In this document: piece after piece, positions 1 to 64,000 of the stretch
How the letters are laid out: the number at the start of each line of letters is the position of its first letter
How positions within the stretch are numbered: position 1 is the first letter of the stretch
Origin: Bacteroidota bacterium
Lineage (GTDB): Bacteria > Bacteroidota > Ignavibacteria > UBA10030 > SZUA-254
NCBI GenBank assembly: GCA_033854175.1
Contig: JAWOKN010000056.1
Coordinates: 3,736 to 67,735 of the forward strand
Reading direction: 5' to 3'
Length of the DNA stretch: 64,000 nucleotides
The notes under the pieces: model-generated
Databases searched by the model: none
The model's input: only the letters and a program-made list of their open reading frames with translations
Told to the model about the DNA's origin: nothing
Program-made: the position numbers and the translations under genes

Positions 1-434
1 ACTAAGACCATGTTTCCTGCGGAATTGTTTGATTTGATCCCCTATAATGGCAACGCAACCCTGGTTCTGTGGAGATTTCACAGATCCATCGAAGGAGCGT
101 ACATGCACTCCATTACAGATTCAAAAATATATGGGGAGGATCCGGGCGCACGACTTGATCGAATCGACCTTCATAGTGAAGTTCCTGCAGTCAAGTCCTG
201 GAACCTTCAAGCAAAGAAAGCGGTGAGCCGTCAGTCCAAATTCGTGAGCGAGTAAATGGTGTGAGAGAGGATCAAAGAAAAAGATTTCATGGACAAATAG
301 AAGCCTGGACAGGAATTTATAGCAGACATTGTAGAAGTTTTTCGCATACTGGATGTTATCCAAACATTGACAGATCATTGGCTTTTGAGAAACGGATCGA
401 TTATCTTGAATATGAAATCGGAAAGGTACCTGCT

Positions 435-1430
435 TTGACAAAGTATATTATCAGCATTCTTGTGGCTCTCTCCTCGATGAGCACTGACGAACGGGCCTAT
501 GCGAGCTGCGGAGCTGCGAGCTGCCCACTCAATTCATTCTCGCCGCTTCGTGGTGGCTGGCTGCAATTCGGTCTGGCGTATGAGTACATCAATCAGGATC
601 GCATATTTCTTGGATCGTCGGAATCGTACCCTGGAGCAATTCCGGAGGTTCATGACGAGCTCCGCACAATCAATCGGCGGACTCTTTTTCACGCACAGTA
701 CGGACTCTTCGATGGACTCGGCTTAGAAGTGCATGTCCCATTCATCAATCGTGAGCATAGCCACATTGCTCACGATGCAGAAGGCGACAAGGTGGAGTCA
801 TGGGCGTTTAGCGCAGTTGGCGATGTAATCATAAACGGGCAATATGCGCTACTCGTCCCACCAGAGGAGTTCGAGCCGTATCTCAGCGTGGTTGCCGGGA
901 TAAAGCTTCCGACCGGTGCGACTCATGAAGTGAATTCAGGTGGCGAAGAGGCAGAAGTTACAATTCAGCCCGGAACTGGGTCGACAGACGCATTCTTCGG
1001 ACTCAATTACCAACAAACTCTTGCGTCTCTTCCGATGCTCTCTGGTAAATACAGTGCACTGCCGATTATCGCGAATATAACCTTCCAGTTACCGGGACAT
1101 GGAACGCATGATTATCGATTCGGAAATTCTCTCCTTGCACATGTTGGAACCGCATACCGGTTCAGTAATTTTACCAGCATTCTCTTGCAGGTTAACGGAA
1201 AAGTTCAGGATTATGCTGATGTCGGGACGACCGGGGAACCGCGCGAGAACACCGGCGGAACATGGATTTTCCTTAGCCCGGGTCTCGGCCTCCACATATC
1301 CGATGCCTTTGTCGGCAACGCATACCTGCAAATTCCTTTATACCAGAACGTACACGGCATACAGCAAACAGCGGCATACAATTTGGCGTTCAACCTGACG
1401 TATTCGCTCAGTCTCGTTGGGGCCGATTGA
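435..1430 (+). CDS. putative outer-membrane beta-barrel protein (MetA/phenol-degradation-like transporter family?)
   Basis: Part of ORF 261..1430. In-frame TTG at 435 is preceded by GAAAGG and gives a plausible signal peptide MTKYIISILVALSSMSTDERAYA. The rest shows alternating hydrophobic residues typical of beta strands, is Gly/Tyr-rich and ends in an LSLVGAD tail. The start is uncertain and family assignment is by composition only. Confidence 0.35.
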   Translation: MTKYIISILVALSSMSTDERAYASCGAASCPLNSFSPLRGGWLQFGLAYEYINQDRIFLGSSESYPGAIPEVHDELRTINRRTLFHAQYGLFDGLGLEVHVPFINREHSHIAHDAEGDKVESWAFSAVGDVIINGQYALLVPPEEFEPYLSVVAGIKLPTGATHEVNSGGEEAEVTIQPGTGSTDAFFGLNYQQTLASLPMLSGKYSALPIIANITFQLPGHGTHDYRFGNSLLAHVGTAYRFSNFTSILLQVNGKVQDYADVGTTGEPRENTGGTWIFLSPGLGLHISDAFVGNAYLQIPLYQNVHGIQQTAAYNLAFNLTYSLSLVGAD

Positions 1431-1669
1431 GAAATTCGCCGTTGGGAAATTAAATCCGGAATGGTTTCCGGACGCATGAATCTGCCAATAAAGGGACACG
1501 GCCATCATTGTGAGAGGTTTTTGTTCCATATGGCTGCCCGCATGTTCAAAAGGTGTGACGGACAAATGCTGGAGAGAGGGTAAAGGTGCACCGAGGGGTT
1601 ATTTACCCGGCGCCTATTTGATTACGTCGACTTTCTCGTGGCAGTCAGGCGTTCGTCACCGTCGGTTTG

Positions 1670-1948
1670 TCATCCCTCAATAATGTTCTGCACGGGAAAT
1701 ACTTTGGGTTCGACCGGAGTCACTCCTGCCTTATGAAGAACAGGTATCAAGGTCTTGCCAAATTCCTCAAGCAAGGCTTTCGATTCCCATATATCCGTCA
1801 CAACGATACTCCCGTCTTCCTGAAGGGAAGCGACATGGTACAAACGCCCTTTTGGCATTCCCTGGCCTGCGGCTTCCAATCCACGTATGGCTTTGTTGTA
1901 TTTTTCGGTATTCATGGTCGGCAGGTTAAACACGGTGATAACTGACAT
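1670..1948 (-). CDS. small ABM/Dabb-like (stress-responsive alpha-beta barrel) protein
   Basis: 92-aa ORF. The LYHVASLQEDGSIVVTDIWESKALLEEFGKT segment resembles the antibiotic-biosynthesis-monooxygenase fold. Similarity is weak. Confidence 0.3.
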   Translation of the reverse strand: MSVITVFNLPTMNTEKYNKAIRGLEAAGQGMPKGRLYHVASLQEDGSIVVTDIWESKALLEEFGKTLIPVLHKAGVTPVEPKVFPVQNIIEG

Positions 1949-2351
1949 GGGTCTTTCCTTTCCTCATAGACCGCATAGAAGGCGATGCGGCACGCCGAAG
2001 CAAATGGAGTGAACCTGATTTACTGATCAGGAGTTAACTAAAAGAACGCCATGCGAACAGTCCCTATGCACGCATGTGTGCCCTTGATTGATCAAATGTA
2101 ACAATCCTTCAGAGAAAAAGCAACAGACAGGCAGTGTTGATACTGCCGGCTCGTTTTCGTCGTTTCCAGCCATTACACCTGGAAGTGGAGTTTGCCCACA
2201 AAAGAAGACAGGAAGTTAAGCCAGTGACGTTAGGAGATTTTCATATGCACTGGTGGTCTCAAACCGAGTGATGAGTGGCCGCTCGCACGTTTATAAAATA
2301 TTTTCAGATACCGACAAGATTTCGCCGGTGCACTTCCAATATCTGAAACCT

Positions 2352-2660
2352 CTACGGGAGAACATGTCGTTTCTTAAGCGTTGCAAAGAAGGATTCAGAC
2401 ATTGCGTTATCGAGGCAGTTTCCCGTGCTGCTCATATTCTGTACGATGCCATTAGTGGTCAGGATTTCTTTGACCCGAGCATCAACATATTGTTTCCCGC
2501 GATCACGGTGAAAAACAATCCTGAAGCGGTCTCTCGTCAGTGCAATGCCATCTGCAGTGCTTCGACGACTGCCTCGGCATGCATGTGAATTGGAAGGAAT
2601 GTGCGAACTTGCGACCGATAGGGACAGGTCCCCCCGCCAAGCTGCCGGTTTCCCGGCAGA
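2352..2660 (-). pseudogene. IS3-family transposase OrfB remnant (frameshifted, truncated)
   Basis: The C-terminal ~50 aa of ORF 2352..2855 read FHRDRGKQYVDARVKEILTTNGIVQNMSSTGNCLDNAMSESFFATLKK, matching the IS3 OrfB DDE-region motif HSDRGSQY...GNCYDNAxAESFF.TLK.E. An adjacent frame upstream reads ...AEAVVEALQMAL, as expected just N-terminal of that motif. No intact OrfA/OrfB or inverted repeats were found. Confidence 0.55.
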
Positions 2661-3344
2661 ATAATCTTTGGACAGGCTCCGACCATCATTCTGAATCCAG
2701 ATGGTGGCGGCCTGCGCCTCCTGCATGAAACGAGCCCTATCCTGTTCCGACGCCGAGAGATGGGCCGGAAGGAACTTCAGTGCGACGAACCATCTGAGCT
2801 TGAACCCTCGCGGCCTTATAGACCACTCCCATGCCCCCTTCGTCCAGCTTCTCAAGAACTTTATACCGTGACAGAGTTCGTCCGATCATGAACATCTCTT
2901 GATGAAATATTGCGATATTCGGCTATTGCGAGAGGCAGGTCGTGAATGAATACCAAATCATCCGCTCTCCGTGATCCTCCCCGGAAACGATTCCCCTAAT
3001 CCACCGAGCGGTGACATAAGTCACCCGGGAATTCCATGATCTTCCGGCAGGACCCTGACGATGTCGGAGTATCCGACCCTTCGGCCCGCCCGAGATGGAT
3101 GACACTGTTGTGCTCCCCCCACAGCCGCGTCATTCTTCCGGCGACCGGAACAAGAAATCAGACAAATGAGTATAGATCGAGTCGTAGCCGTATGATCCAA
3201 CACCCCGGTTTGCCGGCATGAAGAAAACGGGAAGATCTCTGAAGAACGGTGCACGGGGTGCGGCTCTTCACCCAAACAGGTCTCACACTTGAGAGATGTA
3301 GATCCCGATCCCCCCGGAAACCAATCGCACGGGGCAACAGAATA

Positions 3345-3360
3345 TGGTGCGCAATTTGCT
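3345..3360 (+). promoter_or_regulatory. candidate sigma-54 promoter (TGGTGC-N5-TTGCT) upstream of the multiheme cytochrome
   Basis: The GG(-24) and TTGC(-12) core elements are correctly spaced about 94 nt upstream of ATG 3454. The -24 hexamer deviates from TGGCAC at two positions. Confidence 0.3.
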
Positions 3361-3453
3361 CGAACATATGCCGACAGAACCGCGTCCAGATCGGTCGCGG
3401 GTGCGGTCGAAATACCTCATAACATTGCGACCGGAGAGAGAAGGAGTGCGAGT

Positions 3454-5205
3454 ATGGACAAGAATACATATTTTCGCGGAGGCGCCTGTTTTTTTCTGTT
3501 ACCCATTGTTTTCATCCTTTCCCCAACCCACCTACGAGCCCAATCAGCGCTGCCATGCTACGCATGCCACAGCGGGGAGAACGACAACTGGCTGCTCGGC
3601 CGGCATGCAAACACCCAGAAGGACGTCGCAGGCGAGATCGCTGCTAACTGGCAGGGGCAGACGCCAGATTCCGTCATCCACGGCTCGGCTGCGGAGAACT
3701 GTGTAGCATGTCATTCCCCGCTTGCCGTCACGACAAACGGCGGGATGACCGAAACGCAGGTGATGGGACATTACTTCACCACGACCGGCGGTTTCTACAC
3801 TGATTCCACGCAGGCCGCGGATACGGCCAACTGGCCGCATGTCGGCTGCAACACCTGTCATGACGTTCCGTCGAACCATACGAGCCATGTGTTACCGACG
3901 CTTGCGATTTTCAATTCAACGACGGCACAATACGACTCGATGCCGACGACGGCCACGCTCTGCGGACAGTGTCACGGAACGCTGAGATTCGCGGAAACCG
4001 ACCATCGGATATTCGATGCGTGGAAACTCAGCCGGCACGGGCACAGGGGCCAATCGGACGTCGCGGGCGAGCTCGCCGGAAGCTGGGCGGGCAAAACACC
4101 CAATGACGTCATCAACGGGCCCGATGCGGAAAACTGCGTCGCCTGCCATGCTCCGACGGCGGTCGGTCAAAAATCCGGGGACACAACGGAGGTCATGGTC
4201 TTAAGCCGGTTCTTCACGACCTCGGGCGGGCAATTTACTGCAGGAACGGCCCCTTCCGACACGGCCCACTGGCCTGATGTCAGCTGCACCGCATGTCACG
4301 ACCCACATCGGCCGGACACACTTTCGTACTACAACACATCGACGAGGACGTACCAGGTCATGGCCTCATCAAACCAGTTATGCGGCCAATGCCACGGCAA
4401 CCTCAGGTTTGCCGGTACTGACCATTTAAGCTACAACGTGGAAGAAGCCATCGGTGGAGTCGGTGTGGCGGCCCAGGCGACCATGCCCGGCGCCGGGTGC
4501 ACGGATTGTCACATGCACAAGGGTGAAACGGACGGAACAAACTCACTCATGTACAAGGGGCACAGCTGGTCCATCTTCATCCACGAACCGGACAGCAGCA
4601 CAACCGCCTCCTGCACATCATGTCATGCGGGAATGAACGCCGATTCCTCCAAAACGGTCATCGCCGGCTGGAAGGCCGAATTTGCCTCGACGGACTCACT
4701 CGCCCAGTTACGGGTTGCCTCAGCAGACTCGGCGCTGCAGGGAATAACCGATTCCGTCAGGCAGGCATATCTTGCGGAAGCAAAGAGCAACCTGAGTCTT
4801 GCGGAATCGGACGAAAGCGGCGGATTCCACAACCACAAATACAGTATGGCGCTCCTGAACGACGCCATTGCGAAATCGGCACTCATCACCGGAGTAACGA
4901 TGCCGCAGGCGAATCTCCCGCTGCGGTTCGCGTTACATCAGAACTACCCGAATCCCTTCAATCCATCGACCATCATCCGGTATGAGATCCCCCTTGAAAG
5001 CAGAGTGGCCCTGAAGGTCTACAATGTTCTGGGACAGACCGTGGCAATACTGCGGGAGAACGTAGAATCAGCGGGGTACAAAATTGTAGAATGGACTGCG
5101 GCAGGCATGCCAAGCGGCATATACTTCTGTCAGCTCCAGGCAACGAGCACCTCGCATCCCGTCAAGGCCTACAGTCAGGTCATGAAGATGCTTCTTATTA
5201 GATAA
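3454..5205 (+). CDS. nonaheme c-type cytochrome with T9SS C-terminal sorting domain (secreted/cell-surface)
   Basis: ATG 3454 is preceded by AAGGAG. Signal peptide is MDKNTYFRGGACFFLLPIVFILSPTHLRAQS. Nine CXXCH motifs are present (CYACH, CVACH, CNTCH, CGQCH, CVACH, CTACH, CGQCH, CTDCH, CTSCH). The C-terminus NYPNPFNPSTIIRYEIPLESRVALKVYNVLGQ... is a T9SS type-A (Por) sorting domain. Confidence 0.85.
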   Translation: MDKNTYFRGGACFFLLPIVFILSPTHLRAQSALPCYACHSGENDNWLLGRHANTQKDVAGEIAANWQGQTPDSVIHGSAAENCVACHSPLAVTTNGGMTETQVMGHYFTTTGGFYTDSTQAADTANWPHVGCNTCHDVPSNHTSHVLPTLAIFNSTTAQYDSMPTTATLCGQCHGTLRFAETDHRIFDAWKLSRHGHRGQSDVAGELAGSWAGKTPNDVINGPDAENCVACHAPTAVGQKSGDTTEVMVLSRFFTTSGGQFTAGTAPSDTAHWPDVSCTACHDPHRPDTLSYYNTSTRTYQVMASSNQLCGQCHGNLRFAGTDHLSYNVEEAIGGVGVAAQATMPGAGCTDCHMHKGETDGTNSLMYKGHSWSIFIHEPDSSTTASCTSCHAGMNADSSKTVIAGWKAEFASTDSLAQLRVASADSALQGITDSVRQAYLAEAKSNLSLAESDESGGFHNHKYSMALLNDAIAKSALITGVTMPQANLPLRFALHQNYPNPFNPSTIIRYEIPLESRVALKVYNVLGQTVAILRENVESAGYKIVEWTAAGMPSGIYFCQLQATSTSHPVKAYSQVMKMLLIR

Positions 5206-5241
5206 GACGGACACGGGAAAAAAGTCACATTGATATCGAAG

Positions 5242-5267
5242 CAGGCCGGTGCAACAACACCGGCCTG
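5242..5267. terminator. bidirectional hairpin between convergent genes (cytochrome / feoB-associated ORF)
   Basis: CAGGCCGGTG-caacaa-CACCGGCCTG forms a perfect 10-bp stem with a 6-nt loop. A T-run follows on the minus strand about 18 nt away. Confidence 0.45.
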
Positions 5268-5287
5268 CCTGTCATTCAGGAGACAAT

Positions 5288-5488
5288 TCAGAGCCGGTCA
5301 GGCTTCACCGGGCAGATCGACCGGTAGAAGCAGCCGGTGCATTCAAGCGCCTGGCGGGGAACCACGGTAGTACACCGGGGGCAACGTTCGACGAAAGGAT
5401 TCGTGACCTCGAGATGGCACTGCGGGCAGCGGCGGATTTCCGTGGCAAGTTTCTCCCGGAGGGCCATTTCCGATGCCTTCAGATCCAT
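5288..5488 (-). CDS. small six-Cys (3x CXXC) zinc-ribbon-like protein immediately downstream of feoB
   Basis: ATG at 5488 lies just after the feoB stop. The product is MDLKASEMALREKLATEIRRCPQCHLEVTNPFVERCPRCTTVVPRQALECTGCFYRSICPV... (66 aa). It shares the feoAB strand and may be a FeoC-like or Feo-associated accessory protein. Confidence 0.4.
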   Translation of the reverse strand: MDLKASEMALREKLATEIRRCPQCHLEVTNPFVERCPRCTTVVPRQALECTGCFYRSICPVKPDRL

Positions 5489-5493
5489 ACCCG

Positions 5494-7386
5494 TTACATC
5501 ACAAAATGAGACACAACGCCGCCGACAAAAAAGGCCACGACCCAGGTACCGATCCAGATCACCATCCCCTCCCTCCAGCCCCTCTCTTTGAGCATCACCA
5601 TCAGTGAAGCGATGCACGGGACAAAGAGGGTAATGACGATAAGCGAAACGGCAATCTGCATCGGGTTGAGGGACATATGGTACAGACCGGCCGCGCCGAA
5701 ATCTCGGCGGACGACGCCCATAATAAATGCGACAGCGGCCTCCGGGGGCAGCTGGAGCCAGTGGACGACCAGGGGGGTAAGTTCGTGCTCGAGAAGATCC
5801 AGCAAACCGGTAAGCTGTGCGATACCGACCGCGAGTGCGCCCACAAAAAACCAGCCCGAGGCCTCCTTCATGAAATAATATGTCCGGACGGCGGTTTTCC
5901 TGAAGACATTTTCCATACGGGGCAATCTCATCGGCGGGAGATCCAGAAGAAGCGGGGCTGACGAGCCCGGCAGGACCCGGTCGAGCATCGTTCCGATAAG
6001 GACCAGAACGGCAAGGATCACCAGGACATAGACAGCGATCGGGCCCGGGCCCGCACCCGCAAGGAGCGCGGCGATGACGGCCATCTGGGCGGAGCAGGGG
6101 ATGACAAACTGAAGAATTGCGGTGGCAATCGTCTTCTCGCGTTCAGAGCCGAGGAGGCGTGTAGTAATCGTTGCGGAGGTCACGCAGCCGAAGCCGAGAA
6201 TCAGCGGAATGACGGCCCTTCCGTTCAGGCCGAGGTAGGTCAGAATGCGGTCCACCATCGTCGCCAGCCGCGGAAGGTACCCGCTATCCTCCATCAGAGA
6301 AAGAACGATATAGAACGAAATCACGAGCGGAAGCAGAAGAAAAAGAAGATACGTTGTGGTCATGGTCACAACGCCGTAAGGACCGACAAGGAGTGTATAC
6401 CACCATGATGAGGGAGAAATCAGGGTGGCGGTGATCGTGCGGATCCACGGTTCCCAGAGATTGTTACCGATCCGCTGCTCGGTAAAATTCACAACCAGCT
6501 GGGAAACAAACTTTCCGATAAAGAGATAGGCGACATACAATGCGGCGACAAGGATAGGGATCCCCGTGGAGGGCTTCAGGGCCCAGCGGCCGAGCCTGTC
6601 GGAAAACCGTCTTTTCGGGGAAGTATCCTGCATGACCTGGTTCACGAGATAATTCACCCGGTTGCGGCGGCTGATATAAATCTCATCGCGGAGCGTGCCG
6701 GGATTGACGCCGTGGCGCCGGGCGACAAACTGGTCCCCCTCGAGGACCAGCAGGGCCTCGGATTGTGAGCCGACCATGGAAAGGGTCTCATGGAGGTGGC
6801 CGTGGAGTTCCTCGCGCTGGGTCCCCTCGCGGGCGCCCAGGATGGCCTGATCGAGTTTTTCCAGCGTGACGCCGTTCACGGCGGTAACGGGAATGACACT
6901 GACGCCCAAAAAATTCGAAAGCTTCGGAATGTCGATACTGATATGAAAATCCCTCACCTCGTCCATAAAATTCAGCAGCACCGTAATCTTCTTCCCCATA
7001 TCGATCAGCTGCTGGGTCAGAAACAGGTCCCGTTCGAGGTGTGTCGCATCGACAACATTCAGAACAATATCCGCGTCGAGGATGATATCGCGGGCGGCTT
7101 TCTCCTCATCATTAAACGACGAGACCCCATAGATGCCGGGTGTATCGAAGACATCATAATCGCGGTAGGAACCGCAGACAAGTTCGACGGTAGTCCCCGG
7201 ATAATTCGAGACATCGACATTCATACCGGAAAGGGTATTAAAAATGATCGATTTCCCGACATTGGGATTGCCGGCAAGGACAATTTCCACGCGTCCGGTC
7301 TGTTTGCGGGGGGATCTCAGGCCGGGATGCTGGTGTCTATCCGAATGTTCCAGCGGGGGGCGGGATAAAGGATCATCTGGTGTCAT
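5494..7386 (-). CDS. feoB: ferrous iron transporter FeoB
   Basis: N-terminal G-domain (VLAGNPNVGKSIIFNTLSG...NYPGTTVE) followed by a polytopic membrane domain. An alternative GTG start at 7290 would remove a 32-aa N-terminal extension. Confidence 0.9.
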   Translation of the reverse strand: MTPDDPLSRPPLEHSDRHQHPGLRSPRKQTGRVEIVLAGNPNVGKSIIFNTLSGMNVDVSNYPGTTVELVCGSYRDYDVFDTPGIYGVSSFNDEEKAARDIILDADIVLNVVDATHLERDLFLTQQLIDMGKKITVLLNFMDEVRDFHISIDIPKLSNFLGVSVIPVTAVNGVTLEKLDQAILGAREGTQREELHGHLHETLSMVGSQSEALLVLEGDQFVARRHGVNPGTLRDEIYISRRNRVNYLVNQVMQDTSPKRRFSDRLGRWALKPSTGIPILVAALYVAYLFIGKFVSQLVVNFTEQRIGNNLWEPWIRTITATLISPSSWWYTLLVGPYGVVTMTTTYLLFLLLPLVISFYIVLSLMEDSGYLPRLATMVDRILTYLGLNGRAVIPLILGFGCVTSATITTRLLGSEREKTIATAILQFVIPCSAQMAVIAALLAGAGPGPIAVYVLVILAVLVLIGTMLDRVLPGSSAPLLLDLPPMRLPRMENVFRKTAVRTYYFMKEASGWFFVGALAVGIAQLTGLLDLLEHELTPLVVHWLQLPPEAAVAFIMGVVRRDFGAAGLYHMSLNPMQIAVSLIVITLFVPCIASLMVMLKERGWREGMVIWIGTWVVAFFVGGVVSHFVM

Positions 7387-7609
7387 GGGGAACTTCGTCG
7401 ATGACCGTCACGAGAATACTCCGTGCAAGTGTGTGGCCGATAGCGATCTGCTGTCGGTTTTTCTGGAGAACGATGGTTCCGCCCGGGAGGCGTTCCAGGC
7501 ATTTGACGCGCTGCCCTTCATGGATCCCCAGCCGGACGAACTGGGGGTAATAATCGCCGCCGGGGACCGAATGAATCTTCAACAATTGACCGACCTTGGT
7601 TTCGCTCAT
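7373..7609 (-). CDS. feoA: ferrous iron transport protein FeoA
   Basis: FeoA SH3-like domain (VGQLLKIHSVPGG...RLGIHEGQRVKCLERLPGGTIVL...IAIGHTLARSILV). The ORF track starts at 7678 (GTG), which is upstream of the predicted sigma-54 transcription start. ATG 7609 (MSETKVGQ...) or 7645 is more plausible. Confidence 0.8.
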   Translation of the reverse strand: MSETKVGQLLKIHSVPGGDYYPQFVRLGIHEGQRVKCLERLPGGTIVLQKNRQQIAIGHTLARSILVTVIDEVPHDTR

Positions 7610-7686
7610 AGAGACGGGTTTCTTGCGGCTCTTCTTGTCAGTCATGATATCATATCGATTAAATTCAAACATACTCACCTATTATC

Positions 7687-7702
7687 GGCAATTATTGTGC
7701 CA
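7687..7702 (-). promoter_or_regulatory. sigma-54 promoter (TGGCAC-AATAA-TTGCC) driving feoAB
   Basis: Minus-strand sequence CCGATTTGTGGCACAATAATTGCCGATAAT matches the -24/-12 consensus perfectly. It sits between the PLP-enzyme stop (7811) and feoA. Confidence 0.6.
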
Positions 7703-7728
7703 CAAATCGGATAAATCTATCCAATATT
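7703..7728. promoter_or_regulatory. palindromic operator ATCGGATA-N4-TATCCAAT abutting the -24 element (copy A)
   Basis: CAAATCGGATAAATCTATCCAATATTTC is near-identical to the 26-bp perfect palindrome at 45231..45256. In both copies it sits 1-3 bp upstream of TGGCAC. Confidence 0.55.
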
Positions 7729-7810
7729 TCAGATAAGGATTCCGCAAATCCGCAGACGGGGGAGGGAATGCCTATCATCTTTGATAAAACGAAAATCACA
7801 CGGAAACCGA

Positions 7811-9139
7811 TCAGAGTAAAGAGAGTGCTTTCTGAAGATCATAAATGATATCCTCGGGATCCTCGAGGCCGATGGAAAGGCGCAGACCGCCCGGATCGAG
7901 TCCCCTTTCGAGCTGTTCGTCGAGCGGGAAAGCCGAATGCGTCATCGAGCTCGGATGTTCGACCAGAGTTCTGATCTGGCCGAGGCTGACTGCAAGGGTA
8001 ATCGTATAGGCATTATGGGCGAGGGCATTAATAAACCTTTCGCCCTGGTCGTGCCGTTCCTTCGGTGTAGAACCGTGGAGGACAAAATAGAGGAGTGTGC
8101 CGGGGGAGAAATTCCCCTTATAGTCGCGCATCTGTTTCCGGGCAAGTTTAAACTGCGGAAACGAGGGTAATCCGGGATACCGGACGAAGGCGACGCGGGG
8201 CTCCTTCCGCAGGAATTCAGCCACCCGGTAGGTGCTCTCGATCTGCTGGCGGATACGGGTTGAAAGACTCGGGAGGCCATAGACCAGTATAGGCCAGGCG
8301 CTCTTAGCTGACAGTGTGCCGCCGAAATCCTTCCGGTAAAGGAGGAGCCGGTCATAGGACCAGCGGGGACCGACAACGACGCCCCCCATATCGGTGCCGA
8401 AACCGCAGATCCCCTTTGTAAGAGAATCGACGACAAAATCGGCACCCAATGTCAGGGGACGCTGGCAGAAGGGGGTGGCGAAGGTATTATCGATGACCAG
8501 ATAGATCTTCCTTTCGGGGGATCTCCGGCGGTTCGCGCGGCGGATAATGCCGGCAATCGCGCCGATATCGATAAGATCCAGAGTCGGGTTCACGGGGGAC
8601 TCAAAATAGACGACGCGGGTGCGGTCGGTGATCTTCCGTTCAAGGTTTGCGGGTTTTCTCAGATCGACATAGGCCGTAGTGATCGTATACCGCGGGTACC
8701 AGTTAAGGAGAAGCGAATAGGTACAGCCGTACAAAACGGGGTGGGCGATAATTTCATCGGCGGTGCCGGTAAGTGTGCCGAGGACGGCCGAGATGGCTGC
8801 CATACCGGTCGCAAAAGTCACGGCCACCTCGCCCTGTTCGGCGTCGGCGAGGTTTTCCTCGAGGATCTCCTTATTCGGTTCGCCGAGGCGGTCATAGATA
8901 TAGATCGGGGCGCACGATGCAATCTTTCTGATTCCGTCGTGGTGGGCGAACTCTGCGAACCCCTGAGCGCCGCGCCGGGCGGTATCGAGGCGGAACGTCG
9001 AGGAGGAGGAAAGGGGCGGGACGACATGGTGGTTATAGTCCCACTTCTTGCTCGAGGCCTTTCCATAAATAAGGCGCGTCTGCATTGAATACGGGCGCGC
9101 CTGATGTTTTTTACCTTTCTTCGGGCGTAAGGATTTCAT
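7811..9139 (-). CDS. Cys/Met-metabolism PLP-dependent enzyme (cystathionine gamma-synthase/O-acetylhomoserine sulfhydrylase/methionine gamma-lyase family)
   Basis: Fold-type I PLP enzyme with the DSLTKGICGFGTDMGGVVVG lysine motif. TRLIYGK...HHVVPPLSSSSTF is typical of the trans-sulfuration family N-terminus. It overlaps the upstream gene by 4 nt (ATGA). Confidence 0.75.
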   Translation of the reverse strand: MKSLRPKKGKKHQARPYSMQTRLIYGKASSKKWDYNHHVVPPLSSSSTFRLDTARRGAQGFAEFAHHDGIRKIASCAPIYIYDRLGEPNKEILEENLADAEQGEVAVTFATGMAAISAVLGTLTGTADEIIAHPVLYGCTYSLLLNWYPRYTITTAYVDLRKPANLERKITDRTRVVYFESPVNPTLDLIDIGAIAGIIRRANRRRSPERKIYLVIDNTFATPFCQRPLTLGADFVVDSLTKGICGFGTDMGGVVVGPRWSYDRLLLYRKDFGGTLSAKSAWPILVYGLPSLSTRIRQQIESTYRVAEFLRKEPRVAFVRYPGLPSFPQFKLARKQMRDYKGNFSPGTLLYFVLHGSTPKERHDQGERFINALAHNAYTITLAVSLGQIRTLVEHPSSMTHSAFPLDEQLERGLDPGGLRLSIGLEDPEDIIYDLQKALSLL

Positions 9140-10125
9140 TTTTTCGTCTCATGTTGTTCCGGAACGGGATCTGACAGAAGCAGTTCCCTGACCGTAGGGC
9201 AGGAGAGAACCTCCGATCGGAGTTTGGCCAGAACCTCCGAGTTATACCAGATCTCCCTGAAATTATAATTATTCTCGCGGAGTTCGCCGCACGGGGTGCC
9301 GAGTGAGGCGCAGGGCTGGACCGAGCCTGTAGGCGAGATGAAGATAAAGCTCCTTCCGGCGAGGCACCAGTGGGTCCACTCGACGCGGACCTTATGATTC
9401 TCCTGTTCCCCGTTTCCCTCACCCGGTGCCGCAACATCATGGAGGCCGTATTTGATGCACTGGGGAGAAAAATACATCCCCTTCGGGCTCAGGCGTTTAA
9501 TCTGGGCGATCTTCGATATGAACTGGCCGATAAACTGGTCGGTATCGGCGTCCTGATCCTTCTCCGGAAGGAGGGCGGCGTCCCACGCCAGGTGGCAGTA
9601 GAGACCGTTTGCGGACTTCTGGAGTGCAAAGTCATGTTCAAAGGCCAGCTGGCGGGTATCGGGCTTATGGATACTGCTCCCGAGGTGGATTTCGTAGCCC
9701 GCCTTCTTGAGCCGCCGGATGCTGTTTTCCAGCGCCTGAAACTGCGTCGATTGCTTGAAACGGGTATCCATATCCTCGGTGATCGCGCCATCCAGGAGAA
9801 GGCGGAAAACCTTGGGGCCGAAGATGACATACTTCTCGATCATTTCGTCGGTCAGCTCCTGGGGTGCGACCTCGATAATCATCTTCAGGCCGAGGGCGAA
9901 CCCGTATTCGACAATCTGAAAAAGATCGGGGCGTTCGGCGACCTTTCTGCCGGTGAGGACGATAATCGGTTTTGCGATGCGGGCGATGCTGTCGATGATC
10001 AGGAGGCATTCATGGGTAGTAAGGACATCGGGCTCTCCGGGTGTTTTTTTCCTTGAAAGCTGCCAGACGATCATCCTGGGGAAAAAATCCTCTTCTTCGC
10101 GGTGGCTGTGTGCTGGACCCTGCAT
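9136..10125 (-). CDS. radical-SAM-fold / SPASM-like protein lacking the CX3CX2C cluster motif
   Basis: PIIVLTGRKVAERPDLFQIVEYGFALGLKMIIEV resembles the radical-SAM core (GGEPLLrpD...). The C-terminus CLAGRSFIFISPTGSVQPCASLGTPCGELRENNYNFREIWYNSEVLAKLRSEVLSCP resembles a SPASM/twitch domain. The N-terminus MQGPAHSHREEEDFFPRMIVWQLSRKKTPGE has no Cys where CX3CX2C is expected. No alternative frame supplies the motif. Confidence 0.5.
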   Translation of the reverse strand: MQGPAHSHREEEDFFPRMIVWQLSRKKTPGEPDVLTTHECLLIIDSIARIAKPIIVLTGRKVAERPDLFQIVEYGFALGLKMIIEVAPQELTDEMIEKYVIFGPKVFRLLLDGAITEDMDTRFKQSTQFQALENSIRRLKKAGYEIHLGSSIHKPDTRQLAFEHDFALQKSANGLYCHLAWDAALLPEKDQDADTDQFIGQFISKIAQIKRLSPKGMYFSPQCIKYGLHDVAAPGEGNGEQENHKVRVEWTHWCLAGRSFIFISPTGSVQPCASLGTPCGELRENNYNFREIWYNSEVLAKLRSEVLSCPTVRELLLSDPVPEQHETKK

Positions 10126-10146
10126 AAAAAATCTCCTAAGAACGAG

Positions 10147-10533
10147 TTATGATGAACGTGATCTGGAACGGCGTGAAGCATGATGAACCGCTTCGATAGT
10201 TTCGACGACAAGGGGAAAATAGCGTTCGAGGGCGCACTCCTCGTCCTCGCGCAGCTGGCAATGCCCCGAGGCGGACTGGAACGTGCATTCGGTGCAGACG
10301 ATCATATGCAGTTCGCGGAGATACCTCTCCATCGAATCCGCCTGCAGGTTTCCGACGATCTGGACGATGCGGGGAAGCTGGGTCTGGAGGGGGCAGTCGA
10401 ACTCGGCATCCAGCCGGCAGTTCCCGTGCCCGTCGCCGTCGAGGCAGACCCTGCAGACCTTCTCGCGGACGGCCTGCCAGTAGGCGTGTGCATCCTGGCG
10501 GGGGCGTTTTTCAGACCGCAATTTTCTTGCCAT
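10147..10533 (-). CDS. 8-Cys small protein, paralog A (uncharacterised family)
   Basis: C-x2-C-x-DGDG-x-G-x-C-RL ... E-x-CPL ... VC-x2-C-x-FQ ... C ... ECAL-x-RYFPLVVE. About 50% identical to the adjacent paralog B. Confidence 0.55.
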   Translation of the reverse strand: MARKLRSEKRPRQDAHAYWQAVREKVCRVCLDGDGHGNCRLDAEFDCPLQTQLPRIVQIVGNLQADSMERYLRELHMIVCTECTFQSASGHCQLREDEECALERYFPLVVETIEAVHHASRRSRSRSS

Positions 10534-10852
10534 TATTCTTCACCGTCTCGATAATTTCGACAACAAGGGGGAAGTAGCGGTCGAGGGCGCACTCCAGTTT
10601 ACTCCTCTTCCCGCAGAAAAGGTCGGGGGTCTGGAAATCGCAGTTTGCGCAGACAGTTTTCCTCAGGGCCGTGACATAGTCCCGGATATCGGGGGAATCG
10701 ACGGCAGTGACCGACTGGACAATCTCGGGTAAAAAGTGTTTCAGGGGACATTCCTCACCGGCGGGGAGGCGGCAAAGGCCCGTGCCGTCGCCGTCCACGC
10801 ACTTCCTGCAAATCCGGTTTTGGATCACCGGCCACAACTGATCGAGTTTCAT
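10511..10852 (-). CDS. 8-Cys small protein, paralog B (uncharacterised family)
   Basis: ATG 10852 (MKLDQLWPVIQNRICRKCVDGDGTGLCRL...) is preceded by AAAGGTGG. It has the same Cys spacing and the same ECALDRYFPLVVEIIE C-terminal motif as paralog A. Confidence 0.55.
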   Translation of the reverse strand: MKLDQLWPVIQNRICRKCVDGDGTGLCRLPAGEECPLKHFLPEIVQSVTAVDSPDIRDYVTALRKTVCANCDFQTPDLFCGKRSKLECALDRYFPLVVEIIETVKNNGKKIAV

Positions 10853-10901
10853 ACGCACCACCTTTCGCAAAAACGTGATATAAGAACAATAACAGTGTGA
10901 A

Positions 10902-11171
10902 TTATGATTGTACATCGTCAAAACGGGCCCTGATCTGATCGAGGACCTCAAACTTGCCCCGCAGGGTTTCCTTAGTCTTCTCGAGCAGTTCGATCGACTT
11001 CTTCTTATTAATGATCAGCTCATTGAGGATAGCCTTGACATCGGGGTAGGTGCAAGCGTCGCGATAAAAGGCATACTGGAGGATCGCCTCCTTTTCCGTC
11101 GTACTTGCAAATTCCAGGGCATTGCACAACTCCCTGCATGATTGAACACAGTTCGGTTTTGTTTGCGGCAT
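10902..11171 (-). CDS. small helical (ferritin-like/four-helix-bundle?) hypothetical protein
   Basis: ATG 11171 has GGAGG 7 nt upstream. MPQTKPNCVQSCRELCNALEFASTTEKEAILQYAFYRDA... Similarity to ferritin-like proteins is weak. Confidence 0.3.
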   Translation of the reverse strand: MPQTKPNCVQSCRELCNALEFASTTEKEAILQYAFYRDACTYPDVKAILNELIINKKKSIELLEKTKETLRGKFEVLDQIRARFDDVQS

Positions 11172-11181
11172 AGTGATCCTC

Positions 11182-11739
11182 CTAGACAATAGGTGTAGCT
11201 GCTTCGATAACGAGTTTTTCACCGCAGGAGAGGGCGCGCCGGTTGACGTCGAGGAGATGGTGATACCGTTCCGGCAGGACGCTCTCGAGCGCCTTCATCA
11301 CGGAAGAAAGCTGGACGACCTGGCAGACATTCAAAAACGCGCCAAGCATGACCATATTCTTCACCTTGAGGTTCTTCAGCTTAATAGCCTCCTTCTCGAT
11401 ATCAACCGGAAGGACGGTGATATCGGTGCGGGTGGGGGGGATGATGACATTGGAGCTGTCATAAATCAGGATGCCGTTCGGTTTGATGGCCTTCTCGAAC
11501 TTGTCCACGGACGGCTGGTTCATCGCGACGACGGCATCATAGCGGGTAACGATCGGTGAACTGATCTCCTGGTTCGAAATGATGACGATACAATTGGCTG
11601 TGCCGCCCCGCATCTCGGGGCCATACGACGGCATCCATGAGACATGTTTTCCTTCAATCATCCCTGCATAGGTGAGGGTCATCCCCATCGAGAGAACCCC
11701 CTGCCCGCCAAAACCTGAGAACAAAATCTCGTGTGTCAT
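11182..11739 (-). CDS. 2-oxoacid:ferredoxin oxidoreductase gamma subunit
   Basis: FSGFGGQGVLSMG... gamma-subunit signature (PorC/KorC/VorC family). Confidence 0.85.
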   Translation of the reverse strand: MTHEILFSGFGGQGVLSMGMTLTYAGMIEGKHVSWMPSYGPEMRGGTANCIVIISNQEISSPIVTRYDAVVAMNQPSVDKFEKAIKPNGILIYDSSNVIIPPTRTDITVLPVDIEKEAIKLKNLKVKNMVMLGAFLNVCQVVQLSSVMKALESVLPERYHHLLDVNRRALSCGEKLVIEAATPIV

Positions 11740-11790
11740 GTTCTGTTATCCTTTACGCTGTCAAAATGAATTACCCTGACCGATCGTTGC

Positions 11791-12576
11791 TTATTTATGT
11801 TCGACGACTTTTCCGTCAACCTTGAGATCCCCGAGAGGGAAAACCGGGAGCATATTCTGTTCAAGCCATTTATTCGCCTCGACGGGGGTCATCTTCCAGC
11901 CCGAGGGGCAATTCGAGACGACCTCGATGAGGCAATAGCCCTTCTTTTCCTTCTGTGCCTGGAGGGCCTTCGTGATGGATTTCTTCAGGTGCCGGATCGC
12001 ATTGGGTGTATGCACGGCCTGGCGGGTGACATAATAGGCGCCGGGGAGCATTGCGATAAGGTCTGTGACTTTTATCGGAAACCCGCAGTTGGCGACATCC
12101 CTCCCCTCGGGGGAGGTTGTGGTTTTCATGCCGAGGATAGTGGTGGGGGCCATCTGGCCTCCGGTCATGCCATAGATCGCGTTATTGATAAAAATCACGA
12201 GAATATTCTCGCCGCGGTTCGCTGCATGGATCGTCTCATTGGTGCCTATTGCCGCCAGGTCGCCGTCGCCCTGGTACGAGAAGACGATCTTATCGGGCCA
12301 CATCCGTTTAATGCCGGTGGCGACTGCGGAGGCGCGGCCGTGGGCCGCCTCCTGCATATCGACATCCAGGTAATGATAGGCGAAGACGGAGCACCCGACG
12401 GGAGCCACGCCGATCGTCTCGCTCTGGATGCCCATCTCCTGGACAACCTCCATCAGCACCTTATGGACGGCGCCGTGGCCGCAGCCCGGGCAATAGTGCA
12501 TCGGTGTATCGGTCAGAGTTGCCGGTTTCGACCAAACGATTTCCATACCTTCGATACTTGTCTGAACCTGGTTCAT
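11791..12576 (-). CDS. 2-oxoacid:ferredoxin oxidoreductase beta subunit (TPP-binding)
   Basis: YCPGCGHG and GDGD TPP-binding motifs. The likely start is MNQVQTS at 12576. Confidence 0.85.
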   Translation of the reverse strand: MNQVQTSIEGMEIVWSKPATLTDTPMHYCPGCGHGAVHKVLMEVVQEMGIQSETIGVAPVGCSVFAYHYLDVDMQEAAHGRASAVATGIKRMWPDKIVFSYQGDGDLAAIGTNETIHAANRGENILVIFINNAIYGMTGGQMAPTTILGMKTTTSPEGRDVANCGFPIKVTDLIAMLPGAYYVTRQAVHTPNAIRHLKKSITKALQAQKEKKGYCLIEVVSNCPSGWKMTPVEANKWLEQNMLPVFPLGDLKVDGKVVEHK

Positions 12577-12580
12577 CGCA

Positions 12581-13723
12581 TTATCTTTCAATGATTTCGG
12601 ATAATTCGGATTTCGCGCCCTCGCGCTGGTTTTCCCCCTTTGGAGCCGGTGACTGCGCGGCGGGTGTCTGGATGAGGTGAAGCATCTGCTCGAGGATCTC
12701 ATCCGGGGGAGGAATCATACCGCCCAGGCGTCCGTAAAAATTCACCGTAGTCTTACCTTCGACGGCCAGCCGGACATCCTCGACCATCTGTCCCGCATTG
12801 AGTTCAATAACCAGGATATTCCGCACCTTCGGAGCTAGTTCCCGGAGGATCTGGTAGGGATACGGAAACAGAGTAATCGGGCGGACGAGGCCGGCCTTGA
12901 TGCCGCGGTGGCGTGCCAGTTCGACGGCGCGGGCGCAGATCCTTGCGGCAAGTCCGTAGGCGACGAGGATCATATCGGCGTCGTCGCACGACGTAAGCTG
13001 ACAGCGGACCTCACTCTCGCGGACCTTCCGGTACTTCTCCTGGAGCTGTTTATTGATCCCCTCCATCTTTTCAGGCTGGATAAACAATGACGTGACGATA
13101 TTCCGTTCGCGGTCGGGGGTTTTGCCGGTGGTAGCCCACGGTTTATCGACCCTGTGCTTATTCGGGTCATACTCCCTGAAGGTGACAGCCTCCATCATCT
13201 GGCCGAGGGCACCGTCGGCGAGGATCATGACGGGATTGCGGTATTTGTCGGCGAGGTCGAAGCCGTCGAAGACAAAATCGGCCATCTCCTGGACGCTGTT
13301 GGGGGCAAGGACGATAAGGTGATAATCGCCGTGTCCGCCCCCCTTGGTCGCCTGGAAATAATCCCCCTGTGAGGGCTGGATCGTGCCGAGGCCCGGGCCG
13401 CCGCGGTTGACGTTGACCACGAGGCAGGGCAGCTGAGCCGATGCGATATAGGAAAGGCCCTCCTGCATGAGGCTGATACCGGGGCTTGAGGACGAGGTCA
13501 TTGCCCGTTTGCCTGCGCCTGCGGCGCCGTAGACCATATTGATGGCCGCAAGCTCGCTTTCCGACTGCATGACGACCATACCCCGTTTCCTCCCCTCCTC
13601 GGCCAGATACTCGATGACCTCAGACTGGGGGGTAATGGGATAACCGAAATACCCGTCGCAACCCGCCCGGATGGCGGCTTCCGCGAGGGCTTCGTTGCCC
13701 TTCATCAATTTCGCTTCGCTCAT
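12581..13723 (-). CDS. 2-oxoacid:ferredoxin oxidoreductase alpha subunit
   Basis: GYPITPQSEVIEYLAE...SESELAAINMVYGAAGAG alpha-subunit motifs. Confidence 0.85.
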   Translation of the reverse strand: MSEAKLMKGNEALAEAAIRAGCDGYFGYPITPQSEVIEYLAEEGRKRGMVVMQSESELAAINMVYGAAGAGKRAMTSSSSPGISLMQEGLSYIASAQLPCLVVNVNRGGPGLGTIQPSQGDYFQATKGGGHGDYHLIVLAPNSVQEMADFVFDGFDLADKYRNPVMILADGALGQMMEAVTFREYDPNKHRVDKPWATTGKTPDRERNIVTSLFIQPEKMEGINKQLQEKYRKVRESEVRCQLTSCDDADMILVAYGLAARICARAVELARHRGIKAGLVRPITLFPYPYQILRELAPKVRNILVIELNAGQMVEDVRLAVEGKTTVNFYGRLGGMIPPPDEILEQMLHLIQTPAAQSPAPKGENQREGAKSELSEIIER

Positions 13724-14046
13724 ATATCTATTCCTCCTTGGGGTTGTTCATCGAGGACGACCCTGACATTGCTTTTCACGTTGGAGATAACGGCGACCGG
13801 TTCCTTCTTCGCGGCGCTCTTGCCGTCCTTGCGGGAGCGGTAGACGGTTATGACGGCATCGGGGCAGACAAGGGCGCAGTTGACGCAGCCGGTGCAGTTA
13901 TCCTGGACAAGCACGGCATAGTGATATCCTTTTGCGTTGATTTCCTTCGAAAGCGCCAGACTCTCCTGCGGGCACGAGTCGATACAGATCTCGCACCCCT
14001 TGCAGGTTTCCACCTGAATCTGGACAGTTCCATGGACTGTAGCCAT
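13720..14046 (-). CDS. 2-oxoacid:ferredoxin oxidoreductase delta subunit (2x[4Fe-4S] ferredoxin)
   Basis: CKGCEICIDSCP and CTGCVNCALVCP motifs. It overlaps the alpha subunit by 4 nt. Confidence 0.8.
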   Translation of the reverse strand: MATVHGTVQIQVETCKGCEICIDSCPQESLALSKEINAKGYHYAVLVQDNCTGCVNCALVCPDAVITVYRSRKDGKSAAKKEPVAVISNVKSNVRVVLDEQPQGGIDI

Positions 14047-14057
14047 AGGTACTCCTT

Positions 14058-14372
14058 TTAAGTTGAAAACAAAACCTGATTACTCCCGGCCGACATCGCG
14101 ATCTGCAATTCCTCTTCGATCCACGTTTCGAACTCATACACGCTCGGTATCCTGCCGGCGGACTTGAGTTTCTCATTGACAAGTATCGTCGGAACCACGA
14201 GGGCCCCCATCGAGGCGATTTGCTGGATATCATTGATCCACTGGACGCGCGGTTTGGTTTCAAAGCGCGAGACCGAGGCGGTGGCATTCGTGACGGCATG
14301 ACGGACCTTAGCCGTCGGCAGGCCGATGATTTTGATTCGAACGGGATTAGGTCGCGGTTTCATTGCTGTCAA
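14058..14372 (-). CDS. thioredoxin-fold (Thioredoxin_3/MTH895-like) protein lacking the CXXC active site
   Basis: [13 protein letters not shown]...[25 protein letters not shown] matches the small redox-active disulfide protein family. The expected CxxC is replaced by TAKV. It overlaps maeB by 4 nt. Confidence 0.5.
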
Positions 14373-16669
14373 TTCACTTTCACTGGTTCTCTCAGCACCT
14401 GTTTGACTGTTTGGCCGGTCTGTGACTGCTGGGCTTCATGGACGGCCATGGCGGTAATATTGACGATATCGCTCACATCGTTCCCCGGCACCAGGAGGTA
14501 GACCGGTTTCCGGATCCCCATAAGGATCGGGCCGATGGCGGTTGCGCCGCCAAGGCGCCAGAGAAGCTTATAGGAAACGTTGGCCGATGTGAGGTCCGGG
14601 AAGATCAGCACATTTGCGCGGGTTTTGAGCGTATTGAACGGGTAAAGCTCGTTGAGGATCTCCGGAACTGTCGCCGTATCGGCCATCATCTCGCCGTCGA
14701 TCGTGAGGTCGGGCGCCTGTCGTTTCACGATTGCGACAGCTCGTGCGACCTTCTCCGAAAGCGGGTGGCGGGTGCTGCCGAAATTCGAGAACGAGAGCAT
14801 GGCCAGCCGCGGTTCGATATCAAACCGTTTCACCCGTTCCGCGGTCAGCATGGCAATCTCGGCCAGTTCCTCGGCTGATGGTTCGATATTCACCGTGGCG
14901 TCGGCGATAAAGACGGTCTGGTTCTTGAAGACCATCATATAGAGGCCGGCGATCCTGTTGACGCCGTCCTTCTTTCCGATGATCTGAAGTGCCGGTCTCA
15001 CGGTTTCGGGGTACTGCTGGGTAAGGCCGGAGATGAGGCCGTCGGCGTCCCCCTGGCGGACCATGAGCATGCCGAAGATATTATGAGTTTTCAGATGGCG
15101 TTCCGCGTCGAACTTCGTCACGCCGTGGCGCTGCCGGATGTTATAGAACGTGGTAATATACTCATCGAGCTTCGCCGATTTCGAGGGATTGATAATCTCG
15201 ATCCCCTCGAGGTCGAGGCCCAGGTCGGCGATCCGCTGCTGGATCAGGGTGCGGCTCCCCAGGAGTATTGGACGTGCGATCTTTTCGTCGACGATGATAT
15301 GGGCGGCGCGGAGAATCTTCTCCTCCTCGCCCTCCGGGAAGACGATGCGTTTGGGTTCGCTCTGCGCCTTATGGATAAAGAAGCGCATAATCTCGCGCGA
15401 CTTGCCCAACCGAGCCTCGAGCGAATCGCGGTAGGCCTCGATATCCTTGATCGGATTGCGGGCGACGCCGGAATCCATGGCGGCCTTGGCGACGGCGACG
15501 GCTTCCCACAAAAGAACGCGCGGATCGAACGGTTTCGGGATGATATATTCCCGGCCGAACTCAATCCTCTTGGCGCCATAGGCCTTGATGACGGAGTCGG
15601 GGACATCCTCCTTGGTCAGGCGTGCGAGTGCATTGGAAGCTGCGACCTTCATCTCGTCGTTGATCGCCATTGCGCGCACATCGAGGGCGCCGCGGAAGAT
15701 AAAGGGGAATCCGAGGACATTATTCACCTGGTTCGGGTAATCGGACCGGCCGGTGGCCATAATGACATCATCGCGGGCTGCGACGGCGTCGTTATAGGTA
15801 ATCTCGGGATCGGGGTTGGCCATAGCGAAGACGATCGGTTTGTCGGCCATCGAGCGGAGCATCTCCTTCGAGACAATATCCTTGGCGGAGACGCCGCAGA
15901 AAACATCGGCCCCCTTCATGGCATCGGCGAGAGTCCGTTTATCGGTTACGGCGGCAAAATACTCCTTATAGGGGTTCATCCCCTCGGTTCTCCCCTTATA
16001 GACGACGCCCTTGGTATCGACGAGGGTAATATTCTCCCGTTTCACGCCGAGGCGTTCATAGAACTTCGCGCAGGCGATCCCGGCCGCGCCGGCGCCGCTG
16101 AAGACCACCCGGACCTCGCCGATCTTCTTCTTCACCAGTTCAAGGGCGTTCATCAGGGCGGCGCCGCTGATGATGGCGGTACCGTGCTGGTCGTCGTGGA
16201 AGACGGGGATATTCATCGTCTTCTTGAGCGTCTCCTCGATATAGAAGCACTCGGGGGCCTTGATATCCTCCAGGTTGATCCCGCCGAATGTGGGTTCAAG
16301 CATCTGGACGGTCTTGATGATGGCGTCGGGGTCGTGGGAATTCAGTTCGATATCGAACACGTCGACATCGGCGAAGCGTTTGAAGAGGACCCCTTTCCCC
16401 TCCATGACCGGTTTACCGGCCAGAGCGCCGATATCGCCGAGACCCAAGACGGCGGTGCCGTTACTGACGACGGCGACGAGGTTGCCTTTGGCGGTATAGC
16501 GGTAGACATCCTCGGGGTTGGCTTCAATTTCCTTGCACGGGTCGGCGACGCCTGGCGTATAGGCCAGGGAAAGGTCGCGCTGAGTGGCGCACGGCTTCGT
16601 GGAGATGACTTCAATCTTGCCATGACGGCCTTGCGAATGATAATCGAGGGCTTCCTGTTTGCGTACCAT
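14369..16669 (-). CDS. maeB: NADP-dependent malic enzyme (malic enzyme fused to PTA-like domain)
   Basis: N-terminal malic-enzyme domain ([24 protein letters not shown]) plus a C-terminal phosphotransacetylase-like domain. Length 766 aa. Confidence 0.9.
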
Positions 16670-16727
16670 AATATTATCCCTTTCACATTGATACCTGACG
16701 AGCGGGGTATCAGATTTTTAGTCGAGT

Positions 16728-17156
16728 TTATCTACCGGGCACATCGCCGCCCTCATGCCTCAGGCGCCAGCAACCGACATCCGACGGTGGCGAGAGAAAC
16801 GGCCCGGTCAAATCAAGATGTTTGACGCTTCCCCAGGAGGGAAGAATGTCGTGAGTTAAGAACTTTTTCGTATAATCGGCCAGATCGAGATCATCCTCGA
16901 CATCCTCATCCACGCAGACATAGACATCGACGATGCCGTGTGTTCCCTGAATGGAGCGCGGGCAGAGGGCATAGGCAATAAACCCCGTATCGCGCCATTC
17001 GTAGGCCTTCAGGATATGGTCGTAGGTATTCGGGAGTTCCAGCAGCATATCGATCTCTTTATGCAGCTCCAGTTCGAGGACAAATTTTTCACAATACTTG
17101 CACCGCTGTTCCGCAGTTTGCATATCCTCCTCCTCTATGATTGGACGCTTGACCAT
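16728..17156 (-). CDS. hypothetical protein
   Basis: 142-aa ORF co-oriented between the CoA-transferase gene and maeB. No recognisable motif. Confidence 0.3.
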   Translation of the reverse strand: MVKRPIIEEEDMQTAEQRCKYCEKFVLELELHKEIDMLLELPNTYDHILKAYEWRDTGFIAYALCPRSIQGTHGIVDVYVCVDEDVEDDLDLADYTKKFLTHDILPSWGSVKHLDLTGPFLSPPSDVGCWRLRHEGGDVPGR

Positions 17157-17159
17157 AGT

Positions 17160-18533
17160 TCAGGAATGAACTGCCGTAGTTAGGGTTTTACCATGCATCC
17201 GGCGGCCGGAGGCCGATGGACACAAAATCTTCTGCTGGCACGCATCGCGTTCGAGCCCCTCCTGGAACTTCGGGTGGGCGATATCGATCAGGGCGCGTGC
17301 GCGCTCGCGGACCGTTCTGCCGTAGAGATCGGCAACGCCGAACTCCGTGACGACAAAATGGACATCGCCGCGTGTGGTGGTAACGCCCGCACCTTCGGAG
17401 AGCGTGGCGACAATGCGCGAGCACTCCCCGTCCCTGGCGGTGGAGGGGAGGGCGATGATCGGTTTTCCACCCTTACTCTTCGCGGCGCCGCGGATAAAAT
17501 CGAGCTGACCGCCGAAACCGCTATAGAACCTCCGTCCGATCGAGTCCGCGCAGACCTGGCCGGTATAATCGACCTCGATTGCCGAATTGATCGCGACCAT
17601 ATTATCGTTCTTGGCGATAATAAACGGATCGTTCACATAATGCGAAGGATGGAATTCGATGAGCGGATTATTGTCGATAAAATTGAACAGCGGCCGGGTC
17701 GCAAGGACGAACGAGGCGATCATTTTCCCCGGATGGAGGGATTTCCTCTCGTTGGTGATCACGCCGTCGTCGACAAGCTTCATGACGCCGTCGGCGAACA
17801 TCTCGGTATGCATGCCGAGGTGTTTCTTCCCGTGGAGGTAATGGAGGACCGCGTCGGGGATAGCGCCGATGCCGAGCTGGAGAGTGGATCCGTCCTCGAT
17901 CAGTTCCGAGATATTCTTCCCGATCTTCTCAAAGACCTCGAGTTCGTCCTTCGAGATTTCCTTATTGACCTGGGGCAGCTCCTTCAGGGGGACATCGGTT
18001 TCGATGCAGTAGGTAAACTTATCGACATGAATAAAGCAATCCCCCAGTGTGCGGGGCATATTGGGATTCACCTGGGCGATGATGACCTTGGCGACCTCGG
18101 TCGCCGGTTTCGTGCACTCGACGCCGACGCCGAAGCTGCAGAAGCCGTGTTCGTCGGGCGGGGAGACATGAACGAGCGCGACATCGATCGGCAGGATACC
18201 GCGGTAAAAGAGATGGGGGATTTCAGAAAGAAAGATCGGAGTAAAATCGGCCTTCCCCTCGTTCACCGCCTGGCGGACATTCTTCCCCATAAAGAGAGCG
18301 TTATGCCTTATGTGCCCTTCCATCTCCGGATCGGAGTAGCGCGATTTGCCGACAGTCAGGAGATGGATCACCTCGACATCCTCCAGTTCGAAGGCCCTGT
18401 CGCACATTGCATCGACAAGGACAGCCGGGACGGCGCATCCCGGGTGAACATAGACGCGCTGACCCGACCCGATGATACTGACGGCCTCCTGGGGAGTCCG
18501 TAATTTCGATTTATACCGATCGATCCACACCAT
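17160..18533 (-). CDS. acetyl-CoA hydrolase/transferase family protein (succinyl-/butyryl-CoA:acetate CoA-transferase-like)
   Basis: Family-wide motifs are present throughout (e.g. GGQLDFIRGAA). The likely start is MVWIDRYKSKL at 18533. Confidence 0.8.
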   Translation of the reverse strand: MVWIDRYKSKLRTPQEAVSIIGSGQRVYVHPGCAVPAVLVDAMCDRAFELEDVEVIHLLTVGKSRYSDPEMEGHIRHNALFMGKNVRQAVNEGKADFTPIFLSEIPHLFYRGILPIDVALVHVSPPDEHGFCSFGVGVECTKPATEVAKVIIAQVNPNMPRTLGDCFIHVDKFTYCIETDVPLKELPQVNKEISKDELEVFEKIGKNISELIEDGSTLQLGIGAIPDAVLHYLHGKKHLGMHTEMFADGVMKLVDDGVITNERKSLHPGKMIASFVLATRPLFNFIDNNPLIEFHPSHYVNDPFIIAKNDNMVAINSAIEVDYTGQVCADSIGRRFYSGFGGQLDFIRGAAKSKGGKPIIALPSTARDGECSRIVATLSEGAGVTTTRGDVHFVVTEFGVADLYGRTVRERARALIDIAHPKFQEGLERDACQQKILCPSASGRRMHGKTLTTAVHS

Positions 18534-18541
18534 GCTGGTTA

Positions 18542-19660
18542 TCAGGATAAGAGTTTTGAAACTTCGCACGCATTGACTTCAAACCTCCGGGCGATCTCCC
18601 CGCGGGTACACATCCCCTTGAACGTACAGACGCCCTTTGCGAGGCCGGCATTTTCCTGGAGCGCGCCGTCGACGCCCTTCAGTGTAATAAGCTGAAGGTA
18701 AGGCAGAAGGGCGTTGGTCAATCCATAGGTAGCGGTACGGGCGACATTGGCCGGCATATTCGGGACGCAGTAATGAATCACGTCATGCCAGACATAGGTC
18801 GGGGATTCAAGCGTCGTGGGCCGGCTCGTGGCGCAGCAGCCCCCCTGATCGATCGAAGCATCGATAATAATCGAGCCCGGTTTCATGGAAGCGACCATAT
18901 CCTCGCTGATGACATGTGGTGCCCGTTCGGCCTTAATGAGAATCGCGCCGATGACCACATCGGCAAACTGGAGCGCCTTCCGCAAGTTATACTCATTGGC
19001 AACATAGGTCACGACGCGGTAATTGAACCTGTTCTCGAGAGCGCGGAGCTTATTAATATCCTTATCCAGGACGATGACCTCGGCACCTGTGCCGAGGGCC
19101 ATACGGGCGGCGGCCTGGCCCACGGTACCGGCCCCGATGATGACGACAGTAGCGGGCGGGATACCGGTAATACCGCCCATGACAATACCGCGGCCGTTAT
19201 TATGGCTCTCGAGGAACCGTGCGGCGATATTCAGCGTCATCTGGCCCGCGATTTCGCCCATAATCTGGGAAATCGGGACATTGCCGGATTCATCCTCGAT
19301 GAGTTCATACCCGAAGGCGCAGATCCTTTTCTGGAGAAGCTGTTCGAAGACCCTGGTCGGTGAAACGGCCAGATGGAGAAAGCAAAAGACCGACTGACCG
19401 TCGACAAGTTTCTGGCAATCGTTTTCCGTCAGGGAAGAAATTTTCAGGAGAAGGTTGGAGCGGCCGAACACCTCGTCGTTTGAATAGACGATATGAGCGC
19501 CCACCGCCTGGTATTTCTCATCTGAAAAGTGTGACGCCTCGCCGGCATTCTTCTGGATAAACACCTGGTGGCCGCCGCTGGCAAGCGTCTGGACGCCTGC
19601 CGGAGTCAGAGCCACTCTCCGCTCACGCCGCGGATCTTCACTCAAAATGCCAATGTTCAT
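18542..19660 (-). CDS. ald: alanine dehydrogenase
   Basis: AlaDH/PNT family member with an NAD-binding GAGTVGQAAARMALGTGAEV motif. The likely start is MNIGILSED at 19660. Confidence 0.8.
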   Translation of the reverse strand: MNIGILSEDPRRERRVALTPAGVQTLASGGHQVFIQKNAGEASHFSDEKYQAVGAHIVYSNDEVFGRSNLLLKISSLTENDCQKLVDGQSVFCFLHLAVSPTRVFEQLLQKRICAFGYELIEDESGNVPISQIMGEIAGQMTLNIAARFLESHNNGRGIVMGGITGIPPATVVIIGAGTVGQAAARMALGTGAEVIVLDKDINKLRALENRFNYRVVTYVANEYNLRKALQFADVVIGAILIKAERAPHVISEDMVASMKPGSIIIDASIDQGGCCATSRPTTLESPTYVWHDVIHYCVPNMPANVARTATYGLTNALLPYLQLITLKGVDGALQENAGLAKGVCTFKGMCTRGEIARRFEVNACEVSKLLS

Positions 19661-20060
19661 GATCTTGAACGCCAATAAAATGATGAGTCCCAGTACCAGT
19701 TTGTGGGGCGTCAATTAACATGCCAGTTCTTTGAGGGTTTTAGGCTGGTTACAAATGAAATTTGAGGAAATGCGGGATTCAAGCTTTCAAGAGTGAGAAT
19801 CGCTCCTGACGGGGCTTTCAGCGGTGATAATCAAAAAACGGCATGAATCAGAAAGATCGGATATCACGCCGGAAGGGATGAAAGAAGGGGAAAAATCCGG
19901 ATACTGGACCTTGGGAAAATTTTCCCGGATGGAAACAAAACAGTGTCTTTCATCGTTTAAAAGTAACAAACCGAAGGATGAAATTTTCAACACCGGGTGT
20001 TTGGAAATGCATCAAAAAAAACAGTACATTGAAAAAATTCTGAACCAGGAGATCCACTAC

Positions 20061-20783
20061 ATGCACAGGGCAGACGCACCACGCACCATAGTCACGACAG
20101 CAATTCTCACACTCATCCTCCTCGTAACAGTGCCTGCGGCGGCACAACTGGGGAGTCCATACAGCATCAACATCTTCGCAGGCTTCTCGCTCCCGGTGGG
20201 AGACTATTCATCCACCTCCGCCAGCTCGGCAAATGATTTTCTCAACGCAAGCGGCAACACGCCCGGTTTCGCGCAACTGGGGTTCAACGGGGGGATAGAG
20301 TACACGCTCCGCATCCACTCGCCCTACGAGATAGGGATACTCGGCAGCGTCAGCGTCAACGGAACCGACGAGGGAGCATTGCGGCGGATATCCTCGGATG
20401 TCAGCTCGAACACCAGCGGCGGGACATGGTACCTTTACAGTGCCCTACTGAGCGGCGGTGTAGGGACCGATTTGACGCCCGAATTGGGCATCCACGGGAG
20501 GATCTACGCGGGATTCACGGGAGGAAGCTCGGCGGAATTCAGCTTCTACAATCTCAACGGGAGCGGCGGGTATGTGATCCAGAAATCGACCTGGGCATCC
20601 ACATTCGGATACGGCATAGGGACGGGGATAACATTGAGCAACTCCTGGGACATCAATCTCCGGTATCTGGCCTCGAATCCGGAATACACATCGAACTGGA
20701 CTGACGGGCGGCAGATCACCGACAAAAAATTCACGCAGCCATCCGGCATCCTGACACTCACGCTGGGATTGATTCTGAAATAG
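20061..20783 (+). CDS. outer-membrane beta-barrel protein (OmpA-like barrel / porin family)
   Basis: ATG 20061 has AGGAG upstream. Signal peptide is MHRADAPRTIVTTAILTLILLVTVPAAAQ. The body is Gly/Ser/Tyr-rich with alternating residues. Confidence 0.55.
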   Translation: MHRADAPRTIVTTAILTLILLVTVPAAAQLGSPYSINIFAGFSLPVGDYSSTSASSANDFLNASGNTPGFAQLGFNGGIEYTLRIHSPYEIGILGSVSVNGTDEGALRRISSDVSSNTSGGTWYLYSALLSGGVGTDLTPELGIHGRIYAGFTGGSSAEFSFYNLNGSGGYVIQKSTWASTFGYGIGTGITLSNSWDINLRYLASNPEYTSNWTDGRQITDKKFTQPSGILTLTLGLILK

Positions 20784-20844
20784 AGAGAAGGACACCCACC
20801 GCGTCTGACCTTCCCAAAACGCGGGGAAGGCGCCACACCTCATG

Positions 20845-23826
20845 TCAGGTCTTCCTGGCAGGTTTCAGTATCACGCCGGAATTCTTATGGCCGTTCATCT
20901 TCACCACAAGAGGATCCGGGAACTGCAGGTGCCGTGTAAACTTTTTCTCCTCGACGGCCGGCTGGGCGTGGATCCAATCCCAATCGATAAACCCCTTCCC
21001 GTCGTGCTCATTGACGGTAAAGTAACCGACCATAAAGGCGGTCAGGTTCTGGAAGAAATGCGACCCTTGAGAGGGGGCCACGATAAAATCCTTGAACCCC
21101 GTTTCGACGATCGTCTTCGCGCCGGAGATCTGGTCCCAGGCCACGGGGATGCCGAGCCATGGATCCAGCGTGCCCCATCGGCCCACGCCGATGAGAACAT
21201 ACTGACGGTTCTCCGCGACCAGGTGCGCATTAAACTCCCCCACTTCGCGGGCGACCTCATGGCTCTGCGAGCGGTCGAACCGGCGGATATCCACCACGAC
21301 AAGATCGCGCAAGTCCGCATACGATCCGTTCCCGAGCACCTGCGAGCTATGGCAGATCATCTCCTCCTGGCTGATCTTCTCGAGTGAGAGCTCATCGAAC
21401 TCCCGGCTCACGACGAGCGGGCGGATCTGGAGAATGCCGAACTGTTTCCGCACCTCGGGCGGCAGGGAGAGGTTCACGGCAAACTCCATCTCCACTGCGG
21501 TACCCATGCCGCCGCTCCCCAACGAAAGAAGGAGATCAAGAATTTCCGCAATAGGAAACAATTTATTCTTCAGAACCGGTGCAAACGTCACCAGGCGCAT
21601 CCCGTTACGGGAAATGCCGTCATAGACCGCATCATTCTCCGGCGAATAGGTCGAACCCACCACCGATAGGGTGCCATCGAGCTCCGAAACGCTCAGCGGG
21701 AAGCTCCGGGTGAGGACATCAAACGTCTCGGTCTTGGTATCGAACGAAGCGGACATATCGAGTGCAAAAAACTCGTGTTGGTTATTTGCCAGTGTATCGG
21801 AGATCGAGGAAAGCTGCTGGAGGTGGAGCGGATATTTCGGGCAGAACCTCACCGATGGCCCCCCGTCGACAACCATCTTGCCGAGACCAAGAGCAACCGA
21901 GACGATGCCGTCGGAGGAATTCTGCGGAGGCGAGGGATAAAAATTGTACGACTTTGCGACGCCGGAGATCTCGGGATAAAAACGGTCATGGTGGCGGGCC
22001 CCGATCATCTTCTGGATAATGACGGCCATCTTCTCCTCCTCCAGCCGGTAGGAGGTCGCCCTGATATAGTTCTTCGTCCGCTGGTAGAAGGTCGAGGCAT
22101 AGACGCGCCTGATGGCATCCAGGAGCTCCTCGAGCCTCGCGTGGTCGTTCGGATTGGAGTTCGGGACCATATAGGTCTCATAGACGCCGGCGAACGGCTG
22201 GTACTGGGAATCCTCCAAAAGGCTTGAGGAGCGGACCGCCAGGGGCTCGCGGATCAGGTCGAGGAACGTTTCAAGCTGGTGGCGGATATGCTGGGGGAAA
22301 TAGCCGGCATCGAGGAACTTCTGGGTAATCACCTTATCGTCGGTTTCCGAGAGGGCGATCTCGCGCAAGGAATTTTCGTCGAGAAACTGGTCGAAGACAT
22401 CGGTGCCGAGGACGACGCCTGCGGGGATAAAAATCTCCGTGCCGTCGAACTTCTCCCGCAGGTTGAAATCGTTGATCATCCGGTTAAAGAACCCGAGGCC
22501 GCGGGCCTTCCCGCCTATGGAGCCGCCGCCGATGCGGGCGAAGGAGGCAGCCGGGTCGAACGATTCCCGGTTATAATCGGTGATAAGGCCGCGCTGCTGT
22601 GAAAGCCTGTAGGTATGGAGTGCTGAAATGAGCGCCGACCGGAGTTCGTTCGTGGACGAAAAATCGGACACCTTCCTCGGGCGGAGCTGGTGGGCGAGCC
22701 AGAACTCCGTCCGGGCCTTCAGCCAGTTGGAGAAGTGATTCCGTTCGCCGTGGTAGAGGAGGCTTTCGGCCGGGACGACGAGGAGCTGTTCCTCGAGCGA
22801 CCGGAGGTCGGTGGCCCGGCCGACCTCGGTGCCGTCAGGTTTCCGGAAGACGAAATCGCCGAAGCTGAAATACTGGTTCATGAAATTCTGCACCTGGTGC
22901 AGCAGCAGCGGCGAATCCTTCACAACGAACGACACCCCGAGGTTTTCCGCCTTCCCGGCATTCTTCGCGATCGACGACTGGAGGAGGACCGGCATATCGG
23001 GGGCGATACCTCTTATATCATTTGTAAAATGGATGCCGGCTTCGGCGTCGGGCCTGCCATTGCGGAGGAAATCGACATCGGAGATGACACCGAGGATATG
23101 TTCCCGGTAGCGTTCGAAATACTCCCAGGCCTCCTCATAGCTCGTGCAGAGGAGAATTTTCGGGCGGGCCTTCATCCGGAGGTACCGGTGGGCGATATTG
23201 ACCCCCTCGGAGATAAGCCGCTGGGACTGTTTCAGAATCTCCGAATACATGAACGGAAGAAAGGAGGAATAAAACCGGATGTTGTCCTCGATGAGAAGGA
23301 TCGACTGGACGCCGAAGGTCATCGTGTCGTGTTCGACATTCTTCTTATCCTCGATCTGGTTGACCATGGCGATAATGAGGCGATAATCCCCCTGCCAGAT
23401 GAAGATGCGGTCAAAATCGGACGTATCGTGGCGGGAGATCAGGTCGGCGAGTTCGCGGTTATCGAACGCCAGAAGGACAATGGGTGTCGTAACGCCGCTT
23501 CGCCGGGCCTGCCGGGCGAATTCCAAGGGATGCATATCCTCGATATGCATCGTAGTCACGATCATGTCGAAGCGCCGCTCTTCTGTAACGAGGTCGATGG
23601 CGCCTTTTCCGCTCGAGACGCGCGTGAGTTCGGGTGAATGGGAGAGGTTGAGCCCCTGGTATTCGCTCCGGATCAGTTCATAAAGCCGTCCGTCCTCCTC
23701 GAAGATATACGAATCATAGAGGCTGGAGACGACAAGGATATCGCGGATCCGGAACTTCATGAGATTCTGAAATCCCTGGAAGCGGGTACTATCGGCCACT
23801 TCTAACGGGGGTTCATTATGCGGCAT
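20845..23826 (-). CDS. response-regulator receiver domains fused to a PEP-synthase/PPDK N-terminal ATP-binding domain (PPDK_N); no phosphohistidine or PEP-utilising domains
   Basis: There are two REC-like domains. The first lacks the acceptor Asp (FDMIVTTMH). The second reads ILGVISDVDF. A PPDK_N-like region follows (GGSIGGKARGLGFF...VRSSSLLEDSQYQPFAGVYETYM). No GGxTSHAAI motif is present. Confidence 0.7.
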   Translation of the reverse strand: MPHNEPPLEVADSTRFQGFQNLMKFRIRDILVVSSLYDSYIFEEDGRLYELIRSEYQGLNLSHSPELTRVSSGKGAIDLVTEERRFDMIVTTMHIEDMHPLEFARQARRSGVTTPIVLLAFDNRELADLISRHDTSDFDRIFIWQGDYRLIIAMVNQIEDKKNVEHDTMTFGVQSILLIEDNIRFYSSFLPFMYSEILKQSQRLISEGVNIAHRYLRMKARPKILLCTSYEEAWEYFERYREHILGVISDVDFLRNGRPDAEAGIHFTNDIRGIAPDMPVLLQSSIAKNAGKAENLGVSFVVKDSPLLLHQVQNFMNQYFSFGDFVFRKPDGTEVGRATDLRSLEEQLLVVPAESLLYHGERNHFSNWLKARTEFWLAHQLRPRKVSDFSSTNELRSALISALHTYRLSQQRGLITDYNRESFDPAASFARIGGGSIGGKARGLGFFNRMINDFNLREKFDGTEIFIPAGVVLGTDVFDQFLDENSLREIALSETDDKVITQKFLDAGYFPQHIRHQLETFLDLIREPLAVRSSSLLEDSQYQPFAGVYETYMVPNSNPNDHARLEELLDAIRRVYASTFYQRTKNYIRATSYRLEEEKMAVIIQKMIGARHHDRFYPEISGVAKSYNFYPSPPQNSSDGIVSVALGLGKMVVDGGPSVRFCPKYPLHLQQLSSISDTLANNQHEFFALDMSASFDTKTETFDVLTRSFPLSVSELDGTLSVVGSTYSPENDAVYDGISRNGMRLVTFAPVLKNKLFPIAEILDLLLSLGSGGMGTAVEMEFAVNLSLPPEVRKQFGILQIRPLVVSREFDELSLEKISQEEMICHSSQVLGNGSYADLRDLVVVDIRRFDRSQSHEVAREVGEFNAHLVAENRQYVLIGVGRWGTLDPWLGIPVAWDQISGAKTIVETGFKDFIVAPSQGSHFFQNLTAFMVGYFTVNEHDGKGFIDWDWIHAQPAVEEKKFTRHLQFPDPLVVKMNGHKNSGVILKPARKT

Positions 23827-23932
23827 TGCAGAAACAGAGCATATTCAGACACGTGTGAATCAGGATTGATTCAATATACACGTTCGGCGGTAATAATTCC
23901 ATTAAGAAGGGGAGTACATAAAGCCGGGGCAG

Positions 23933-23972
23933 CGAGAAAAAAAATCGGAGCAACGTGTGAAACGTCACTCCG
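23933..23972 (-). terminator. rho-independent terminator after gdhA
   Basis: Minus strand reads CGGAGTGACG-tttcaca-CGTTGCTCCG (10-bp stem with two G.U pairs) followed by ATTTTTTTTC. Confidence 0.6.
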
Positions 23973-24002
23973 ACTTTTAAACAGCTTCAGGGAACAGCGC
24001 GG

Positions 24003-25370
24003 CTAGACCAGGCCCTGATCCATCATAGCATCAGCGACCTTCAGGAAGCCGGCGATATTGGCACCGTTCACATAATTGCCCGGTGTGCCAAAGCGTTCGG
24101 CCGTCTCAAAGGCAGCCTTATGGATACTCTTCATGATGCCATGGAGGCGCTGATCGACCTCTTCGCGCGTCCAGGACAGGCGCATGCTGTTCTGGGACAT
24201 CTCCAGGCCGGATGTGGCAACACCGCCCGCATTGGCGGCCTTGCCCGGACCATAGAGGATCTTGGCATCGATGAACTGCTTCACGCCCTCGATCGTCGTC
24301 GGCATATTCGCGCCTTCGGCGACCACATAAACGCCGTTCTTCAGAAGATTCGCGGCATCCTTGCCGTTGATCTCATTCTGCGTGGCGCTGGGGAACGCGC
24401 AATCAGCCTTATGATTCCAGAGCGGGTTGTAATCGAGCTTCGGATCGACCGGAGTATAGGTGGAGCCTTTAAAGGCGTCGGTATATTCCTTGATCCTGCC
24501 GCGGCGAACATTCTTCAGGTCCATGATGAACTTCAGCTTCTTATCGTCGATACCTGCTTCATCGTAGATATAGCCTGCCGAATCCGACGCCGTGACGGCT
24601 TTTCCGCCGAGCTGGTTGATCTTCTGGATCGTATACTGCGCGACATTGCCGCTTCCGGAGACGAGGCATTTTTTACCCTGGAGGGTCTGCTTGCGCGTGG
24701 TGAGCATTTCCGCCGCGAAGTAGACCGCGCCGTAGCCCGTGGCCTCTGGCCGTATGAGGGAGCCGCCCCAGTTGAGGCCCTTGCCCGTAAGGACGCCGGT
24801 GAACTCGTTGCGGAGGCGTTTATACTGGCCGAACAGAAAACCTATCTCGCGGCCGCCGACGCCGATATCGCCTGCCGGAACATCGGTATCAGGGCCGATA
24901 TGGCGCTGCAGCTCGGTCATAAAGCTCTGGCAGAACCGCATGACCTCGGCATCGCTCTTGCCCTTGGGATCAAAATCGGAACCGCCCTTGCCGCCGCCCA
25001 TGGGAAGGGTGGTCAGGGAGTTTTTGAAAACCTGTTCGAACGCCAGAAACTTCAGGATGCCGAGATTCACCGATGGATGGAACCGCAGGCCGCCCTTATA
25101 CGGGCCGAGGGCGCTATTCATCTCGATACGGAAACCGCGGTTGACCTGGATCTCACCGCGATCATCCGACCAGGGAATGCGGAACATCAGAACGCGTTCC
25201 GGTTCGACGATACGTTCCATAATTTTCGCCGAACGATATTCCGGATACCGGTCGAAGACAAGCGACAACGACTCGACGACCTCCTCGACTGCCTGGAGGA
25301 ATTCCGGCTCGTTGGGATTTTTTGCTTTAACCATTGCCATGAGGTTCGCTGCATAACCTGACATGAACAT
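24003..25370 (-). CDS. gdhA: NADP-specific glutamate dehydrogenase
   Basis: Classic GdhA N-terminus with motifs spread through the sequence (GGGKGGSDFDPKGKSD, GKAANAGGVA). Length 455 aa. Confidence 0.9.
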   Translation of the reverse strand: MFMSGYAANLMAMVKAKNPNEPEFLQAVEEVVESLSLVFDRYPEYRSAKIMERIVEPERVLMFRIPWSDDRGEIQVNRGFRIEMNSALGPYKGGLRFHPSVNLGILKFLAFEQVFKNSLTTLPMGGGKGGSDFDPKGKSDAEVMRFCQSFMTELQRHIGPDTDVPAGDIGVGGREIGFLFGQYKRLRNEFTGVLTGKGLNWGGSLIRPEATGYGAVYFAAEMLTTRKQTLQGKKCLVSGSGNVAQYTIQKINQLGGKAVTASDSAGYIYDEAGIDDKKLKFIMDLKNVRRGRIKEYTDAFKGSTYTPVDPKLDYNPLWNHKADCAFPSATQNEINGKDAANLLKNGVYVVAEGANMPTTIEGVKQFIDAKILYGPGKAANAGGVATSGLEMSQNSMRLSWTREEVDQRLHGIMKSIHKAAFETAERFGTPGNYVNGANIAGFLKVADAMMDQGLV

Positions 25371-25764
25371 AAACTTTCTCCTCTGTTGATGGTGAATTAA
25401 CTCTGTAATTTATTGCCGATGACAAACCCCCGACCAGAAAAACCGGAAAGACCTGATGAACTCCGGAACACACTTTCTCAACGGCAAGGTACAACCGATG
25501 ACGCGCAAATTCGATTCAACTTTTATGCCATGGGCCCCTTTGGAGGACTGATTTTAAACTTTACTTCCATGATACGGAATTTCCCCCACTCTCGAAAATG
25601 AGAAATCGGGGAAAGGCTCTTCTTATCTCTGAGAATGAAGATCAGGTGTAAATCCAACTATTGATGTATGTTATGTCAATGCCGGGCGACGGATACCCGC
25701 TACCCACTTCCCGGCGGGAAGACCGCTGAGAAGTCACCGGGAGCGTCAGAAGATCCGCGGTCAT

Positions 25765-25794
25765 TTGACACTGGCATGATTTTAGACGTTTAAT
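25765..25794 (+). promoter_or_regulatory. sigma-70-type promoter candidate for osmC (TTGACA-N18-TTTAAT)
   Basis: The -35 TTGACA and -10 TTTAAT elements lie about 25 nt upstream of ATG 25819. Confidence 0.4.
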
Positions 25795-25818
25795 CCCGGA
25801 AACCGAAAAGGACCAGAC

Positions 25819-26253
25819 ATGGAAACGAAACAGGCAACCATTGTCCAGCTTCAGGGACTCACGCTGGCTGCGCGGGCAACGACAAATCACTGGATCATGA
25901 TGGACGGGGAGGAAAAGTTCGGTGGGAGCGACGCGGCCTCGACGCCCAAGGAACTGCTTTTGATGGCGCTCGGGGGATGCACGGCGATGGACGTCATATC
26001 GCTCATGAAAAAGATGCATGTCCCCTATACGGGATTCGAAATCCACCTGAGCGGCACGGCACGAGACGAACACCCGAAAATCTTCACCGGGATCCAAGTC
26101 GAATACATCGTCCGCGGGGAGAACATCCGGAAAGACGATGTCGGGCGGGCAATAGAGTTATCCATGACAAAATACTGCGCCGTTTCGGCCATGCTCGGTG
26201 CAAGCGTCAAGATCACGCATACATTGCGGATCGAACCCTCCAAGGAGCGGTAA
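25819..26253 (+). CDS. OsmC/Ohr family peroxiredoxin-like protein
   Basis: LLMALGGCTAMDV...KYCAVSAML OsmC motifs with two conserved Cys. A paralog lies at 47453. Confidence 0.8.
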   Translation: METKQATIVQLQGLTLAARATTNHWIMMDGEEKFGGSDAASTPKELLLMALGGCTAMDVISLMKKMHVPYTGFEIHLSGTARDEHPKIFTGIQVEYIVRGENIRKDDVGRAIELSMTKYCAVSAMLGASVKITHTLRIEPSKER

Positions 26254-26375
26254 CATCCCTGGTGCAACTCTCCCGGGAAATTAGTATCTTCACCCCCGGA
26301 CTCGGGTGCTCCCCCCCGGGGTGGGGGGGCACAGGTGTACACTCGTGGTATAAATAATACCGGAGTCAAAAGTAC

Positions 26376-27713
26376 ATGAACAACGCACTGACCATTGACC
26401 GTCTGCAGTTCGCCTTCACGGTCTCCTTCCACTATCTCTTCCCGCAGCTGACGATGGGGCTGGCGCTTTTCATCGTGATCCTGAAGTGGCTCGGTTTCAG
26501 GAACAACGACGAAACCTACGACAAGGCGGCAAGGTTCTGGGGGAAGATCTTCGCATTGAATTTCTTCGCCGGTGTCATCACCGGCATACCGATGGAATTC
26601 CAGTTCGGGACCAACTGGGCGCGGTTCTCGAAAATCACCGGCGGCGTGATCGGGCAGACGCTGGCGATGGAGGGGGTATTCTCCTTTTTCCTCGAATCGA
26701 GTTTCCTCGGGCTCTTCCTTTTCGGCGAGAAGAGGCTCGGACCAAGGAAGCACTTCCTCTCGGCGCTTCTCGTCTTCATCGGCTCGTGGTTATCGGGGTA
26801 CATGATCGTGCAGACAGACGCCTGGATGCAGCACCCCGTGGGGTACGAACTCACGGCTGACGGCACCATTCAGCTCACCGACTGGTTTGCCTTGCTCTTC
26901 AACCCGTGGGGATTGTGGCAGTACGCGCACACAATGGCCGGGGCGGTCGTGACTGCCTCGTTCGTGATGATGGCGGTGGGGGCTTATTACCTCTTATCGG
27001 AGAGGGAGAGCGGGCATGCCAGAATCTACCTGCGACACGGCGTCGTGGTGGGGATCGTGGCGTCGGTCATCCTCATTTTTCCGACGGGGGACCAGCAGGG
27101 GAAAAACGTGGCCTACAACCAGCCCGCGACTCTTGCCGCGATGGAATGCGTGTTCAAGTCGAAGGAGGGGGCGGAGCTGATCCTCATCGGGCAGCCCGAC
27201 ATGGAAAAGGAGCGGATGGACAACCCGCTGCACATACCGAAGATGCTCAGCTTCCTCACCTACAACAGGTGGAACGCACGCGTGGTGGGGCTGGACGAGA
27301 TACCGGCGGAGTTACGGCCCGACAACATACCGCTTCTCTATTACACCTATCACATCATGGTGGGGCTGGGGACAATCTTCGTGGCCATACTGGTAACGAG
27401 CATCCTTCTCTTATGGAAGAAAAAACTCTTCACCTCGCGATGGATGCAATGGATACTCCTCTTGAGCTTCCCGTTCCCCTACATTGCCAACACGGCGGGC
27501 TGGATGACGGCTGAACTGGGGCGGCAGCCGTGGCTGGTCTACAATCTCCTCAGGACGGCGGAAGGGACATCGCCGACCGTGGCGGCGGGGAACGCGCTCT
27601 TCACGCTCCTCGGGTTTCTGGGGATGTACCTTGTCGTGGGGGTCGTCTTCATCATGCTGGTCGTCAACATCATCAACGGGGGACCGGAAAAAGTGTCCCG
27701 GGCCGGATACTGA
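26376..27713 (+). CDS. cydA: cytochrome bd ubiquinol oxidase subunit I
   Basis: MNNALTIDRLQFAFTVSFHYLFPQLTMGLALF... is a typical CydA start. Multi-TM. Confidence 0.9.
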   Translation: MNNALTIDRLQFAFTVSFHYLFPQLTMGLALFIVILKWLGFRNNDETYDKAARFWGKIFALNFFAGVITGIPMEFQFGTNWARFSKITGGVIGQTLAMEGVFSFFLESSFLGLFLFGEKRLGPRKHFLSALLVFIGSWLSGYMIVQTDAWMQHPVGYELTADGTIQLTDWFALLFNPWGLWQYAHTMAGAVVTASFVMMAVGAYYLLSERESGHARIYLRHGVVVGIVASVILIFPTGDQQGKNVAYNQPATLAAMECVFKSKEGAELILIGQPDMEKERMDNPLHIPKMLSFLTYNRWNARVVGLDEIPAELRPDNIPLLYYTYHIMVGLGTIFVAILVTSILLLWKKKLFTSRWMQWILLLSFPFPYIANTAGWMTAELGRQPWLVYNLLRTAEGTSPTVAAGNALFTLLGFLGMYLVVGVVFIMLVVNIINGGPEKVSRAGY

Positions 27714-27732
27714 TCTTTCAAAGGAACTAGCC

Positions 27733-28767
27733 ATGGAAGCACTCTGGTTCTGGATCATCGCCCTGATGATCGTCGTCTACGTGATCCTGGACGGGTTCGA
27801 TCTCGGGATAGGGGTCATATACTTCCTGATAACCAAAAACGACAGCGAGCGGTCGCTGTTATTGAAGACCATCGCGCACGTATGGGACGGAAACGAAGTC
27901 TGGCTTCTGGCCGGGGGCGGCGTATTATTCCTGGCATTCCCGGCGGTCTATGCGGCATCGTTCAGCGGATTCTACCTCCCCCTGATGATCGTCCTATGGC
28001 TTCTGATGCTGCGCGGCGGAGGAATCGAACTCCGGCATTACGTCCATCATCCGCTCTGGAGAAAATTCTGGGACAGAACATTTTCCGTCTCGAGCCTTCT
28101 TCTGGCGATATTTCTGGGCGCCGCACTGGGTAATGTCGTACGGGGAGTCCCGCTGACACGTGAGGGATACTTCTTCGAGCCGCTCTGGACGACCTTCACG
28201 GTTGTGCCGGAGGCGGGGATACTCGACTGGTTCACGGTCATGATGGGACTGGTGGCGCTGGCGACGCTGACACTGCACGGGGCCGTCTATGTCAGCATGA
28301 AAACGACGGGAGAAATCCAGGCACGGGCGCGGACAATCGGACAGTGGGTCTGGTGGATTGCGTTATTCATGTCCGTCGACATGTTCATCGCGACCTGGAC
28401 CATTCACCCGGATCTCTGGGCGAACTACGCCGAGCATGCGGGGGGATTCATCCTCCCGGTGGGCGGGGTGGCGGGGATACTCGCGACCTATATCGCCATC
28501 GTGCGGAAAAAGGACACGGCTGCATTTTGTTTCTCGACGCTCTACATCATTTCCATGCTGGCGGCGACGGCATTTGCGGTCTATCCGAACCTGTTATTGG
28601 CATCCACGCAGAAGGAATACTCGCTCACGATCTACAACTCGGCCGCCCGGAGTTACGGACTGGGGGCAGCGCTCTACTGGTGGATACCGGGAATTCTGCT
28701 CGCCGCGCTCTACTTCACATATCTTTTCAGGACATTCCGGGGGAAGGTACAACCCTCGGAGGAATAA
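27733..28767 (+). CDS. cydB: cytochrome bd ubiquinol oxidase subunit II
   Basis: ATG 27733 (MEALWFWIIALMIVVYVILDGFDLGIG) has AAGGAA upstream and lies 20 nt after the cydA stop. Confidence 0.9.
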   Translation: MEALWFWIIALMIVVYVILDGFDLGIGVIYFLITKNDSERSLLLKTIAHVWDGNEVWLLAGGGVLFLAFPAVYAASFSGFYLPLMIVLWLLMLRGGGIELRHYVHHPLWRKFWDRTFSVSSLLLAIFLGAALGNVVRGVPLTREGYFFEPLWTTFTVVPEAGILDWFTVMMGLVALATLTLHGAVYVSMKTTGEIQARARTIGQWVWWIALFMSVDMFIATWTIHPDLWANYAEHAGGFILPVGGVAGILATYIAIVRKKDTAAFCFSTLYIISMLAATAFAVYPNLLLASTQKEYSLTIYNSAARSYGLGAALYWWIPGILLAALYFTYLFRTFRGKVQPSEE

Positions 28768-29090
28768 TCCCGGGAGAACAGGCATCAACATCCGGTGGCC
28801 GGCATGCCGGTGGGTGGTGCTTCTTACAAATGAGATTAAAAAATTCCCCTCTTTTCAGGCGTGATAGCTTCCCCGTGTAAATCAAAAAAAAGCGGGACAA
28901 TTTCCATGAATCAGACGACTGAAGGGTGGAATAGTTCTTGCAGATATCGTGGAATTGCGACACTGGCATCCGAGTGGGAACTTCAAAGAAGAAGCACCAT
29001 TCCCGCTCATCGTGGTTACGGATTGAAAACGAACAGATCCGCAGAAGCATAACAGACAGGCACCAAGATACAACAGTGAAGGAACATCGT

Positions 29091-29306
29091 ATGGATCATC
29101 GAATGAACGGGGAAATCGTGGAAATCTACATCAGGGACGGGTCGACGCTTGCGAAAGTGCGCGTGGACGGCACCTATTTTCACGTTCCGCTTCTTCTCCT
29201 GATGAACGCCCATGTGGGCGACCACATCATCATCGACGCCGGAATCGCATTAACAAGGATCGAACGGAAGGCAAAGAGCCGGCAGGCTGCAGAACCGGCG
29301 CTGTAG
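29091..29306 (+). CDS. HypC/HupF-like small beta-barrel protein lacking the N-terminal Cys
   Basis: MDHRMNGEIVEIYIRDGSTLAKVRVDGTYFHVPLLLLMNAHVGDHIIIDAGIALTRIE parallels HypC (MCLAIP...VDFGG...VGDYVLVHVGFAI), but MC is replaced by MN. AAGGA lies 8 nt upstream. Confidence 0.3.
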   Translation: MDHRMNGEIVEIYIRDGSTLAKVRVDGTYFHVPLLLLMNAHVGDHIIIDAGIALTRIERKAKSRQAAEPAL

Positions 29307-29526
29307 AAAGACGTCTGATCGACGGAGAGGATCCGGCAGGAGGCTGTTTCCGAACACCCGGGAAAGCATGAAGCTATCCCACCATCCAGAAGAGTAACCC
29401 CCCCTTGAGGATGCACACCCGTTTTTTTACCCTAAATTCCGGACAGATATTCACGCGGAGGCAGGCAGAGAAATCAGACAAAAAGCGCGAATTTGCGATT
29501 CGGCCGAATAATGGCTAATATGCTGC

Positions 29527-32202
29527 ATGATGATCGGCACGCTCATATCCCATTACAAAATACTTGAAAAACTCGGCGAGGGAGGAATGGGTGTGGTATA
29601 CAAGGCGCACGACACAAAGCTCGAGCGCGTGGTTGCGCTGAAATTCCCCCCTCAGGCGCTCACGGCCGACCCGGAGGAGAGGGAGCGGTTTTACCAGGAG
29701 GCCCGATCGGCATCGCAGCTTCTCCACCCGAACGTCTGCACGATCTTTGAGATCAACGAATCGGAGAAGCAAATCTATATTGCCATGGAGTATGTCGACG
29801 GCCCGACCCTCAAGAAACGGATTCAGGCAGACAATCCGATGCCCCTGGGAAAATCCCTTGACATCGCCATCCAGATCTGCAACGGGCTTGTTGCCGCCCA
29901 TGAAAAGGGGATCGTGCACCGGGACATCAAATCCGAGAACATACTGCTGACGGCCAGGGGGGAGGTAAAAATCACCGATTTCGGACTCGCCAAGCTCAAA
30001 GGTGCGGAGAAGCTCACGAAAACAGGAAGTACATTGGGCACTGCCGCCTACATGTCCCCCGAGCAGGCGCGTGGTGAGGATGTCGATGCGAGAAGCGACA
30101 TATTCTCCTGCGGGGTGGTACTGTATGAACTCTTCGCCGGCAGGCTTCCTTTCCGCGGAGAACACCAGGCTGCGATACTCTACTCACTGGTGAACGAAGA
30201 GCCCGCGCCCCTGGCGAGGTTCAATGAGCACGTGTCGCCGGACCTGCAGCATATTGTTTCAAAGGCGCTCGCCAAAGACAGGGAGGACCGTTATCAGCAT
30301 GCCGACGAAATGCTTGCCGACTTGAGGCGGGAACGCAAACGCATGGAGTACGCGCGAACCGGTGTAATCATACAGCCAAAAGTGGTTTCCTCCACGCAAG
30401 AAGTCCAAGCGCAGGAAGCCTCAGACCGTTCGGGAGGCACCAAGCGAGTGATATGGGGCGTCGCCGGTGCTGTCATTCTTCTTGTCGCAGCCGGTATTTA
30501 TCTCACGGTCTGGAAACCCGGACCCAATCAGAGCGCGACAAATTCCGCAATCAGCAAGATTGCGGTACTCCCATTCGAGAACATCGGACCATCCGACAAG
30601 GAATATTTTGCGGACGGTCTCACCGACGAGATACGGACAAAGCTCAGTGGGCTTTCGAATCTGGCCGTCATTGCCCGTGCAAGTTCGATGCAGTACAAAA
30701 AGACCACGAAATCCATCTCGGAAATCGGCACCGAACTCAGTGTCGGTTACCTGTTGCAGGGGACCATACGATGGGAGGAAGGAGGATCGTCCCAGAGTGC
30801 TGTTCACCTTTTGGTAAATCCTTCCCTGGTGAAAATCACCGACGGGACGCAGGTCTGGTCGCAGTCATTCGAAGGGACCCTGTCGAGCGTCTTTCAGATG
30901 CAATCCGACATCGCGCAGCAGGTCGCACGCGCGCTCGAGGTGGCATTGAATCCCAGCGACCAGCAAGTCATCACCTCGAGGCCGACCAACAACGCCGAAG
31001 CGTACGATTACTTTTTACAGGGGCAGCAAAAATTGTATTTGCCGACCTCGGCGGACATGAAAGAGGCGCTTCCGATGTTTGAGAAAGCGATCAAACTTGA
31101 TCCAAAATTTGTCGCCGCCTATGCGGATTTATCCCGTGCGTACGCTTTCGCGACATTTCAGGGAATGAGCCCTGACAGCCTCCTTGTGTTATCGAAGAAA
31201 TCGCTTGACAAGGTCAAAGAACTGGAACCAAATTCGTTTCTGGCAAACTGGTCGGAAGGCTACTACTATTATTACGGGTTCAGAGATTACGACCAGGCAT
31301 TACGGCACTTCACCACGGCACTGAATCTCCAGCCCAACAATGTGGACATCATATCCGCGATCGGGTATGTCAAGCGGAGGCAGGGAAAATTCCAGGAAAG
31401 CCGCGATCTCCTCGCCAGGAGCTGTGATCTTGACCCGCAGGCGTGGCGCAACTGGTTCGAGCTCGGCTATGTAGAGCTCGTCATGCGTCAATATCCTCTG
31501 GCGGACGAACACATGAAGCGGGCGCTCCTGGTTTTCGGCAAGGGAAATGTCGCGGTAGCGGCATATCATTCGCAGGCCATCTTCTCCATGAACGGCGACG
31601 TCAGGGGGGCGCAGGAACTCTTCGACCGGGAGGCCGGCGAAAACAGATCGTGGTTATACAAGATGAGGAGTGCTCAACTCCATCTTGCGGGCGGGAATGT
31701 CGGCGCCGCCATAAATGATCTTTCCCGTGCGGTGCTCTCGGAGCCGGACGTGGATTCCACGGTCTACTACATGTTCTCAGGGCTCCTGCATGAACAATCC
31801 GGGCCCCGTAGTGCAGGGCGTGCTTATTTCGATAGTGCAAGAATTCTCGCAGAAAGAACAGTACACAACGCCCCCAATCAGGCCGTGGCTCACATGAATC
31901 TGGGAATCATCCTGGCTCATCTCGGACAAAAAGCCCGTGCAATTGAGGAGGGGGAAAAGGGGGTACGACTGATGCCGCTGGAAAAGGACGCGCTTGATGA
32001 AGGGCCGAACGCACTCTATGAGTTAGCTCAGATTTACGCTCTCACGGGAGAATCTGACGCTGCAATCGACAAGCTTGAACAGATATTGAGCATTCCAAAC
32101 ATGTACTCGGTCTATTTTGTGCAATCCGATCAGGAGCTTGCATCACTTGCGACGCTGCCCCGGTTTCAGAAATTGCTGGAAAAGTACAAAACTGCGCGGT
32201 AA
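29527..32202 (+). CDS. Ser/Thr protein kinase with TM helix, TolB-N-like periplasmic domain and TPR repeats
   Basis: Kinase subdomains are present (GEGGMGVVYKA, HRDIKSENILL, DFGLAK). TM helix is VIWGVAGAVILLVAAGIYLTVW. The periplasmic region has AVLPFENIGPSDKEYFADGLTDEI followed by TPR-like repeats. Confidence 0.85.
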   Translation: MMIGTLISHYKILEKLGEGGMGVVYKAHDTKLERVVALKFPPQALTADPEERERFYQEARSASQLLHPNVCTIFEINESEKQIYIAMEYVDGPTLKKRIQADNPMPLGKSLDIAIQICNGLVAAHEKGIVHRDIKSENILLTARGEVKITDFGLAKLKGAEKLTKTGSTLGTAAYMSPEQARGEDVDARSDIFSCGVVLYELFAGRLPFRGEHQAAILYSLVNEEPAPLARFNEHVSPDLQHIVSKALAKDREDRYQHADEMLADLRRERKRMEYARTGVIIQPKVVSSTQEVQAQEASDRSGGTKRVIWGVAGAVILLVAAGIYLTVWKPGPNQSATNSAISKIAVLPFENIGPSDKEYFADGLTDEIRTKLSGLSNLAVIARASSMQYKKTTKSISEIGTELSVGYLLQGTIRWEEGGSSQSAVHLLVNPSLVKITDGTQVWSQSFEGTLSSVFQMQSDIAQQVARALEVALNPSDQQVITSRPTNNAEAYDYFLQGQQKLYLPTSADMKEALPMFEKAIKLDPKFVAAYADLSRAYAFATFQGMSPDSLLVLSKKSLDKVKELEPNSFLANWSEGYYYYYGFRDYDQALRHFTTALNLQPNNVDIISAIGYVKRRQGKFQESRDLLARSCDLDPQAWRNWFELGYVELVMRQYPLADEHMKRALLVFGKGNVAVAAYHSQAIFSMNGDVRGAQELFDREAGENRSWLYKMRSAQLHLAGGNVGAAINDLSRAVLSEPDVDSTVYYMFSGLLHEQSGPRSAGRAYFDSARILAERTVHNAPNQAVAHMNLGIILAHLGQKARAIEEGEKGVRLMPLEKDALDEGPNALYELAQIYALTGESDAAIDKLEQILSIPNMYSVYFVQSDQELASLATLPRFQKLLEKYKTAR

Positions 32203-32358
32203 CACCGGACCTGAGGAAGATCCTCAGCCTCCTTCCTGATCATCCCTCCCCCTGGAACCCCCGCATGGGACAGATTCAAAGTCCTGCCTCAATTTTCGAA
32301 AAGAAATTCAAATGAGGCAACGAATCCCGCGATAAAAACCTTCATTTATGATGAAGAA

Positions 32359-32383
32359 TTATTCAACAGTACGTGTTGAATAA
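32359..32383. promoter_or_regulatory. 25-bp palindrome TTATTCAACA-gtacg-TGTTGAATAA (candidate bEBP upstream activator sequence)
   Basis: Perfect 10-bp arms in an AT-rich region, about 190 bp upstream of the sigma-54-like -24 element at 32560. Confidence 0.4.
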
Positions 32384-32559
32384 ATAAACGCATTCATAAA
32401 TACTTGTTTTGAAATTATTTACACATCTTCAGCAGCCTTCGCCCGGTTTTCTGTAAAATAATTCATCAACTCTTCTTCATCTCAATCCTGAAAAAAAGTT
32501 TCACTCCCCCATCTTCTTACATATTCACCACTTAGCATCACGGTTTTTTCCATAGTTAC

Positions 32560-32575
32560 TGGCATGATATTTACA
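32560..32575 (+). promoter_or_regulatory. sigma-54-like promoter candidate (TGGCAT-GATAT-TTACA)
   Basis: Correct GG/N5 spacing, with two mismatches to TGGCAC-N5-TTGC (the -12 GC is replaced by AC). It lies about 50 nt upstream of ATG 32626. The upstream palindrome and the operon-encoded bEBP support it. Confidence 0.35.
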
Positions 32576-32625
32576 TAAGTGATGGGTGAATAAATAAGCA
32601 CGCAAGGACAGAAGGAGCAGTGAAA

Positions 32626-33303
32626 ATGACAGTCATATTCGTAATAGCGACGATTATATTCTTCCTCACGCTTGATTGGGTTGTGAGGCGGATAAGGGCA
32701 AGAAAAGCAGCACCGGTAACTGCGGTACACCCGTCGGCATATCCGATACGTGTACCGGAGGGGATATTCTTCACCAGATCGCACACCTGGCTCAATCTTT
32801 TCCCCTCGGGGAAAGTACGGCTCGGAATCGATGATTTTGTGGGCCGCATGGTAGAAAACCCGCAGATCATTTTCCTCAAGAAAAGCGGCGAGAGTATCTC
32901 CCGTGGAGAGCCCCTGTTGACGATGAAGGAAGACGAGCATCTGCTGACCGTCAGATCGCCGATCGACGGGGAGATCGAATCGATCAACGAGGAACTCCCG
33001 CGGCATCCCGACCTTTTGAAGGACCTCCTTTTCAGTGACGGCTGGGCATACACGATCAAGCCGAGAAAGTTCTCTGAAATCAAGGGCTTACTTCTCGGGA
33101 CAGAGACGAGGGAATGGATGCGGGCGGAATTCGGCCGTCTGCGTGATTTCTTTGCGGGGATCTCTCACAACGGCACAATAGCCCCGGCCCTCCTGCAGGA
33201 CGGCGGGCCGCCGATGGCGGGCGTCATGAAAACGATGGACGACGCGGTGTGGCAGAATTTCGAGCATGAGTTCCTCACGATCGAAGAATCTGAAAGGGCA
33301 TAG
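32626..33303 (+). CDS. membrane-anchored glycine-cleavage-H-fold (lipoyl/biotinyl-type barrel) protein
   Basis: ATG 32626 has GAAGGAG 8 nt upstream. N-terminal TM helix is MTVIFVIATIIFFLTLDWVV, followed by RRIRARK. It continues ...FTRSHTWLN...GKVRLGIDDFVGRMVENPQIIFLKKSGESISRGEPLLTMKEDEHLLTVRSPIDGEIESINEEL...DGWAYTIKP, which parallels GcvH (HEW...vGitd.aq..lGdiv.v.lp.vG...ESvKaas..ysPvsGev.evNe...GWl.k.k). Confidence 0.5.
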   Translation: MTVIFVIATIIFFLTLDWVVRRIRARKAAPVTAVHPSAYPIRVPEGIFFTRSHTWLNLFPSGKVRLGIDDFVGRMVENPQIIFLKKSGESISRGEPLLTMKEDEHLLTVRSPIDGEIESINEELPRHPDLLKDLLFSDGWAYTIKPRKFSEIKGLLLGTETREWMRAEFGRLRDFFAGISHNGTIAPALLQDGGPPMAGVMKTMDDAVWQNFEHEFLTIEESERA

Positions 33304-33305
33304 CG

Positions 33306-34124
33306 ATGGCGAGTGCGAAGGCGATGTTAATCGACCTCACGATGTGCATCGGGTGCAATTCGTGTCAGGATGCCTGCAAGAAGGCAAACGGTTTACCCGA
33401 AGGGGAGGAACAGCAGTTATCGGCAACCGCCTATACGGCGCTCAATGAATACAACGGCGTCTATGTCCGGAGGATGTGTCAGCACTGCATCCAGCCGACC
33501 TGTGCATCGGTCTGTCCCGTTGGTGCGTTGAAAAAGACGCCCGAGGGGCCTGTCCTCTACGACGAATCGAAGTGTATCGGCTGCCGGTACTGCATGCAGG
33601 CATGTCCGTTCCAGGTGCCTAGGTACGAGTGGAGCAGCACCTATCCGAGAATCCAGAAATGCCGCTTCTGTGCGGAGAGGCTTGCGAAGGGGATGCCCAC
33701 GGCATGTTCGGAGGCATGTCCGACGGGTGCGACAAAATTCGGCGACCGGGACGAACTGGTGCGCGAGGCCTACCAGCGGATATCCGCGGAACCGGGGAAA
33801 TACATCGACAAGGTCTACGGCCTCCAGGAAGTCGGAGGGACGTCAATACTGTACCTCTCCTCGGTTCCGTTCGAGCAGCTGGGATTCAAGACCCAGCTGG
33901 AGTCCAACGCGCTGCCGCTCCTCACGTGGAACGTGCTGTCGAAGATTCCGAACGTGGTCAGTGTCGGCGGAGTGGCGCTCTTCGGCATCTGGTGGATCAC
34001 CAACCGCCGGATGGAACTCGAGAAAGAGCGAAAAAACGGCCGGGCAAACGGTACGGCGCCGGGGGATGACCATCATTCCCGGAAAGAACAAACCCAACAA
34101 ACCGAGAATGGAGAGAGAGTATGA
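33306..34124 (+). CDS. HybA/DsrO/NrfC-like 4x[4Fe-4S] ferredoxin-type subunit with C-terminal TM anchor, no Tat/Sec signal
   Basis: Four Cys clusters (CIGCNSCQDAC, CQHCIQPTCASVCP, CIGCRYCMQACP, CRFCAERLAKGMPTACSEACP). C-terminal helix is VVSVGGVALFGIWWITNRR. The N-terminus MASAKAMLIDLTMCIGC has no twin-arginine motif. Confidence 0.8.
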   Translation: MASAKAMLIDLTMCIGCNSCQDACKKANGLPEGEEQQLSATAYTALNEYNGVYVRRMCQHCIQPTCASVCPVGALKKTPEGPVLYDESKCIGCRYCMQACPFQVPRYEWSSTYPRIQKCRFCAERLAKGMPTACSEACPTGATKFGDRDELVREAYQRISAEPGKYIDKVYGLQEVGGTSILYLSSVPFEQLGFKTQLESNALPLLTWNVLSKIPNVVSVGGVALFGIWWITNRRMELEKERKNGRANGTAPGDDHHSRKEQTQQTENGERV

Positions 34125-35323
34125 AACGCAGACTTCAGCAACTGACACTCTGGAAGGTCGTCGCCGGGCTGATCATCCTCAGCGGCCTCATATCAACCTA
34201 CGTCCGTTTCGCAAAAGGGCTGGGGGCGGCGACGCACCTGAGCGATCAATTCCCGTGGGGATTATGGATCGGGTTTGACATCCTGTGCGGCGTGGGGCTT
34301 GCGGCCGGGGGGTTCACGCTGGCTGCGATCGTCTACATCTTCAACATCAGGCGGTTTGAAGCGATCATCCGGCCGACCATCTTGACGGCATTCCTCGGCT
34401 ATCTCCTTGTGATTGCCGCGCTGATGTTCGATCTCGGGCGGCCGCTGCAGATATGGCATGCGATCATCATGTGGAACCATCACTCGGTCATGTTCGAGGT
34501 CGCGTGGTGCGTCATGCTCTACACGACAGTTCTCGCCCTTGAATTTTCGCCGATGCTCTTTGAAAAATTCAGGATGAACAACACGCTGAAGACATTCCAC
34601 AAAATCAGCATACCGCTCATTATCCTCGGGGTGATCCTCTCGACGCTGCACCAGTCGTCGCTCGGCTCGCTCTACCTCATCGTGCCCGAGAAGCTCTACG
34701 GCCTCTGGTATTCCGCCTATCTGCCGGTATTCTTCTACGTCTCGGCGATCGCGGTCGGCTGTGCGATGGTCATCTTCGAATCCATCCTGAGTTCCCGGGC
34801 GTTCCGGAAGAGCCTGGAAACGAACCTCCTTGCGGAGCTGGCCCGCATCAGCGTCGTGGCGCTCGCCGTTTACGCCACGATGAAGATCGTCGACTTGAAG
34901 GACCGCGACGTCATCAGCCTCCTCTTCCTCCCCCGCGCCGAGACCTATTTTTACTGGGCTGAGATCACCGTCGGGGTCATCGCACCGATCATACTTTTCT
35001 CCATCAGAAAAGCCCGTGAGAGTCAGACGGGGTTATTCGCCGGGGCCACGATGATCATCACCGGGTTCATCATGAACCGTCTCAACATCAGTCTGACGGG
35101 GATGGAAGGCTGGGCCGGTCTTTCCTACTTCCCGTCATGGATGGAAATTTCCGTCACCCTCACCATCGTCACGGTGGGGTTCATTGCATTCCGGCTTGCG
35201 GCCAAATATCTGCCGGTGTTCAAGCCCGAACTGAACGTTCCCGAAAAGGAATTCGCACACCCGATCGTCGAGGATCTCCACAGCGTCTCATCGTCGCGGG
35301 AACGCTCGATGATACTGGAATAA
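34121..35323 (+). CDS. NrfD/PsrC/HybB-family polytopic membrane protein (quinone-interacting subunit)
   Basis: About 10 predicted TM helices. It overlaps the HybA-like gene by 4 nt and has the family-typical architecture. Confidence 0.8.
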   Translation: MKRRLQQLTLWKVVAGLIILSGLISTYVRFAKGLGAATHLSDQFPWGLWIGFDILCGVGLAAGGFTLAAIVYIFNIRRFEAIIRPTILTAFLGYLLVIAALMFDLGRPLQIWHAIIMWNHHSVMFEVAWCVMLYTTVLALEFSPMLFEKFRMNNTLKTFHKISIPLIILGVILSTLHQSSLGSLYLIVPEKLYGLWYSAYLPVFFYVSAIAVGCAMVIFESILSSRAFRKSLETNLLAELARISVVALAVYATMKIVDLKDRDVISLLFLPRAETYFYWAEITVGVIAPIILFSIRKARESQTGLFAGATMIITGFIMNRLNISLTGMEGWAGLSYFPSWMEISVTLTIVTVGFIAFRLAAKYLPVFKPELNVPEKEFAHPIVEDLHSVSSSRERSMILE

Positions 35324-35328
35324 TTGTC

Positions 35329-36087
35329 ATGAACGAGAATCAAAAAAATTACACAATCATCCCTGAAGGAGACTCCCGGTGTGTCTGGATGTCGGCCGGG
35401 ATCCTCAGCTACCAGCTCTGCAACCGCGCATTCGACTGCGACGCATGTCCGCTCGACATGGCGATGCGGCAGCACTTCCCGCGACCCGAGGGGGAGAAGG
35501 ATGAGGCGGCGCCAGGCAGGGAGCGTGAGGAAACAGAACTCCGCGGCGCGTACAGTTACACGGCAACGCATTTCTGGGTAAAGTCGATCTCCACCTCGCT
35601 CTACCGTGTGGGACTTGAACCGGGGATAGCCCACGCATTATTCGTCCCGCGGACCATCGTCTTGCCCGCCTCGGGTGAAACGCTCCAGGCATCGCAGCCC
35701 TGTCTCTGGTTCGTGATGGAGGCCGCGACCGTCCCCTTCGACGCATTCGCCGACGGCGTGGTTGTGACGCAGAATGTGCTCTTGCCGGAGCGGCCCTACA
35801 AAGTCCATTACCATCCGTACGACCAGGGATGGCTCTTTGACATGAAGTTCGACGCAGCGGGGGGTGAGCCGGATCTCCTGACCGCGGTCCAGGCGGAGAA
35901 ACTCTACGGCAGGGACCAGAAACTCTTCCGTGACAGGCTCCGCGACACGCTACAGACCGCGCCGGCTGGAGCGACACTCCAGGACGGCGGACAGCTTTTG
36001 AAAAATCTCCCTGAAATGCTCGGACCGAAGAAATACTTCGATCTCATCGAGGAGATCTTTCTGAAAAGGGGTGTCACAAAAAAATAA
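35329..36087 (+). CDS. soluble GcvH-fold protein with Cys-rich N-terminal extension (C-x12-C-x5-C-x2-C)
   Basis: N-terminus CVWMSAGILSYQLCNRAFDCDACP. It continues YTATHFWVKSISTSLYRVGLEPGIAHAL...ETLQASQPCLWFVMEAATVPFDAFADGVVVTQNVLLPERPYKVHYHPYDQGWLFDMK, which parallels the GcvH fold. There is no Lys at the lipoyl position. Confidence 0.45.
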   Translation: MNENQKNYTIIPEGDSRCVWMSAGILSYQLCNRAFDCDACPLDMAMRQHFPRPEGEKDEAAPGREREETELRGAYSYTATHFWVKSISTSLYRVGLEPGIAHALFVPRTIVLPASGETLQASQPCLWFVMEAATVPFDAFADGVVVTQNVLLPERPYKVHYHPYDQGWLFDMKFDAAGGEPDLLTAVQAEKLYGRDQKLFRDRLRDTLQTAPAGATLQDGGQLLKNLPEMLGPKKYFDLIEEIFLKRGVTKK

Positions 36088-36332
36088 CCCGCCGCGAACA
36101 GGCTGGACGGGGGTACCGCTCACCCGGGGGTGTACAGGGGTGGGCGGTAGTTATTCGGGGTGGGGGTGATCCGGTAAAACCACCTTTAACCATTTTGTGA
36201 TAAAATCCCCGAATTCATTTCAAATCTGATAACTCCGGGGGAAAAGACGGGCCGGAGAGAAGCCAAATCTCCGTTTTTCAGTATCATCTCAACCCCCTTT
36301 ATGGCACGAGAATTGACGATAACGGAAATGGT

Positions 36333-37982
36333 ATGAAGGCATTCCGTTCGCTCAGTGTGAGGGTATTTGCGGGGTCATTTCTCCTCCTTGTGACCCTCCT
36401 GGGGCTCTATTCCTATTTTGCGATAAAGTTTCACACCGAACAGATGATGGAGATCGTCCTGGGAAACGCAAGCCGCATCAGCGACATCATCAAGAACTCG
36501 ACCCACTACAGCATGCTCCTCAACAGGAAGGAGGACGTCTACCAGACGATCCTCACCATCGGCAAGGAAAAGGGGGTTGAAGGGATACGGATTTACAACA
36601 AGCGGGGAGAAATCATGGCCTCCTCCCGCACCGAAGAAAAACTGCAGATTGTCGACATGCATGCTGAAGCCTGTTACGTCTGCCATGAGAAGGGAAAACC
36701 CCTGGAATCGCTCGCATCGGACAACAGGATGCGGATCTACACCTCCCCGAAGGGGTACAGGGTACTGGGTTTGATCAACCCCATCCACAACGAGCCAAGC
36801 TGTTCGAATGCCGATTGCCATGCTCATCCGCCTGATAAAACCATACTCGGTGTACTCGACGTTCGGATGTCGCTGGAAAACGTCGACACGGCAATCGCCG
36901 AAGCGCACGCCAAGATGATCAGCTGGGCGGTCGGGGGAGTTCTCCTTGCATCGCTCCTCATCTCGGTCCTCCTCTACAGAACCGTGCATCGGCCCGTCAA
37001 GCGGCTCACGCTGGGGACGCATGAAGTCTCCTCCGGCAACCTCGATCTCCGGATACCCATACACTCGAAGGACGAACTGGGGCAGCTTGCCGAATCGTTC
37101 AATTCGATGACGACCTCATTGCGCAACCTCATTGAAGAGAAAAACACCTGGTCGCGCGAGCTGGAGGAGCGGGTCCGTGAAAAAACCGCCGAGTTGAAGC
37201 ACATTCACGAGCAGATCCTGCAGATTGAAAAGATGACATCGCTCGGGAAGCTCGCGGCGACCGTTGCGCACGAACTGAACAACCCCCTGGAAGGGATCCT
37301 GACCTACGCGAAGCTCCTGGCGAAGCAGCTCAGGAAAGCCGAATTCTCTGCGGACCGGTCAAAGGAATTTCTCGAGGAACTCAATCTCATCATCCAGGAA
37401 ACGGACCGGTGCGGAACGATCGTGAAGAACCTCCTCCTCTTTTCCCGGAAGCAGGTCGGCGAATTCGCGCTTGCGCCTGCGCGGCAGATCGTGGAGAAGG
37501 CCCAGCGTCTCGTGGATCACCACTTCCACATCTCCAACGTGAAATTCGAGGCCACGTACGCGCCTGAGGACGTGTCGCTCATGTGCGACGAAATGCAGAT
37601 CCAGCAGGCCTTGATTGCGCTCTTTGTCAACGCGGTTGAAGCCATGCCGGGGGGCGGCACACTGCGCGTCGATGTCTCGCAGCGTTCGAAGGATGACAAC
37701 ATCATCCTCCGCATTTCGGACACCGGTACGGGGATAGCGGAGGAGGATCTCCACAACATCTTCGAACCATTTTTCACAACAAAAAAGGAGGGTCAGGGTG
37801 TCGGCCTCGGCCTCTCGGTTGTCTACGGCATCGTCGTCCGTCACGGCGGCACGATCAGTGTGGAGTCGAGTCTCAACAAGGGAACGGCATTCACGCTGAC
37901 CTTCCCGGCGCTTGAGCGGAGCACCAAGGGAATCCCGGAGCCGGAGGCGAAAAAATCACCCATTGATCCACACTATGCATAA
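36333..37982 (+). CDS. sensor histidine kinase with periplasmic CXXCH (putative c-type heme) sensor domain
   Basis: TM1, then a ~165-aa periplasmic region containing CYVCH and CSNADCH, then TM2 (ISWAVGGVLLASLLISVLLY), a HAMP domain, HisKA (LAATVAHELNNPL) and HATPase_c (DTGTGI...GQGVGLGL). Confidence 0.85.
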   Translation: MKAFRSLSVRVFAGSFLLLVTLLGLYSYFAIKFHTEQMMEIVLGNASRISDIIKNSTHYSMLLNRKEDVYQTILTIGKEKGVEGIRIYNKRGEIMASSRTEEKLQIVDMHAEACYVCHEKGKPLESLASDNRMRIYTSPKGYRVLGLINPIHNEPSCSNADCHAHPPDKTILGVLDVRMSLENVDTAIAEAHAKMISWAVGGVLLASLLISVLLYRTVHRPVKRLTLGTHEVSSGNLDLRIPIHSKDELGQLAESFNSMTTSLRNLIEEKNTWSRELEERVREKTAELKHIHEQILQIEKMTSLGKLAATVAHELNNPLEGILTYAKLLAKQLRKAEFSADRSKEFLEELNLIIQETDRCGTIVKNLLLFSRKQVGEFALAPARQIVEKAQRLVDHHFHISNVKFEATYAPEDVSLMCDEMQIQQALIALFVNAVEAMPGGGTLRVDVSQRSKDDNIILRISDTGTGIAEEDLHNIFEPFFTTKKEGQGVGLGLSVVYGIVVRHGGTISVESSLNKGTAFTLTFPALERSTKGIPEPEAKKSPIDPHYA

Positions 37983-37997
37983 CCTCACAGAAAACGT

Positions 37998-39344
37998 ATG
38001 AACAACGATATATCCATACTCATTGTCGACGATGAAAAGGTCGTCCGCGAATCCCTCTCGAAGTGGTTCAAGGAAGACGACTTCATCGTGGGCGCATCAG
38101 AAAACGCGGCTGAAGCCCTGAAACAGCTCCAGGTGCGGAAATGGGACATCATTCTCCTCGACATCAAAATGCCGGGGATGGACGGGATGGAGTTACAGCA
38201 GCGAATCCGGGAGATCGACCCCGGAGCGACGATCATCTTCATCACGGCGCACGCCTCGGTCGACACGGCGGTCCAGGCCCTGAAGGCGGGGGCGTTCGAT
38301 TACATCGCGAAGCCGATCGACCCCGACTACCTGTCGCATCTGATCCAGAACGCCATCAAGCAGCGGATCCTGACGGGAGAAAACATCCGTCTGAAGGAGC
38401 AGATCACCGAATTCGCGAAAGTCGATGAGATCATCGGCGACTCCCCGCAGATGAAGAAGGTCTTCGAACTGATCGAAACGGTGGCAAAGACCGACACGAC
38501 GGTCATGATCCGGGGCGAAAGCGGAACGGGGAAGGAGCTCATCGCGCGGGCGATTCACGGCAACAGCGAACGGCGGTATTTTCCCATCGTCGCCATCAAC
38601 TGCGGGGCATTGCCGGAGGGAATACTGGAAAGCGAACTCTTCGGTCATGAGCGGGGTGCGTTTACCGGGGCGCAGTACAGGAGAAAGGGAAAAATCGAGC
38701 TGGCCGACGGCGGCACATTATTTCTTGACGAGGTCGGCAACATCGGGATGAAGACCCAGATGGACCTCCTCCGTGTAATCGAGACAAAGCAATTTTCGCG
38801 TGTCGGGGGAAACGAGCTGATCAAGGTGGACTTCAGGACCATCTGCGCGACAAACAGGGATCTCGAGAAGGCCGTTCAGGAGGGCACCTTCCGTGAAGAC
38901 CTCTATTACCGTCTCAACGTCTTCTCCGTCCTCGTCCCCCCCTTGCGCGAGCGGAAGTCGGACATCCCCCTGCTGGCAAATTACTTTTTGAAAAAATACT
39001 CGCGATCGATGGGGAAGCCGATCGTGACCATCTCCTCGGACGCGATGGATCTGATGGTCAAATACAACTGGCCCGGGAACATCCGCGAGCTGGAAAACGC
39101 GATAGAGCGGGCGATGGTGGTCGGAAAGCCCCCCTGCATCAAGGCGGTGGATCTGCCGATACAGTTCTCCGATCTCATTGCGGCACCTTCGCTCGGATCT
39201 CTGGCATCGATGGAAAAAAGCCACATCGCCGAGATCCTCCGGATGAACAACTGGAACATCTCCCGGTCCGCGGAAGTCCTGCAGATCGACCGGGTCACTC
39301 TCTACAACAAGATCGAAAAATATGGCCTGAAAAAGCCGCAGTGA
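37998..39344 (+). CDS. sigma-54-dependent response regulator (NtrC family: REC + AAA+ + HTH)
   Basis: REC domain (ILIVDDE...DIILLDIKMPGMDG), AAA+ domain (GESGTGKELIARAIH, GAFTGA) and a C-terminal Fis-type HTH. Confidence 0.9.
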   Translation: MNNDISILIVDDEKVVRESLSKWFKEDDFIVGASENAAEALKQLQVRKWDIILLDIKMPGMDGMELQQRIREIDPGATIIFITAHASVDTAVQALKAGAFDYIAKPIDPDYLSHLIQNAIKQRILTGENIRLKEQITEFAKVDEIIGDSPQMKKVFELIETVAKTDTTVMIRGESGTGKELIARAIHGNSERRYFPIVAINCGALPEGILESELFGHERGAFTGAQYRRKGKIELADGGTLFLDEVGNIGMKTQMDLLRVIETKQFSRVGGNELIKVDFRTICATNRDLEKAVQEGTFREDLYYRLNVFSVLVPPLRERKSDIPLLANYFLKKYSRSMGKPIVTISSDAMDLMVKYNWPGNIRELENAIERAMVVGKPPCIKAVDLPIQFSDLIAAPSLGSLASMEKSHIAEILRMNNWNISRSAEVLQIDRVTLYNKIEKYGLKKPQ

Positions 39345-39880
39345 CGACAGCCATCCACATCATGACGACGGCGTCGCACCCGGTAACCGATCTCGGACAC
39401 ATTTCACACACCATACAGAGGATATTCAGCCTACCGGTCGACGTGGTCAAGGGGAGTTTAAACCCGGAGCGTGCGTTCGACAGCTCCCGCCGTCAGTACA
39501 ATTCCACAGCACTCATTGCGCACATCCTCTCCTCCAACGGGGGTGACGGGAGGAAAATCCTCGGGCTTGTGGATGTCGATCTCTTCATCCCGATCCTCAC
39601 CTTTGTCTTCGGCGAGGCACAATTCACCGGCTGTGTTGCTGTCGTCTCCTCCTTCCGTCTTGCGAACCAGTTCTACGGGCTTGAACACGATCCGATCTTA
39701 CTCCGTGACCGGGTCGAAAAGGAAATCGTGCATGAGCTCGGCCACACATTCGGTCTCCACCACTGCAGGCATTTTGACTGTGTCATGCGCTCCTCGACCT
39801 ATGTGGAGGAGATCGACTTAAAAAAGGTGGAGATGTGCGGCACATGTTCGGAAAAACTCCAGCTCATCACCGCGCACTAG
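39341..39880 (+). CDS. archaemetzincin-family zinc metallopeptidase
   Basis: HELGHTFGLHHCRHFDCVMRSS...MCGTCSEKL is the archaemetzincin HExxHxxGxxH plus Cys4 signature. It overlaps the response-regulator gene by 4 nt. Confidence 0.75.
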   Translation: MTTAIHIMTTASHPVTDLGHISHTIQRIFSLPVDVVKGSLNPERAFDSSRRQYNSTALIAHILSSNGGDGRKILGLVDVDLFIPILTFVFGEAQFTGCVAVVSSFRLANQFYGLEHDPILLRDRVEKEIVHELGHTFGLHHCRHFDCVMRSSTYVEEIDLKKVEMCGTCSEKLQLITAH

Positions 39881-39929
39881 ACGATGCGCGAGCGAGCGCG
39901 CGCGGGTGCGGAAAAACAGAGATTTCACC

Positions 39930-39962
39930 CCTGCAAAAATCACATTGCAGGCTTTCATTTTT
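39930..39962 (+). terminator. candidate intrinsic terminator after the two-component system/archaemetzincin operon
   Basis: CCTGCAA-aaatcacat-TTGCAGG followed by CTTTCATTTTTGAT. Confidence 0.4.
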
Positions 39963-40097
39963 GATAAAAACGCATCCGTTTTTTGAGGTTTCAGAGTTGA
40001 TTCGGCACATTTTGGCTTATGCCTCAATGGAATGATTCTTGCATTTTACTTTGCGGTTTACTTCAATCTTTTACTTTCTCGAAAGGACATTTGAGCC

Positions 40098-43000
40098 ATG
40101 CCAGATGTAGCGGCAGGAAGAACATTACGGCAGAAGGTCACGCTTGACGGCAACGAAGCGGCTGCCTTCTCCGCGCACAAATTAAACGAAGTCATAGCAA
40201 TCTACCCCATCACCCCCTCCTCCAACATGGGGGAATGGTCGGACGAATGGTCGTCGCTCGGGAGAAAAAACCTCTGGGGGACGGTACCTCTTGTCGTCGA
40301 AATGCAGAGTGAAGGGGGAGCTTCGGGGGCGGTCCACGGGGCGCTGCAGGCCGGCGCGCTCTCGACCACGTTCACATCGTCACAGGGACTCCTCCTGATG
40401 ATCCCGAACATGTTCAAGATCGCGGGCGAACTGACCTCGACCGTCTTCCACATCGCGGCGCGCACGGTAGCGACCCACGCCCTCTCCATATTCGGCGATC
40501 ACAGCGACGTCATGGCGGTCCGGTCGGCGGGCTGGGCGATGCTGGCTTCGAACTCGATACAGGAGATCATGGACTTTGCCCTGATTGCGACGGCGGCGAC
40601 GCTTGAATCGCGTGTTCCGTTTGTCCATTTCTTTGACGGATTCCGGTCATCGCACGAGGTGATGAAAATCGAACAGCTTTGCGAGGACGACTTCCGGGCG
40701 ATGATGGATGACAAGCTCATCTTCCAGCACCGGGCGCGGGGGCTCTCGCCGGAGCATCCCGTCATGCGCGGATCGGCGCAGAACCCCGACGTCTTCTTCC
40801 AGGCCCGGGAAACCGTGAACCCCTACTATCTCGCATGTCCCGCGATCGTCCAGAAAACGATGGACAAATTCGCGCGTGTTGTCGGCCGGAAATACGAGCT
40901 CTTCCAGTACGTCGGTGCGGCCGATGCTGAGCGGATCATCATCATGATGGGATCCGGTGCGGAAACCGCCGAGGAGACGGTGGAGTATTTGAACCGGAAA
41001 GGCGGCAAGGTGGGATTACTCAAGGTCCGGCTCTTCCGGCCCTTCTCCATCGAGCATTTTTTGAAGGCGCTCCCCTCCTCGACCAAGTCGATTGCGGTAC
41101 TCGACCGGACGAAGGAGCCGGGAAGCACAGGGGAACCGCTCTACCAGGACGTTACCACAGCATTAAGCGAAGCCTTTGCCGGCGGCACGTCGCCCCTCAC
41201 GTCGTTCCCGAAAATCATCGGCGGCCGATACGGCCTCTCGTCGAAAGAATTCACACCGGCGATGGTGAAAGCGGTCTACGACGAACTTCAGAAGCCGGCC
41301 CCCAAAAACCACTTCACCGTCGGGATCAAGGATGACGTCACCCACACGAGTCTGTCGTACGACGCGAGTTTCACGACCGAAGCGGACGATGTGATCCGGG
41401 CCATCTTCTACGGTCTCGGAGCGGACGGGACCGTGAGTGCGAACAAAAATTCAATCAAGATCATCGGCGAGGACACCGACAATTTTGCGCAGGGGTATTT
41501 CGTCTACGACTCCAAGAAATCCGGATCGACGACCGTCTCCCATCTGCGTTTCGGACCCCGTCCGATCCACTCGACCTATCTGATCTCGCAGGCAAATTTC
41601 GTCGCATGTCATCAGTGGTTCTTCCTCGAAAAATACGACGTTTTGCAGCCCGTCATCCAGGGCGGAACGTTCCTTCTGAACAGCTCGTTCGGGCCCCAGG
41701 AAGTCTGGGACAACCTGCCGGTCAACATCCAGAAGCACATCATCGAGAAGAAGCTCAAATTCTACGTCATCGACGCCTACAACGTGGCGAAAGAAACAGG
41801 GATGGGCGGAAGGATCAACACCATCATGCAGACATGTTTCTTCGCCATATCCGGTGTACTCCCCCGGGAGGACGCCATCAAGGCGATCAAGCACTCCGTC
41901 GAAAAGACCTACGGCAAGAAGGGGGAGGATGTTGTCAGGCAGAACTTCATGGCCATCGACAAGACGCTGGCCAACCTCTTCGAGGTCAAGGTACCCTCGA
42001 AGGTCACGAGCACGATAACGATGCCCGACACCGTATCACCGAAGGCGCCCAAATACATCCGGGAAGTCACGGCGGAAATCATCGCGGGTTTCGGTGACAG
42101 GCTCCCGGTGAGTTCGATGCCCGTCGACGGGACATTCCCGGTCGGATCGGCGCAGTGGGAAAAGCGAAACATTGCTTTGGAGATTCCGGTATGGGAACCC
42201 GAAATCTGCATACAGTGCAACAAGTGCATCCTGGTCTGTCCGCACGCAACCATACGGACCAAGGTCTTCGATCCGAAACTCCTTGGGGGCGCGCCCGCGA
42301 CATTCAAGTCGATCGACTTCAAGGGGATGGAATACAAGGGTATGAAATACTCCATCCAGGTCGCCCCGGAAGACTGTACGGGGTGCGGGCTCTGTGTGGA
42401 CATCTGTCCTGCGAAGAGCAAGACCATGACCAAGGTCAAGGCCATCAACATGAAACCGCAGCCACCGATACGCGAGGCCGAGCGTGACAACTACGACTAC
42501 TTCCTGTCGCTTCCGGAAGTCGACCGGCGGACCGTCAAGGTTGACAACATCAAAGGATCGCAGTTCCTGCAGCCGCTCTTTGAATACTCCGGGGCATGTT
42601 CGGGCTGTGGCGAGACACCCTACGTAAAACTCGTCAGCCAGCTTTTCGGCGACAGGTGTGTTGTAGCAAATGCGACCGGTTGTTCCTCCATCTACGGCGG
42701 CAACCTCCCGACCACACCATGGACGGCGAACAAGGACGGAAGGGGGCCGGCATGGTCGAATTCACTCTTTGAAGACAATGCGGAATTCGGGCTCGGCATG
42801 CGGCTGACCATTGACAAGCACACCGAGATGGCGCGGGAGCTCGTGAAAAAGCTCTCAACATCGATCGGTGAAAACCTTGCCACGGCGATCCTCAATGCCA
42901 ATCAATCCGACGAAGCCGGCATCCACGAGCAGCGCGAGCGGGTACAGTTCCTGAAGGACAAGCTGCGCGAGCTTGCCACCCCTGATGGCAACAATCTCCT

Positions 43001-43733
43001 CACCATCGCCGACAATCTTGTCAAGCGGAGCGTCTGGATCATGGGTGGGGACGGCTGGGCATATGACATCGGGTACGGCGGGTTGGATCACGTGCTTGCC
43101 TCGGGGCGGAACGTCAACATCCTCGTCCTCGACACGGAAGTCTACTCGAACACAGGCGGTCAGATGTCGAAGGCCACATTCCGGTCGGCGATTGCGAAAT
43201 TCGCGGCCGCAGGAAAACCGACGGCAAAGAAAGACCTGGCGATGCTCGCCATGACCTATGGAAACGTCTACGTGGCGAAGGTCGCGATGGGGAGCAACGA
43301 TCTGCAGACCGTCCGGGCATTTCTGGAAGCGGAAGCCTATGACGGACCCTCGATCATCATCGCCTACAGCCACTGCATCGCGCACGGGATCAACATGACA
43401 CGGGGAATGCAGAACCAGAAGCTTGCGGTTGAGAGCGGTTACTGGCCGATCTTCCGGTACAATCCGATGCTGGAGCGGGAAGGAAAGAACCCGTTCAAGC
43501 TCGACTCCAAGGCACCCCGGATACCACTGCAGGAATTCACGCAGCTGGAGACCCGGTTCAAGATGCTCGAGAAGAGCTATCCCGAACGCGCAAAGCAACT
43601 GAGCGCGCTTGCCCAGAAAGACGTCTATCTCCGCTGGAAAGTCTACGAGCATCTGGCAAAAGAAGACGGCGATGGTGCGGCGCCGGAGGGGCAGCAGACA
43701 AAGAAACCCACAACCATGGGAGAGACGGTCTAG
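40098..43733 (+). CDS. nifJ: pyruvate:ferredoxin (flavodoxin) oxidoreductase, single-polypeptide PFOR
   Basis: 1211 aa with fused alpha/gamma/delta/beta domains. Two ferredoxin clusters ([24 protein letters not shown]) and a TPP domain ([12 protein letters not shown]). GAAAGGA lies 10 nt upstream. Confidence 0.9.
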
Positions 43734-43768
43734 GCCGTCGTACCCCGACTGATCTCAAGGACAGACAC

Positions 43769-44758
43769 ATGGATCTCTCAACCACATACCTCGGACTCAA
43801 ACTCAAAAACCCGATCGTCCCGTCGGCCGGGCCGCTGTCGCGCTCGCTCGACAGCATGAGAAGGCTGGAGGAAGCGGGAGCCTCTGCGATTGTCATTCAC
43901 TCCCTCTTCGAGGAGCAGATCGCGCACGAGACGGCGGAATTGTACCACTACCTCTCGTACGGAACGGAAAGCTTTGCGGAAGCGCTGACCTATTTCCCCG
44001 AGCTGCAGCAATACGACCGGGGGCCGGAAGAATACGTCGAGTTCATCCACACGGCAAAGAACTCGCTGACGATTCCGGTGATCGGCAGTCTCAACGGGAT
44101 CTCGGTGGGCGGTTGGATCAAGTATGCGAGAAAGATCCAGGAGGCGGGAGCAGATGCGATCGAGCTGAACATCTATTACATCCCGACCGATCCCGAGCTG
44201 CGGGGGATCGATGTGGAGGACCGGTATCTCGAGGTCCTCTACGCGGTAAAGGAAACCGTGACAATCCCGGTGGCGGTCAAGCTCAGCCCGTTTTTCAGTT
44301 CGCTCGCGCATTTCGCGAAGCGGCTCGACCATGCGGGGGCGAACGGGCTCGTCCTCTTCAACCGGTTCTACCAGCCCGACATCGACCTCGAATCACTTGA
44401 AGTAACGCCCAACGTCATCCTCAGCACCCCCCATGCACTGCGGCTTCCCATGCGGTGGATAGCGATACTCTCGGGGAACATCAAGGCGAGTCTTGCCGCG
44501 ACGAGCGGGATCCACACGGCGGAGGACGTCCTCAAGATGCTCCTTGTCGGGGCCGATGTGACCATGATGTGTTCGGCCCTCTTAAAAAACGGGCCGTCGT
44601 ACCTGGCCGATGTCCTCCAGAGCGTGGAACGGTGGATGATCGAGCGGGAATACCTCTCCCTGCAGCAGATGAAGGGAAGCATGAACCAGCGGTCCATTGC
44701 AGATCCCTCGGCCTTTGAACGCGCCAATTACATGAAAGCACTCCACAGTTACAAATAA
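43769..44758 (+). CDS. dihydroorotate-dehydrogenase-like TIM-barrel flavoprotein (PyrD/DHPD family)
   Basis: [50 protein letters not shown] is a typical DHOD-family start. The substrate is unknown. Confidence 0.6.
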
Positions 44759-44772
44759 CCAATGGAAAATCT

Positions 44773-45228
44773 ATGAGCATATTTTTTAGCCGTCAATGCG
44801 AGTACGCCCTTCAGGCGGTCATGTACATCGCCCTCAAACCGGAGAACGAGATGAGTTCGATCCGCGAGCTGTCGCGGACGCTCGGCATCCCGTATCATTT
44901 CCTTGCAAAAATCCTCCAGGACCTCACGCGGAAAGGATTGCTGACATCCCTGAAAGGTTCCACCGGCGGGTACATGCTTGCGATGCCGAAGGAAACCATC
45001 ACACCGTTCCACATCGTCGATGCCATTGACGGATCAAGTTTTCTGAACAATTGTCTCCTCGGTTTTTCATCCTGCTCAAGCGAAAAACCGTGCGCGTTGC
45101 ATTCCCAATGGGAGGGTATGCGGGAGAAACTCAATACCATGCTGAAATCGACCAACATCTATGAGGCGGCGCTCAGCATGAAGAAACCGCAATATCTCCA
45201 TAATCAACCCGGGCCAAGCACCACCTGA
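44773..45228 (+). CDS. Rrf2-family transcriptional regulator with three-Cys Fe-S ligand motif (IscR/NsrR/RirA-like)
   Basis: N-terminal winged helix-turn-helix (YALQAVMYIALKPENEMSSIRELSRTLGIPYHFLAKILQDLTRKGLL), then C-x6-C-x5-C (CLLGFSSCSSEKPC). Confidence 0.8.
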   Translation: MSIFFSRQCEYALQAVMYIALKPENEMSSIRELSRTLGIPYHFLAKILQDLTRKGLLTSLKGSTGGYMLAMPKETITPFHIVDAIDGSSFLNNCLLGFSSCSSEKPCALHSQWEGMREKLNTMLKSTNIYEAALSMKKPQYLHNQPGPSTT

Positions 45229-45230
45229 TG

Positions 45231-45256
45231 AATATCGGATAAATCTATCCGATATT
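45231..45256. promoter_or_regulatory. 26-bp perfect palindrome AATATCGGATA-AATC-TATCCGATATT (copy B), abutting a sigma-54 -24 element
   Basis: 11-bp perfect arms. It lies 2 nt after the Rrf2 stop codon and is homologous to the feoAB-promoter copy at 7703..7728. Confidence 0.55.
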
Positions 45257-45271
45257 GGCACAGATGTTGCA
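45256..45271 (+). promoter_or_regulatory. sigma-54 promoter (TGGCAC-AGATG-TTGCA), perfect consensus
   Basis: Exact -24/-12 elements, upstream of the NapH-like/methyltransferase/OsmC gene string. Confidence 0.65.
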
Positions 45272-45522
45272 CTACTAGAGCTGAAGAAATACAAAGGCCG
45301 GTTCTTCCCTCTGTATTAGAGACCTTTTTGATCATCAGAAGAATCCCTTTTTTAAGAATGAGAAATCAGCAGTTTACGGCTATAAGAAGTGACACCGTGC
45401 CCCCTCCTTCCGCTGCATTTGCCGTTGCACCGCAAAATGGACTATCCCCGTATAAAGCCGAAGGCGCCAGGTCCGGGCGTCTGAGTATAAAAAAGCTCTC
45501 ACCCGCGCTCCGCAAACCGAAA

Positions 45523-46578
45523 ATGGGTTACCGGAACGAAACAGGCATACGCCGAATCCTCCTGAGGCTCAGGGAAGATTCACAGTTCCTCCGTTCGGTC
45601 ATACAGACAGCGTTCCTGCTGCTTTGCATCTGGATCGGGATAGAGTTCTATTTATTCGTGAAATGGGGTGCCTCGGGAGGTGTGGAGGCCTATCATATGC
45701 GGCCTCCCGGTGTGGAAGGATTTCTGCCGATCAGCGCTCTGATCAGCCTGAAATATTTCCTGCAGACCGGCATCATCAACAGCGTCCATCCCTCGGGATT
45801 ATTCATCTTCGCAGCGATTCTGGTAATAGGATTTTTCTTTAAAAAAGCCTTCTGCAGCTGGCTCTGTCCGATCGGCACAATAAGTGAATCCCTCTGGACC
45901 TTCGGCCGGAAACTCTTCGGGAAAAATATCGTCCTACCCCGATGGCTCGATTATCCGCTCCGTTCCATCAAATACCTGCTCCTGTTGTTTTTTGCCTACA
46001 TCATCTGGAGCATGAGCATCGATGGCCTCCAGTTTTTCATACAAAGCCCGTACAACCAGGTAGCAGACGTCAAGATGTACTACTTTTTCGCACGGATCAG
46101 CACCTTTGCCCTCTGGACCATCATCATCCTTGCGATCCTGTCGGTCTTCATCAAAAACTTCTGGTGCCGGTATCTCTGTCCCTACGGAGCGCTCCTGGGC
46201 ATCACCGGATTATTCAGTCCGTTAAAGATCACGCGGAATACGACAACATGCATCGACTGCGAACTCTGCACGAAAGTCTGTCCGGCCAGCATCAGGGTCC
46301 ACGCGCTGAAGAAGGTGAGAAGTGATGAATGCATGAGCTGTCTTGAATGCGTGCAGATCTGTCCGGTAAAAAACACACTTGAAGTTCAGCCCCCCGCGGG
46401 GAACGCGAAAGTCCCCGGATGGATCTTCGGGCTTCTCGTCGCCGGGGTATTCGTCGGGATCACCGGTCTTGCGATGCTCGCCGGGCACTGGCAGAATTCA
46501 ATCACAAAGGCAGAATACCTGAACCACTTCCGGAACATCGAATCCCACGTCTATTCCCATGAAGACGCGATCCGATAA
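45523..46578 (+). CDS. NapH/MauN-like membrane polyferredoxin (4Fe-4S binding)
   Basis: CSWLCPIG and CRYLCPYG membrane CxxxCP motifs, plus CIDCELCTKVCP and CMSCLECVQICP ferredoxin motifs. An alternative start is at 45328. Confidence 0.7.
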   Translation: MGYRNETGIRRILLRLREDSQFLRSVIQTAFLLLCIWIGIEFYLFVKWGASGGVEAYHMRPPGVEGFLPISALISLKYFLQTGIINSVHPSGLFIFAAILVIGFFFKKAFCSWLCPIGTISESLWTFGRKLFGKNIVLPRWLDYPLRSIKYLLLLFFAYIIWSMSIDGLQFFIQSPYNQVADVKMYYFFARISTFALWTIIILAILSVFIKNFWCRYLCPYGALLGITGLFSPLKITRNTTTCIDCELCTKVCPASIRVHALKKVRSDECMSCLECVQICPVKNTLEVQPPAGNAKVPGWIFGLLVAGVFVGITGLAMLAGHWQNSITKAEYLNHFRNIESHVYSHEDAIR

Positions 46579-47365
46579 ATCTCTCCGGGCGTTTTACGAC
46601 ACTCTGGCGCCGGACTACGACCTGATGACGGCATTCAACGATCGCGTCGCGAGAGAGGAGGAATTCTTCCGTTTCCTTGCAAAAAAATATCACATTCGCA
46701 CCGCAATCGATGCAGGCTGCGGGACGGGAGTTCACTCGATACTTCTTGCCAGGCTGGGCGTGAAGGTCACTGCTGTGGACATATCGCGGAAAATGATCAC
46801 GGCGACGAGAGCCAATGCACAAAAATTTCACCTCCCGATAAGAGGAGTAGAATCGTCATTCGGTGAAATGGCAAAAAAATTGGATACCGTCGCCGACGCC
46901 CTCTTTTGCATGGGAAATTCCCTGGCGCACATGCTGACGGAGGAGGAATTACTCGACAGCCTGGCAAATTTCCGTGCACTCCTCAGGCCGAAGGGACTTT
47001 TGGTACTCCAGCTGGGAAATTACGACCGAATACTCAAAGAGAGGGCACGTCTGCAGCATGTGAGGGATTCCGGAGGAAAAAGCTTCGTGCGATCGTACTG
47101 CTACCTTCAATCTTTAATATCCTTCAGTATAGATATCAAGACTTCAGCCAGGGGGAGAACATTGAAGAACATCAGAATAAAGCTGAACCCAATCCGCAGC
47201 GGATATCTTCAAAGGCTCCTCATCCGGTCAGGATTCACAGTGATGGCAGAATACGGAAGCCTGCAAAAGGAGCCATTTTCGAAGGGTAGGTCGCGCGATG
47301 TAATCATCCTGGCCAAAAAGGCATACATGCGAATCTTTTCCTCATTTCCTGCATCATATAGATGA
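46559..47365 (+). CDS. class I SAM-dependent methyltransferase
   Basis: AIDAGCGTGVHSILLARLGVKVTAVDIS is SAM-binding motif I. It overlaps the preceding gene by 20 nt. Confidence 0.75.
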   Translation: MKTRSDKSLRAFYDTLAPDYDLMTAFNDRVAREEEFFRFLAKKYHIRTAIDAGCGTGVHSILLARLGVKVTAVDISRKMITATRANAQKFHLPIRGVESSFGEMAKKLDTVADALFCMGNSLAHMLTEEELLDSLANFRALLRPKGLLVLQLGNYDRILKERARLQHVRDSGGKSFVRSYCYLQSLISFSIDIKTSARGRTLKNIRIKLNPIRSGYLQRLLIRSGFTVMAEYGSLQKEPFSKGRSRDVIILAKKAYMRIFSSFPASYR

Positions 47366-47452
47366 ATGGGCAGAGTATTTTCCCGAAACGGCGATGAAGT
47401 GAAAAATCGGGCAATTAGACACCAGACATGAAATGAAACGGAGCAAGTAATC

Positions 47453-47917
47453 ATGAGCACAAAGCAGGCAACAATACATCAGCTTCAGGGAACAACGCTT
47501 CTGGCAAAAAGCGATTCAAATCACTGGGTTGTCATGGACGGGTCTCCGACCTTCGGGGGAAGCAGTGCCGGATCGAGTCCCAAGGAATTACTTCTCATGG
47601 CACTCGGGGGTTGCACTGCCAACGACGTGATCCCGATTCTGAAGAAAAAGCGTGTCCCCCTTCAAAAACTTGAAATACGGGTAACAGGAAACACGCGGGA
47701 CGAACACCCGCAGATCTTCACCAACATCAACATCGAATATATATTTTACGGTAATGGCCTGGACACAGAAGCGCTCGAACGGGCGATAGAACTCTCAACG
47801 ACAAAATACTGTTCAATTTCCGCGATGCTCCGGAGCTCAGTAGAAATAACGCATTCATACCGGCAGGTCGGTGTGCAGGAAGAAGCACCCGCCGAAATGC
47901 TCGTGGAGAACAACTGA
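47453..47917 (+). CDS. OsmC/Ohr family protein (paralog 2)
   Basis: About 55-60% identical to the 25819 gene (TKQATI.QLQG.TL...NHW..MDG...FGGS...SPKELLLMALGGCTA.DVI). Confidence 0.8.
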   Translation: MSTKQATIHQLQGTTLLAKSDSNHWVVMDGSPTFGGSSAGSSPKELLLMALGGCTANDVIPILKKKRVPLQKLEIRVTGNTRDEHPQIFTNINIEYIFYGNGLDTEALERAIELSTTKYCSISAMLRSSVEITHSYRQVGVQEEAPAEMLVENN

Positions 47918-48006
47918 TACCTGAGGGATCTCACAAATCCCTGAGCGTGAGATGGACAACAACCACAGGAATACACCACAAACACAGAACGGAGCTGCAT
48001 CACCCT

Positions 48007-48240
48007 ATGCCTATTTTTGAATACCGCTGCACGCACTGCGATCAAGTCTTCGATATCCTCCACAAAGGCCGTGAAATTACCGCCGACGTCATCTGTCCGT
48101 CGTGCGGATCGACGGAGTACAAAAAACTCATCTCCGCTCCATCGGTTTCCGTGGGGCAGTCATCGGGAACCGATTCCTTTTCCGGGCCTTCATGCGGAGC
48201 CGACGGAGGATGTTGCGGAGGCTCATGCCAGGTAAATTAA
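48007..48240 (+). CDS. FmdB-family zinc-ribbon protein
   Basis: MPIFEYRCTHCDQVFDIL...CPSCGS with a Gly/Cys-rich tail. ATG is at 48007. Confidence 0.65.
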   Translation: MPIFEYRCTHCDQVFDILHKGREITADVICPSCGSTEYKKLISAPSVSVGQSSGTDSFSGPSCGADGGCCGGSCQVN

Positions 48241-48256
48241 CCGGCCAGGAAACAGT

Positions 48257-48634
48257 ATGAGCCCCACACTTCTTATCATCCTATCAGTCATCGCATTATT
48301 CCTGGTTTTCAGAATCCGCCGATGGTTCGTCCAGCGGTCGGTAAAGCAATATACACCGGCGGAGGCGCAGCAATCCCCGAATAAAATATTTCTCGACGTC
48401 CGGACGGGTGCGGAGCGGGCCCAGGGGTCGATCAGGGGATCGATCCACATTCCGCTCCACGAACTCTCCCGTCGGATCAACGAACTGCGGCCACACATGA
48501 ACCGAGAAATCATCTGTTACTGTCAATCGGGGAGCAGAAGCATCGCAGCCTCGTCGATTCTCCAGCGTCACGGATACACTGTGGCAAACCTCAAAGGAGG
48601 GATAGCCGAATGGAATTTCCAAAACCTCCGGTAA
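48257..48634 (+). CDS. rhodanese-domain sulfurtransferase with N-terminal TM helix
   Basis: The CQSGSRS active-site loop follows an N-terminal hydrophobic helix. Confidence 0.8.
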   Translation: MSPTLLIILSVIALFLVFRIRRWFVQRSVKQYTPAEAQQSPNKIFLDVRTGAERAQGSIRGSIHIPLHELSRRINELRPHMNREIICYCQSGSRSIAASSILQRHGYTVANLKGGIAEWNFQNLR

Positions 48635-48837
48635 TTTTAATAAAATCAGCCGCCCCGATCGTCGGCGGGATCATGGGTTTCGCGTACTACAAATTTGTCG
48701 GATGCACAACGGGAGCCTGTCCGATAACGGGTAACCCGTTTATCAGCACACTCTATGGGGCGCTTCTCGGGTATCTCATCGGATCCCAGTTTACCAGAAC
48801 ATCACCACCGGACAGCAAACAAACGGACACTTTATGA
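48610..48837 (+). CDS. DUF2892-like (YgaP transmembrane-domain-like) small membrane protein
   Basis: PIVGGIMGFAYYKFVGCTTGACPITGNPF has a CP-containing motif, as in the rhodanese-associated YgaP C-terminal domain. The start is ambiguous (48610 or 48673). Confidence 0.4.
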   Translation: MEFPKPPVILIKSAAPIVGGIMGFAYYKFVGCTTGACPITGNPFISTLYGALLGYLIGSQFTRTSPPDSKQTDTL

Positions 48838-49217
48838 ACTACGGAATCTCAAAAACGGTCCACCTGTCGTACGACCAGGCAGTTGCAAAAGTAACTGAAA
48901 CCTTACAGAAGGAAGGTTTTGGCATCCTCACATCGATCGACGTCAAAGAAACCCTCAAAAAGAAACTGAACGTTGATTTCAAGCGGTACGTCATCCTGGG
49001 AGCCTGCAACCCGCACTTTGCCCATCAGACCCTTCAGATGGAAGAAAACATCGGGCTACTCCTCCCCTGCAACGTCATCGTGTACGAGAAGGACAATGCC
49101 ACAGTTGTGGCTGCATTCAATCCGATGGCCATGACGGAGCTGATCGGGAACCGGTCGCTCGAAAAAATTGCCCGGGAGGTAGCCGACCGGCTTGAGCGGG
49201 CAATTAACGCCGTATAA
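48834..49217 (+). CDS. DUF302 domain protein
   Basis: DFKRYVILGACNPHFAHQTL...LLLPCNVIVYEKDNATVVAAFNP is the typical DUF302 core. Confidence 0.75.
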   Translation: MNYGISKTVHLSYDQAVAKVTETLQKEGFGILTSIDVKETLKKKLNVDFKRYVILGACNPHFAHQTLQMEENIGLLLPCNVIVYEKDNATVVAAFNPMAMTELIGNRSLEKIAREVADRLERAINAV

Positions 49218-49558
49218 TCCCCGGAAGAGAAAACTTTTCCCGTGTCTCCGGGTGTGAGAAGACAAACCATCCCCATCTCCCGGCGGAGACAATCCACGCA
49301 ATCCGGCTGAGTCTCAGAAAATTGACCCAGAACGTCACTCGAGACTAAAACCAAGTACTGGAAGAATAGTTACATCACCTCCCCCGGATCGAGCGGTGAC
49401 TTCAGAGTTTCCGCAGAATGAAACCCCGAACGATGCGCTGAAATTCTTAATCTTCTTCACTTCCCACACACTAGTCTATAAATATTCATCGGCATGGAAA
49501 GCAACACCGCTCCTGCAATCAAATGTGAAACAGCAGGTGGCAAACCATGTTGCCCGGC

Positions 49559-50110
49559 CTATCTCAGTACGCCACACTGCAGACTGAACAGCATGGCGAC
49601 ATATGATCGATCTCTATTAAGGTTCGCCGGAATATCTACACCGAGACCGAAGTATGGAAGGGGTGTCCAAAAAAACTGCCCGTCCAGGGCAAGACCCACC
49701 GTACGATAGGTGAGCTTTTCATATTCGGCCGAGCTATAGAAGTACCGGCCACGAAGGATCACGCCGACAAAACTGACGCCTGCGGATATTGAGGCAAGAT
49801 CCGTCTGTGTCTTCTTGAGGATGAGCCCATAAAGAGCACCGAGGTCCCTGACGGATTCGGGGGGATCGGGACCCATGATGCGCATTTCCTCATTATACAC
49901 AAAACGGATCGAAACGACATGCATACCGGTTTGATAGGAAACGTTTACGCCGGCAGATCCGCCGGCTGAACCGAGTCCAATTCCCCCATTGATCCAATAA
50001 TGATTTCCCGCGGCATCGCCCGAACTATCCCCGGGCGGAGAGGGAACCATTCCGGACGTTATTGTCAAAGAAAGAAGACAAACGATAAATATGAAATTCA
50101 ATCGAACCAT
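49559..50110 (-). CDS. hypothetical exported protein
   Basis: The MVRLNFIFIVCLLSLTITSG signal-like N-terminus is followed by a Gly-rich body. There is no family call. Confidence 0.3.
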   Translation of the reverse strand: MVRLNFIFIVCLLSLTITSGMVPSPPGDSSGDAAGNHYWINGGIGLGSAGGSAGVNVSYQTGMHVVSIRFVYNEEMRIMGPDPPESVRDLGALYGLILKKTQTDLASISAGVSFVGVILRGRYFYSSAEYEKLTYRTVGLALDGQFFWTPLPYFGLGVDIPANLNRDRSYVAMLFSLQCGVLR

Positions 50111-50130
50111 TTCGCCCAGACGCATTGACT

Positions 50131-50700
50131 CTATGATGACGGCCGTTTCGATTTCAACTTCGGTTGAATGACATAATCCACCTGCCGCTGGAAAGAGTGC
50201 TTATTTTCATTAAAGACAGATTTGTACATCACACTTTTCTCATCGATCGCACGGTCGACTGCAAGTATCCCGTCAAGATGGTCGATCTCATGCTGCAGGA
50301 GTTCAGACCGGGCACGACCGAGTTTCTCCCATTTCCGGATATTGCCTGATTCATCCCGGAAGGTCAAACTGATCGAAGTACAGCGTCTGACCTTCACCAG
50401 GAGGTCGGGAAATGACATGCAGTCATCCCAGAGGGTGAATGTTTCCTTCGAATGCCAGGTAATGAGCGGATTGACGACCATGAACGGACCATTTCCAAGG
50501 TTCAGGGCAATGAAACGTTTATTGATGCCGATCTGGGGAGCAGCGATCCCCCGGCCGAATCCCATCTCCCGTCTGAATCTTTCGAGTGCACTCTTCAAGG
50601 AACTCATTTCCCTGTGTAACTGCGGATCCTTGAAATCCTTTACTTCCCGGGATATCTTTCGCAGACGCGGATCACCGAGTAACAAGACCTTCTTCAACAT
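50131..50700 (-). CDS. def: peptide deformylase
   Basis: GIAAPQIG and HEIDHLDG motifs. Motif 2 reads DDCMSFP. Confidence 0.85.
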   Translation of the reverse strand: MLKKVLLLGDPRLRKISREVKDFKDPQLHREMSSLKSALERFRREMGFGRGIAAPQIGINKRFIALNLGNGPFMVVNPLITWHSKETFTLWDDCMSFPDLLVKVRRCTSISLTFRDESGNIRKWEKLGRARSELLQHEIDHLDGILAVDRAIDEKSVMYKSVFNENKHSFQRQVDYVIQPKLKSKRPSS

Positions 50701-50900
50701 AGTGACAGTCCATCAATGGTTATCGACAGGCAGCTGCACAAAGGTAATAATCTTTGGCAGGAGGTGCAATACAGTATCCCTTCCGGTAATCTGATAAGGA
50801 CCGGGTAAAGGCCCTCCGACCATCAAATCTTCGTACAATCCATTTTGCGCACTGGCTTTTCACGATCATGATTATTACATTCTGCTGAATTTTCAACCTC

Positions 50901-52562
50901 GTGAGGTTGCTTGATATGTCAGGTCCGGGAATATCCCTGTTTTTTAAAAAAGCGCATCTCATTGTAGAGATCCTCCTCCTCCACCTAGTCGGGTATCCCG
51001 CATTAGCTGGTCCTCAGCAGAAGACAGAGTACAACACCGGCATCCGGCCGTTCCATGTAAGTTACTACCGGCTCAATCTGCGAATTGCCACCTCACCAAA
51101 CAGAATACACGGGCAGGTTCTCGCAAAGATCGTCGGCACAGGAGACAGCCTGCGCACCATCAAGCTTGATCTCATCCGCTCCACAATGCTCATCGACTCA
51201 GTCACTGTCGCCGGCCGAAAGTCCACGTTTGTCCAGGACTCGGCAACATTCACGATCATGCTCGACAGAGTCTATCATCGTGGTGAGGCGGTCACAACCG
51301 GGATTTTCTATCATAACACGTATGATGGCCGGCGTTTTGGTGATTTCGTCTTTGCGACCTTCGGAACCGATAATCCTTGGATCTGGAGTACAAGTGAAAC
51401 CGAGATGGCGCGATTCTGGTGGCCCTGCAATGACCATCCCTCGGATAAAGCTGACTCAGTCGACATGATTGTCACCGTCGACCGGAACCTCAAGGTAGGC
51501 TCAAACGGAATACTTGTATCGGTCACCGACAATCCGGACCGCACCCGGACATATCACTGGCACGAAAGCTATCCCATCGCGACATATCTCGTCTCTGTGG
51601 CCATAGCCGATTATGCAGCGTACTCGGACTGGTGGAAGTACACCGACCGCGATTCGATGGAGATACTCAACTATGTATTTCCTGCGGATCTGGAGGATGC
51701 AAAGGAAAATTTTAGTTGTGTGCGTGATGGACTCACCATCTTTTCAAGATTATTTGGCCGTTATCCGTTCGCAAAGGAAAAATACGGCGTTGCTGAATGC
51801 GGTGCCGGTCTGGAAAACCAGACCATGATCTCCTTGGCATTGCGTCATTGGAGCGAGAGAAACATCATCCACGAGCTCGCACATCAATGGTTCGGTGATA
51901 TGATCACCTGCAGAACGTGGAGCGAACTTTGGCTCAACGAGGGATTTACGGAATATTGCAATGCCCTTTACCTCGAACAGAAGCACGGGGCGTCAGAATA
52001 CCGGGCATTCATCAATGATCACATGGCTCAAGCTCGGAACGCATCCGGATCGCTCCATCTCACAGATACAACGGATCCGGCAAAGATGTTCGAAGGACCC
52101 CTTGTTTATTTCAAGGGTGCATCGGTGCTCCACATGCTCAGGCGCATTCTCGGTGACAGCTTGTTCTTCAAAGTACTGTATGAATACGCAAACGATCCTC
52201 ATCTGAAATATGCCACAGCAACAACCGAAGACTTCCGCGCTGTCTGTGAGCGCACATCGGGCAAAGACCTCGGATATTTCTTCGATGAATGGGTCTATGG
52301 GGAGGGCCACCCTACGTATAAATATTCCTGGACCTCGGAGCATTCCGGAAACGGAGAGAGCCTGACCGTTCGAATACGCCAGTTCAATTACCACTCAAAA
52401 CCCGATTATTTTATCATGCCGGTAGATTTGAAGATCTGGGCTGGCGGGAAGGACAGCATCATCACACTTTGGAACGACAAACCCGATCAAATATTCCAAA
52501 TTCAATGGCATCGCAAACCGAGCTTGATGATTCTCGATCCCGGGAACTGGATATTGAAATAG
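50901..52562 (+). CDS. M1-family zinc aminopeptidase
   Basis: HELAHQWFGD...WLNEGFTEY (HExxH+E) and the upstream GAGLENQTM (GAMEN-like) motif. The start codon is uncertain. Confidence 0.8.
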   Translation: MRLLDMSGPGISLFFKKAHLIVEILLLHLVGYPALAGPQQKTEYNTGIRPFHVSYYRLNLRIATSPNRIHGQVLAKIVGTGDSLRTIKLDLIRSTMLIDSVTVAGRKSTFVQDSATFTIMLDRVYHRGEAVTTGIFYHNTYDGRRFGDFVFATFGTDNPWIWSTSETEMARFWWPCNDHPSDKADSVDMIVTVDRNLKVGSNGILVSVTDNPDRTRTYHWHESYPIATYLVSVAIADYAAYSDWWKYTDRDSMEILNYVFPADLEDAKENFSCVRDGLTIFSRLFGRYPFAKEKYGVAECGAGLENQTMISLALRHWSERNIIHELAHQWFGDMITCRTWSELWLNEGFTEYCNALYLEQKHGASEYRAFINDHMAQARNASGSLHLTDTTDPAKMFEGPLVYFKGASVLHMLRRILGDSLFFKVLYEYANDPHLKYATATTEDFRAVCERTSGKDLGYFFDEWVYGEGHPTYKYSWTSEHSGNGESLTVRIRQFNYHSKPDYFIMPVDLKIWAGGKDSIITLWNDKPDQIFQIQWHRKPSLMILDPGNWILK

Positions 52563-52648
52563 CCGCGGTTTTATCCGGAAATGACGGGAGATCGATTCCA
52601 TCAATGTCCCGTACTCTGCGGTTGTTAGTAGGGTAGTACTCGACGGAT

Positions 52649-53068
52649 CTATCCGAGTGAGCGGAATTTTTCCCTAAGAGAAGCAATCCGTTCGCGATGA
52701 CCGCAATAAGGACGGGCATACCTCTCGAAATCACCTGCCGGCAAGTTCGCACAGATATCTGGAACCTCATCCCACTGCAACTGGGCCCTCTCCAGAAGCG
52801 GGCACGATTCCACCGGACACTCCCCGCAATTCTTGAGGCCCTTCTCAAGGCAGCACCGGCGCGCGGTGCACCGGATGCTCGTATGGAACACCTGATCATC
52901 GGGACTCAGGCATCCTCCGCAGGATATGTTGGCAGTTTTCTCATCGAGTCCATAGATTCTCCGCCAGGCCTCGGCGACCTCCTGCTGAAACGATGACCCC
53001 TTCGAGGCAGCACGATACGCCCCGCATTTGGAGCATATCACTCCGCAGGCTGACACCACATCATTCAT
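52649..53068 (-). CDS. DUF3795-like Cys-rich protein
   Basis: N-terminal CGVICSKCGAY motif, with 14 Cys in total. Confidence 0.45.
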   Translation of the reverse strand: MNDVVSACGVICSKCGAYRAASKGSSFQQEVAEAWRRIYGLDEKTANISCGGCLSPDDQVFHTSIRCTARRCCLEKGLKNCGECPVESCPLLERAQLQWDEVPDICANLPAGDFERYARPYCGHRERIASLREKFRSLG

Positions 53069-53105
53069 AAAGATTCCTTCAAGTCATTCTGCCACATATC
53101 CGGAT

Positions 53106-53561
53106 TCAGGATTGTTCCTGCCGGTTCTTCCAATCGGTCACATGATCACACGTGTAGCACATCCTGTTGTGGACGCTCACAACATCCTTTCCGCATCTTC
53201 GGCAAAGGAACCGCTGTGTTTGCTTCCGGAGAAACACCTCCAGACCGACTTCCTGAATCTGTCTGAGGTTTTCGATGAAGCTTATCCGATATGTTGTCCG
53301 ATAGCGCCTGTCGATGTTTTCCAGATGTTTGCATGGAAAGACGGGGCATTCATAACAGAATGTCACCCGGCCTTTGGAGAGCCGCTGGCACTGACCCTTG
53401 ATATAGGCGCAGTTCTTGGGGCGGATACGGCAGCCGGAGCAATGCGAGATTTTACCCCGTTTCCTCTGGATGCCGTGGGAATACGCCAGAAATGCACTGC
53501 AGACTCCGCAGTTCATTCCGCATGGTGCAATCTGATCCTGTGTGAAGACATTTACTGACAT
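53106..53561 (-). CDS. DUF3795-like Cys-rich protein (paralog)
   Basis: CGMNCGVCSAF... shows the same N-terminal pattern. It is adjacent to the preceding gene and co-oriented. Confidence 0.45.
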   Translation of the reverse strand: MSVNVFTQDQIAPCGMNCGVCSAFLAYSHGIQRKRGKISHCSGCRIRPKNCAYIKGQCQRLSKGRVTFCYECPVFPCKHLENIDRRYRTTYRISFIENLRQIQEVGLEVFLRKQTQRFLCRRCGKDVVSVHNRMCYTCDHVTDWKNRQEQS

Positions 53562-53617
53562 CGGCAACCCTTCCAAAAATCGGACGACAGCGGTCCGCAA
53601 TAGTCAACGATACAACA

Positions 53618-54436
53618 TCACATAAACCATTTTTTCTGATTATGCACCGCGTCGCCGAACTCGCGCATGAACGCCATATCCTCCGCATCCAGCGGACCCT
53701 TGTGCACCGCGGCGATATTCTCCCGCAGCTGGCGTTCGTTTCTTGGGGCCGTCAGGACAACCTGAACGTTCGGGTTCGAGAGAACAAACCGATAGCACTC
53801 CCCTGCCGTCGGAACGCGCCCGTCCTTCGGCCAGGATTTCGGGCGCCTCAGGAGATAAGTCCAGCGCGTGGCCGTATAGCTGATCACACCCGGATTGTGC
53901 GGCGCAAGATGAGGAAAGATATCCCGTTCGGCACCGCGATGGGCTGCATTATAGCGCAGCATCAATGCATCAACGGAGCCGTTGGCGGCAAGCGTGCCGA
54001 GCAACACCCGATTATGGCTTGAAAGCCCTACAGCCCGAACCTTCCCTTCCTCCTTGAGTTTCAGCAGGTCCTCATGGACTTTCGGTGTAAACTCGGCCGG
54101 TTTCATCACCCCCAGAAAGAGAAAGACATCGATGTAATCCGTCTTAAACTGGCGCAATCGCTTCTCCAGTGCCGACCGGACATTCTGTGACCACCAGATA
54201 TAATTATACGCCCCGGTCACCAGGACGAACTTATCGCGTCGGGGAGGTATCAGCTTCCGGAGCGCCCTTGTCATCTGCAGATCAATCCCGAATCCGAAGA
54301 AGAGGTTGATGCCCTCCTCCACTGCGGCATAGACAGTTTTCTGGCCCGGGTAATAGGAGGCTGAGGCACCGAGCGGGGTTACACTGATGCCTGTATTACC
54401 GAAGGATCGAAGCTGAAAAGACGTCGACATAGGCAC
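53618..54436 (-). CDS. aldo/keto reductase
   Basis: AKR family TIM-barrel motifs (AVGLSSHN..., GVISYTATRW). Confidence 0.8.
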   Translation of the reverse strand: MPMSTSFQLRSFGNTGISVTPLGASASYYPGQKTVYAAVEEGINLFFGFGIDLQMTRALRKLIPPRRDKFVLVTGAYNYIWWSQNVRSALEKRLRQFKTDYIDVFLFLGVMKPAEFTPKVHEDLLKLKEEGKVRAVGLSSHNRVLLGTLAANGSVDALMLRYNAAHRGAERDIFPHLAPHNPGVISYTATRWTYLLRRPKSWPKDGRVPTAGECYRFVLSNPNVQVVLTAPRNERQLRENIAAVHKGPLDAEDMAFMREFGDAVHNQKKWFM

Positions 54437-54511
54437 CTCTCCTAATCTTGTAGACTATGAAAAAACCAGGTTCATCGGTATTATATCCGTTATGGGGTAC
54501 AATCTTCATTC

Positions 54512-55588
54512 TCATTCCAAAGGTTTTCTCTTTCGCACCTCTTTCAGGGCAGCCTTGACCATTTTACCAAACTGCTTATCCTTCCTACGCCGTTCGGCAT
54601 AGGACATCTGATAAAACGCCGACTCCTTCATCAATTTGAGATAATTCTGGTATCGTTCTTTATCCAGCGCCCCCTCTTCGACAGCCTTAAGAACTGCGCA
54701 GCCGGCTTCCCTCGTATGCGTGCAATCCCTGTATTTGCAGTTCGCGGCGAGTTCGCTTATTTCAGAGAAGCTCGAATCGATGCCCGCGTCGGCTGCCATC
54801 ACGCCCAATTCGCGCATCCCGGGAGTATCGATGAGAAGGGCGCCGGTATCAAGTACGCTGAGCTGGCGCCGGGCGGTGGTATGCCTTCCCCTCCCGTCCT
54901 TCTCGCGGACGGGATGAGTTTCAAACTCATCACGGCCCAGCAGATGGTTCAAAAGTGTCGTTTTGCCGACCCCTGAGGAGCCAAGCATACAATAGGTCCT
55001 TGACCGCTCGAGCAATTCCCGGATCGTCCCCAGCCCGTCGCCCGTGGTGTTACTAAATGCAATAACCGGGGCACTGATATGAGCGTTCTTGATCTCCAGA
55101 GCATATTGTTCCAGTTCTCCGGCCTGAACGAGATCCGATTTACTCAAGAGAATCACCGGTCTGATCCGGCCTTCATGAACCATGACAAGATACCGTTCCA
55201 TCCGCCGGACATTAAAATTTGCATCACACGATTGCATGATAAACGCAACGTCGATATTCGAAGCAATCATCTGATATTCAACTTTTTTCCCGGCCGCTTT
55301 CCGGCGCAGGAAAGACTTCCTCGGCAACACTTCATGGATGATTGCGAGTGAATCCTCATTATAATAATCCGCAAGCACCCAATCCCCCACACACGGGAGG
55401 TCCTGGCCCGAGTCCGCCGAAAAAAGAAGATTCCCCGTCACCTCCGCCTGAACCTCCGATCGTTCGTTCAGGACAAGGTACCGATCACGGTCGACCCTCG
55501 TTACGCGCGCAACATGTAAATCAGGCTTCTTCAGCGCATCCCTTCGCTCCCGAAACCAGCCATCAAATCCGAGTTCAGACAGTTTCAT
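54512..55588 (-). CDS. rsgA: ribosome small-subunit-dependent GTPase A
   Basis: Circularly permuted GTPase (LGSSGVGKTTLLN, DTPG) with a C-terminal zinc knuckle (CKYRDCTHTREAGCAV). Confidence 0.85.
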   Translation of the reverse strand: MKLSELGFDGWFRERRDALKKPDLHVARVTRVDRDRYLVLNERSEVQAEVTGNLLFSADSGQDLPCVGDWVLADYYNEDSLAIIHEVLPRKSFLRRKAAGKKVEYQMIASNIDVAFIMQSCDANFNVRRMERYLVMVHEGRIRPVILLSKSDLVQAGELEQYALEIKNAHISAPVIAFSNTTGDGLGTIRELLERSRTYCMLGSSGVGKTTLLNHLLGRDEFETHPVREKDGRGRHTTARRQLSVLDTGALLIDTPGMRELGVMAADAGIDSSFSEISELAANCKYRDCTHTREAGCAVLKAVEEGALDKERYQNYLKLMKESAFYQMSYAERRRKDKQFGKMVKAALKEVRKRKPLE

Positions 55589-55653
55589 AGGTTGTTCTCA
55601 CGATCGGACCAAAGAATATACGGTGCACATACTTGCCGGGGCAAGATGCTATA

Positions 55654-56076
55654 TCAGAAATACTTGACTTTGAAATCGAGGACCTCCAACCGCGAAGGAC
55701 GTCCCCTGTTGTTTCGAGCATTTTCCATTTCCCGGGAAAAGAAATCCTTATCGAGGCCATTCTTCTCAACTATGGATATCAGCCATTGCTCTTCATCCGC
55801 ATGGATTACTTCATGATCGACGAAAGCGAGATGGAGCCCGTCCTTGACAAACTTGACAGCCAATTCCTTCGAAGAGAACGCCGGCGGTGCATCCTCGATA
55901 TAGGGATTGTCAAGAATCTCATGGATGGCATTGTCGCAAAACTCCTTTTCGAAACCGAGGGATTTGCCGATGCTTTTCATCAGATCGATCTCAGGCTGAG
56001 TGATTTGCCGGTCCTTTCTTATGAGTAAGAGAAGACCTCTGAAATAATTACTCGCGTCAATAATATCAAGTTTCAT
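55654..56076 (-). CDS. TerB-like (tellurite-resistance TerB / DjlA N-domain fold) protein
   Basis: Two-helical-repeat pattern (ITQPEIDLMKSIGKSLG...; ADEEQWLISIVEKNGL). Weak call. Confidence 0.3.
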   Translation of the reverse strand: MKLDIIDASNYFRGLLLLIRKDRQITQPEIDLMKSIGKSLGFEKEFCDNAIHEILDNPYIEDAPPAFSSKELAVKFVKDGLHLAFVDHEVIHADEEQWLISIVEKNGLDKDFFSREMENARNNRGRPSRLEVLDFKVKYF

Positions 56077-56381
56077 TGCGCACCCGACCCACGGAATTGA
56101 CGGTCACCGGTCTTTTCACCTGCAATACCAGACACCTTTCGAAAACTTTAACGTCATCCCGATCGTCTCAGTTATGATTCCGGGAAATTAGATACATGGA
56201 AAGAACGCCCGCCCCCGATGATAGGCTAATTTACAAAATCGTTAAGGGAAAAGAAACCCCGGATCAGGCATAAAGACATCCCGGGCAGAGATAAGTATCT
56301 GTTGTTCTACGATATGCGCGGTAACGATATTGATGAAAATAAGGGTGTAAATCATTATCCTCCCGGCGAGGAAAATCCATA

Positions 56382-58490
56382 TTATTTCACGAGCAGCATT
56401 GTTTCTGTCTTCGTATACTCTCCCGCCTGCAAGCGGTAGAAATAAGGTCCACTCGGCAACTCCGCGGCACTGAATGTTCTCGCATAGACCCCGGCCGCCA
56501 ACCTCTCCCTGTCGATCATCGTCCCCACCAGCTGACCCAGCAGATTAAACACCTTCAACGTAACGACCGATTGTTTCGGAAGGCCAAACGCAATTGTGGT
56601 TGATGGGTTAAAGGGATTGGGATAATTTCGCGACAGATAAAATCGCGCTGGCAGGGGATCGTGGGCGGGTTCAATCCCCGTCATCATCTCCGACAATGGA
56701 CGTCTCCACACCCCGCTCGTCACCGTTCCTGCGAAAAGGTTTCCATTATTCACAGCAAAAGCATAAACCGTCGTATTCGGCATTCCCAGATTGACCTGGG
56801 TCCAGTACACCCCGTCGTTCGTCGAAAGAAAAATCCCGCTGTCACTTCCCGCAAAGATATTCAACACGCCCCCTCCCTGAATCGTCAAGAGCGACCTTAT
56901 GTTGAAATTTGTCAGGCCTGAATCGGCAGGAACCCAGCTCCCACCGTTATTCGTTGAACAAAAAACCCCCCCGCCCAGTGTGCCGGCAAAAAGGCGTGTT
57001 TCGGTACCGGCAAGAGCGCGCACGTCCAGATTCGACAGATTTGAACTGACATCGGTCCAGCTCGTTCCATTATTTGTGGAGAGGAAAACGCCACCGCCGG
57101 ATGTCCCTGTAAACAAATTTGTCCCCCCGCCCCCGTCGGGGACAACGGCAAACGAGCGTATTATGGAATTCGTCAGGCCAGAATCGGCCGCACTCCAGCT
57201 CGTTCCATTATTCGTCGAGAGAAACACGCCGCCTCCGGAGCTACCCGCAAAGACAGTGCCACCGCTCACAGCGAGGGAACTGAAGAGGGGATAGATCAGG
57301 CCCGAATCAACAGGGATCCATTCCGTCCCATTATTGGTGGAGAGAAAAACCCCGCTGCGCGCTGCGGCAAAGAGATTCGTACCGCTCGACGCAAGGGCGG
57401 AGATATACACGTCGTACAGTCCGGAACTCGCCGGGGACCAGTTCAACCCGCCGTCGGTGGTGCGAAATACGCCGTTACCGGATGTTCCCGCGAAAACATT
57501 TATTCCATCGGAGGAAAGAGCCCTCACCGAGGTATTCGTCAGACCTGAGCTGGCAGAGCTCCAGCTTGTCCCATCATCCGTGGAAAGATAGACCCCACCG
57601 CCATACGTGCCGGCAAAAAGATTCGTTCCGTTGACGGCAATCGAATAGACCGAACCGTTGATCAAACCCGAATCCACCGACACCCAGTTTTTCCCGCTGT
57701 TTGTTGACCGGAAGACGCCAGTACCGCCGCCTGCGTACAACGCCGTCCCTTTTGAAGCAAGAGTTCTAACATACGGATTCCATAAATCTGAATCGGCGCG
57801 GGTCCAATTTTGACCGTTATTGGTGGAAACACATACACCGCCGCCCCAGGTACCGGCAAAAAGATATGAACCGCTGACGGTCAGGGTACCCACTTGGGAA
57901 TTTGTCAGTCCGGAGTTAACAGCAGTCCAGGCGGATCCGTTGTTCGTAGAACGAAAAACCCCATTGTTCATCGTCCCGGCAAATATGTTCACCCCGTTGA
58001 CACCGAGGGCAAGAATGGATGAATCGGTCAATCCTCCGCTCGCAGACGTCCAGGTAAGCCCATTATTGGTCGACCGGAAGACTCCGCTCCCGGATGTTCC
58101 CGCGAAGATACTCGTTCCATTCACAGCCAGGGACGATACAAACATGTTCCAGAGGCCGGAATTCCGTCCGGTCCATGTCGCCCCGTTATCCGTGGAAAGA
58201 AAAACACCGCCTCCGCGGGTACCCGCAAAGATATTCGTGCCGCTCAGGGCGAATGAATAGACATACATACTGCTCAGACCAGAGGGAGTCCACGTCGAGC
58301 CGGTATTTGTGGAATGAAAAATCCCGTTATCAGTCCCCGCGAAAAGATCTGCACCATTAACGGCTATGGCATACACATCGCCGCCAAAGGGACCGTTCGT
58401 CTGCACCCATTGAGCTTCAAGCTGATTCACCACAAAAGAGAATAAACACAGAAATGATACCATTCGCAGCATAAACCCTCCTTGCACCAT
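56382..58490 (-). CDS. BNR/Sortilin-type repeat protein with T9SS C-terminal sorting domain
   Basis: Signal peptide, then at least 12 tandem ~47-aa repeats (GGGVF.STNNG.SWT...SGL.N..V.SLA..G.N.FAGT). C-terminus is NYPNPFNPSTTIAFGLPKQSVVTLKVFNLLGQ. Confidence 0.75.
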   Translation of the reverse strand: MVQGGFMLRMVSFLCLFSFVVNQLEAQWVQTNGPFGGDVYAIAVNGADLFAGTDNGIFHSTNTGSTWTPSGLSSMYVYSFALSGTNIFAGTRGGGVFLSTDNGATWTGRNSGLWNMFVSSLAVNGTSIFAGTSGSGVFRSTNNGLTWTSASGGLTDSSILALGVNGVNIFAGTMNNGVFRSTNNGSAWTAVNSGLTNSQVGTLTVSGSYLFAGTWGGGVCVSTNNGQNWTRADSDLWNPYVRTLASKGTALYAGGGTGVFRSTNSGKNWVSVDSGLINGSVYSIAVNGTNLFAGTYGGGVYLSTDDGTSWSSASSGLTNTSVRALSSDGINVFAGTSGNGVFRTTDGGLNWSPASSGLYDVYISALASSGTNLFAAARSGVFLSTNNGTEWIPVDSGLIYPLFSSLAVSGGTVFAGSSGGGVFLSTNNGTSWSAADSGLTNSIIRSFAVVPDGGGGTNLFTGTSGGGVFLSTNNGTSWTDVSSNLSNLDVRALAGTETRLFAGTLGGGVFCSTNNGGSWVPADSGLTNFNIRSLLTIQGGGVLNIFAGSDSGIFLSTNDGVYWTQVNLGMPNTTVYAFAVNNGNLFAGTVTSGVWRRPLSEMMTGIEPAHDPLPARFYLSRNYPNPFNPSTTIAFGLPKQSVVTLKVFNLLGQLVGTMIDRERLAAGVYARTFSAAELPSGPYFYRLQAGEYTKTETMLLVK

Positions 58491-58665
58491 GCATTTGACC
58501 CATGAGATCGGAAATAAACAGTAACCCCTCTGCCCCCGGGAATTTACATCTGCAATCCACCATTATACTACGGGACGAACATGGAAGTTCCACGGATAGG
58601 AAAATATTTTTCACGCCCATGAAGCTTTGATAAAAGGCACGCCTGCCGCCTCTCAGGCGTATGTG

Positions 58666-59586
58666 TCAGTGGGAAACTATCTTTAATCCCAGCAGCTCGA
58701 CATCCCTGCGGATCCTATGCTCCTCACCCCAATCGCTCCAGAAGACATCGCCCACCTCGAGGACATAAAAATCCCTCTTGATGCGTTCCAGAAACGCAAG
58801 AGAAAAGTTCACCGAGGGAATCATCCTAAATATCCGCTGAAGGACGGCAGTCTCGTCCGGGGTTCCGAGGGCGGATTTCAGTTCAAAGAACGCTTCATAA
58901 ATGTCGGGGAGTAAAATTTCAAAATGCTGGAGAAACGTTCCGACGTTCCCGACGAGCACCATACTATTCCAGAGATGGCCCTTTTCGTGCAGGCGACCGA
59001 CAACATCAATGGAAGGCTTCTCGATAAAATCCCTGACATGGAAGAGGTTTTTATTCCTATGGGTGGCGATTTTTTCCCCCTTCTCGATCCACCCGTAATT
59101 TTCGTCGGGGTACTGCGGAGCAATACCAAGCGCGATCAGGTGATGAGGAAACCTCGCCGCATGCTGCAGGGCATATTCGATATAGCCCATAAAGCGGACC
59201 TCCTCGAGAATAAAATGGTCTGAGGGAAATATCACGACAAACGCATCCGGATCACGGTTATAGACAGCCAGAAGCGGCAAAAGAATACCGGGGCCGGTTT
59301 CCCGGCAGCACGGCTGAATGATGAGAGTTGACGGAGGCTGGTCGCACAAATCACCCTTCACATAGGGAACATGTGCCTGATCGATAATCGTAAGAATCTG
59401 GTTTACGGGAAAAAGAAGGCGCACGCGGTCCAGGGTATGTCGCAGCATCGACCGCTTTCCGATGATGGTGGCAAACTGTTTCGGGCGGTCGTCGCCGTGC
59501 AACGCGCGGATAAAGCCCTTCAGCCTGCGTCCCTCGCCCCCGGCAAGAATGATTGCCCATGAACGTGTGGTATCACTCACTGACAA
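58666..59586 (-). CDS. sugar-phosphate nucleotidyltransferase (mannose-1-phosphate guanylyltransferase-like)
   Basis: WAIILAGGEGRRLKGF is the NTP_transferase N-terminal motif. Confidence 0.7.
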   Translation of the reverse strand: MSVSDTTRSWAIILAGGEGRRLKGFIRALHGDDRPKQFATIIGKRSMLRHTLDRVRLLFPVNQILTIIDQAHVPYVKGDLCDQPPSTLIIQPCCRETGPGILLPLLAVYNRDPDAFVVIFPSDHFILEEVRFMGYIEYALQHAARFPHHLIALGIAPQYPDENYGWIEKGEKIATHRNKNLFHVRDFIEKPSIDVVGRLHEKGHLWNSMVLVGNVGTFLQHFEILLPDIYEAFFELKSALGTPDETAVLQRIFRMIPSVNFSLAFLERIKRDFYVLEVGDVFWSDWGEEHRIRRDVELLGLKIVSH

Positions 59587-59791
59587 TGTTCCCTGATTAT
59601 GTTACGGCAACGTTAACCAACCCCCGATCAAACTGCCATTACCCCTTATGCGAGTAAAATATACCATCGCATGCCGAATTTTGCAACTCCCGGGTGAGGA
59701 ACAGCACGGCGTCAACCGCCGAATCCGCAAAAAAATAGCCGGTTCAGACATGAACCGGCCAAGGCGGGGGTTTAGCCCCGGGGGGGACAAC

Positions 59792-61033
59792 CTAGAGAGT
59801 GCTATTCCCGTTCCCCTTCGGGACGCACTGAACCCAGCATCCGAAATTCTTCAATTCCTCAAGGCGGCACGACCAGACAATCTCATTATTCCAGACGGTG
59901 ACATCGGGGCAGCCGTCGCACATATTCTGGCCGCCGTTCGGCATGAAGTCAATAGGCTGGATAATCATGACAGACTGATAGTGGAGACCGCGGAAGAGGA
60001 TTGCAGGACTGGTGAATAATTTCCTGAAAAACCGGCCGGTAATCCTCCGCACGCCCTCATCAAACGGGGAAAGAAGCATCATCGCGCGTCCCCGCCGGGT
60101 ATCCTTCGGTCCGGAATAGGCCAGATAGCGCCCTTTGATCAAATGATGTCCGGTCTGGATAATCTCCATAAACTTCGGGCCGACATAGCCGAGGATGCCG
60201 TCCTTCTTCGTACCGACGCGGCCCGTCAGCAGCCACTTGAACGAATCGGGTTTCTCGGTCCCGTTAAGATACGCGCAGGGGTCGAATTCCGGAAACTTCT
60301 CCCGGATGGTTTTCACCACCTCAGGAGACTGAAGCGCGATATTCCGGGCGGAAGTTTCGGTATAGACCAGTTTCTGCACATCGATTTTCTTGCCCCCGGC
60401 ATACCAGTCAAACGGAAGGGCAGGGATAGCGGCGCGGTAGAGGATAAAGACGATGACATTGACGATATCGATATGCTCCTCGGCCCACTTCACCATTTCC
60501 GGAACATACTGGAGGGTATCCTCATACACGGTCGAATTAAACGCGCAGGAGAAACCGCCCACCTCGGCGAGCATTTCGGCAAGCTGCAGGCGGAATTCAT
60601 TGAGCTCGAGTTCATTCTTATTCTTCCATTTCGGGCGACCCTGTTTGCTGTCGATATGGAAGGTAAAGCCGAACGCCCCGGCGCGTTTCAGATCCAGCAG
60701 GAGCTCCTTCGTCAGCAGCTGACCGTTTGTATTCACAATCGGCTTCATCCCCATCTCGGCGACCATCTCGACGATATCGAGGATCTGGGGATGCATCAGG
60801 GGATCGCCGCCGGCGATCGAAACACCGTCCGCGGTACGGAGGCGGCGGAACGTCTTCAGCTCCTCGCGGACCTCATTGAGCGTCTTGTGGCTGTTCGGTA
60901 CATTCTCCCGGTAGCACCCGTCGCACGCAAGATTGCATGCGGATGTCGGTTCCAGCCAAACGATGGCGTTATCCGGCAGGGTCCAGGGCAAACGGTACAG
61001 GTACCGGTGATCGATAACCGATGGTTCAGTCAT
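59792..61033 (-). CDS. radical SAM protein with Cys-rich (SPASM/twitch-like) C-terminal domain
   Basis: CNLACDGCY is the canonical CX3CX2C motif. C-terminus is MCDGCPDVTVWNNEIVWSCRLEELKNFGCWVQC. Confidence 0.75.
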   Translation of the reverse strand: MTEPSVIDHRYLYRLPWTLPDNAIVWLEPTSACNLACDGCYRENVPNSHKTLNEVREELKTFRRLRTADGVSIAGGDPLMHPQILDIVEMVAEMGMKPIVNTNGQLLTKELLLDLKRAGAFGFTFHIDSKQGRPKWKNKNELELNEFRLQLAEMLAEVGGFSCAFNSTVYEDTLQYVPEMVKWAEEHIDIVNVIVFILYRAAIPALPFDWYAGGKKIDVQKLVYTETSARNIALQSPEVVKTIREKFPEFDPCAYLNGTEKPDSFKWLLTGRVGTKKDGILGYVGPKFMEIIQTGHHLIKGRYLAYSGPKDTRRGRAMMLLSPFDEGVRRITGRFFRKLFTSPAILFRGLHYQSVMIIQPIDFMPNGGQNMCDGCPDVTVWNNEIVWSCRLEELKNFGCWVQCVPKGNGNSTL

Positions 61034-61077
61034 GACAACCCCCTTGAAAAAGAATCAGACATACATGATACGAACGC

Positions 61078-61998
61078 TTAATTCATCTGAAGCTGATTAT
61101 GTTCCGCCATGATAATGCCGAGTGCCACTGAGAGGAGCTTTGCATCGGACTTATCCGCCCGTGACGGAATAAGAACGGGAACCCTGCCGCCCACGATAAC
61201 ATGGGCGAGCCGGAGGCCCGCAAAAAACGTAGTACTTTTGGCCAGGCTGTTGGCCGATTCAATATTCGCCGCGATAAGAATCTCCGCGTGGCCGGCGACA
61301 GGTGAATTGATCCTCTTCTCGGCGGCAGCCTCCTCCGAGATCGCGTTATCGAGCGCAAAAGGCCCGTCCACGATGCATCCCTTGATCTGCCCGCGTTCGT
61401 TCATCTTCGAGAGAGCGGCCGCATCAAGCGTCGACGGAAGGTTCGGAAGAACGAACTCCGTAGCCGACAACACGGCCACCTTGGGATTTTCGTTTCCGAG
61501 GGCGTGGGCGACCTCGACGGCGTTGGCGATCAGCTCCATCTTGTTCTTCAGGTCGGGGGCAAGCGTCATACCGCCGTCAGTAATCATAATGAACTTGTTA
61601 TCCCTGCGGGCGGGATACTCCATGATAAAAATATCCGAAAGGAGGCGGCCGGTACGCAGACCCGCATCCTCGTGCAGGACAGCCTTCATCATCGTCGAGG
61701 TATCGATCCCCCCCTTCATCAAGATATCCCCTTTACCGCCCCGGACCAGGTCGACTGTTTTCAGAAGAGCCTCGGACGGATCCGCGGCGGGGACAATCTC
61801 CACGGACCCCTCTCCGTTCAGACCCGCGGAAATCCCGTAGGGGTCACCCACAAGGACAAGATCGGCAAGATGGAGATTCAGGACATCGCGGAGGGCTGCA
61901 AACGTCTCCTCGTTATTCGGATGAACGACAACGACCTTCTTCCGGTCAAGTGTCAGGGCCTTTTTGAGCAGGTCATCAAAATTCTTAATCATCGGCAT
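61078..61998 (-). CDS. ptb: phosphate butyryltransferase/phosphate acetyltransferase family
   Basis: PTA_PTB family. The start is MPMIKNF at 61998. Confidence 0.8.
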   Translation of the reverse strand: MPMIKNFDDLLKKALTLDRKKVVVVHPNNEETFAALRDVLNLHLADLVLVGDPYGISAGLNGEGSVEIVPAADPSEALLKTVDLVRGGKGDILMKGGIDTSTMMKAVLHEDAGLRTGRLLSDIFIMEYPARRDNKFIMITDGGMTLAPDLKNKMELIANAVEVAHALGNENPKVAVLSATEFVLPNLPSTLDAAALSKMNERGQIKGCIVDGPFALDNAISEEAAAEKRINSPVAGHAEILIAANIESANSLAKSTTFFAGLRLAHVIVGGRVPVLIPSRADKSDAKLLSVALGIIMAEHNQLQMN

Positions 61999-63061
61999 AC
62001 TCCTTCGCCTTCTCCTCCCCCCGGAGAACCCGCAGGGCCCCGTCGGCGAGAGCCTGCAGTTCATCATTACCCGTCTGGACGAGAACCGGCGCTATAAACT
62101 TCACCCGATCCTCTATCCACGAGGTAAGCAGTTTTGAGTTCGCGATACCCCCGGTGAGGATAATTGCATCGACAGATCCCGACAGGACAGTGGACATGGC
62201 GCCGATCTCCTTGGAAATCTGGTACGCCATCGCGCGCAGCACCTCTTCCGCCCGGGGATCATCCTGGCCGATTCGCCGTTCGATATCGAGGACGGAATTC
62301 GTGCCGAGGTAGGCGGCGAGGCCGCCCTCGCCCATGATCATCCGGCGGACCTCCCCCTCGGAATACTTACCCGAGAAGCAGAGGCGCAGGAAAGGCTGAA
62401 GCGGGAGACCGCCGGTACGTTCGGGGGAAAACGGACCATCGCTTGCTGCATCGTTGACGTCGATAATCCAGCCTGCGAGGACGGGAGCGATGGAAATACC
62501 GCCGCCCAGGTGGCAGACGATAAACGAGGTGGAGGCGATGGGACGTTGAAACGCCCGGGCAGCCCTATAGGCGGCCGCATGGATGCTCAGGGCATGTGAA
62601 AGGCTGCTCCGCCGGATAAGAGGGTGGCCGGAATAGAAGGAGAGCGGTTCAAACTCATCGGTGGAGACAGGGTCGACCACAAACGACGGGCAGGAAAATT
62701 CCCTGCCGAGGTGATGCGCCAGTGCGCAGCCAAGGTTTGAGGCATGTTCCCCCTGAATATTCTTCCTGGCATCTGTGAGCATAGATTCGGAAACCCTATA
62801 GGTCCCTCCCGGGACAGGGCGAAGAAGGCCGCCCAGGGAAACGACAGCGGAGCAGGCCCGGGCATGTTTTTTTGCCCAGGCAGTGCAGAGGGCAAGCCGG
62901 TCCGCGAACTGGCCCCAGACAGAATCATACTTCTTCAGAAAAGCGGCGTCATGGGAAAAAGTCTCCTTTTCCGTGATGACGCCATTTGCACACAGGGCGA
63001 TCTTTGTCGAGGTAGAACCAGGGTTGACGACCAGGACTATGAGCGCTTCCGCAGGTTCCAT
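61985..63061 (-). CDS. buk: butyrate kinase
   Basis: Acetate/butyrate kinase fold (LVVNPGSTSTKIAL). ATG 63061 overlaps ptb. Confidence 0.85.
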   Translation of the reverse strand: MEPAEALIVLVVNPGSTSTKIALCANGVITEKETFSHDAAFLKKYDSVWGQFADRLALCTAWAKKHARACSAVVSLGGLLRPVPGGTYRVSESMLTDARKNIQGEHASNLGCALAHHLGREFSCPSFVVDPVSTDEFEPLSFYSGHPLIRRSSLSHALSIHAAAYRAARAFQRPIASTSFIVCHLGGGISIAPVLAGWIIDVNDAASDGPFSPERTGGLPLQPFLRLCFSGKYSEGEVRRMIMGEGGLAAYLGTNSVLDIERRIGQDDPRAEEVLRAMAYQISKEIGAMSTVLSGSVDAIILTGGIANSKLLTSWIEDRVKFIAPVLVQTGNDELQALADGALRVLRGEEKAKEYADD

Positions 63062-63068
63062 AAGAATT

Positions 63069-64000
63069 TCAGGCCACGCTGTTGACGGGCTCAAAAACTT
63101 TTTGTGTTTCCTTCAGATCCTTCGACTGCAGGTACTTATGAATCGCAGCGGCTGCCGTCTTGCCGTCGCGCATGGCAAGGATAACCGTAGCACCGCCACG
63201 GGAAAGGTCACCGCCGGCGAAAATACCCTCTCGGCTCGTACCCTGTTCCTCATTGATCACGACCGTGCCCCGTTTGCTCGTTTCGAGGCCGGGGGTGGTG
63301 GCCTGGATAATGGGATTCGGTTTCTGGCCGACCGCCTCGATGACGGTCTGGACCTGGATGACATACTCCGAACCCTTGATGGGGACGGGGCGTCTGCGGC
63401 CGGATTCATCCGGTTCCCCGAGTTCCATCTTCTGGCATTCCATACCGCACACCCAGTTATTCTTATCCGCGAGGATGCGGGTAGGATTCGTGAGGAGGAC
63501 AAACTCGACCCCTTCCTCCTCGGCGTGATGAATCTCCTCATCACGTGCGGGCATTTCCTCGCGGGAGCGGCGATAGACCAGATAGGCCTTCTTGGCGCCG
63601 AGGCGGAGAGAGGTTCTCACGGCATCCATGGCGGTATTACCGCCGCCGATGACGGCGACCTCCCTGCCGAATTTGATCGGCGTATCGAACTTCGGAAACT
63701 CATACGCCTTCATCAGGTTGACGCGGGTAAGAAACTCATTGGCTGAATAGACCCCGCTCAGGCTCTCGCCGGGGATACCCATAAAGGTGGGGGTACCGGC
63801 GCCCGTGCCGAGGAAGATCGCGTTAAAGCCCCATTCATCAAAGAACTCATCAATCGTGGCAGTACGGCCGACCACGAAGTTTGTATAAATCTTCACGCCC
63901 AGCGCCTTGATCCGGTCCGTTTCCAGGTCCAGGATCGTGCGTGGAAGGCGGAATTCGGGAATACCATAGCGCAGCACCCCTCCCACGGCGTGCAGCGCTT
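63069..64000 (-). CDS. glutamate synthase small-subunit-like NAD(P)H oxidoreductase (GltD/NfnB/SudA family), N-terminus beyond window
   Basis: GGVLRYGIPEFRLP...VIGGGNTAMD GltD-like motifs. The reading frame is open to the window edge. Confidence 0.75.
   Translation of the reverse strand, partial: ALHAVGGVLRYGIPEFRLPRTILDLETDRIKALGVKIYTNFVVGRTATIDEFFDEWGFNAIFLGTGAGTPTFMGIPGESLSGVYSANEFLTRVNLMKAYEFPKFDTPIKFGREVAVIGGGNTAMDAVRTSLRLGAKKAYLVYRRSREEMPARDEEIHHAEEEGVEFVLLTNPTRILADKNNWVCGMECQKMELGEPDESGRRRPVPIKGSEYVIQVQTVIEAVGQKPNPIIQATTPGLETSKRGTVVINEEQGTSREGIFAGGDLSRGGATVILAMRDGKTAAAAIHKYLQSKDLKETQKVFEPVNSVA

What the first reader, a model, noticed from the sequence alone, without database searches (positions are those of the whole stretch)
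3345..5205. T9SS-sorted nonaheme cytochrome with internally duplicated tri-heme module, a candidate extracellular electron-transfer protein
Nine CXXCH motifs follow a Sec signal, and the C-terminus is a Por/T9SS sorting domain, predicting a cell-surface or secreted multiheme cytochrome. Residues ~113-240 and ~246-376 are a clear tandem duplication (GE[IL]A..W.G.TP..VI.G..AENCVACH.P.AV...G.T.....FTT.GG.[FY]T.......A.WP.V.C..CHD......L.........CGQCHG.LRFA.TDH), i.e. a repeated 3-heme unit. A sigma-54-like element (TGGTGC-N5-TTGCT) lies about 94 nt upstream.
Basis: partly seen in the sequence, partly recalled or inferred. Interest (0 to 1): 0.65.

Follow-up and report, generated by a model that had tools for sequence, protein, structure and literature searches.

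The report
Secreted nine-heme cytochrome of FCB bacteria
This gene encodes a nine-heme electron-carrying protein with an export tag for the type IX secretion system. It belongs to a large, unstudied family distantly related to OcwA, a known cell-surface iron-reducing cytochrome, so it is a good candidate for passing respiratory electrons to minerals outside the cell.

Summary
The gene (window 3454-5205, +) encodes a 583-aa protein with a Sec-type signal peptide and nine CXXCH motifs. It has a tandem duplicated three-heme module (52% aa identity, E 9e-45) and a C-terminal T9SS type-A sorting domain that passes TIGR04183 and PF18962.

The closest solved relative, by profile and by fold, is OcwA, the nonaheme cell-surface terminal reductase of Thermincola potens. 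Hemes 5-9 map one to one. The invariant His324 aligns with OcwA's distal-pocket His, and by repeat symmetry so does His184.

The protein is not NrfA, although relatives are often annotated so. It is not MtrC either.

The family is large and almost entirely from MAGs (Calditrichota, Ignavibacteria, Bacteroidota, Chlorobiota). Forms without the sorting domain occur in other phyla. Some relatives carry three or four modules (12 or 15 hemes).

In about 12 related loci the gene lies next to other multiheme cytochromes. In five to seven of these the neighbours form a porin-cytochrome-like cluster. In this window the gene stands alone.

The sigma-54 element is no more than chance gives and is not conserved. 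T9SS core genes could not be tested.

Best reading: a T9SS-exported, OcwA-like extracellular electron-transfer cytochrome. It is a new variant of a known kind, supported by homology and by context in relatives.

The parts
3345..3360 (+). Sigma-54-like -24/-12 match (TGGTGC-N5-TTGCT). Probably chance, and not counted as a functional part.
   Evidence: It is present. The window has 10 such matches against 8.3 expected. It occurs in 4 of 77 orthologue upstream regions. Scores do not differ from an intragenic control.
3441..3446 (+). Shine-Dalgarno-like AAGGAG, 7 nt before the ATG.
   Evidence: Read directly from the sequence.
3454..5205 (+). Coding sequence of the 583-aa nonaheme c-type cytochrome, stop codon included.
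   Evidence: An identical protein, P0001, is in the public collection, and more than 120 homologues have E < 1e-185.
3454..3540 (+). Sec (SPase I type) signal peptide, aa 1-29. Predicted cleavage is LRA|QS. There is no lipobox.
   Evidence: Sequence inspection, plus conservation of the 'AQS' site in alignment A1.
3541..3621 (+). N-terminal heme-1 segment (CYACH at aa 35, invariant His51). It is c554-like.
   Evidence: PF13435 matches aa 35-100 at 32 bits against a cut-off of 20.8. It aligns to OcwA residues 19-48.
3622..4005 (+). Three-heme module R1 (aa 57-184): hemes 2-4, invariant His142, and the T-D-His184 motif.
4057..4425 (+). Three-heme module R2 (aa 202-324): hemes 5-7, His285, and the T-D-His324 motif. 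It is preceded by a linker carrying invariant His195.
   Evidence: Hemes 5-7 and D323-H324 align to OcwA-type hemes 5-7 and its His-His motif.
4426..4893 (+). NrfA/OcwA-type C-terminal part (aa 325-480). It holds hemes 8 and 9 and invariant His370, His459, Met344 and Met354. Three long helices follow (aa 396-479), carrying the ESDESGGFHNH motif.
   Evidence: The AF2 model shows helices 396-427, 434-451 and 461-479. The profile matches OcwA, NrfA and ONR over this region.
4945..5202 (+). T9SS type-A C-terminal sorting domain (aa 498-583), a beta-sandwich with the NYPNPFNP motif.
   Evidence: TIGR04183 33.7 bits against 23; PF18962 29.2 against 27. AF2 predicts beta strands over 493-581 at pLDDT about 90. 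It matches the solved sorting domain 8glj_D.

Best explanation
The gene encodes a nonaheme c-type cytochrome of the OcwA / NrfA / cytochrome c554 superfamily. It is made for the cell exterior of a diderm FCB-group bacterium.

Proposed route, all inferred:
1. The Sec system exports the apoprotein.
2. Hemes are attached covalently in the periplasm.
3. The folded holoprotein is recognised through its type-A C-terminal domain by the type IX secretion system and carried across the outer membrane.
4. The sorting domain is removed. The protein is then either anchored on the surface or released.

Outside the cell, its roughly linear nine-heme chain exchanges electrons with extracellular acceptors or donors such as Fe(III)/Mn(IV) minerals, humics, shuttles, electrodes or partner cells. 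Electrons would arrive from a trans-outer-membrane porin-cytochrome conduit encoded elsewhere in the genome.

The chain is built as heme 1, two homologous three-heme modules, then a two-heme NrfA-type end with a three-helix bundle. The first heme of each module (hemes 2 and 5) corresponds to the two open-site hemes of OcwA and may be where substrates or shuttles dock.

Shown here: the domain architecture, the duplication, the HMM memberships, the homology to OcwA, the spread of the family, and clustering with porin-cytochrome genes in some relatives.

Inferred: actual export, surface location, the direction of electron flow, the substrate, and the heme ligation states.
For: Architecture:
- Nine CXXCH motifs and a signal peptide.
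- The T9SS sorting domain is above both curated cut-offs.
- Three C-terminal helices are followed by a beta-sandwich in the AF2 model.

Homology:
- The profile of 30 homologues hits OcwA (6i5b) best in the whole PDB (E 2.3e-16), ahead of NrfA (2e-6) and ONR (5e-5).
- Foldseek also ranks OcwA first.
- hhalign to an OcwA-like sequence gives 97.9% probability. Hemes 5-9 map one to one, and D323-H324 falls on OcwA's His-His pocket motif.
- OcwA is a surface-exposed nonaheme terminal reductase with iron-oxide reductase activity (PMC6703420 and PMC9250108).

Family:
- 102 of the top 120 homologues share nine hemes, two modules and a T9SS tail.
- Forms without the sorting domain occur in non-FCB phyla. 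The tail therefore behaves as a lineage-specific export label on a conserved core.

Context in relatives:
- In L047, L055 and L059 (and partly L046, L051, L060) the gene lies in a same-strand cluster. The cluster holds a beta-barrel-like protein of 396-419 aa, a 12-heme cytochrome, a 9/10-heme cytochrome (a lipoprotein in L059) and 6-heme lipoprotein cytochromes.
- In L005 it lies among ResB/CcsA, NrfC/NrfD-like, cytochrome-b-fused and NapC/NirT-type multiheme cytochromes.

This window:
- It has a second T9SS cargo.
- It has an NrfCD-like pair that is 36-42% identical to the pair next to the L005 orthologue.
Against: - No experiment exists for any member of this family.
- In this window the gene is solitary. 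There is no other multiheme cytochrome, porin-cytochrome conduit or T9SS core gene in 64 kb.
- Most related loci (about 70 of 84) have no cytochrome neighbour and no conserved context.
- Similarity to OcwA is remote: about 18% identity and TM 0.31-0.36 on a heme-free AF2 model with pLDDT 75.
- There are enough conserved non-motif His and Met residues (His 51, 142, 184, 195, 285, 324, 370, 459, 461; Met 344, 354) for all nine hemes to be six-coordinate. Open sites are therefore not required by the sequence.
- How electrons would reach a T9SS-displayed protein across the outer membrane is unknown.
Confidence: 0.6

Rival explanations
1. It is a surface or secreted catalytic reductase or detoxifying enzyme for small soluble molecules such as nitrite, hydroxylamine, NO, sulfite, tetrathionate or peroxide. 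It would use open-site hemes 2 and 5, with the invariant T-D-His motifs as distal pockets. On this view it is not a mineral or electrode reductase.
For: - The C-terminal half is NrfA/ONR-like.
- His324 sits at the position of OcwA's distal-pocket His381. It lies between the motifs that correspond to NrfA hemes 3 and 4, where, from my own knowledge, the NrfA catalytic His lies.
- T-D-H is invariant in both modules.
- OcwA itself reduces nitrite and hydroxylamine slowly (PMC6703420).
Against: - OcwA's nitrite turnover is about 1 per minute, far below true NrfA.
- There is no CXXCK, and NrfA equivalog models score far below cut-off.
- Exporting an enzyme for freely diffusing anions across the outer membrane has no obvious benefit.
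- Module number varies (2, 3 or 4), which fits a wire better than a tuned active site.
- Some orthologues lie in porin-cytochrome-like clusters.
Confidence: 0.2
2. It works in the opposite direction. It is a surface cytochrome that takes up electrons from Fe(II), reduced minerals, cathodes or syntrophic partners and passes them into the cell.
For: - Multiheme chains are reversible in principle (general knowledge).
- Many carriers come from hydrothermal and sediment MAGs, where Fe(II) and sulfide are abundant (record titles).
- A feoAB ferrous-iron uptake operon lies convergent next to the gene in this window.
Against: - The feoAB adjacency is not seen in the related loci.
- The only characterised relatives, OcwA and OmhA, are reductases of Fe(III).
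- The window encodes a fermentative or anaerobic heterotroph repertoire: PFOR, phosphotransacetylase, acetate kinase, amino-acid dehydrogenases. No autotrophy genes were seen among the ORFs scanned.
Confidence: 0.1
3. It is what many database records call its relatives: the periplasmic ammonia-forming cytochrome c nitrite reductase NrfA (c552).
For: - NCBI and JGI names on several homologues say so.
- Pfam PF02335 scores 49.8 bits against a cut-off of 24.1, through local stretches.
Against: - It has nine hemes, not five, and no CXXCK.
- NF008339 scores 12.4 bits against a cut-off of 595. The NrfB models are also far below cut-off.
- phmmer finds no NrfA in the PDB.
- There are no nrfH or nrfBCD genes next to it.
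- A T9SS export tail is incompatible with a periplasmic enzyme.
Confidence: 0.03
4. It is a member of the MtrC/OmcA/MtrF family of outer-membrane decaheme cytochromes.
For: PF22113 (MtrC/MtrF domains II/IV) is the top Pfam hit: 52.6 bits against a cut-off of 30, in five stretches.
Against: - It has nine hemes and no lipoprotein signal.
- The model shows no split-barrel domains I/III.
- No MtrC, MtrF or OmcA structure appears among the PDB profile or listed fold hits.
- The DmsE/MtrA decaheme model scores 24 against 192.
- There is no mtrAB neighbour.
- The Pfam hit is probably driven by the spacing of CXXCH motifs.
Confidence: 0.02

Closest known systems
OcwA (TherJR_2595; PDB 6I5B), the nonaheme cell-surface terminal reductase of Thermincola potens, and its 11-heme relative OmhA of Carboxydothermus ferrireducens
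   Same: - Both have nine CXXCH hemes.
- Both have a c554-like N-terminus and an NrfA-like C-terminus ending in a three-helix bundle.
- The order of elements is the same: heme 1, hemes 2-4, a His pocket, hemes 5-7, a His pocket, hemes 8-9.
- OcwA is the best PDB hit by profile and by fold, and hemes 5-9 align one to one.
- Both carry an extracellular address.
- OcwA's hemes 2 and 5 have 'almost identical' environments. Here that symmetry is explained by an evident tandem duplication.
   Different: - Identity is only about 18%, and phmmer finds nothing.
- Here the two three-heme modules are 52% identical to each other.
- The pocket motif is Thr-Asp-His rather than His-His.
- There is an insertion of about 23 residues between hemes 5 and 6.
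- The host is a diderm, and the protein carries a T9SS sorting domain instead of sitting on a Gram-positive wall.
- Function is untested.
NrfA / ONR (penta- and octaheme cytochrome c nitrite reductases)
   Same: - The C-terminal heme pair, the conserved distal His residues (His370, His459) and the long helices align.
- There is a Pfam PF02335 domain-level hit.
   Different: - There is no CXXCK.
- It has nine hemes.
- Equivalog HMMs are far below cut-off.
- It is exported, and it has no Nrf partner genes.
MtrC/OmcA of Shewanella and OmcB-type porin-cytochrome complexes of Geobacter
   Same: The proposed role is the same: a multiheme cytochrome on the outer face of a diderm cell that hands electrons to minerals. 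Some orthologues sit in porin-cytochrome-like gene clusters (definition in PMC4245776, abstract seen).
   Different: - The fold family is unrelated.
- It is not a lipoprotein.
- Export is predicted to go through T9SS rather than the type II system used by Shewanella (the latter is from my own knowledge).
GSU1996-type 'nanowire' dodecaheme cytochromes, built of repeated c7-type triheme domains (TIGR04257)
   Same: The concept is the same: a heme wire lengthened by tandem repetition of a three-heme unit. Relatives here have two, three or four units.
   Different: The unit is not a c7 domain: TIGR04257 scores 15.2 bits against a cut-off of 40. The modules are about 125 aa and belong to the NrfA/c554 lineage.
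Canonical T9SS type-A cargo (for example gingipains and Flavobacterium glycoside hydrolases)
   Same: It has a signal peptide plus a TIGR04183/PF18962 C-terminal domain.
   Different: The passenger is a cofactor-loaded multiheme cytochrome. No paper in the searched library combined T9SS with multiheme cytochromes.

Membership tests
T9SS type-A cargo protein | C-terminal sorting domain matching TIGR04183 / PF18962 above the curated cut-off | tested here: met
   TIGR04183 33.7 bits against 23; PF18962 29.2 against 27; aa 498-567. AF2 gives a beta-sandwich at high confidence.
T9SS type-A cargo protein | N-terminal Sec signal peptide | tested here: met
   By inspection only: a charged n-region, a 14-residue hydrophobic core, and an LRA|QS site conserved as 'AQS' in A1. 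No dedicated predictor was available.
T9SS type-A cargo protein | The genome encodes the T9SS core (PorK/L/M/N, SprA/Sov, PorU, PorV) | not testable with these tools
   None was found among the window's ORFs. The rest of the genome is not available. Indirect support comes from a second protein with a sorting domain at 56382-58490 (PF18962 33 bits).
OcwA/OmhA-type cell-surface multiheme cytochromes (NrfA/c554 superfamily) | Significant sequence and fold similarity to OcwA | tested here: met
   hmmsearch E 2.3e-16 to 6i5b_A, the top of the PDB. hhalign gives 97.9% to an OcwA-like sequence. Foldseek ranks it first at E 2.6e-6, but TM is only 0.31-0.36.
OcwA/OmhA-type cell-surface multiheme cytochromes (NrfA/c554 superfamily) | Nine CXXCH hemes with a C-terminal three-helix bundle | tested here: met
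OcwA/OmhA-type cell-surface multiheme cytochromes (NrfA/c554 superfamily) | Two five-coordinate hemes (2 and 5), each with a His-His distal motif | tested here: inconclusive
   The second His of the motif is conserved (His324, and by repeat symmetry His184). The first is Asp. The ligation state cannot be read from sequence, and enough conserved His and Met exist for nine six-coordinate hemes.
OcwA/OmhA-type cell-surface multiheme cytochromes (NrfA/c554 superfamily) | Iron-oxide or electrode reductase activity at the cell surface | not testable with these tools
   Needs experiments.
NrfA (ammonia-forming cytochrome c nitrite reductase) | Pentaheme with a CXXCK (or clade-specific CXXCH) catalytic heme, scoring above the NCBIfam equivalog cut-off | tested here: not met
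   Nine CXXCH and no CXXCK. NF008339 scores 12.4 against 595. phmmer finds no NrfA in the PDB.
NrfA (ammonia-forming cytochrome c nitrite reductase) | Adjacent nrfH or nrfBCD partner genes | tested here: not met
   The neighbours are an IS remnant and a convergent feoAB operon.
MtrC/OmcA/MtrF outer-membrane decahemes | Ten hemes in two pentaheme domains alternating with beta-barrel domains, a lipoprotein signal, and mtrAB neighbours | tested here: not met
   Nine hemes, no lipobox, no such domains in the model, and no mtrAB. PF22113 passes at 52.6 bits, but this is a local, motif-driven match.
c7-type triheme 'nanowire' repeat (TIGR04257) | Module matches the triheme domain HMM | tested here: not met
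   15.2 bits against a cut-off of 40.
Sigma-54-dependent promoter | GG-N10-GC element close to consensus, more frequent than chance, and conserved upstream of orthologues | tested here: not met
   The element matches 9 of 12 consensus positions with correct spacing. Against that, the window has 10 matches and 8.3 are expected, only 4 of 77 orthologue upstream regions carry it, and the score distribution equals the intragenic control. No enhancer-binding protein gene lies nearby; the nearest is at 37998-39344.

The most novel reading that the evidence does not exclude
The type IX secretion system may be the route by which FCB-group bacteria (Calditrichota, Ignavibacteria, Bacteroidota, Chlorobiota and allies) put respiratory multiheme cytochromes on their surface. 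This OcwA-like family would be their widespread terminal extracellular reductase, so far hidden under 'NrfA' or 'hypothetical' labels.

In addition, its three-heme module, which may carry one open-site heme, is a unit that evolution copies to lengthen the wire from 9 to 12 to 15 hemes. The clear homology of the two modules suggests that the OcwA-type nonaheme layout arose by internal tandem duplication, not by fusion of separate c554-like and NrfA-like ancestors.
Probability: 0.4. Interest if true: 0.75.

Novelty: new variant of a known kind. Interest (0 to 1): 0.55.

Why it matters
If the reading is right, four things follow.

1. It gives a concrete, testable molecular basis for extracellular electron transfer in FCB-group bacteria. 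These organisms are abundant in sediments, hydrothermal deposits, aquifers and anode biofilms. They are known to include iron reducers, but their terminal reductase has not been identified.

2. It links the type IX secretion system, known mainly for proteases, glycoside hydrolases and gliding adhesins, to respiration. It would also show that T9SS can carry a protein loaded with nine covalently bound hemes.

3. It flags a systematic mis-annotation. Many family members are labelled as NrfA nitrite reductase, which can inflate estimates of nitrate ammonification from metagenomes.

4. The variation in module number (9, 12 or 15 hemes) is a clean natural example of how multiheme wires grow. It also explains the near-identical environments of OcwA's two open hemes.

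Tried and rejected
1. Single-sequence phmmer against the PDB found nothing. A profile was needed.

2. Looking up the identical protein P0001 for its contig and organism failed. The source organism is therefore unnamed. The best genome match is a Bacteroidota MAG at 62% identity.

3. I tried to retrieve full-length OcwA from the protein collection with a 206-aa fragment copied from the PDB alignment. This returned only one 278-aa relative, P0121. That was enough for hhalign but not for a full nine-heme map. The correspondence of hemes 1-4 therefore rests on two short local alignments and on repeat symmetry.

5. Sigma-54 promoter:
   - The pattern count in the window, conservation in 77 orthologue upstream regions and an intragenic control were all negative.
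   - A search upstream of the small gene that precedes the orthologue in six loci found one decent element, in L068 only.

6. A conserved-neighbourhood search across 84 loci found no universal partner. It found only subsets: a divergent OmpR-type two-component pair in about 12 loci and multiheme-cytochrome or porin-like clusters in about 12.

7. The upstream 389-aa ORF (261-1430) was considered as a possible outer-membrane conduit. It has no Pfam hit and no cytochrome partner, so it was not included.

8. The FeoAB adjacency was considered as a functional link (reduce Fe(III), then import Fe(II)). It is not seen in the relatives examined and the genes are convergent, so it is treated as coincidence.

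9. Literature searches combining T9SS (or type IX secretion, or sorting domain) with multiheme or c-type cytochromes found no paper making that link. The library lacks most subscription journals, so absence there is not proof of novelty.
Full report
**1. What is in the sequence**

The long ORF listed at 3289-5205 (+) begins with an in-frame TTG. The extension it adds has no counterpart in any homologue. The real start is the ATG at 3454, preceded by AAGGAG at 3441-3446. The finding's start coordinate, 3345, is the first base of the sigma-54-like element and is out of frame.

The 583-aa product starts with a typical Sec signal: MDKNTYFRGG, a hydrophobic core, then LRA|QS. The 'AQS' site is conserved in the family, and there is no lipobox.

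It has nine CXXCH motifs, at aa 35, 83, 132, 170, 228, 278, 310, 349 and 387, and no CXXCK or longer variant.

The C-terminal 86 residues match the T9SS type-A sorting domain above both curated thresholds: TIGR04183 33.7 against 23, and PF18962 29.2 against 27.

**2. The duplication**

The refined units are aa 57-184 (nt 3622-4005) and aa 202-324 (nt 4057-4425). They share 52% protein and 61% DNA identity.

Each unit carries three CXXCH motifs. Each also carries a conserved His after the second motif (His142 / His285) and ends in CGQCHG-x-LRF-x2-T-D-His (His184 / His324). Each is preceded by a W-x4-R/S-His...Q-x-DVAxELA lead-in containing His51 / His195.

Orthologous modules in other species are more alike (54-85%) than the two modules within one protein (41-54%). 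The duplication is therefore older than the T9SS-tailed clade.

Relatives exist with three modules and 12 hemes (P0112, P0116, P0065, P0103). Others have four modules and 15 hemes (P0002, P0004, P0122). A further group has three modules plus an N-terminal extension, also 15 hemes (P0077, P0085). In these proteins the extra modules are 72-100% identical to one another, which indicates recent amplification. None of the longer forms carries the T9SS tail, and several have a lipoprotein signal.

**3. What family it belongs to**

Pfam gives only generic multiheme hits: MtrC/MtrF II-IV, c552, c7, c554. A single-sequence search of the PDB finds nothing.

A profile of 30 homologues (A1) finds OcwA of Thermincola potens (6I5B) as the best solved relative, at E 2.3e-16. 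NrfA (about 2e-6) and octaheme nitrite reductase (5e-5) follow, and they match only through the C-terminal part.

The AlphaFold2 model has pLDDT 74.9. It shows three long helices at aa 396-479, then a beta-sandwich. Foldseek also ranks OcwA first, then ONR and NrfA. TM-scores are low (0.31-0.36), as expected for a multiheme protein modelled without its hemes.

hhalign of A1 against an OcwA-like sequence gives 97.9% probability. It aligns hemes 5, 6, 7, 8 and 9 one to one.

OcwA is a nonaheme cytochrome exposed on the cell surface and proposed as the terminal reductase of extracellular electron transfer. It has iron-oxide reductase activity and a C-terminal three-helix bundle. It has six bis-His hemes, one His-Met heme and two five-coordinate hemes (2 and 5). 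Those two sit in 'almost identical' pockets, each topped by a His-His motif (PMC6703420; PMC9250108).

In both alignments our Asp323-His324 falls on OcwA's second His-His motif. I inferred the offset of 29 between chain index and published numbering, because this is the only His-His in that stretch. By repeat symmetry, Asp183-His184 would be the counterpart at heme 2.

The order of elements is the same in both proteins: heme 1; hemes 2-4; pocket His; hemes 5-7; pocket His; hemes 8-9; helices. So this protein has the OcwA layout, and here the symmetry of OcwA's two special hemes is visibly the product of a tandem duplication.

Whether hemes 2 and 5 are open here cannot be decided from sequence. 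The conserved residues His 51, 142, 184, 195, 285, 324, 370, 459 and 461 and Met 344 and 354 would be enough to give every heme a sixth ligand.

**4. What it is not**

- NrfA. NCBI and JGI label several homologues 'ammonia-forming cytochrome c nitrite reductase subunit c552'. The protein has nine hemes, not five, and no CXXCK. It scores 12.4 bits against a 595-bit cut-off on the NrfA equivalog model. It has no Nrf partner genes, and it carries an export tail.
- MtrC/OmcA. It has nine hemes, no lipobox, no beta-barrel domains and no mtrAB neighbour. No MtrC-type structure appears among the PDB hits.
- A c7-type repeat protein. The three-heme module scores 15.2 against 40 on TIGR04257.

**5. Distribution**

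The word-indexed search returned 3208 proteins at E ≤ 1e-3. More than 120 of them have E < 1e-185. Of the top 120, 102 have exactly nine hemes, two modules and a T9SS motif.

At 50% clustering the full-length family collapses to a handful of representatives. The exhaustive search also shows many other T9SS-tailed multiheme cytochromes that share only the NrfA-type C-terminal part and the sorting domain, for example P0159, P0165, P0251, P0170, P0181 and P0220. T9SS-tagged cytochromes of this superfamily are therefore a broad phenomenon.

A scan of one genome per species found 124 relatives, nearly all in MAGs. They are labelled Calditrichota, Ignavibacteria/Melioribacteraceae, Bacteroidota, Chlorobiota, Kryptoniota, Marinimicrobia, Zixibacteria and others. 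Nine-heme forms without the sorting domain (475-550 aa) occur in records labelled Chloroflexota, Spirochaetota, Nitrospirota, Phycisphaerae and Hydrogenedentota. The tail thus behaves as a lineage-specific address label on a conserved core.

The window's own organism is not among the species representatives. The best match is 62% identical, in a Bacteroidota MAG.

**6. Genomic context**

In this window the gene stands alone. Upstream lie a decayed IS3-type integrase and a protein-kinase fragment. Downstream lies a convergent feoAB operon.

No other ORF in the 64 kb has more than one CXXCH. No T9SS core component was found among the ORFs scanned.

The window does contain:
- a second T9SS-tailed protein, at 56382-58490;
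- an NrfC/NrfD-like pair, at 33306-35323;
- cytochrome bd oxidase;
- a sigma-54-dependent two-component pair, at 36333-39344.

Across 84 related loci there is no universal neighbour. Two subsets stand out.

- About 12 loci have a divergently transcribed OmpR-type response regulator (222 aa) and histidine kinase (about 477 aa) immediately upstream.
- About 12 loci have adjacent multiheme cytochromes.

Within the second subset, in L047, L055 and L059 (and partly L046, L051, L060) the gene is embedded, on the same strand, in a cluster with four other components:
- a signal-peptide protein of 396-419 aa that ends in an aromatic residue, with one weak beta-barrel-porin hit;
- a 12-heme cytochrome of about 300 aa;
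- a 9- or 10-heme cytochrome (a lipoprotein in L059);
- a 6-heme lipoprotein.

This composition resembles the porin-cytochrome complexes of Geobacter (defined in PMC4245776), which were also reported in Ignavibacteria type strains (PMC7399161).

In L005 the orthologue lies between ResB/CcsA heme-attachment genes and an NrfC/NrfD-like pair. Cytochrome-b-fused and NapC/NirT-type multiheme cytochromes follow. The window's NrfCD-like pair is 36-42% identical to that pair.

**7. The sigma-54 element**

TGGTGCGCAATTTGC is present at 3345-3359 with the right GG-N10-GC spacing. It matches 9 of 12 consensus positions. Three tests speak against it:
- The pattern occurs 10 times in the window against 8.3 expected.
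- Only 4 of 77 orthologue upstream regions have it, against a background of 2.4% per 300 nt.
- The distribution of best scores upstream equals that of an intragenic control.

A few relatives (L050, L068) do have a PAS-sigma-54 activator gene just upstream. Only L068 shows a good -24/-12 element. I treat the window's element as unproven and probably chance.

Better matches to the consensus lie elsewhere in the window. One is directly upstream of feoA (7702-7688, minus strand). Another is 58 nt upstream of the gene at 45328.

**8. Most likely mechanism**

The proposed steps are Sec export, periplasmic heme attachment, and folding. T9SS then recognises the type-A C-terminal domain and carries the holoprotein across the outer membrane. 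The sorting domain is removed, and the protein is anchored on the surface or released. All of these steps are inferred from what is generally known about T9SS type-A cargo.

Outside the cell, the nine-heme chain would accept electrons from an outer-membrane conduit and pass them to insoluble or polymeric acceptors. Hemes 2 and 5 are possible docking sites.

The support is:
- the export label (shown);
- homology to the only structurally and biochemically characterised protein of this layout, which is a surface Fe(III) reductase (shown);
- variable module number, which suits a wire (shown);
- membership of porin-cytochrome-like clusters in several relatives (shown for the relatives, not for this window).

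The weaknesses are:
- the solitary position of the gene here;
- the lack of any experiment on the family;
- the remoteness of the homology;
- the unknown hand-over of electrons across the outer membrane.

I put the probabilities at about 0.8 for an exported or surface location and about 0.6 for the full statement. The main rival, at about 0.2, is a surface enzyme acting on small soluble substrates through open hemes. Reverse electron flow (uptake) is a variant at about 0.1.

**9. Novelty**

The building blocks are known: the OcwA/NrfA-superfamily cytochrome, the T9SS sorting domain, and module duplication in multiheme cytochromes.

The combination was not found in the searchable literature. 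No paper held 'T9SS' or 'type IX secretion' together with multiheme cytochromes. The recent surveys of this superfamily that I read do not mention secretion tails or FCB members. The library omits most subscription journals, so this is not proof of novelty.

I rate the finding as a new variant of a known kind, of moderate to good interest. It is a clear, testable lead rather than a surprise that overturns anything.

Noticed in passing
window 5494-7702 (- strand): A feoA (7373-7678) and feoB (5494-7386) ferrous-iron uptake operon lies convergent to the cytochrome gene. A near-consensus sigma-54 element (TGGCACAATAATTGC, 7702-7688) sits about 10 nt upstream of the feoA ORF start.
   Followed up: partly
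window 2352-2895 (- strand): Gene debris lies just upstream of the cytochrome gene: the C-terminal remnant of an IS3-type (rve) transposase, and the first ~50 residues of a Ser/Thr protein kinase. The kinase piece resembles the start of the intact kinase at 29527-32202. This suggests an old insertion event.
   Followed up: partly
window 56382-58490 (- strand): A second T9SS type-A cargo. It is a 702-aa BNR/sortilin-type beta-propeller protein with a Por_Secre_tail domain (33 bits against a cut-off of 27). This is indirect evidence that the organism uses a T9SS.
   Followed up: partly
window 32620-35323 (+ strand): An NrfC-like 4Fe-4S protein and an NrfD-like membrane protein, with no molybdopterin subunit. 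They follow a 227-aa protein with a glycine-cleavage-H-like domain. The pair is 36-42% identical to the NrfCD-like pair directly downstream of the cytochrome orthologue in L005. It could be the quinol-oxidising entry point of the same pathway.
   Followed up: partly
window 45256-45270 (+), 28927-28941 (+) and 40028-40042 (+): TGGCACAGATGTTGC lies 58 nt upstream of a Fer4_5 iron-sulfur protein gene (45328), which follows an Rrf2 regulator gene. Separately, two near-identical TGGAAT-N5-CTTGC elements each sit just before a gene start (28938, a HypC-like gene; 40098, PFOR).
   Followed up: no
L047 7002-13882; L055 4943-11695; L059 4916-10955: A recurrent same-strand cluster surrounds the orthologue in some related genomes. 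It holds a beta-barrel-like protein of 396-419 aa, a 12-heme cytochrome, a 9/10-heme cytochrome and a 6-heme lipoprotein cytochrome. In some loci a small TPR-like gene of about 145 aa is also present. The set resembles a porin-cytochrome conduit.
   Followed up: partly
L002, L033, L040-L044, L048, L049, L061, L065, L069 (genes -1 and -2 relative to the orthologue): In about 12 Ignavibacteria/Bacteroidota-type loci, an OmpR-type response regulator (222 aa) and a HAMP histidine kinase (about 477 aa) are transcribed divergently from the orthologue. They are probably its dedicated regulator in that clade. The pair is absent from this window.
   Followed up: partly
proteins P0159, P0165, P0251, P0170, P0181, P0220, P0162: Other families of T9SS-tailed multiheme cytochromes share only the NrfA/OcwA-type C-terminal helices (DGSHGIHN-type motif) and the sorting domain. 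Their N-terminal heme domains differ, and some carry large non-heme N-terminal extensions.
   Followed up: no
proteins P0002 and P0122: Some 15-heme relatives contain module copies that are 99-100% identical to each other. This is either very recent tandem amplification or an assembly artefact of repeats.
   Followed up: no
proteins P0103, P0124, P0126 (C-termini): Relatives without the T9SS domain, from other phyla, end instead in a different conserved domain of about 60 aa (...W..G.LQ.A......W.DV......QFYRLR). This may be another sorting or anchoring signal.
   Followed up: no

What the first reader, a model, noticed from the sequence alone, without database searches (positions are those of the whole stretch)
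7687..7728. feoAB is driven by a perfect sigma-54 promoter with a palindromic operator fused to its -24 element
On the minus strand, TGGCAC-AATAA-TTGCC sits between the upstream gene stop and feoA. A 26-bp palindrome (ATCGGATA-AATC-TATCCAAT core) lies 3 nt upstream of TGGCAC. A sigma-54-dependent ferrous iron transporter is unusual, since feo genes are normally sigma-70/Fur-controlled. A palindrome centred near -40 is positioned like a repressor or anti-activator rather than a distal enhancer. The predicted transcription start (~7676) falls inside the ORF-track feoA start, which moves the true start codon to 7609 or 7645.
Basis: seen in the sequence. Interest (0 to 1): 0.75.

Follow-up and report, generated by a model that had tools for sequence, protein, structure and literature searches.

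The report
Sigma-54 feoAB promoter with Rrf2 operator
In this uncultured Ignavibacteria-like bacterium the ferrous-iron importer genes feoAB appear to be switched on from a sigma-54 promoter with its own upstream enhancer, and switched off by an iron-sulfur (Rrf2-type) regulator whose binding site abuts that promoter; this wiring has not been described for feo genes, but every part of it is of a known kind.

Summary
TGGCAC-AATAA-TTGCC lies at 7702..7687 (minus strand). An 8-4-8 palindrome lies at 7725..7706, 3 nt upstream.

The same palindrome plus TGGCAC-N5-TTGC recurs at 45231..45271, directly after the stop codon of an Rrf2 regulator gene.

Relatives keep the design. Four lineages (FeoB 69-81% identical) have the palindrome 3-4 nt (1-4 nt across all operator-promoter fusions seen) from TGGCA-N6-TTG upstream of feoA, in otherwise unconserved spacers. 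Two more have only the sigma-54 element.

A second palindrome, TnTCA-N4-TGAnA, sits 77 bp upstream of the -24 element (about -103). It recurs in front of six other sigma-54-type promoters in the window, and its distances across the window and related loci differ by whole helical turns. It looks like the enhancer. An NtrC-type activator and its kinase are encoded in the window.

The proximal 26-bp palindrome tracks the Rrf2 gene in six lineages. In one it overlaps the -10 of a sigma-70-type promoter for Rrf2, a repressor position.

Best model: an enhancer-binding protein activates feoAB and the Fe-S Rrf2 protein represses it. This gives the same logic as FNR plus Fur in E. coli, with different parts. 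All of it is inferred from sequence. rpoN, the transcription start and protein binding are untested.

The start-codon proposal is only partly right: 7609 is not conserved, so 7672 or 7645 is more likely.

The parts
7687..7702 (-). Sigma-54-type promoter of feoAB: -24 TGGCAC (7702..7697), -12 TTGCC (7691..7687). Predicted transcription start is about 7676.
   Evidence: Conserved as TGGCAT/C-N5-TTG(C/A/T) in L162, L163, L164 and L165.
7703..7728 (-). 26-bp operator palindrome (core ATTGGATA-GATT-TATCCGAT, 7725..7706), centred about -39 and ending 0-3 nt from the -24 element. Candidate Rrf2 binding site.
   Evidence: PWM score 35.5 against a shuffle maximum of 13.6. Conserved in L162, L163 and L164, with a symmetric GGATA/TATCC to GGACA/TGTCC change in L164.
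7772..7787 (-). Enhancer-like palindrome TTATCAAAGATGATAG, centred 77 bp upstream of the T of TGGCAC (about -103). Candidate binding site for the enhancer-binding protein.
   Evidence: Same distance (77) in L162, L163, the window HK promoter and the L124 HK promoter. The motif occurs 9 times in the window against 0.78 expected, and 7 of the 9 copies precede a sigma-54-type element.
7373..7672 (-). feoA. FeoA domain from residue 23 of the 101-aa ORF. Likely start is ATG 7672 or ATG 7645, not GTG 7678 and probably not 7609.
   Evidence: Pfam FeoA, E = 1.7e-10; the N-terminal extension stays in frame, shows synonymous changes against L162, and codon 7609 is TTA in L162.
5494..7386 (-). feoB (630 aa), overlapping the end of feoA.
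   Evidence: TIGR00437 feoB, 359 bits, above its cutoff.
44773..45228 (+). Rrf2-family regulator (151 aa) with invariant C94, C101, C107 and H110, which align with the IscR cluster ligands. It belongs to no named equivalog.
45231..45256 (+). Second copy of the operator, a perfect 11-4-11 palindrome AATATCGGATAAATCTATCCGATATT. It starts 3 nt after the Rrf2 stop codon and its last base is the T of TGGCAC.
   Evidence: PWM score 39.7. Orthologous copies in L122, L168/L169 and L170.
45256..45271 (+). Second sigma-54-type promoter, TGGCAC-AGATG-TTGCA, for the NapH-like ferredoxin / methyltransferase genes.
   Evidence: Conserved in L122 (TGGCATAATAGTTGCG), L168 and L170.
45358..47365 (+). Downstream target genes: a membrane 4Fe-4S protein of the NapH/MauN type (gene call 45358..46578) and a SAM-dependent methyltransferase (46559..47365).
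36218..36317 (+). Promoter region of the kinase/activator operon: enhancer-like palindrome TTTCAAATCTGATA (36218..36231), then 77 bp downstream TGGCACGAGAATTGAC (36302..36317).
   Evidence: The 16-mer is identical in L122 and L124.
36333..39344 (+). Histidine kinase (36333..37982, with CXXCH-type motifs in its periplasmic domain) and NtrC-type sigma-54 enhancer-binding response regulator (37998..39344, with GAFTGA). Candidate activator pair for the feoAB promoter.

Best explanation
feoAB is transcribed from a sigma-54 (RpoN) promoter: -24 TGGCAC at 7702..7697, -12 TTGC at 7691..7688, predicted start about 7676.

Activation. An NtrC-type enhancer-binding protein binds the palindrome TTATCAAAGATGATAG (7787..7772), centred 77 bp upstream of the -24 element (about -103), and loops to the closed complex. 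The most likely activator is the kinase/response-regulator pair at 36333..39344. Its own sigma-54 promoter carries the same palindrome at the same distance.

Repression. The 26-bp palindrome fused to the -24 element (7728..7703, consensus AATATCGGATA-N4-TATCCGATATT, centre about -39) is the operator of the Fe-S-type Rrf2 regulator encoded at 44773..45228. A bound Rrf2 dimer covers about -52 to -27. That would block the upstream edge of the sigma-54 holoenzyme footprint, or the approach of the activator, so Rrf2 represses. Loss of its cluster through iron or Fe-S shortage, or through NO or O2 damage, would release it.

Second target. The same operator-promoter fusion directly after the Rrf2 stop codon (45231..45271) controls a NapH-like ferredoxin/methyltransferase operon.

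The net effect is an AND gate: activator signal present AND Fe-S regulator off. This is the same logic as FNR-activated, Fur-repressed feoABC in enterobacteria, built from non-homologous parts.

What is shown: the motifs, their statistics, their conservation, their phasing, and the co-localisation of operator and Rrf2 gene. What is inferred: sigma-54 dependence, which proteins bind, the direction of regulation and the signals.
For: - Motif statistics. Exact TGGCACN5TTGC occurs 3 times against 0.15 expected. Two of those copies are each preceded by the same 20-mer palindrome, which is expected 0.00 times.
- Conservation upstream of feoA. L162, L163 and L164 keep palindrome + 3-4 nt + TGGCAT-N5-TTG. 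L165 keeps a perfect TGGCACAAAACTTGCC. L171 has TGGCCTTGGATTTGCT.
- Footprint. In an ungapped three-genome alignment, identity is 56% in the enhancer block, 69% in the operator and 64% in the promoter, against 5-14% in the spacers.
- Activator present. An activator with GAFTGA, Sigma54_activat and HTH_8 domains is encoded in the window.
- Enhancer motif. TnTCA-N4-TGAnA occurs 9 times against 0.78 expected. Seven of the 9 copies have a sigma-54-type element 57-97 nt downstream, against 3% of random positions (P about 7e-10). Across the window and related loci the distances are 66/67, 76/77, 97-99, 107 and 130, and differ by whole helical turns.
- Operator tracks the Rrf2 gene. It lies right after the stop codon in the window, L122, L168/L169, L170 and L171. 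It lies right before the start codon in L127, as a hit not used to train the PWM (score 27 against a shuffle maximum of 13.6), where it overlaps the -10 of TTGACA-17-TAATAT.
- Gene neighbourhood. In L171-L174 feoAB lies next to the Rrf2 gene.
- Regulator features. The Rrf2 protein has an invariant recognition helix and invariant C94/C101/C107/H110, which align to the IscR ligands.
- Operator size. An 11-N-11 inverted repeat is typical of Rrf2 sites (PMC5015018).
- Negative checks. No sigma-70-type promoter, Fur box or Rfam element was found upstream of feoA.
Against: - No rpoN gene is in the window and the rest of the genome could not be searched.
- No transcription start or binding data exist.
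- The C of the -12 GC is lost in several orthologous promoters (TTGA or TTGT in L162, L163, L168, L170 and the HK promoter), which is unusual for sigma-54.
- The Rrf2-downstream promoter has no recognisable enhancer within 140 nt.
- L165 and L171 feoA promoters lack the operator. L167 lacks the sigma-54 element.
- Operator-like sites also occur 134-150 nt upstream of the HK promoter in L122 and L124, a position that does not fit simple occlusion.
- Repression versus co-activation cannot be decided from sequence.
- Assigning the enhancer to the local activator rests only on presumed autoregulation.
Confidence: 0.6

Rival explanations
1. The promoter is sigma-54-dependent, but the proximal palindrome is a co-activator or architectural site. 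The bound protein (Rrf2 or another) bends the DNA between enhancer and promoter and helps the activator reach sigma-54, as IHF does at many sigma-54 promoters, or acts as a second activator, as BosR does at Borrelia rpoS.
For: The site lies between the enhancer candidate (about -103) and the promoter, where architectural factors usually sit. A second, metalloregulator-family activator at a sigma-54 promoter has a precedent (PMC3037356).
Against: The spacer to the -24 element varies from 1 to 4 nt, which is poor for face-dependent bending. The Rrf2-downstream promoter has the operator but no enhancer. In L127 the same operator overlaps the -10/+1 of a sigma-70-type promoter, a classic repressor position.
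Confidence: 0.15
2. The palindrome is bound by some other protein, such as the enhancer-binding protein itself at an unusually close site or an unlinked regulator, and its adjacency to the Rrf2 gene is incidental.
For: No binding data exist. Operator arms vary (TATCC/TGTCC, TCGGAT/TCAGAC) while the Rrf2 recognition helix is invariant, so there is no protein-DNA covariation. Operator-like sites occur upstream of the HK/activator operon in L122 and L124.
Against: The operator is adjacent to the Rrf2 gene in six lineages and in two different arrangements, downstream and upstream. A distinct, helically phased palindrome already fills the enhancer role. A -40 site is too close for a looping activator.
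Confidence: 0.12
3. The TGGCAC-N5-TTGC match is not a working promoter. feoAB is transcribed from a sigma-70-type promoter or by read-through from the upstream PLP-enzyme gene, and the conserved block is only a regulator site.
For: rpoN was not observed. The -12 C is not conserved in L162 and L163. feoA follows a co-directional gene. One of the three exact matches in the window is intragenic and probably chance.
Against: GG and TTG are kept at fixed spacing in five to six lineages amid diverged spacers. An enhancer sits at a phased distance, and the same pairing occurs at six other promoters in the window. An activator gene is in the window. No sigma-70-like promoter was found in 7300..8000.
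Confidence: 0.08
4. The palindrome acts as an RNA or DNA hairpin, for example a terminator or insulator at the end of the upstream gene, rather than as a protein-binding site.
For: Both window copies lie downstream of co-directional genes. The second copy folds at -13.3 kcal/mol (z = -4.4). L164 shows a symmetric, stem-preserving change.
Against: The feoA copy folds at only -6.8 kcal/mol (z = -1.15, 28 of 200 shuffles as good), and neither copy has a U tract. The sequence, not just the pairing, is shared between unlinked loci and genomes. In L127 it lies inside a promoter upstream of a gene.
Confidence: 0.04

Closest known systems
Enterobacterial feoABC control (Fur repression plus FNR/ArcA/RstA activation)
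   Same: The same operon type and the same apparent logic: one input that turns the Fe(II) importer on under the right redox or environmental conditions, and one iron-status repressor at the promoter (PMC5519574).
   Different: There the promoter is sigma-70-type, the repressor is Fur on a Fur box, and the activator is FNR or ArcA. Here there is no Fur box and no sigma-70-type promoter. Instead there is a -24/-12 promoter, an enhancer about 100 bp upstream and an Rrf2-type operator.
Fe-S cluster Rrf2 regulators (IscR, RirA, NsrR, RsrR)
   Same: A winged-helix Rrf2 domain, three conserved Cys plus a His that align with the IscR ligands, a long inverted-repeat operator, a repressor-type position, and control of iron/Fe-S-related genes. 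RirA represses iron-uptake genes (PMC5015018).
   Different: The protein scores far below the NCBIfam cutoffs for IscR, RirA, NsrR, CymR and the SUF regulator, and phmmer against solved IscR gives only E = 1.7e-9. The operator (AATATCGGATA-N4-TATCCGATATT) is unlike, from my recollection, the published IscR, NsrR or RirA boxes. It is fused to a sigma-54 -24 element, which I found described for no Rrf2 protein.
BosR at the sigma-54-dependent rpoS promoter of Borrelia burgdorferi
   Same: A metalloregulator-family protein binds at a sigma-54 promoter in addition to the NtrC-type activator, adding a second layer of control (PMC3037356).
   Different: BosR is a Fur/PerR homologue, binds direct repeats and acts as an activator. 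Here the protein is Rrf2-type, the site is an inverted repeat abutting -24, and a repressor role is more likely.
NtrC/AtoC/ZraR-type two-component enhancer-binding systems
   Same: A receiver domain, AAA+ domain (GAFTGA) and Fis-type HTH regulator next to its kinase. A palindromic upstream site about 100 bp from a -24/-12 promoter. Probable autoregulation.
   Different: It is below every equivalog cutoff (best AtoC, 473 bits against a cutoff of 714). The TnTCA-N4-TGAnA site matches no published activator box that I know of (from memory, not checked against the literature here). Its apparent regulon spans feoAB, PFOR, an alanine-dehydrogenase-like gene and a multihaem cytochrome.

Membership tests
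Sigma-54 (RpoN)-dependent promoter | -24 GG and -12 GC elements with fixed spacing (TGGCAC-N5-TTGC) | tested here: met
   Exact match at 7702..7688 (minus strand). Three exact matches in the window against 0.15 expected.
Sigma-54 (RpoN)-dependent promoter | Promoter elements conserved at orthologous loci while the flanks diverge | tested here: met
   TGGCA-N6-TTG is kept in L162, L163, L164 and L165, with a weaker form in L171. Caveat: the -12 C is replaced by A or T in L162 and L163.
Sigma-54 (RpoN)-dependent promoter | A bacterial enhancer-binding protein (AAA+ with GAFTGA) in the genome | tested here: met
   ORF 37998..39344: Sigma54_activat E = 9e-71, GAFTGA motif, HTH_8.
Sigma-54 (RpoN)-dependent promoter | An upstream activator site about 80-150 bp away on a fixed helical face | tested here: met
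   The TnTCA-N4-TGAnA centre lies 77 bp upstream of TGGCA at feoA in three genomes and at the HK promoter. Other promoters show 66/67, 97-99, 107 and 130. Seven of 9 motif copies precede a sigma-54-type element, P about 7e-10.
Sigma-54 (RpoN)-dependent promoter | An rpoN gene present in the genome | not testable with these tools
   No RpoN box in the six-frame translation of the window. Presence is inferred from the activator gene.
Sigma-54 (RpoN)-dependent promoter | Transcription starts about 12 nt after the -12 element and depends on RpoN and an activator | not testable with these tools
   Needs 5'RACE or dRNA-seq and genetics.
Rrf2-family Fe-S regulator with its operator | The regulator carries the Rrf2 winged-helix domain | tested here: met
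   PF02082 E = 1.5e-30. TIGR00738 108.5 bits against a cutoff of 73.3.
Rrf2-family Fe-S regulator with its operator | Conserved cluster ligands (three Cys, plus or minus His/Asp/Glu) | tested here: met
   C94, C101, C107 and H110 are invariant in 13 homologues down to 60% identity, and align with the positions of IscR Cys92/98/104/His107.
Rrf2-family Fe-S regulator with its operator | A long inverted-repeat operator (about 11-N-11) | tested here: met
   Perfect 11-4-11 at 45231..45256. PWM consensus AATATCGGATAAATTTATCCGATATT. The 11-3-11 repeat is described as characteristic of Rrf2 sites in PMC5015018.
Rrf2-family Fe-S regulator with its operator | The operator co-localises with the regulator gene across genomes | tested here: met
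   Adjacent to the Rrf2 gene in the window, L122, L168/L169, L170, L171 and L127. The L127 and L171 sites were not in the training set.
Rrf2-family Fe-S regulator with its operator | The protein binds the operator and binding depends on the cluster | not testable with these tools
   Needs EMSA or footprinting with the holo and apo protein.
IscR / RirA / NsrR / CymR (named Rrf2 equivalogs) | Score above the curated equivalog cutoff | tested here: not met
   IscR 71 against 207.6; SUF regulator 68.9 against 110.7; RirA 59.3 against 193; NsrR 50.8 against 182; CymR 42.8 against 195. It is therefore an unnamed Rrf2 subfamily.
Fur-controlled feo operon | A Fur box overlapping a sigma-70-type promoter upstream of feoA | tested here: not met
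   The best match to the 19-bp Fur box is 12/19, and 23% of shuffles do as well. No sigma-70-like promoter in 7300..8000.
Feo ferrous iron transporter | FeoA domain protein followed by FeoB (G-domain, Gate domains and FeoB_C) | tested here: met
   Pfam FeoA, FeoB_N, Gate and FeoB_C. TIGR00437 359 bits against a cutoff of 315.65.

The most novel reading that the evidence does not exclude
A lineage-wide rewiring in Ignavibacteria-like bacteria. An uncharacterised Fe-S Rrf2 subfamily takes the place of Fur as the iron-status repressor of feoAB, and does so by sitting directly against the -24 element of a sigma-54 promoter. A haem-motif histidine kinase and its enhancer-binding partner take the place of FNR and also drive a broad sigma-54 regulon of iron-rich anaerobic metabolism (PFOR, multihaem cytochrome, alanine-dehydrogenase-like gene). 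This would be the first described Rrf2 repressor of sigma-54 closed-complex formation or activator access.
Probability: 0.35. Interest if true: 0.65.

Novelty: new variant of a known kind. Interest (0 to 1): 0.5.

Why it matters
Feo is the main bacterial Fe(II) importer. Its control has so far been described through Fur with FNR, ArcA or RstA at sigma-70-type promoters.

If this is correct, an abundant, mostly uncultured anaerobic lineage reaches the same two-input logic with entirely different parts: sigma-54, an enhancer-binding two-component system and an Fe-S Rrf2 repressor. That would be a clear case of non-orthologous replacement in a core homeostasis circuit.

It would also supply a predicted operator and first regulon members for an unnamed Rrf2 subfamily. 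It would provide a natural example of a repressor fused to a sigma-54 -24 element. And it gives a testable enhancer motif for a broad sigma-54 regulon in Ignavibacteria-like bacteria.

The parts themselves are all of known kinds, so the advance is in regulatory architecture, not a new mechanism class.

Tried and rejected
- The inverted-repeat tool on 7600..7820 returned nothing. The arms share only a 5-bp exact seed, so direct pattern search was used instead.
None was followed by a TGGCA-N6-TTG(C) -24/-12 element (two chance TGGCA matches only).
- The metagenome-contig scan with the composite pattern gave 34 stretches, essentially all chance. The one look-alike (L135) has no ORFs nearby.
- Protein-DNA covariation: the Rrf2 recognition helix is invariant, so operator variants (TATCC against TGTCC) could not be tied to protein changes.
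- Rfam gave only a sub-threshold sRNA hit on the opposite strand, so there is no riboswitch or leader.
- The Fur box scan was not significant.
- The sigma-70 promoter scan upstream of feoA found none.
- Literature searches for sigma-54 or RpoN with feo, Rrf2 or Ignavibacterium found no precedent.
- Terminator/hairpin reading rejected: weak fold, no U tract, and sequence conserved across unlinked loci.

Full report
**What is in the sequence.** Read on the minus strand, the 138-nt gap between a Cys/Met-metabolism PLP enzyme gene (7811..9139) and the FeoA ORF contains three elements. TGGCAC-AATAA-TTGCC lies at 7702..7687. A 3-nt spacer follows. The palindrome ATTGGATA-GATT-TATCCGAT lies at 7725..7706. 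FeoA and FeoB are confirmed by Pfam and NCBIfam. Exact TGGCACN5TTGC occurs three times in the 64-kb window against 0.15 expected. The match at 57261 lies inside a repeat-protein coding sequence and is taken as chance.

**A second copy next to an Rrf2 gene.** The palindrome has one other copy in the window, at 45234..45253. As the 26-mer AATATCGGATAAATCTATCCGATATT it begins 3 nt after the stop codon of a 151-aa Rrf2-family regulator (44773..45228). Its last base is the T of the second exact TGGCAC-AGATG-TTGCA (45256..45271). Downstream are a NapH-like membrane 4Fe-4S protein and a methyltransferase. Only the palindrome arms and the -24/-12 positions are shared between the two copies, so this is not a recent duplication.

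**Source and relatives.** The Rrf2 protein is found exactly on a contig of MAG GCA_037917075.1. Its homologues and those of FeoB are labelled Bacteroidota, Ignavibacteriae or Ignavibacteriales MAGs. I fetched orthologous loci for both genes.

**Conservation at feoA.**
- L162 (FeoB 81% identical): ATACGATAATTTTATCCGGC-TTC-TGGCATGGTAATTGAG.
- L163 (69%): ATCGGATATTTTTATCCGAT-TGA-TGGCATACAAGTTGTG.
- L164 (74%): ACGGACAAATTTGTCCGAT-TTTG-TGGCATGTAAGTTGCG. Both arms change symmetrically, GGATA/TATCC to GGACA/TGTCC.
- L165 (71%): a perfect TGGCACAAAACTTGCC, but no operator.
- L171: TGGCCTTGGATTTGCT, no operator.
- L167 (68%, low GC): no sigma-54 element, but a TAAGGATAAAATCATCCTTA palindrome.

In an ungapped alignment of the window, L162 and L163 anchored on TGGCA, three-way identity is 69% in the operator and 64% in the promoter. 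It is 5-14% in the surrounding spacers. The -12 C is not always kept (TTGA, TTGT), which is a weakness in the case.

**An enhancer candidate.** The same alignment exposes a third conserved block, a palindrome centred exactly 77 bp upstream of the T of TGGCA: window TTATCAAAGATGATAG (7787..7772), L162 TTCTCAAACGTGAGAG, L163 TTATCATTTTTGAGAA. The generalised motif TnTCA-N4-TGAnA occurs 9 times in the window against 0.78 expected. Seven of the nine copies have a sigma-54-type element (GG, TG, at least 8 of 11 consensus positions) 57-97 nt downstream, against 3% for random positions (binomial P about 7e-10). These elements precede:
- feoA;
- the kinase/activator operon, whose TGGCACGAGAATTGAC 16-mer is identical in L122 and L124;
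- an alanine-dehydrogenase-like gene;
- PFOR;
- a multihaem cytochrome;
- an unassigned site at 28927.

Across loci the centre-to-TGGCA distances are 66/67, 76/77, 97-99, 107 and 130. They differ by whole helical turns. This is the expected signature of an enhancer-binding protein acting on sigma-54. An NtrC-type activator (GAFTGA, Sigma54_activat E = 9e-71, HTH_8) and its kinase are encoded at 36333..39344. Because their own promoter carries the motif at 77 bp, they are the most economical candidates. That assignment is an inference.

**Who binds the proximal palindrome.** A symmetrised PWM built from ten sites has the consensus AATATCGGATAAATTTATCCGATATT. It scores 19-40 on the training sites, and the best score in shuffled windows is 13.6.
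- It found a non-training site in L127 (score 27), immediately upstream of the Rrf2 gene (64% identical). There it overlaps the -10 hexamer and the start of a TTGACA-17-TAATAT promoter. This is a textbook autorepressor arrangement.
- In L171 (Rrf2 62% identical) operator-like sites flank the Rrf2 gene on both sides, and feoAB lies directly beside it.
- Together with the window, L122, L168/L169 and L170, the operator is adjacent to the Rrf2 gene in six lineages and in two arrangements.

The regulator has an invariant recognition helix (IPYHFLAKILQDL) and invariant C94, C101, C107 and H110, which align with the IscR cluster ligands. It is far below the cutoffs for IscR, RirA, NsrR, CymR and the SUF regulator, so it belongs to an unnamed Fe-S-type Rrf2 subfamily. 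An 11-N-11 inverted repeat is the usual form of Rrf2 operators (PMC5015018).

**Mechanism.** With the C of TTGC at -12, the start is about 7676, the operator spans about -52 to -27 and the enhancer is at about -103. A dimer on the operator would abut or overlap the upstream edge of the sigma-54 holoenzyme and lie in the path of the looping activator. The spacer to TGGCA varies from 1 to 4 nt. That variation fits steric repression better than face-dependent co-activation. The L127 arrangement also points to repression.

I therefore favour this model: the activator turns feoAB on; holo-Rrf2 turns it off; cluster loss through iron or Fe-S shortage, or NO or O2 damage, relieves repression. In more distant relatives the Rrf2 gene heads a cluster with DUF2249, DUF1858, COX1-like, cytochrome c and hemerythrin genes. 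The signal could therefore be nitrosative or oxidative rather than iron alone, and I cannot discriminate between these.

The logic parallels FNR-activated, Fur-repressed feoABC in enterobacteria (PMC5519574). No Fur box, sigma-70-type promoter or Rfam element is present upstream of feoA.

**Rivals.**
- A co-activator or architectural role, like IHF, or BosR at Borrelia rpoS (PMC3037356), is not excluded.
- A different binding protein is possible, because there is no protein-DNA covariation.
- A hairpin or terminator role is unlikely. The feoA copy folds at -6.8 kcal/mol (z = -1.15), there is no U tract, and the sequence is shared across unlinked loci.
- A non-functional sigma-54 look-alike is unlikely given the conservation and the enhancer pairing.

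**Start codon.**
- GTG 7678 would lie upstream of the predicted start.
- ATG 7672 is at +5. L163 and L164 have an ATG at +4 and L162 at +8.
- The N-terminal extension stays in frame and shows synonymous changes between the window and L162.
- The codon at 7609 is TTA in L162.

The conserved start is therefore 7672 (near-leaderless) or 7645, not 7609.

**Novelty and limits.** Searches of the held literature found no sigma-54-dependent feo operon and no Rrf2 operator at a sigma-54 promoter. All components are of known kinds, so I rate this a new variant of a known kind, of moderate interest. Everything rests on sequence comparison. The following remain untested: rpoN and fur in the genome, the transcription start, protein binding and the direction of regulation. 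The Rrf2-downstream promoter lacks a visible enhancer. Operator-like sites far upstream of the HK promoter in L122 and L124 remain unexplained.

Noticed in passing
window 3281-3360, 19725-19829, 28853-28942, 36218-36317, 39953-40043: A set of sigma-54-type promoters, each preceded by TnTCA-N4-TGAnA at 57-97 nt. They lie upstream of a multihaem cytochrome (TGGTGCGCAATTTGCT, 3345+), an alanine-dehydrogenase-like gene (TGGCATGTTAATTGAC, 19725-, with two upstream sites), an unassigned site (TGGAATAGTTCTTGCA, 28927+), the kinase/activator operon (36302+) and PFOR (TGGAATGATTCTTGCA, 40028+). This suggests a broad sigma-54 regulon of iron-rich anaerobic metabolism.
   Followed up: partly
window 36333-37982: The histidine kinase upstream of the sigma-54 activator has a periplasmic domain between two hydrophobic segments. 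That domain carries CYVCH (a CXXCH motif) and CSNADCH motifs, so it may be a c-type haem sensor for redox state or Fe(II).
   Followed up: no
window 25515-25530 (minus): TGGCATAAAAGTTGAA lies 144 nt upstream of a glutamate-dehydrogenase-like ORF (24003..25370). It is a further sigma-54-type promoter, without the TnTCA-N4-TGAnA motif.
   Followed up: no
L122 1367-1392; L124 1359-1384: High-scoring operator-like 26-mers lie 134-150 nt upstream of the kinase/activator sigma-54 promoter, beyond its enhancer. No equivalent exists in the window. Their role is unknown.
   Followed up: partly
L171-L174 (7485-16292); L127 (10001-16255): In relatives with 62-64% identical Rrf2, the regulator heads a cluster of genes: Fer4_5 protein, methyltransferase, COX1-like, DUF2249, cytochrome c, DUF1858/TusA and FeS_assembly_P. 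In L171-L174 feoAB is immediately adjacent. This content hints at an NO/O2 or Fe-S-repair regulon.
   Followed up: partly
L169 (GCA_037917075.1 contig JBAIWV010000274.1): The same MAG carries a second DHODH-like + Rrf2 contig whose Rrf2 is only 78% identical to the window's. This indicates a strain mixture or bin contamination.
   Followed up: no
window 57247-57261 (minus): The third exact TGGCACN5TTGC lies inside a glycine-rich repeat (BNR-like) coding sequence. It is probably a chance match.
   Followed up: partly
window 3289-5205: A multihaem cytochrome (MtrC/MtrF-like domains) with a C-terminal Por/T9SS sorting domain. This is consistent with an FCB-group (Ignavibacteria-like) metal-respiring organism.
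   Followed up: no

What the first reader, a model, noticed from the sequence alone, without database searches (positions are those of the whole stretch)
32359..39880. Uncharacterised sigma-54-controlled membrane redox operon: two GcvH-fold proteins flanking a HybA-like/NrfD-like pair, with a heme-motif sensor kinase, bEBP and archaemetzincin
Seven co-oriented, tightly packed genes run from 32626 to 39880 with 4-nt overlaps or 2-5-nt gaps: TM-anchored GcvH-fold protein, 4x[4Fe-4S] HybA-like protein, NrfD-like membrane protein, Cys-rich GcvH-fold protein, histidine kinase, NtrC-type regulator and archaemetzincin. HybA-like plus NrfD-like is the quinone-reactive module of Psr, Hyb, DsrOP and ACIII. 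Here the Fe-S subunit has no Tat/Sec signal, so it should face the cytoplasm, and no catalytic molybdopterin or hydrogenase subunit is present. Instead the module is bracketed by two proteins with the glycine-cleavage-H fold (the lipoyl/biotinyl swinging-arm fold), one membrane-anchored and one with a 4-Cys N-terminal knuckle. I do not recognise this gene combination as a described complex. Upstream there is a perfect 25-bp palindrome (32359-32383) at UAS distance from a sigma-54-like promoter (32560-32575). The operon itself encodes a sigma-54 activator and a kinase with a periplasmic CXXCH domain, suggesting redox-sensed autoregulation.
Basis: partly seen in the sequence, partly recalled or inferred. 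Interest (0 to 1): 0.85.

Follow-up and report, generated by a model that had tools for sequence, protein, structure and literature searches.

The report
Conserved sigma-54 membrane redox gene cassette
Seven genes that stay together across at least eight bacterial phyla encode a quinone-linked iron-sulfur membrane module, two unusual H-protein-like proteins, a haem-based sensor kinase, its sigma-54 activator and a metalloprotease; I found no paper that describes this combination.

Summary
All seven genes and their domain assignments are real. The "25-bp palindrome" is 10-nt arms around a 5-nt spacer. Packing is not uniformly tight: a 245-nt gap precedes the kinase gene and holds a second sigma-54-like promoter.

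The cassette is not a chance adjacency. In 47 species-level loci with enough flank, the Cys-rich H-fold gene has the activator nearby in 45, another H-fold gene in 44, the Fe-S, NrfD and kinase genes in 43 each, and the protease in 39. The promoter and its upstream palindrome are conserved between phyla.

The Fe-S/NrfD pair is a HybA/HybB (HmcBC)-type module. It keeps four residues reported as functionally important in HybB. The H-fold proteins are paralogues that lack the lipoyl lysine, so they are not swinging-arm carriers. The kinase has two invariant c-haem motifs in a PAS/PDC-type domain.

The membrane subunit is not inverted. The tail anchor matches HybA. Some relatives are coupled to periplasmic cytochromes c. 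How a signal-less four-cluster protein is exported is unexplained. I rate it a new variant of a known kind, of moderately high interest.

The parts
32359..32383 (.). Upstream activator-type inverted repeat TTATTCAACA-N5-TGTTGAATAA, about 200 bp upstream of P1. It is the likely binding site of the g6 activator.
   Evidence: Arms are 10 nt and 100% complementary with a 5-nt spacer. The core is unique in the window. The same TTCAACA-N5-TGTTGAA lies at about -200 in L001, L003 and the Acidobacteriota locus L041. Variants occur in L017, L021, L039 and L042. Binding is inferred.
32560..32575 (+). P1, a sigma-54-like promoter TGGCATGATATTTACA, 51 nt upstream of the g1 ATG
   Evidence: The sequence is. 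TGGCAC-G-N4-TT.C[AT] is found just upstream of the first structural gene in about 20 related loci whose flanks have diverged. The G of the -12 GC is variable.
32626..33303 (+). g1: N-terminally membrane-anchored H-protein-fold protein, non-lipoylatable, with a C-terminal RLRD...LQDGG extension
   Evidence: GCV_H 6e-13. The TM helix is followed by RRIRARK, which predicts a cytoplasmic domain. Glu stands at the lipoyl-Lys position. More than 400 homologue clusters were found.
33306..34124 (+). g2: HybA/HmcB-type 4x[4Fe-4S] protein with a C-terminal tail anchor and no signal peptide
   Evidence: HmcB 1e-75 and HybA 1e-58, both below the curated cut-offs. It is colinear with E. coli HybA from the first Cys motif to the TM helix and basic tail. 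All close homologues lack a Tat signal.
34121..35323 (+). g3: HybB/HmcC-type NrfD-family membrane subunit with ten helices
   Evidence: NrfD 3e-20. HmcC 6e-102 and HybB 5e-89. HybB R89, Y99, E148 and H184 are invariant. K+R counts are 23 inside and 8 outside, as in HybB.
35329..36087 (+). g4: soluble H-protein-fold protein with an invariant N-terminal C-x12-C-x5-C-x2-C motif and an LQDGG extension
   Evidence: Family alignment. The Cys motif is present in 62 of 62 homologues. The AF2 model has a GcvH core with pLDDT above 90, and its top Foldseek hits are H-proteins. Ala stands at the lipoyl-Lys position. It is a paralogue of g1 (hhalign 99.4%). It lies next to the kinase or activator gene in 69 of 83 loci.
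36218..36232 (+). TTTCA-N4-TGATAA box, 84 bp upstream of P2. It may be an IHF-like or activator site.
   Evidence: The motif occurs 7 times in the window against 0.75 expected. The same box lies upstream of the PFOR promoter and is conserved there in related loci. Function is inferred.
36302..36317 (+). P2, a sigma-54-like promoter TGGCACGAGAATTGAC, 16 nt upstream of the kinase ATG
   Evidence: The sequence is. A TGGCAC...TTGC box lies just upstream of the kinase gene in L032, L038 and L043 (21-31 nt before the called ORF start) and in the g4-kinase gap of L005. L078 has TGGCACGATAATTGAA upstream of g4.
36333..37982 (+). g5: sensor histidine kinase with a periplasmic PAS/PDC-type domain carrying two c-haem motifs (C114xxCH, C157xxxxCH), then HAMP, HisKA and HATPase
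   Evidence: Pfam. M61, C114, C117, H118, C162 and H163 are invariant. The profile hits the Geobacter haem-c sensor 3b42 at 5.6e-4. The AF2 model matches WalK, KinD, DctB and GSU0935 sensor domains.
37998..39344 (+). g6: NtrC-type sigma-54 activator with REC, an AAA+ domain carrying GAFTGA, and HTH_8
   Evidence: Pfam and NCBIfam. GAFTGA is present. Identity is 57-91% in cassettes of other phyla.
39341..39880 (+). g7: archaemetzincin (M54) with an intact active site. It overlaps g6 by 4 nt. A public gene call starts it 21 nt later.
   Evidence: NCBIfam archmetzin scores 162.4 against a cut-off of 145. HExGHxxGxxH is present in 42 of 43 homologues and Cys4 in 43 of 43.
39930..39951 (+). Terminator-like hairpin followed by a T-run after g7

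Best explanation
This is a conserved sigma-54 regulon made of two transcription units.

Unit 1 (P1, g1-g4) encodes a HybA/HybB-type, HmcBC-like, menaquinone-reactive membrane module. It consists of a tail-anchored four-cluster Fe-S protein and a ten-helix NrfD-family subunit. With it come two paralogous H-protein-fold proteins on the cytoplasmic side. They cannot carry lipoate. One is membrane-anchored. The other has an invariant Cys4 metal site.

Unit 2 (P2, g5-g7) encodes a kinase with two c-haem motifs in its periplasmic PAS/PDC-type domain, an NtrC-type activator and an active-site-intact archaemetzincin.

Proposed mechanism:
- The haems report periplasmic redox state, or a haem ligand.
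- The kinase phosphorylates the activator.
- The activator binds TTCAACA-N5-TGTTGAA about 200 bp upstream of P1 and drives sigma-54 transcription of the module. Through P2 it probably also drives its own unit.
- The module passes electrons between periplasmic carriers and the menaquinone pool. In relatives these carriers are multihaem cytochromes c, and in one locus a [NiFe] hydrogenase.
- The Fe-S domain most likely sits on the periplasmic side.
- The H-fold proteins act as cytoplasmic accessory subunits or as feedback partners of the kinase. Their chemistry is unknown.

Shown: the domain content, the co-conservation, the conserved promoter and palindrome, the HybB-like orientation and residues, the missing lipoyl lysine and the haem motifs.

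Inferred: complex formation, direction of electron flow, haem attachment, the activator-to-site assignment, the side the Fe-S protein faces, and the roles of the H-fold proteins and the protease.
For: - Domains were assigned.
- The cassette occurs in 118 species genomes from Ignavibacteria/Bacteroidota, Acidobacteriota, Eisenbacteria, Gemmatimonadota, Myxococcota, Planctomycetota, KSB1 and others.
- In 47 loci with enough flank the partners are present in 39 to 45.
- Gene order varies, with the regulatory unit divergent in several phyla. Linkage is therefore selected and is not plain synteny.
- P1 is conserved upstream of the first structural gene in about 20 loci. P2 is conserved upstream of the kinase gene.
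- The palindrome is conserved at about -200, including in an Acidobacteriota locus.
- HybB R89, Y99, E148 and H184 are invariant.
- g3 has the HybB K+R bias.
- g2 is colinear with HybA, including the tail anchor.
- Sister-subtype Fe-S proteins carry Tat signals.
- Multihaem cytochromes c lie in or near 17 cassettes. One is translationally coupled to a signal-less g2 in L046.
- hybO-hybC-hybD are joined to the cassette in L078.
- The kinase haem motifs are invariant. Its fold and profile link it to the Geobacter haem-c sensors.
Against: - No g2 of this subtype has a Tat signal.
- No Tat-signal ORF lies in the window. None was found within 4 kb of such cassettes, although that filter was too strict and missed most known Tat-bearing g2. 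A periplasmic location therefore needs an unidentified export route.
- The window cassette contains no periplasmic electron partner.
- No tool could test physical association of the H-fold proteins with the Fe-S/NrfD pair.
- Several Acidobacteriota loci have g4, the kinase, the activator and the protease but no Fe-S/NrfD pair nearby (L027, L039, L040, L070). The H-fold proteins may therefore belong to the signalling side rather than to the complex.
- The P1 -12 element lacks the canonical GC.
Confidence: 0.5

Rival explanations
1. Cytoplasm-facing ferredoxin:menaquinone oxidoreductase. The signal-less Fe-S protein and the H-fold proteins would form an input module on the cytoplasmic side. It would take electrons from reduced ferredoxin made by the neighbouring pyruvate or 2-oxoacid:ferredoxin oxidoreductase and reduce menaquinone through the NrfD subunit.
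For: - About 36 loci in six or more phyla lack a Tat signal on g2.
- No Tat partner was found nearby.
- All H-fold proteins are predicted to be cytoplasmic.
- PFOR or a four-subunit OFOR lies next to the cassette in about 40 Ignavibacteria/Bacteroidota loci.
- PFOR has its own conserved sigma-54-like box.
- SoeABC shows that NrfD-type complexes on the cytoplasmic side exist (PMC8076601).
Against: - g3 is not inverted, unlike what is proposed for SoeC. Its K+R bias equals that of HybB.
- In NrfD-like subunits generally, SoeC excepted, the quinone site lies on the periplasmic side next to the Fe-S subunit (PMC8076601). This was not tested for g3. If it holds, the site would be far from a cytoplasmic Fe-S protein.
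- The g2 tail after the TM helix is basic and conserved (WWITNRR), as in HybA.
- OFOR adjacency also occurs in cassettes whose Fe-S protein has a Tat signal (L012, L024, L030, L031). It is absent outside one lineage.
- A signal-less g2 is coupled to a periplasmic hexahaem cytochrome in L046.
Confidence: 0.2
2. Signalling accessory model. The H-fold proteins, g4 above all, and the archaemetzincin are not subunits of the redox complex. They would be parts of the two-component pathway. For example, g4 could be a metal- or redox-sensitive partner that modulates the kinase or the activator, with the protease turning it over. The Fe-S/NrfD pair would then be only the usual regulated output.
For: - g4 lies directly next to the kinase or activator gene in 69 of 83 loci.
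- g4, the kinase, the activator and the protease persist without a nearby Fe-S/NrfD pair in L027, L039, L040 and L070.
- The protease gene is translationally coupled to the activator gene.
- The Cys4 motif of g4 is invariant.
- A sigma-54 box sits directly upstream of g4 where it is the first gene (L040, L042).
Against: - A membrane-anchored H-fold gene sits immediately upstream of the Fe-S gene in both subtypes, and in the window only 2 nt separate them. This points to co-assembly.
- There is no precedent for H-protein-fold regulators of two-component systems.
- Nothing tested here shows an interaction.
Confidence: 0.17
3. Orphan HybA/HybB of a periplasmic [NiFe] hydrogenase encoded elsewhere. 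The Fe-S protein would be exported by hitch-hiking on the hydrogenase.
For: - HybA and HybB are among the best family matches.
- The functionally important HybB residues are conserved.
- The KSB1 locus L078 has g2-g3-cytochrome c-hybO-hybC-hybD-hypA.
- HypC- and HypE-like genes lie near some cassettes.
Against: - Only 1 of about 85 loci has hydrogenase structural genes.
- The Ignavibacterium album genome paper's hydrogenase passages, as retrieved, describe only [FeFe] hydrogenases (PMC3362086). A MAG assigned to that species carries the cassette (L028).
- Scores are below the HybA and HybB equivalog cut-offs.
- The local HypC-like ORF lacks the N-terminal Cys.
Confidence: 0.08
4. Fortuitous adjacency of unrelated genes.
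For: None beyond the absence of experimental data.
Against: Co-occurrence is 39-45 of 47 loci across many phyla, with rearranged gene order. Promoter and activator-site motifs are shared.
Confidence: 0.01

Closest known systems
E. coli hydrogenase-2 membrane module HybA/HybB
   Same: It has a four-cluster Fe-S protein with a C-terminal tail anchor and a ten-helix NrfD-family subunit. They are colinear over their whole length. HybB R89, Y99, E148 and H184 are conserved. Membrane orientation is the same.
   Different: g2 has no Tat signal. No HybO/HybC hydrogenase lies in the cluster. Scores are below the NCBIfam equivalog cut-offs. H-fold proteins, a haem kinase, a sigma-54 activator and a protease accompany the pair.
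Desulfovibrio Hmc (HmcB/HmcC) and Nhc-type cytochrome c-Fe-S-NrfD complexes
   Same: These are the best NCBIfam matches (HmcB 1e-75, HmcC 6e-102). Some relatives of the cassette have a multihaem cytochrome c next to the Fe-S gene, as in Hmc and Nhc.
   Different: The window has no cytochrome c and no HmcD/E/F equivalents. Scores are well below the cut-offs (254 against 420, and 342 against 550). The organisms are not sulfate reducers.
'NrfCD cluster' without a catalytic subunit noted in Melioribacter roseus (Mros1571/1572; PMC3534657)
   Same: It is an Fe-S plus NrfD pair lacking a molybdopterin subunit in the same bacterial group. It was interpreted as a quinol:periplasmic-cytochrome link.
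   Different: Identity with this cassette was not tested, because that genome was not retrieved. The paper's text contains no mention of glycine cleavage or HybA in the term search. Whether it discusses a kinase, an activator or a protease for that cluster was not checked.
SoeABC sulfite:quinone oxidoreductase, an NrfD complex on the cytoplasmic side
   Same: Its Fe-S subunit has no Tat signal. It shows that NrfD-type complexes can face the cytoplasm (PMC8076601).
   Different: SoeC is proposed to be inverted and has eight helices. g3 has ten helices and is not inverted. No molybdopterin SoeA is present.
Glycine cleavage H protein and lipoate-binding relatives (LbpA of sHdr systems, GcvH-L)
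   Same: The fold is the same, with Foldseek E values from 1e-10 to 1e-8 and TM-scores up to 0.9 on the target. The HxW and GW motifs are conserved.
   Different: The lipoyl lysine is replaced by Ala or Gly in the g4 family and by Glu, Gly, Asn or Asp in the g1 family. The proteins add a membrane anchor or a Cys4 knuckle, plus a family-specific C-terminal LQDGG extension.
Geobacter chemoreceptor haem-c PAS sensor domains GSU0582/GSU0935 (PDB 3b47, 3b42; Pfam PF21563)
   Same: It is a periplasmic PAS/PDC-type fold with a CXXCH motif. Profile and fold matches support the link. PF21563 is recorded for many homologues.
   Different: The domain sits on a histidine kinase and not a chemoreceptor. 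It has a second invariant CX4CH motif. The Pfam score of the window protein is below gathering (19.4 against 27).

Membership tests
HybA/HybB (hydrogenase-2 quinone module) | NrfD-family subunit with the functionally important HybB residues R89, Y99, E148 and H184 | tested here: met
   All four are invariant in the window protein and in 16 relatives aligned with E. coli HybB. Their functional importance is taken from PMC8076601.
HybA/HybB (hydrogenase-2 quinone module) | Curated NCBIfam equivalog score reached | tested here: not met
   HybA scores 198.7 against a cut-off of 263. HybB scores 299.4 against 450.
HybA/HybB (hydrogenase-2 quinone module) | Twin-arginine signal on the Fe-S subunit | tested here: not met
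   g2 starts 13 residues before the first Cys (C14). Only a few in-frame codons lie upstream.
HybA/HybB (hydrogenase-2 quinone module) | Adjacent [NiFe] hydrogenase small and large subunit genes | tested here: not met
   tblastn with HybO and HybC found hits only in L078, and none in the window.
Hmc complex (HmcB/HmcC) | Curated equivalog scores and an adjacent multihaem HmcA | tested here: not met
   HmcB scores 254.3 against 420. HmcC scores 341.8 against 550. No ORF with four or more CXXCH motifs lies within 4 kb of the window cassette.
NrfD-type complex on the cytoplasmic side (SoeABC-like) | Membrane subunit inverted relative to PsrC or HybB | tested here: not met
   K+R counts are 23 in cytoplasmic loops and 8 in periplasmic loops. 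This matches HybB (17/6) and the Tat-type relatives.
Glycine cleavage H protein / lipoyl carrier | H-protein fold | tested here: met
   Pfam GCV_H is above gathering for g1 and g4. PDB profile hits reach 1e-18. Foldseek gives top hits to H-proteins.
Glycine cleavage H protein / lipoyl carrier | Conserved lipoyl-lysine in the hairpin (E. coli ESVK) | tested here: not met
   g4 has Ala, and its family consensus is Gly. g1 has Glu, and its family varies among E, G, N and D.
Glycine cleavage H protein / lipoyl carrier | NCBIfam GcvH score reached | tested here: not met
   The scores are 50.3 and 36.6 against a cut-off of 117.
Sigma-54-dependent promoter | -24 GG and -12 GC elements with canonical spacing | tested here: inconclusive
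   The spacing and the -24 TGGCA are canonical. The -12 element reads TTACA at P1 and TTGAC at P2. The box is conserved in position across about 20 loci. Transcription start sites were not testable.
NtrC-type bacterial enhancer-binding protein | Receiver domain, AAA+ domain with GAFTGA, and a C-terminal Fis-type HTH | tested here: met
   Response_reg 4.5e-34, Sigma54_activat 9e-71 and HTH_8 3e-10. GAFTGA is present. No named equivalog cut-off is reached.
Archaemetzincin (peptidase M54) | Family score, HExxHxxGxxH zinc site and a Cys4 structural site | tested here: met
   NCBIfam archmetzin scores 162.4 against a cut-off of 145. The protein has HELGHTFGLHH and C-x4-C...C-x2-C. These are conserved in 42 of 43 and 43 of 43 cassette homologues.
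Haem-c PAS/PDC periplasmic sensor (PF21563, GSU0582/0935 type) | PAS/PDC fold with a conserved CXXCH | tested here: met
   C114, C117 and H118 are invariant. The profile hits 3b42 at 5.6e-4. Foldseek matches WalK, KinD, DctB and 3b42. The Pfam score of the window protein is below gathering.
Haem-c PAS/PDC periplasmic sensor (PF21563, GSU0582/0935 type) | Covalently bound haem | not testable with these tools
   This needs haem staining or mass spectrometry of the expressed domain.

The most novel reading that the evidence does not exclude
The signal-less Fe-S protein and the non-lipoylatable H-protein-fold paralogues may form a previously unknown peripheral module on a HybB-type subunit. One version is a cytoplasm-facing input that links ferredoxin from PFOR or OFOR to menaquinone. 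The other is a periplasmic four-cluster protein that reaches its place by a Tat-signal-independent route helped by the membrane-anchored H-fold proteins. In both versions the H-protein fold would have a new, lipoate-free role in a respiratory complex.
Probability: 0.2. Interest if true: 0.85.

Novelty: new variant of a known kind. Interest (0 to 1): 0.62.

Why it matters
NrfD/Fe-S modules are the common quinone-coupling unit of many anaerobic respiratory complexes, and their catalogue was thought to be largely complete. This cassette adds a widespread version with partners never reported for such modules. About 420 sequence-cluster representatives of the g4 family were found at E up to 1e-30. 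The family occurs in 118 species genomes, mostly uncultured soil, sediment and groundwater lineages. The new partners are lipoate-free H-protein-fold proteins, an archaemetzincin and a dedicated two-haem-motif sensor kinase with a sigma-54 activator. The cassette also poses a clear cell-biological puzzle. Either a four-cluster protein crosses the membrane without its own Tat signal, or it works on the 'wrong' face of a non-inverted HybB-like subunit. Because the cassette appears in a MAG assigned to Ignavibacterium album, a cultured species, the questions may be open to experiment if the type strain also carries it.

Tried and rejected
- Lipoyl-carrier function. Rejected, because the lysine is absent in both families.
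- Inverted, SoeC-like membrane subunit. Rejected by the K+R bias.
- Wrong start codon hiding a signal peptide. Rejected, because only a few in-frame codons lie upstream in about 36 loci.
- A Tat-signal partner to hitch-hike on. None was found in the window. None was found within 4 kb of signal-less cassettes. That filter was strict and missed some true Tat signals, so it is only weak evidence.
- A functional link to PFOR as an argument for cytoplasmic orientation. Weakened, because OFOR adjacency is confined to one lineage and also occurs with Tat-type Fe-S proteins.
- Hydrogenase accessory role. Only 1 of about 85 loci has hybOC.
- Known domains in the g4 Cys-rich N-terminus and in the LQDGG extensions. 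Pfam found nothing significant.
- A structured RNA in the 245-nt g4-g5 gap. Rfam found nothing.
- Sequence search of the PDB with the kinase sensor alone. It found nothing. A profile and a fold search were needed.
- Foldseek against AFDB, to find cultured-organism homologues. The library was unavailable.
- Literature. Nine searches found no paper that combines these components.
- ORF calling in high-GC loci was unreliable. Neighbour inventories for Gemmatimonadota, Eisenbacteria and Myxococcota rest on tblastn and motif scans only.
- Multimer prediction could not be run with the tools available.

Full report
**What is in the window.** Seven plus-strand genes run from 32626 to 39880.

| Gene | Coordinates | Content |
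|---|---|---|
| g1 | 32626-33303 | N-terminal membrane helix, then a glycine-cleavage H-protein domain |
| g2 | 33306-34124 | 16 cysteines in four ferredoxin-type motifs; best matches HmcB and HybA |
| g3 | 34121-35323 | NrfD-family protein; best matches HmcC and HybB |
| g4 | 35329-36087 | Cys-rich N-terminus, then an H-protein domain |
| g5 | 36333-37982 | HAMP/HisKA/HATPase kinase |
| g6 | 37998-39344 | REC, sigma-54 AAA+ and HTH_8 activator |
| g7 | 39341-39880 | Archaemetzincin, above its NCBIfam cut-off |

Three details of the observation need correction.
- The palindrome is TTATTCAACA-GTACG-TGTTGAATAA, with 10-nt arms and a 5-nt spacer.
- The -12 element of the sigma-54-like box TGGCATGATATTTACA reads AC instead of GC.
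- The genes are not uniformly tight. A 245-nt gap separates g4 from g5.

**The cassette is conserved, not fortuitous.**
- A pattern scan of one genome per species found relatives of g4 in 118 genomes. They come from Ignavibacteria/Bacteroidota, Acidobacteriota, Eisenbacteria, Gemmatimonadota, Myxococcota, Planctomycetota, KSB1 and others. One is a MAG assigned to Ignavibacterium album.
- tblastn with the window proteins shows the other six genes around g4 almost everywhere.
- Among 47 non-redundant loci with enough flank, the activator is present in 45 and another H-fold gene in 44. The Fe-S, NrfD and kinase genes are present in 43 each, and the protease in 39.
- Gene order differs between phyla. 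In several, the kinase-activator-protease unit is divergent from the structural genes. Extra membrane-anchored H-fold paralogues are common. Linkage therefore survives rearrangement.
- An exhaustive profile search found 423 cluster representatives of the g4 family at E up to 1e-30.
- Public annotations call these proteins 'glycine cleavage system H protein' or 'hypothetical'.

**Regulation.**
- The P1 box is conserved as TGGCAC-G-N4-TT.C[AT] just upstream of the first structural gene in about 20 loci. The surrounding sequence has diverged.
- The core of the palindrome, TTCAACA-N5-TGTTGAA, recurs at about -200 in L001, L003 and the Acidobacteriota locus L041. Variants occur in four more loci. 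It is unique in the 64-kb window.
- A second box, TGGCACGAGAATTGAC at 36302-36317, lies 16 nt before the kinase start codon. Its counterpart lies just upstream of the kinase gene in L005, L032, L038 and L043.
- I therefore read two sigma-54 units, g1-g4 and g5-g7. The second ends at a terminator-like hairpin at 39930-39951.
- That g6 binds the palindrome is an inference. It rests on co-conservation and on the standard architecture of NtrC-type activators. g6 has the GAFTGA motif.

**The kinase.**
- An alignment of sensor-domain homologues shows M61, C114, C117, H118, C162 and H163 invariant. C157 and H165 are nearly invariant. These make one CXXCH and one CX4CH motif.
- A profile of the domain hits the Geobacter haem-c chemoreceptor sensor 3b42 at E 5.6e-4.
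- An AlphaFold model (mean pLDDT 81) has the PAS/PDC fold of the WalK, KinD, DctB and GSU0935 sensor domains.
Covalent haem attachment itself cannot be shown here.

**The Fe-S/NrfD pair.**
- Aligned with E. coli HybB, g3 and 16 relatives keep R89, Y99, E148 and H184. PMC8076601 reports that replacing these residues in HybB significantly decreased hydrogen oxidation.
- g2 is colinear with HybA from the first cluster motif to the C-terminal transmembrane helix and the basic residues after it. Only the Tat signal is missing.
- Relatives fall into two subtypes. Every Fe-S protein at least 49% identical to g2, plus one further clade, lacks a signal. This covers about 36 loci in six or more phyla. 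Every protein at or below 48% identity carries a canonical RRxFLK signal.

The evidence points the other way but leaves a paradox.
- For a periplasmic location: g3 has 23 K+R in predicted cytoplasmic loops and 8 in periplasmic loops. This matches HybB and the Tat-type relatives, so it is not inverted as SoeC is proposed to be.
- The tail motif WWITNRR after the g2 helix is conserved, which fits a cytoplasmic tail.
- In the Eisenbacteria locus L046, a signal-less g2 overlaps by 4 nt the gene of a Sec-signal hexahaem cytochrome c. Six-haem-motif cytochrome ORFs also lie near signal-less g2 in L035 and L081.
- Against a periplasmic location: no Tat-signal protein lies in the window, and none was found near such cassettes. 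A folded four-cluster protein has no known export route without one.
- I rate the periplasmic side the more likely, at roughly two to one. I flag the export route as unexplained.

**The H-fold proteins.**
- g4 models as a high-confidence H-protein core. The Cys-rich N-terminus is of low confidence and C-terminal helices are added. Its top structural matches are H-proteins.
- In the alignment with E. coli GcvH, the lipoyl lysine is Ala or Gly in the g4 family. It is Glu, Gly, Asn or Asp in the g1 family. These proteins cannot be lipoyl swinging arms.
- g1 and g4 are paralogues (hhalign 99.4%, E 7e-22). The alignment runs through a shared C-terminal extension that ends in an almost invariant LQDGG. 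Pfam has no model for this extension or for the Cys4 N-terminus.
- All membrane-anchored paralogues have basic residues after the helix, which predicts cytoplasmic domains.
- g4 is the gene most tightly tied to the regulators. It is adjacent to them in 69 of 83 loci. It persists with them where no Fe-S/NrfD pair is nearby.
- Whether the H-fold proteins are cytoplasmic-side subunits of the complex or partners of the signalling proteins cannot be decided with these tools.

**Electron partners and context.**
- The window cassette has no catalytic or cytochrome subunit.
- Seventeen of the loci scanned have a multihaem cytochrome c in or near the cassette.
- The KSB1 locus L078 continues from g2-g3 into a cytochrome c3-type gene, hybO, hybC, hybD and hypA.
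- Together with the Hmc and Hyb affinities, this supports a role in linking periplasmic carriers with menaquinone.
- In Ignavibacteria/Bacteroidota the cassette lies next to PFOR or a four-subunit OFOR. This holds for both Fe-S subtypes and not for other phyla, so I treat it as lineage synteny, possibly with co-regulation.
- The I. album genome paper's hydrogenase passages, as retrieved, describe only [FeFe] hydrogenases, and NrfD and glycine cleavage do not occur in its text.
- The Melioribacter paper notes an NrfCD pair without a catalytic subunit. Its text contains neither 'HybA' nor 'glycine cleavage'.

**Novelty.**
- No paper in the searchable library combines NrfD with GcvH-like proteins or with archaemetzincin. 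None combines archaemetzincin with sigma-54.
- The review of NrfD-type complexes lists no such group.
- The core is a known kind, a HybAB/HmcBC-type module. The accompanying parts, the loss of the signal and the dedicated regulatory unit are new. I therefore rate it a new variant of a known kind.
- Interest is moderately high. The function is still inferred, but the cassette is widespread. It poses a concrete topology and export puzzle, and it can be tested.

Noticed in passing
window 40028-40043, upstream of the PFOR gene at 40098-43733: A sigma-54-like box, TGGAATGATTCTTGCA, precedes the pyruvate:ferredoxin oxidoreductase gene. It is conserved as TGGAATGATTNTTGYA in L001, L003, L006, L007, L032 and L034, although the flanks differ. 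PFOR may be sigma-54-dependent in this lineage.
   Followed up: partly
window 19816, 36218, 39953 (exact); 7773, 13069, 19785, 28853 (one mismatch): The motif TTTCA-N4-TGATAA occurs 7 times against 0.75 expected. Two exact copies lie 75-85 bp upstream of sigma-54-like boxes (P2 and the PFOR box). The PFOR copy is conserved in related loci. It may be an IHF-like bending site or a regulator site.
   Followed up: partly
window 29091-29306 (+): A 71-aa HupF/HypC-family ORF (Pfam 1.8e-7) lacks the N-terminal cysteine of HypC. In L001 and L003 a 71-aa ORF lies about 370-600 bp upstream of the cassette's first gene. The L001 product hits PF01455, while the L003 product has no Pfam hit on record. HybG/HypC-like hits lie upstream of the cassette in L010 and L016, and HypE-like ORFs lie near the cassette in five loci, L016 among them.
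   Followed up: partly
window 29527-32202 (+): An 891-aa Ser/Thr protein kinase with TPR repeats lies between the HypC-like ORF and the cassette. It is absent at this position in the syntenic loci L001 and L003, so it looks like a local insertion.
   Followed up: no
window 45256-45271 (+), upstream of the ORF at 45328-46578: A consensus sigma-54 box, TGGCACAGATGTTGCA, precedes an ORF. By synteny with L001 that ORF is a Fer4_5 (NapH-like) membrane polyferredoxin. It follows PFOR, a DHODH-like gene and an Rrf2 regulator gene.
   Followed up: no
L012, L013, L024, L030, L031, upstream parts: Cassettes whose Fe-S protein has a Tat signal carry additional genes upstream. These are a 13-haem class III cytochrome c, a further Fe-S protein and a second kinase/response-regulator set.
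   Followed up: partly
L078 (KSB1) 533-7045, minus strand: This is the only locus where the cassette joins a full uptake-hydrogenase set. The order is g2 (with Tat signal), g3, a cytochrome c3-type gene, hybO, hybC, hybD and hypA. The set is divergent from g4-g1.
   Followed up: yes
window 36095-36175: A markedly G-rich stretch lies in the g4-g5 intergenic region. It includes runs such as GGGGGT, GGGGTGGGCGG and GGGGTGGGGGT. There is no Rfam match, and its significance is unknown.
   Followed up: partly
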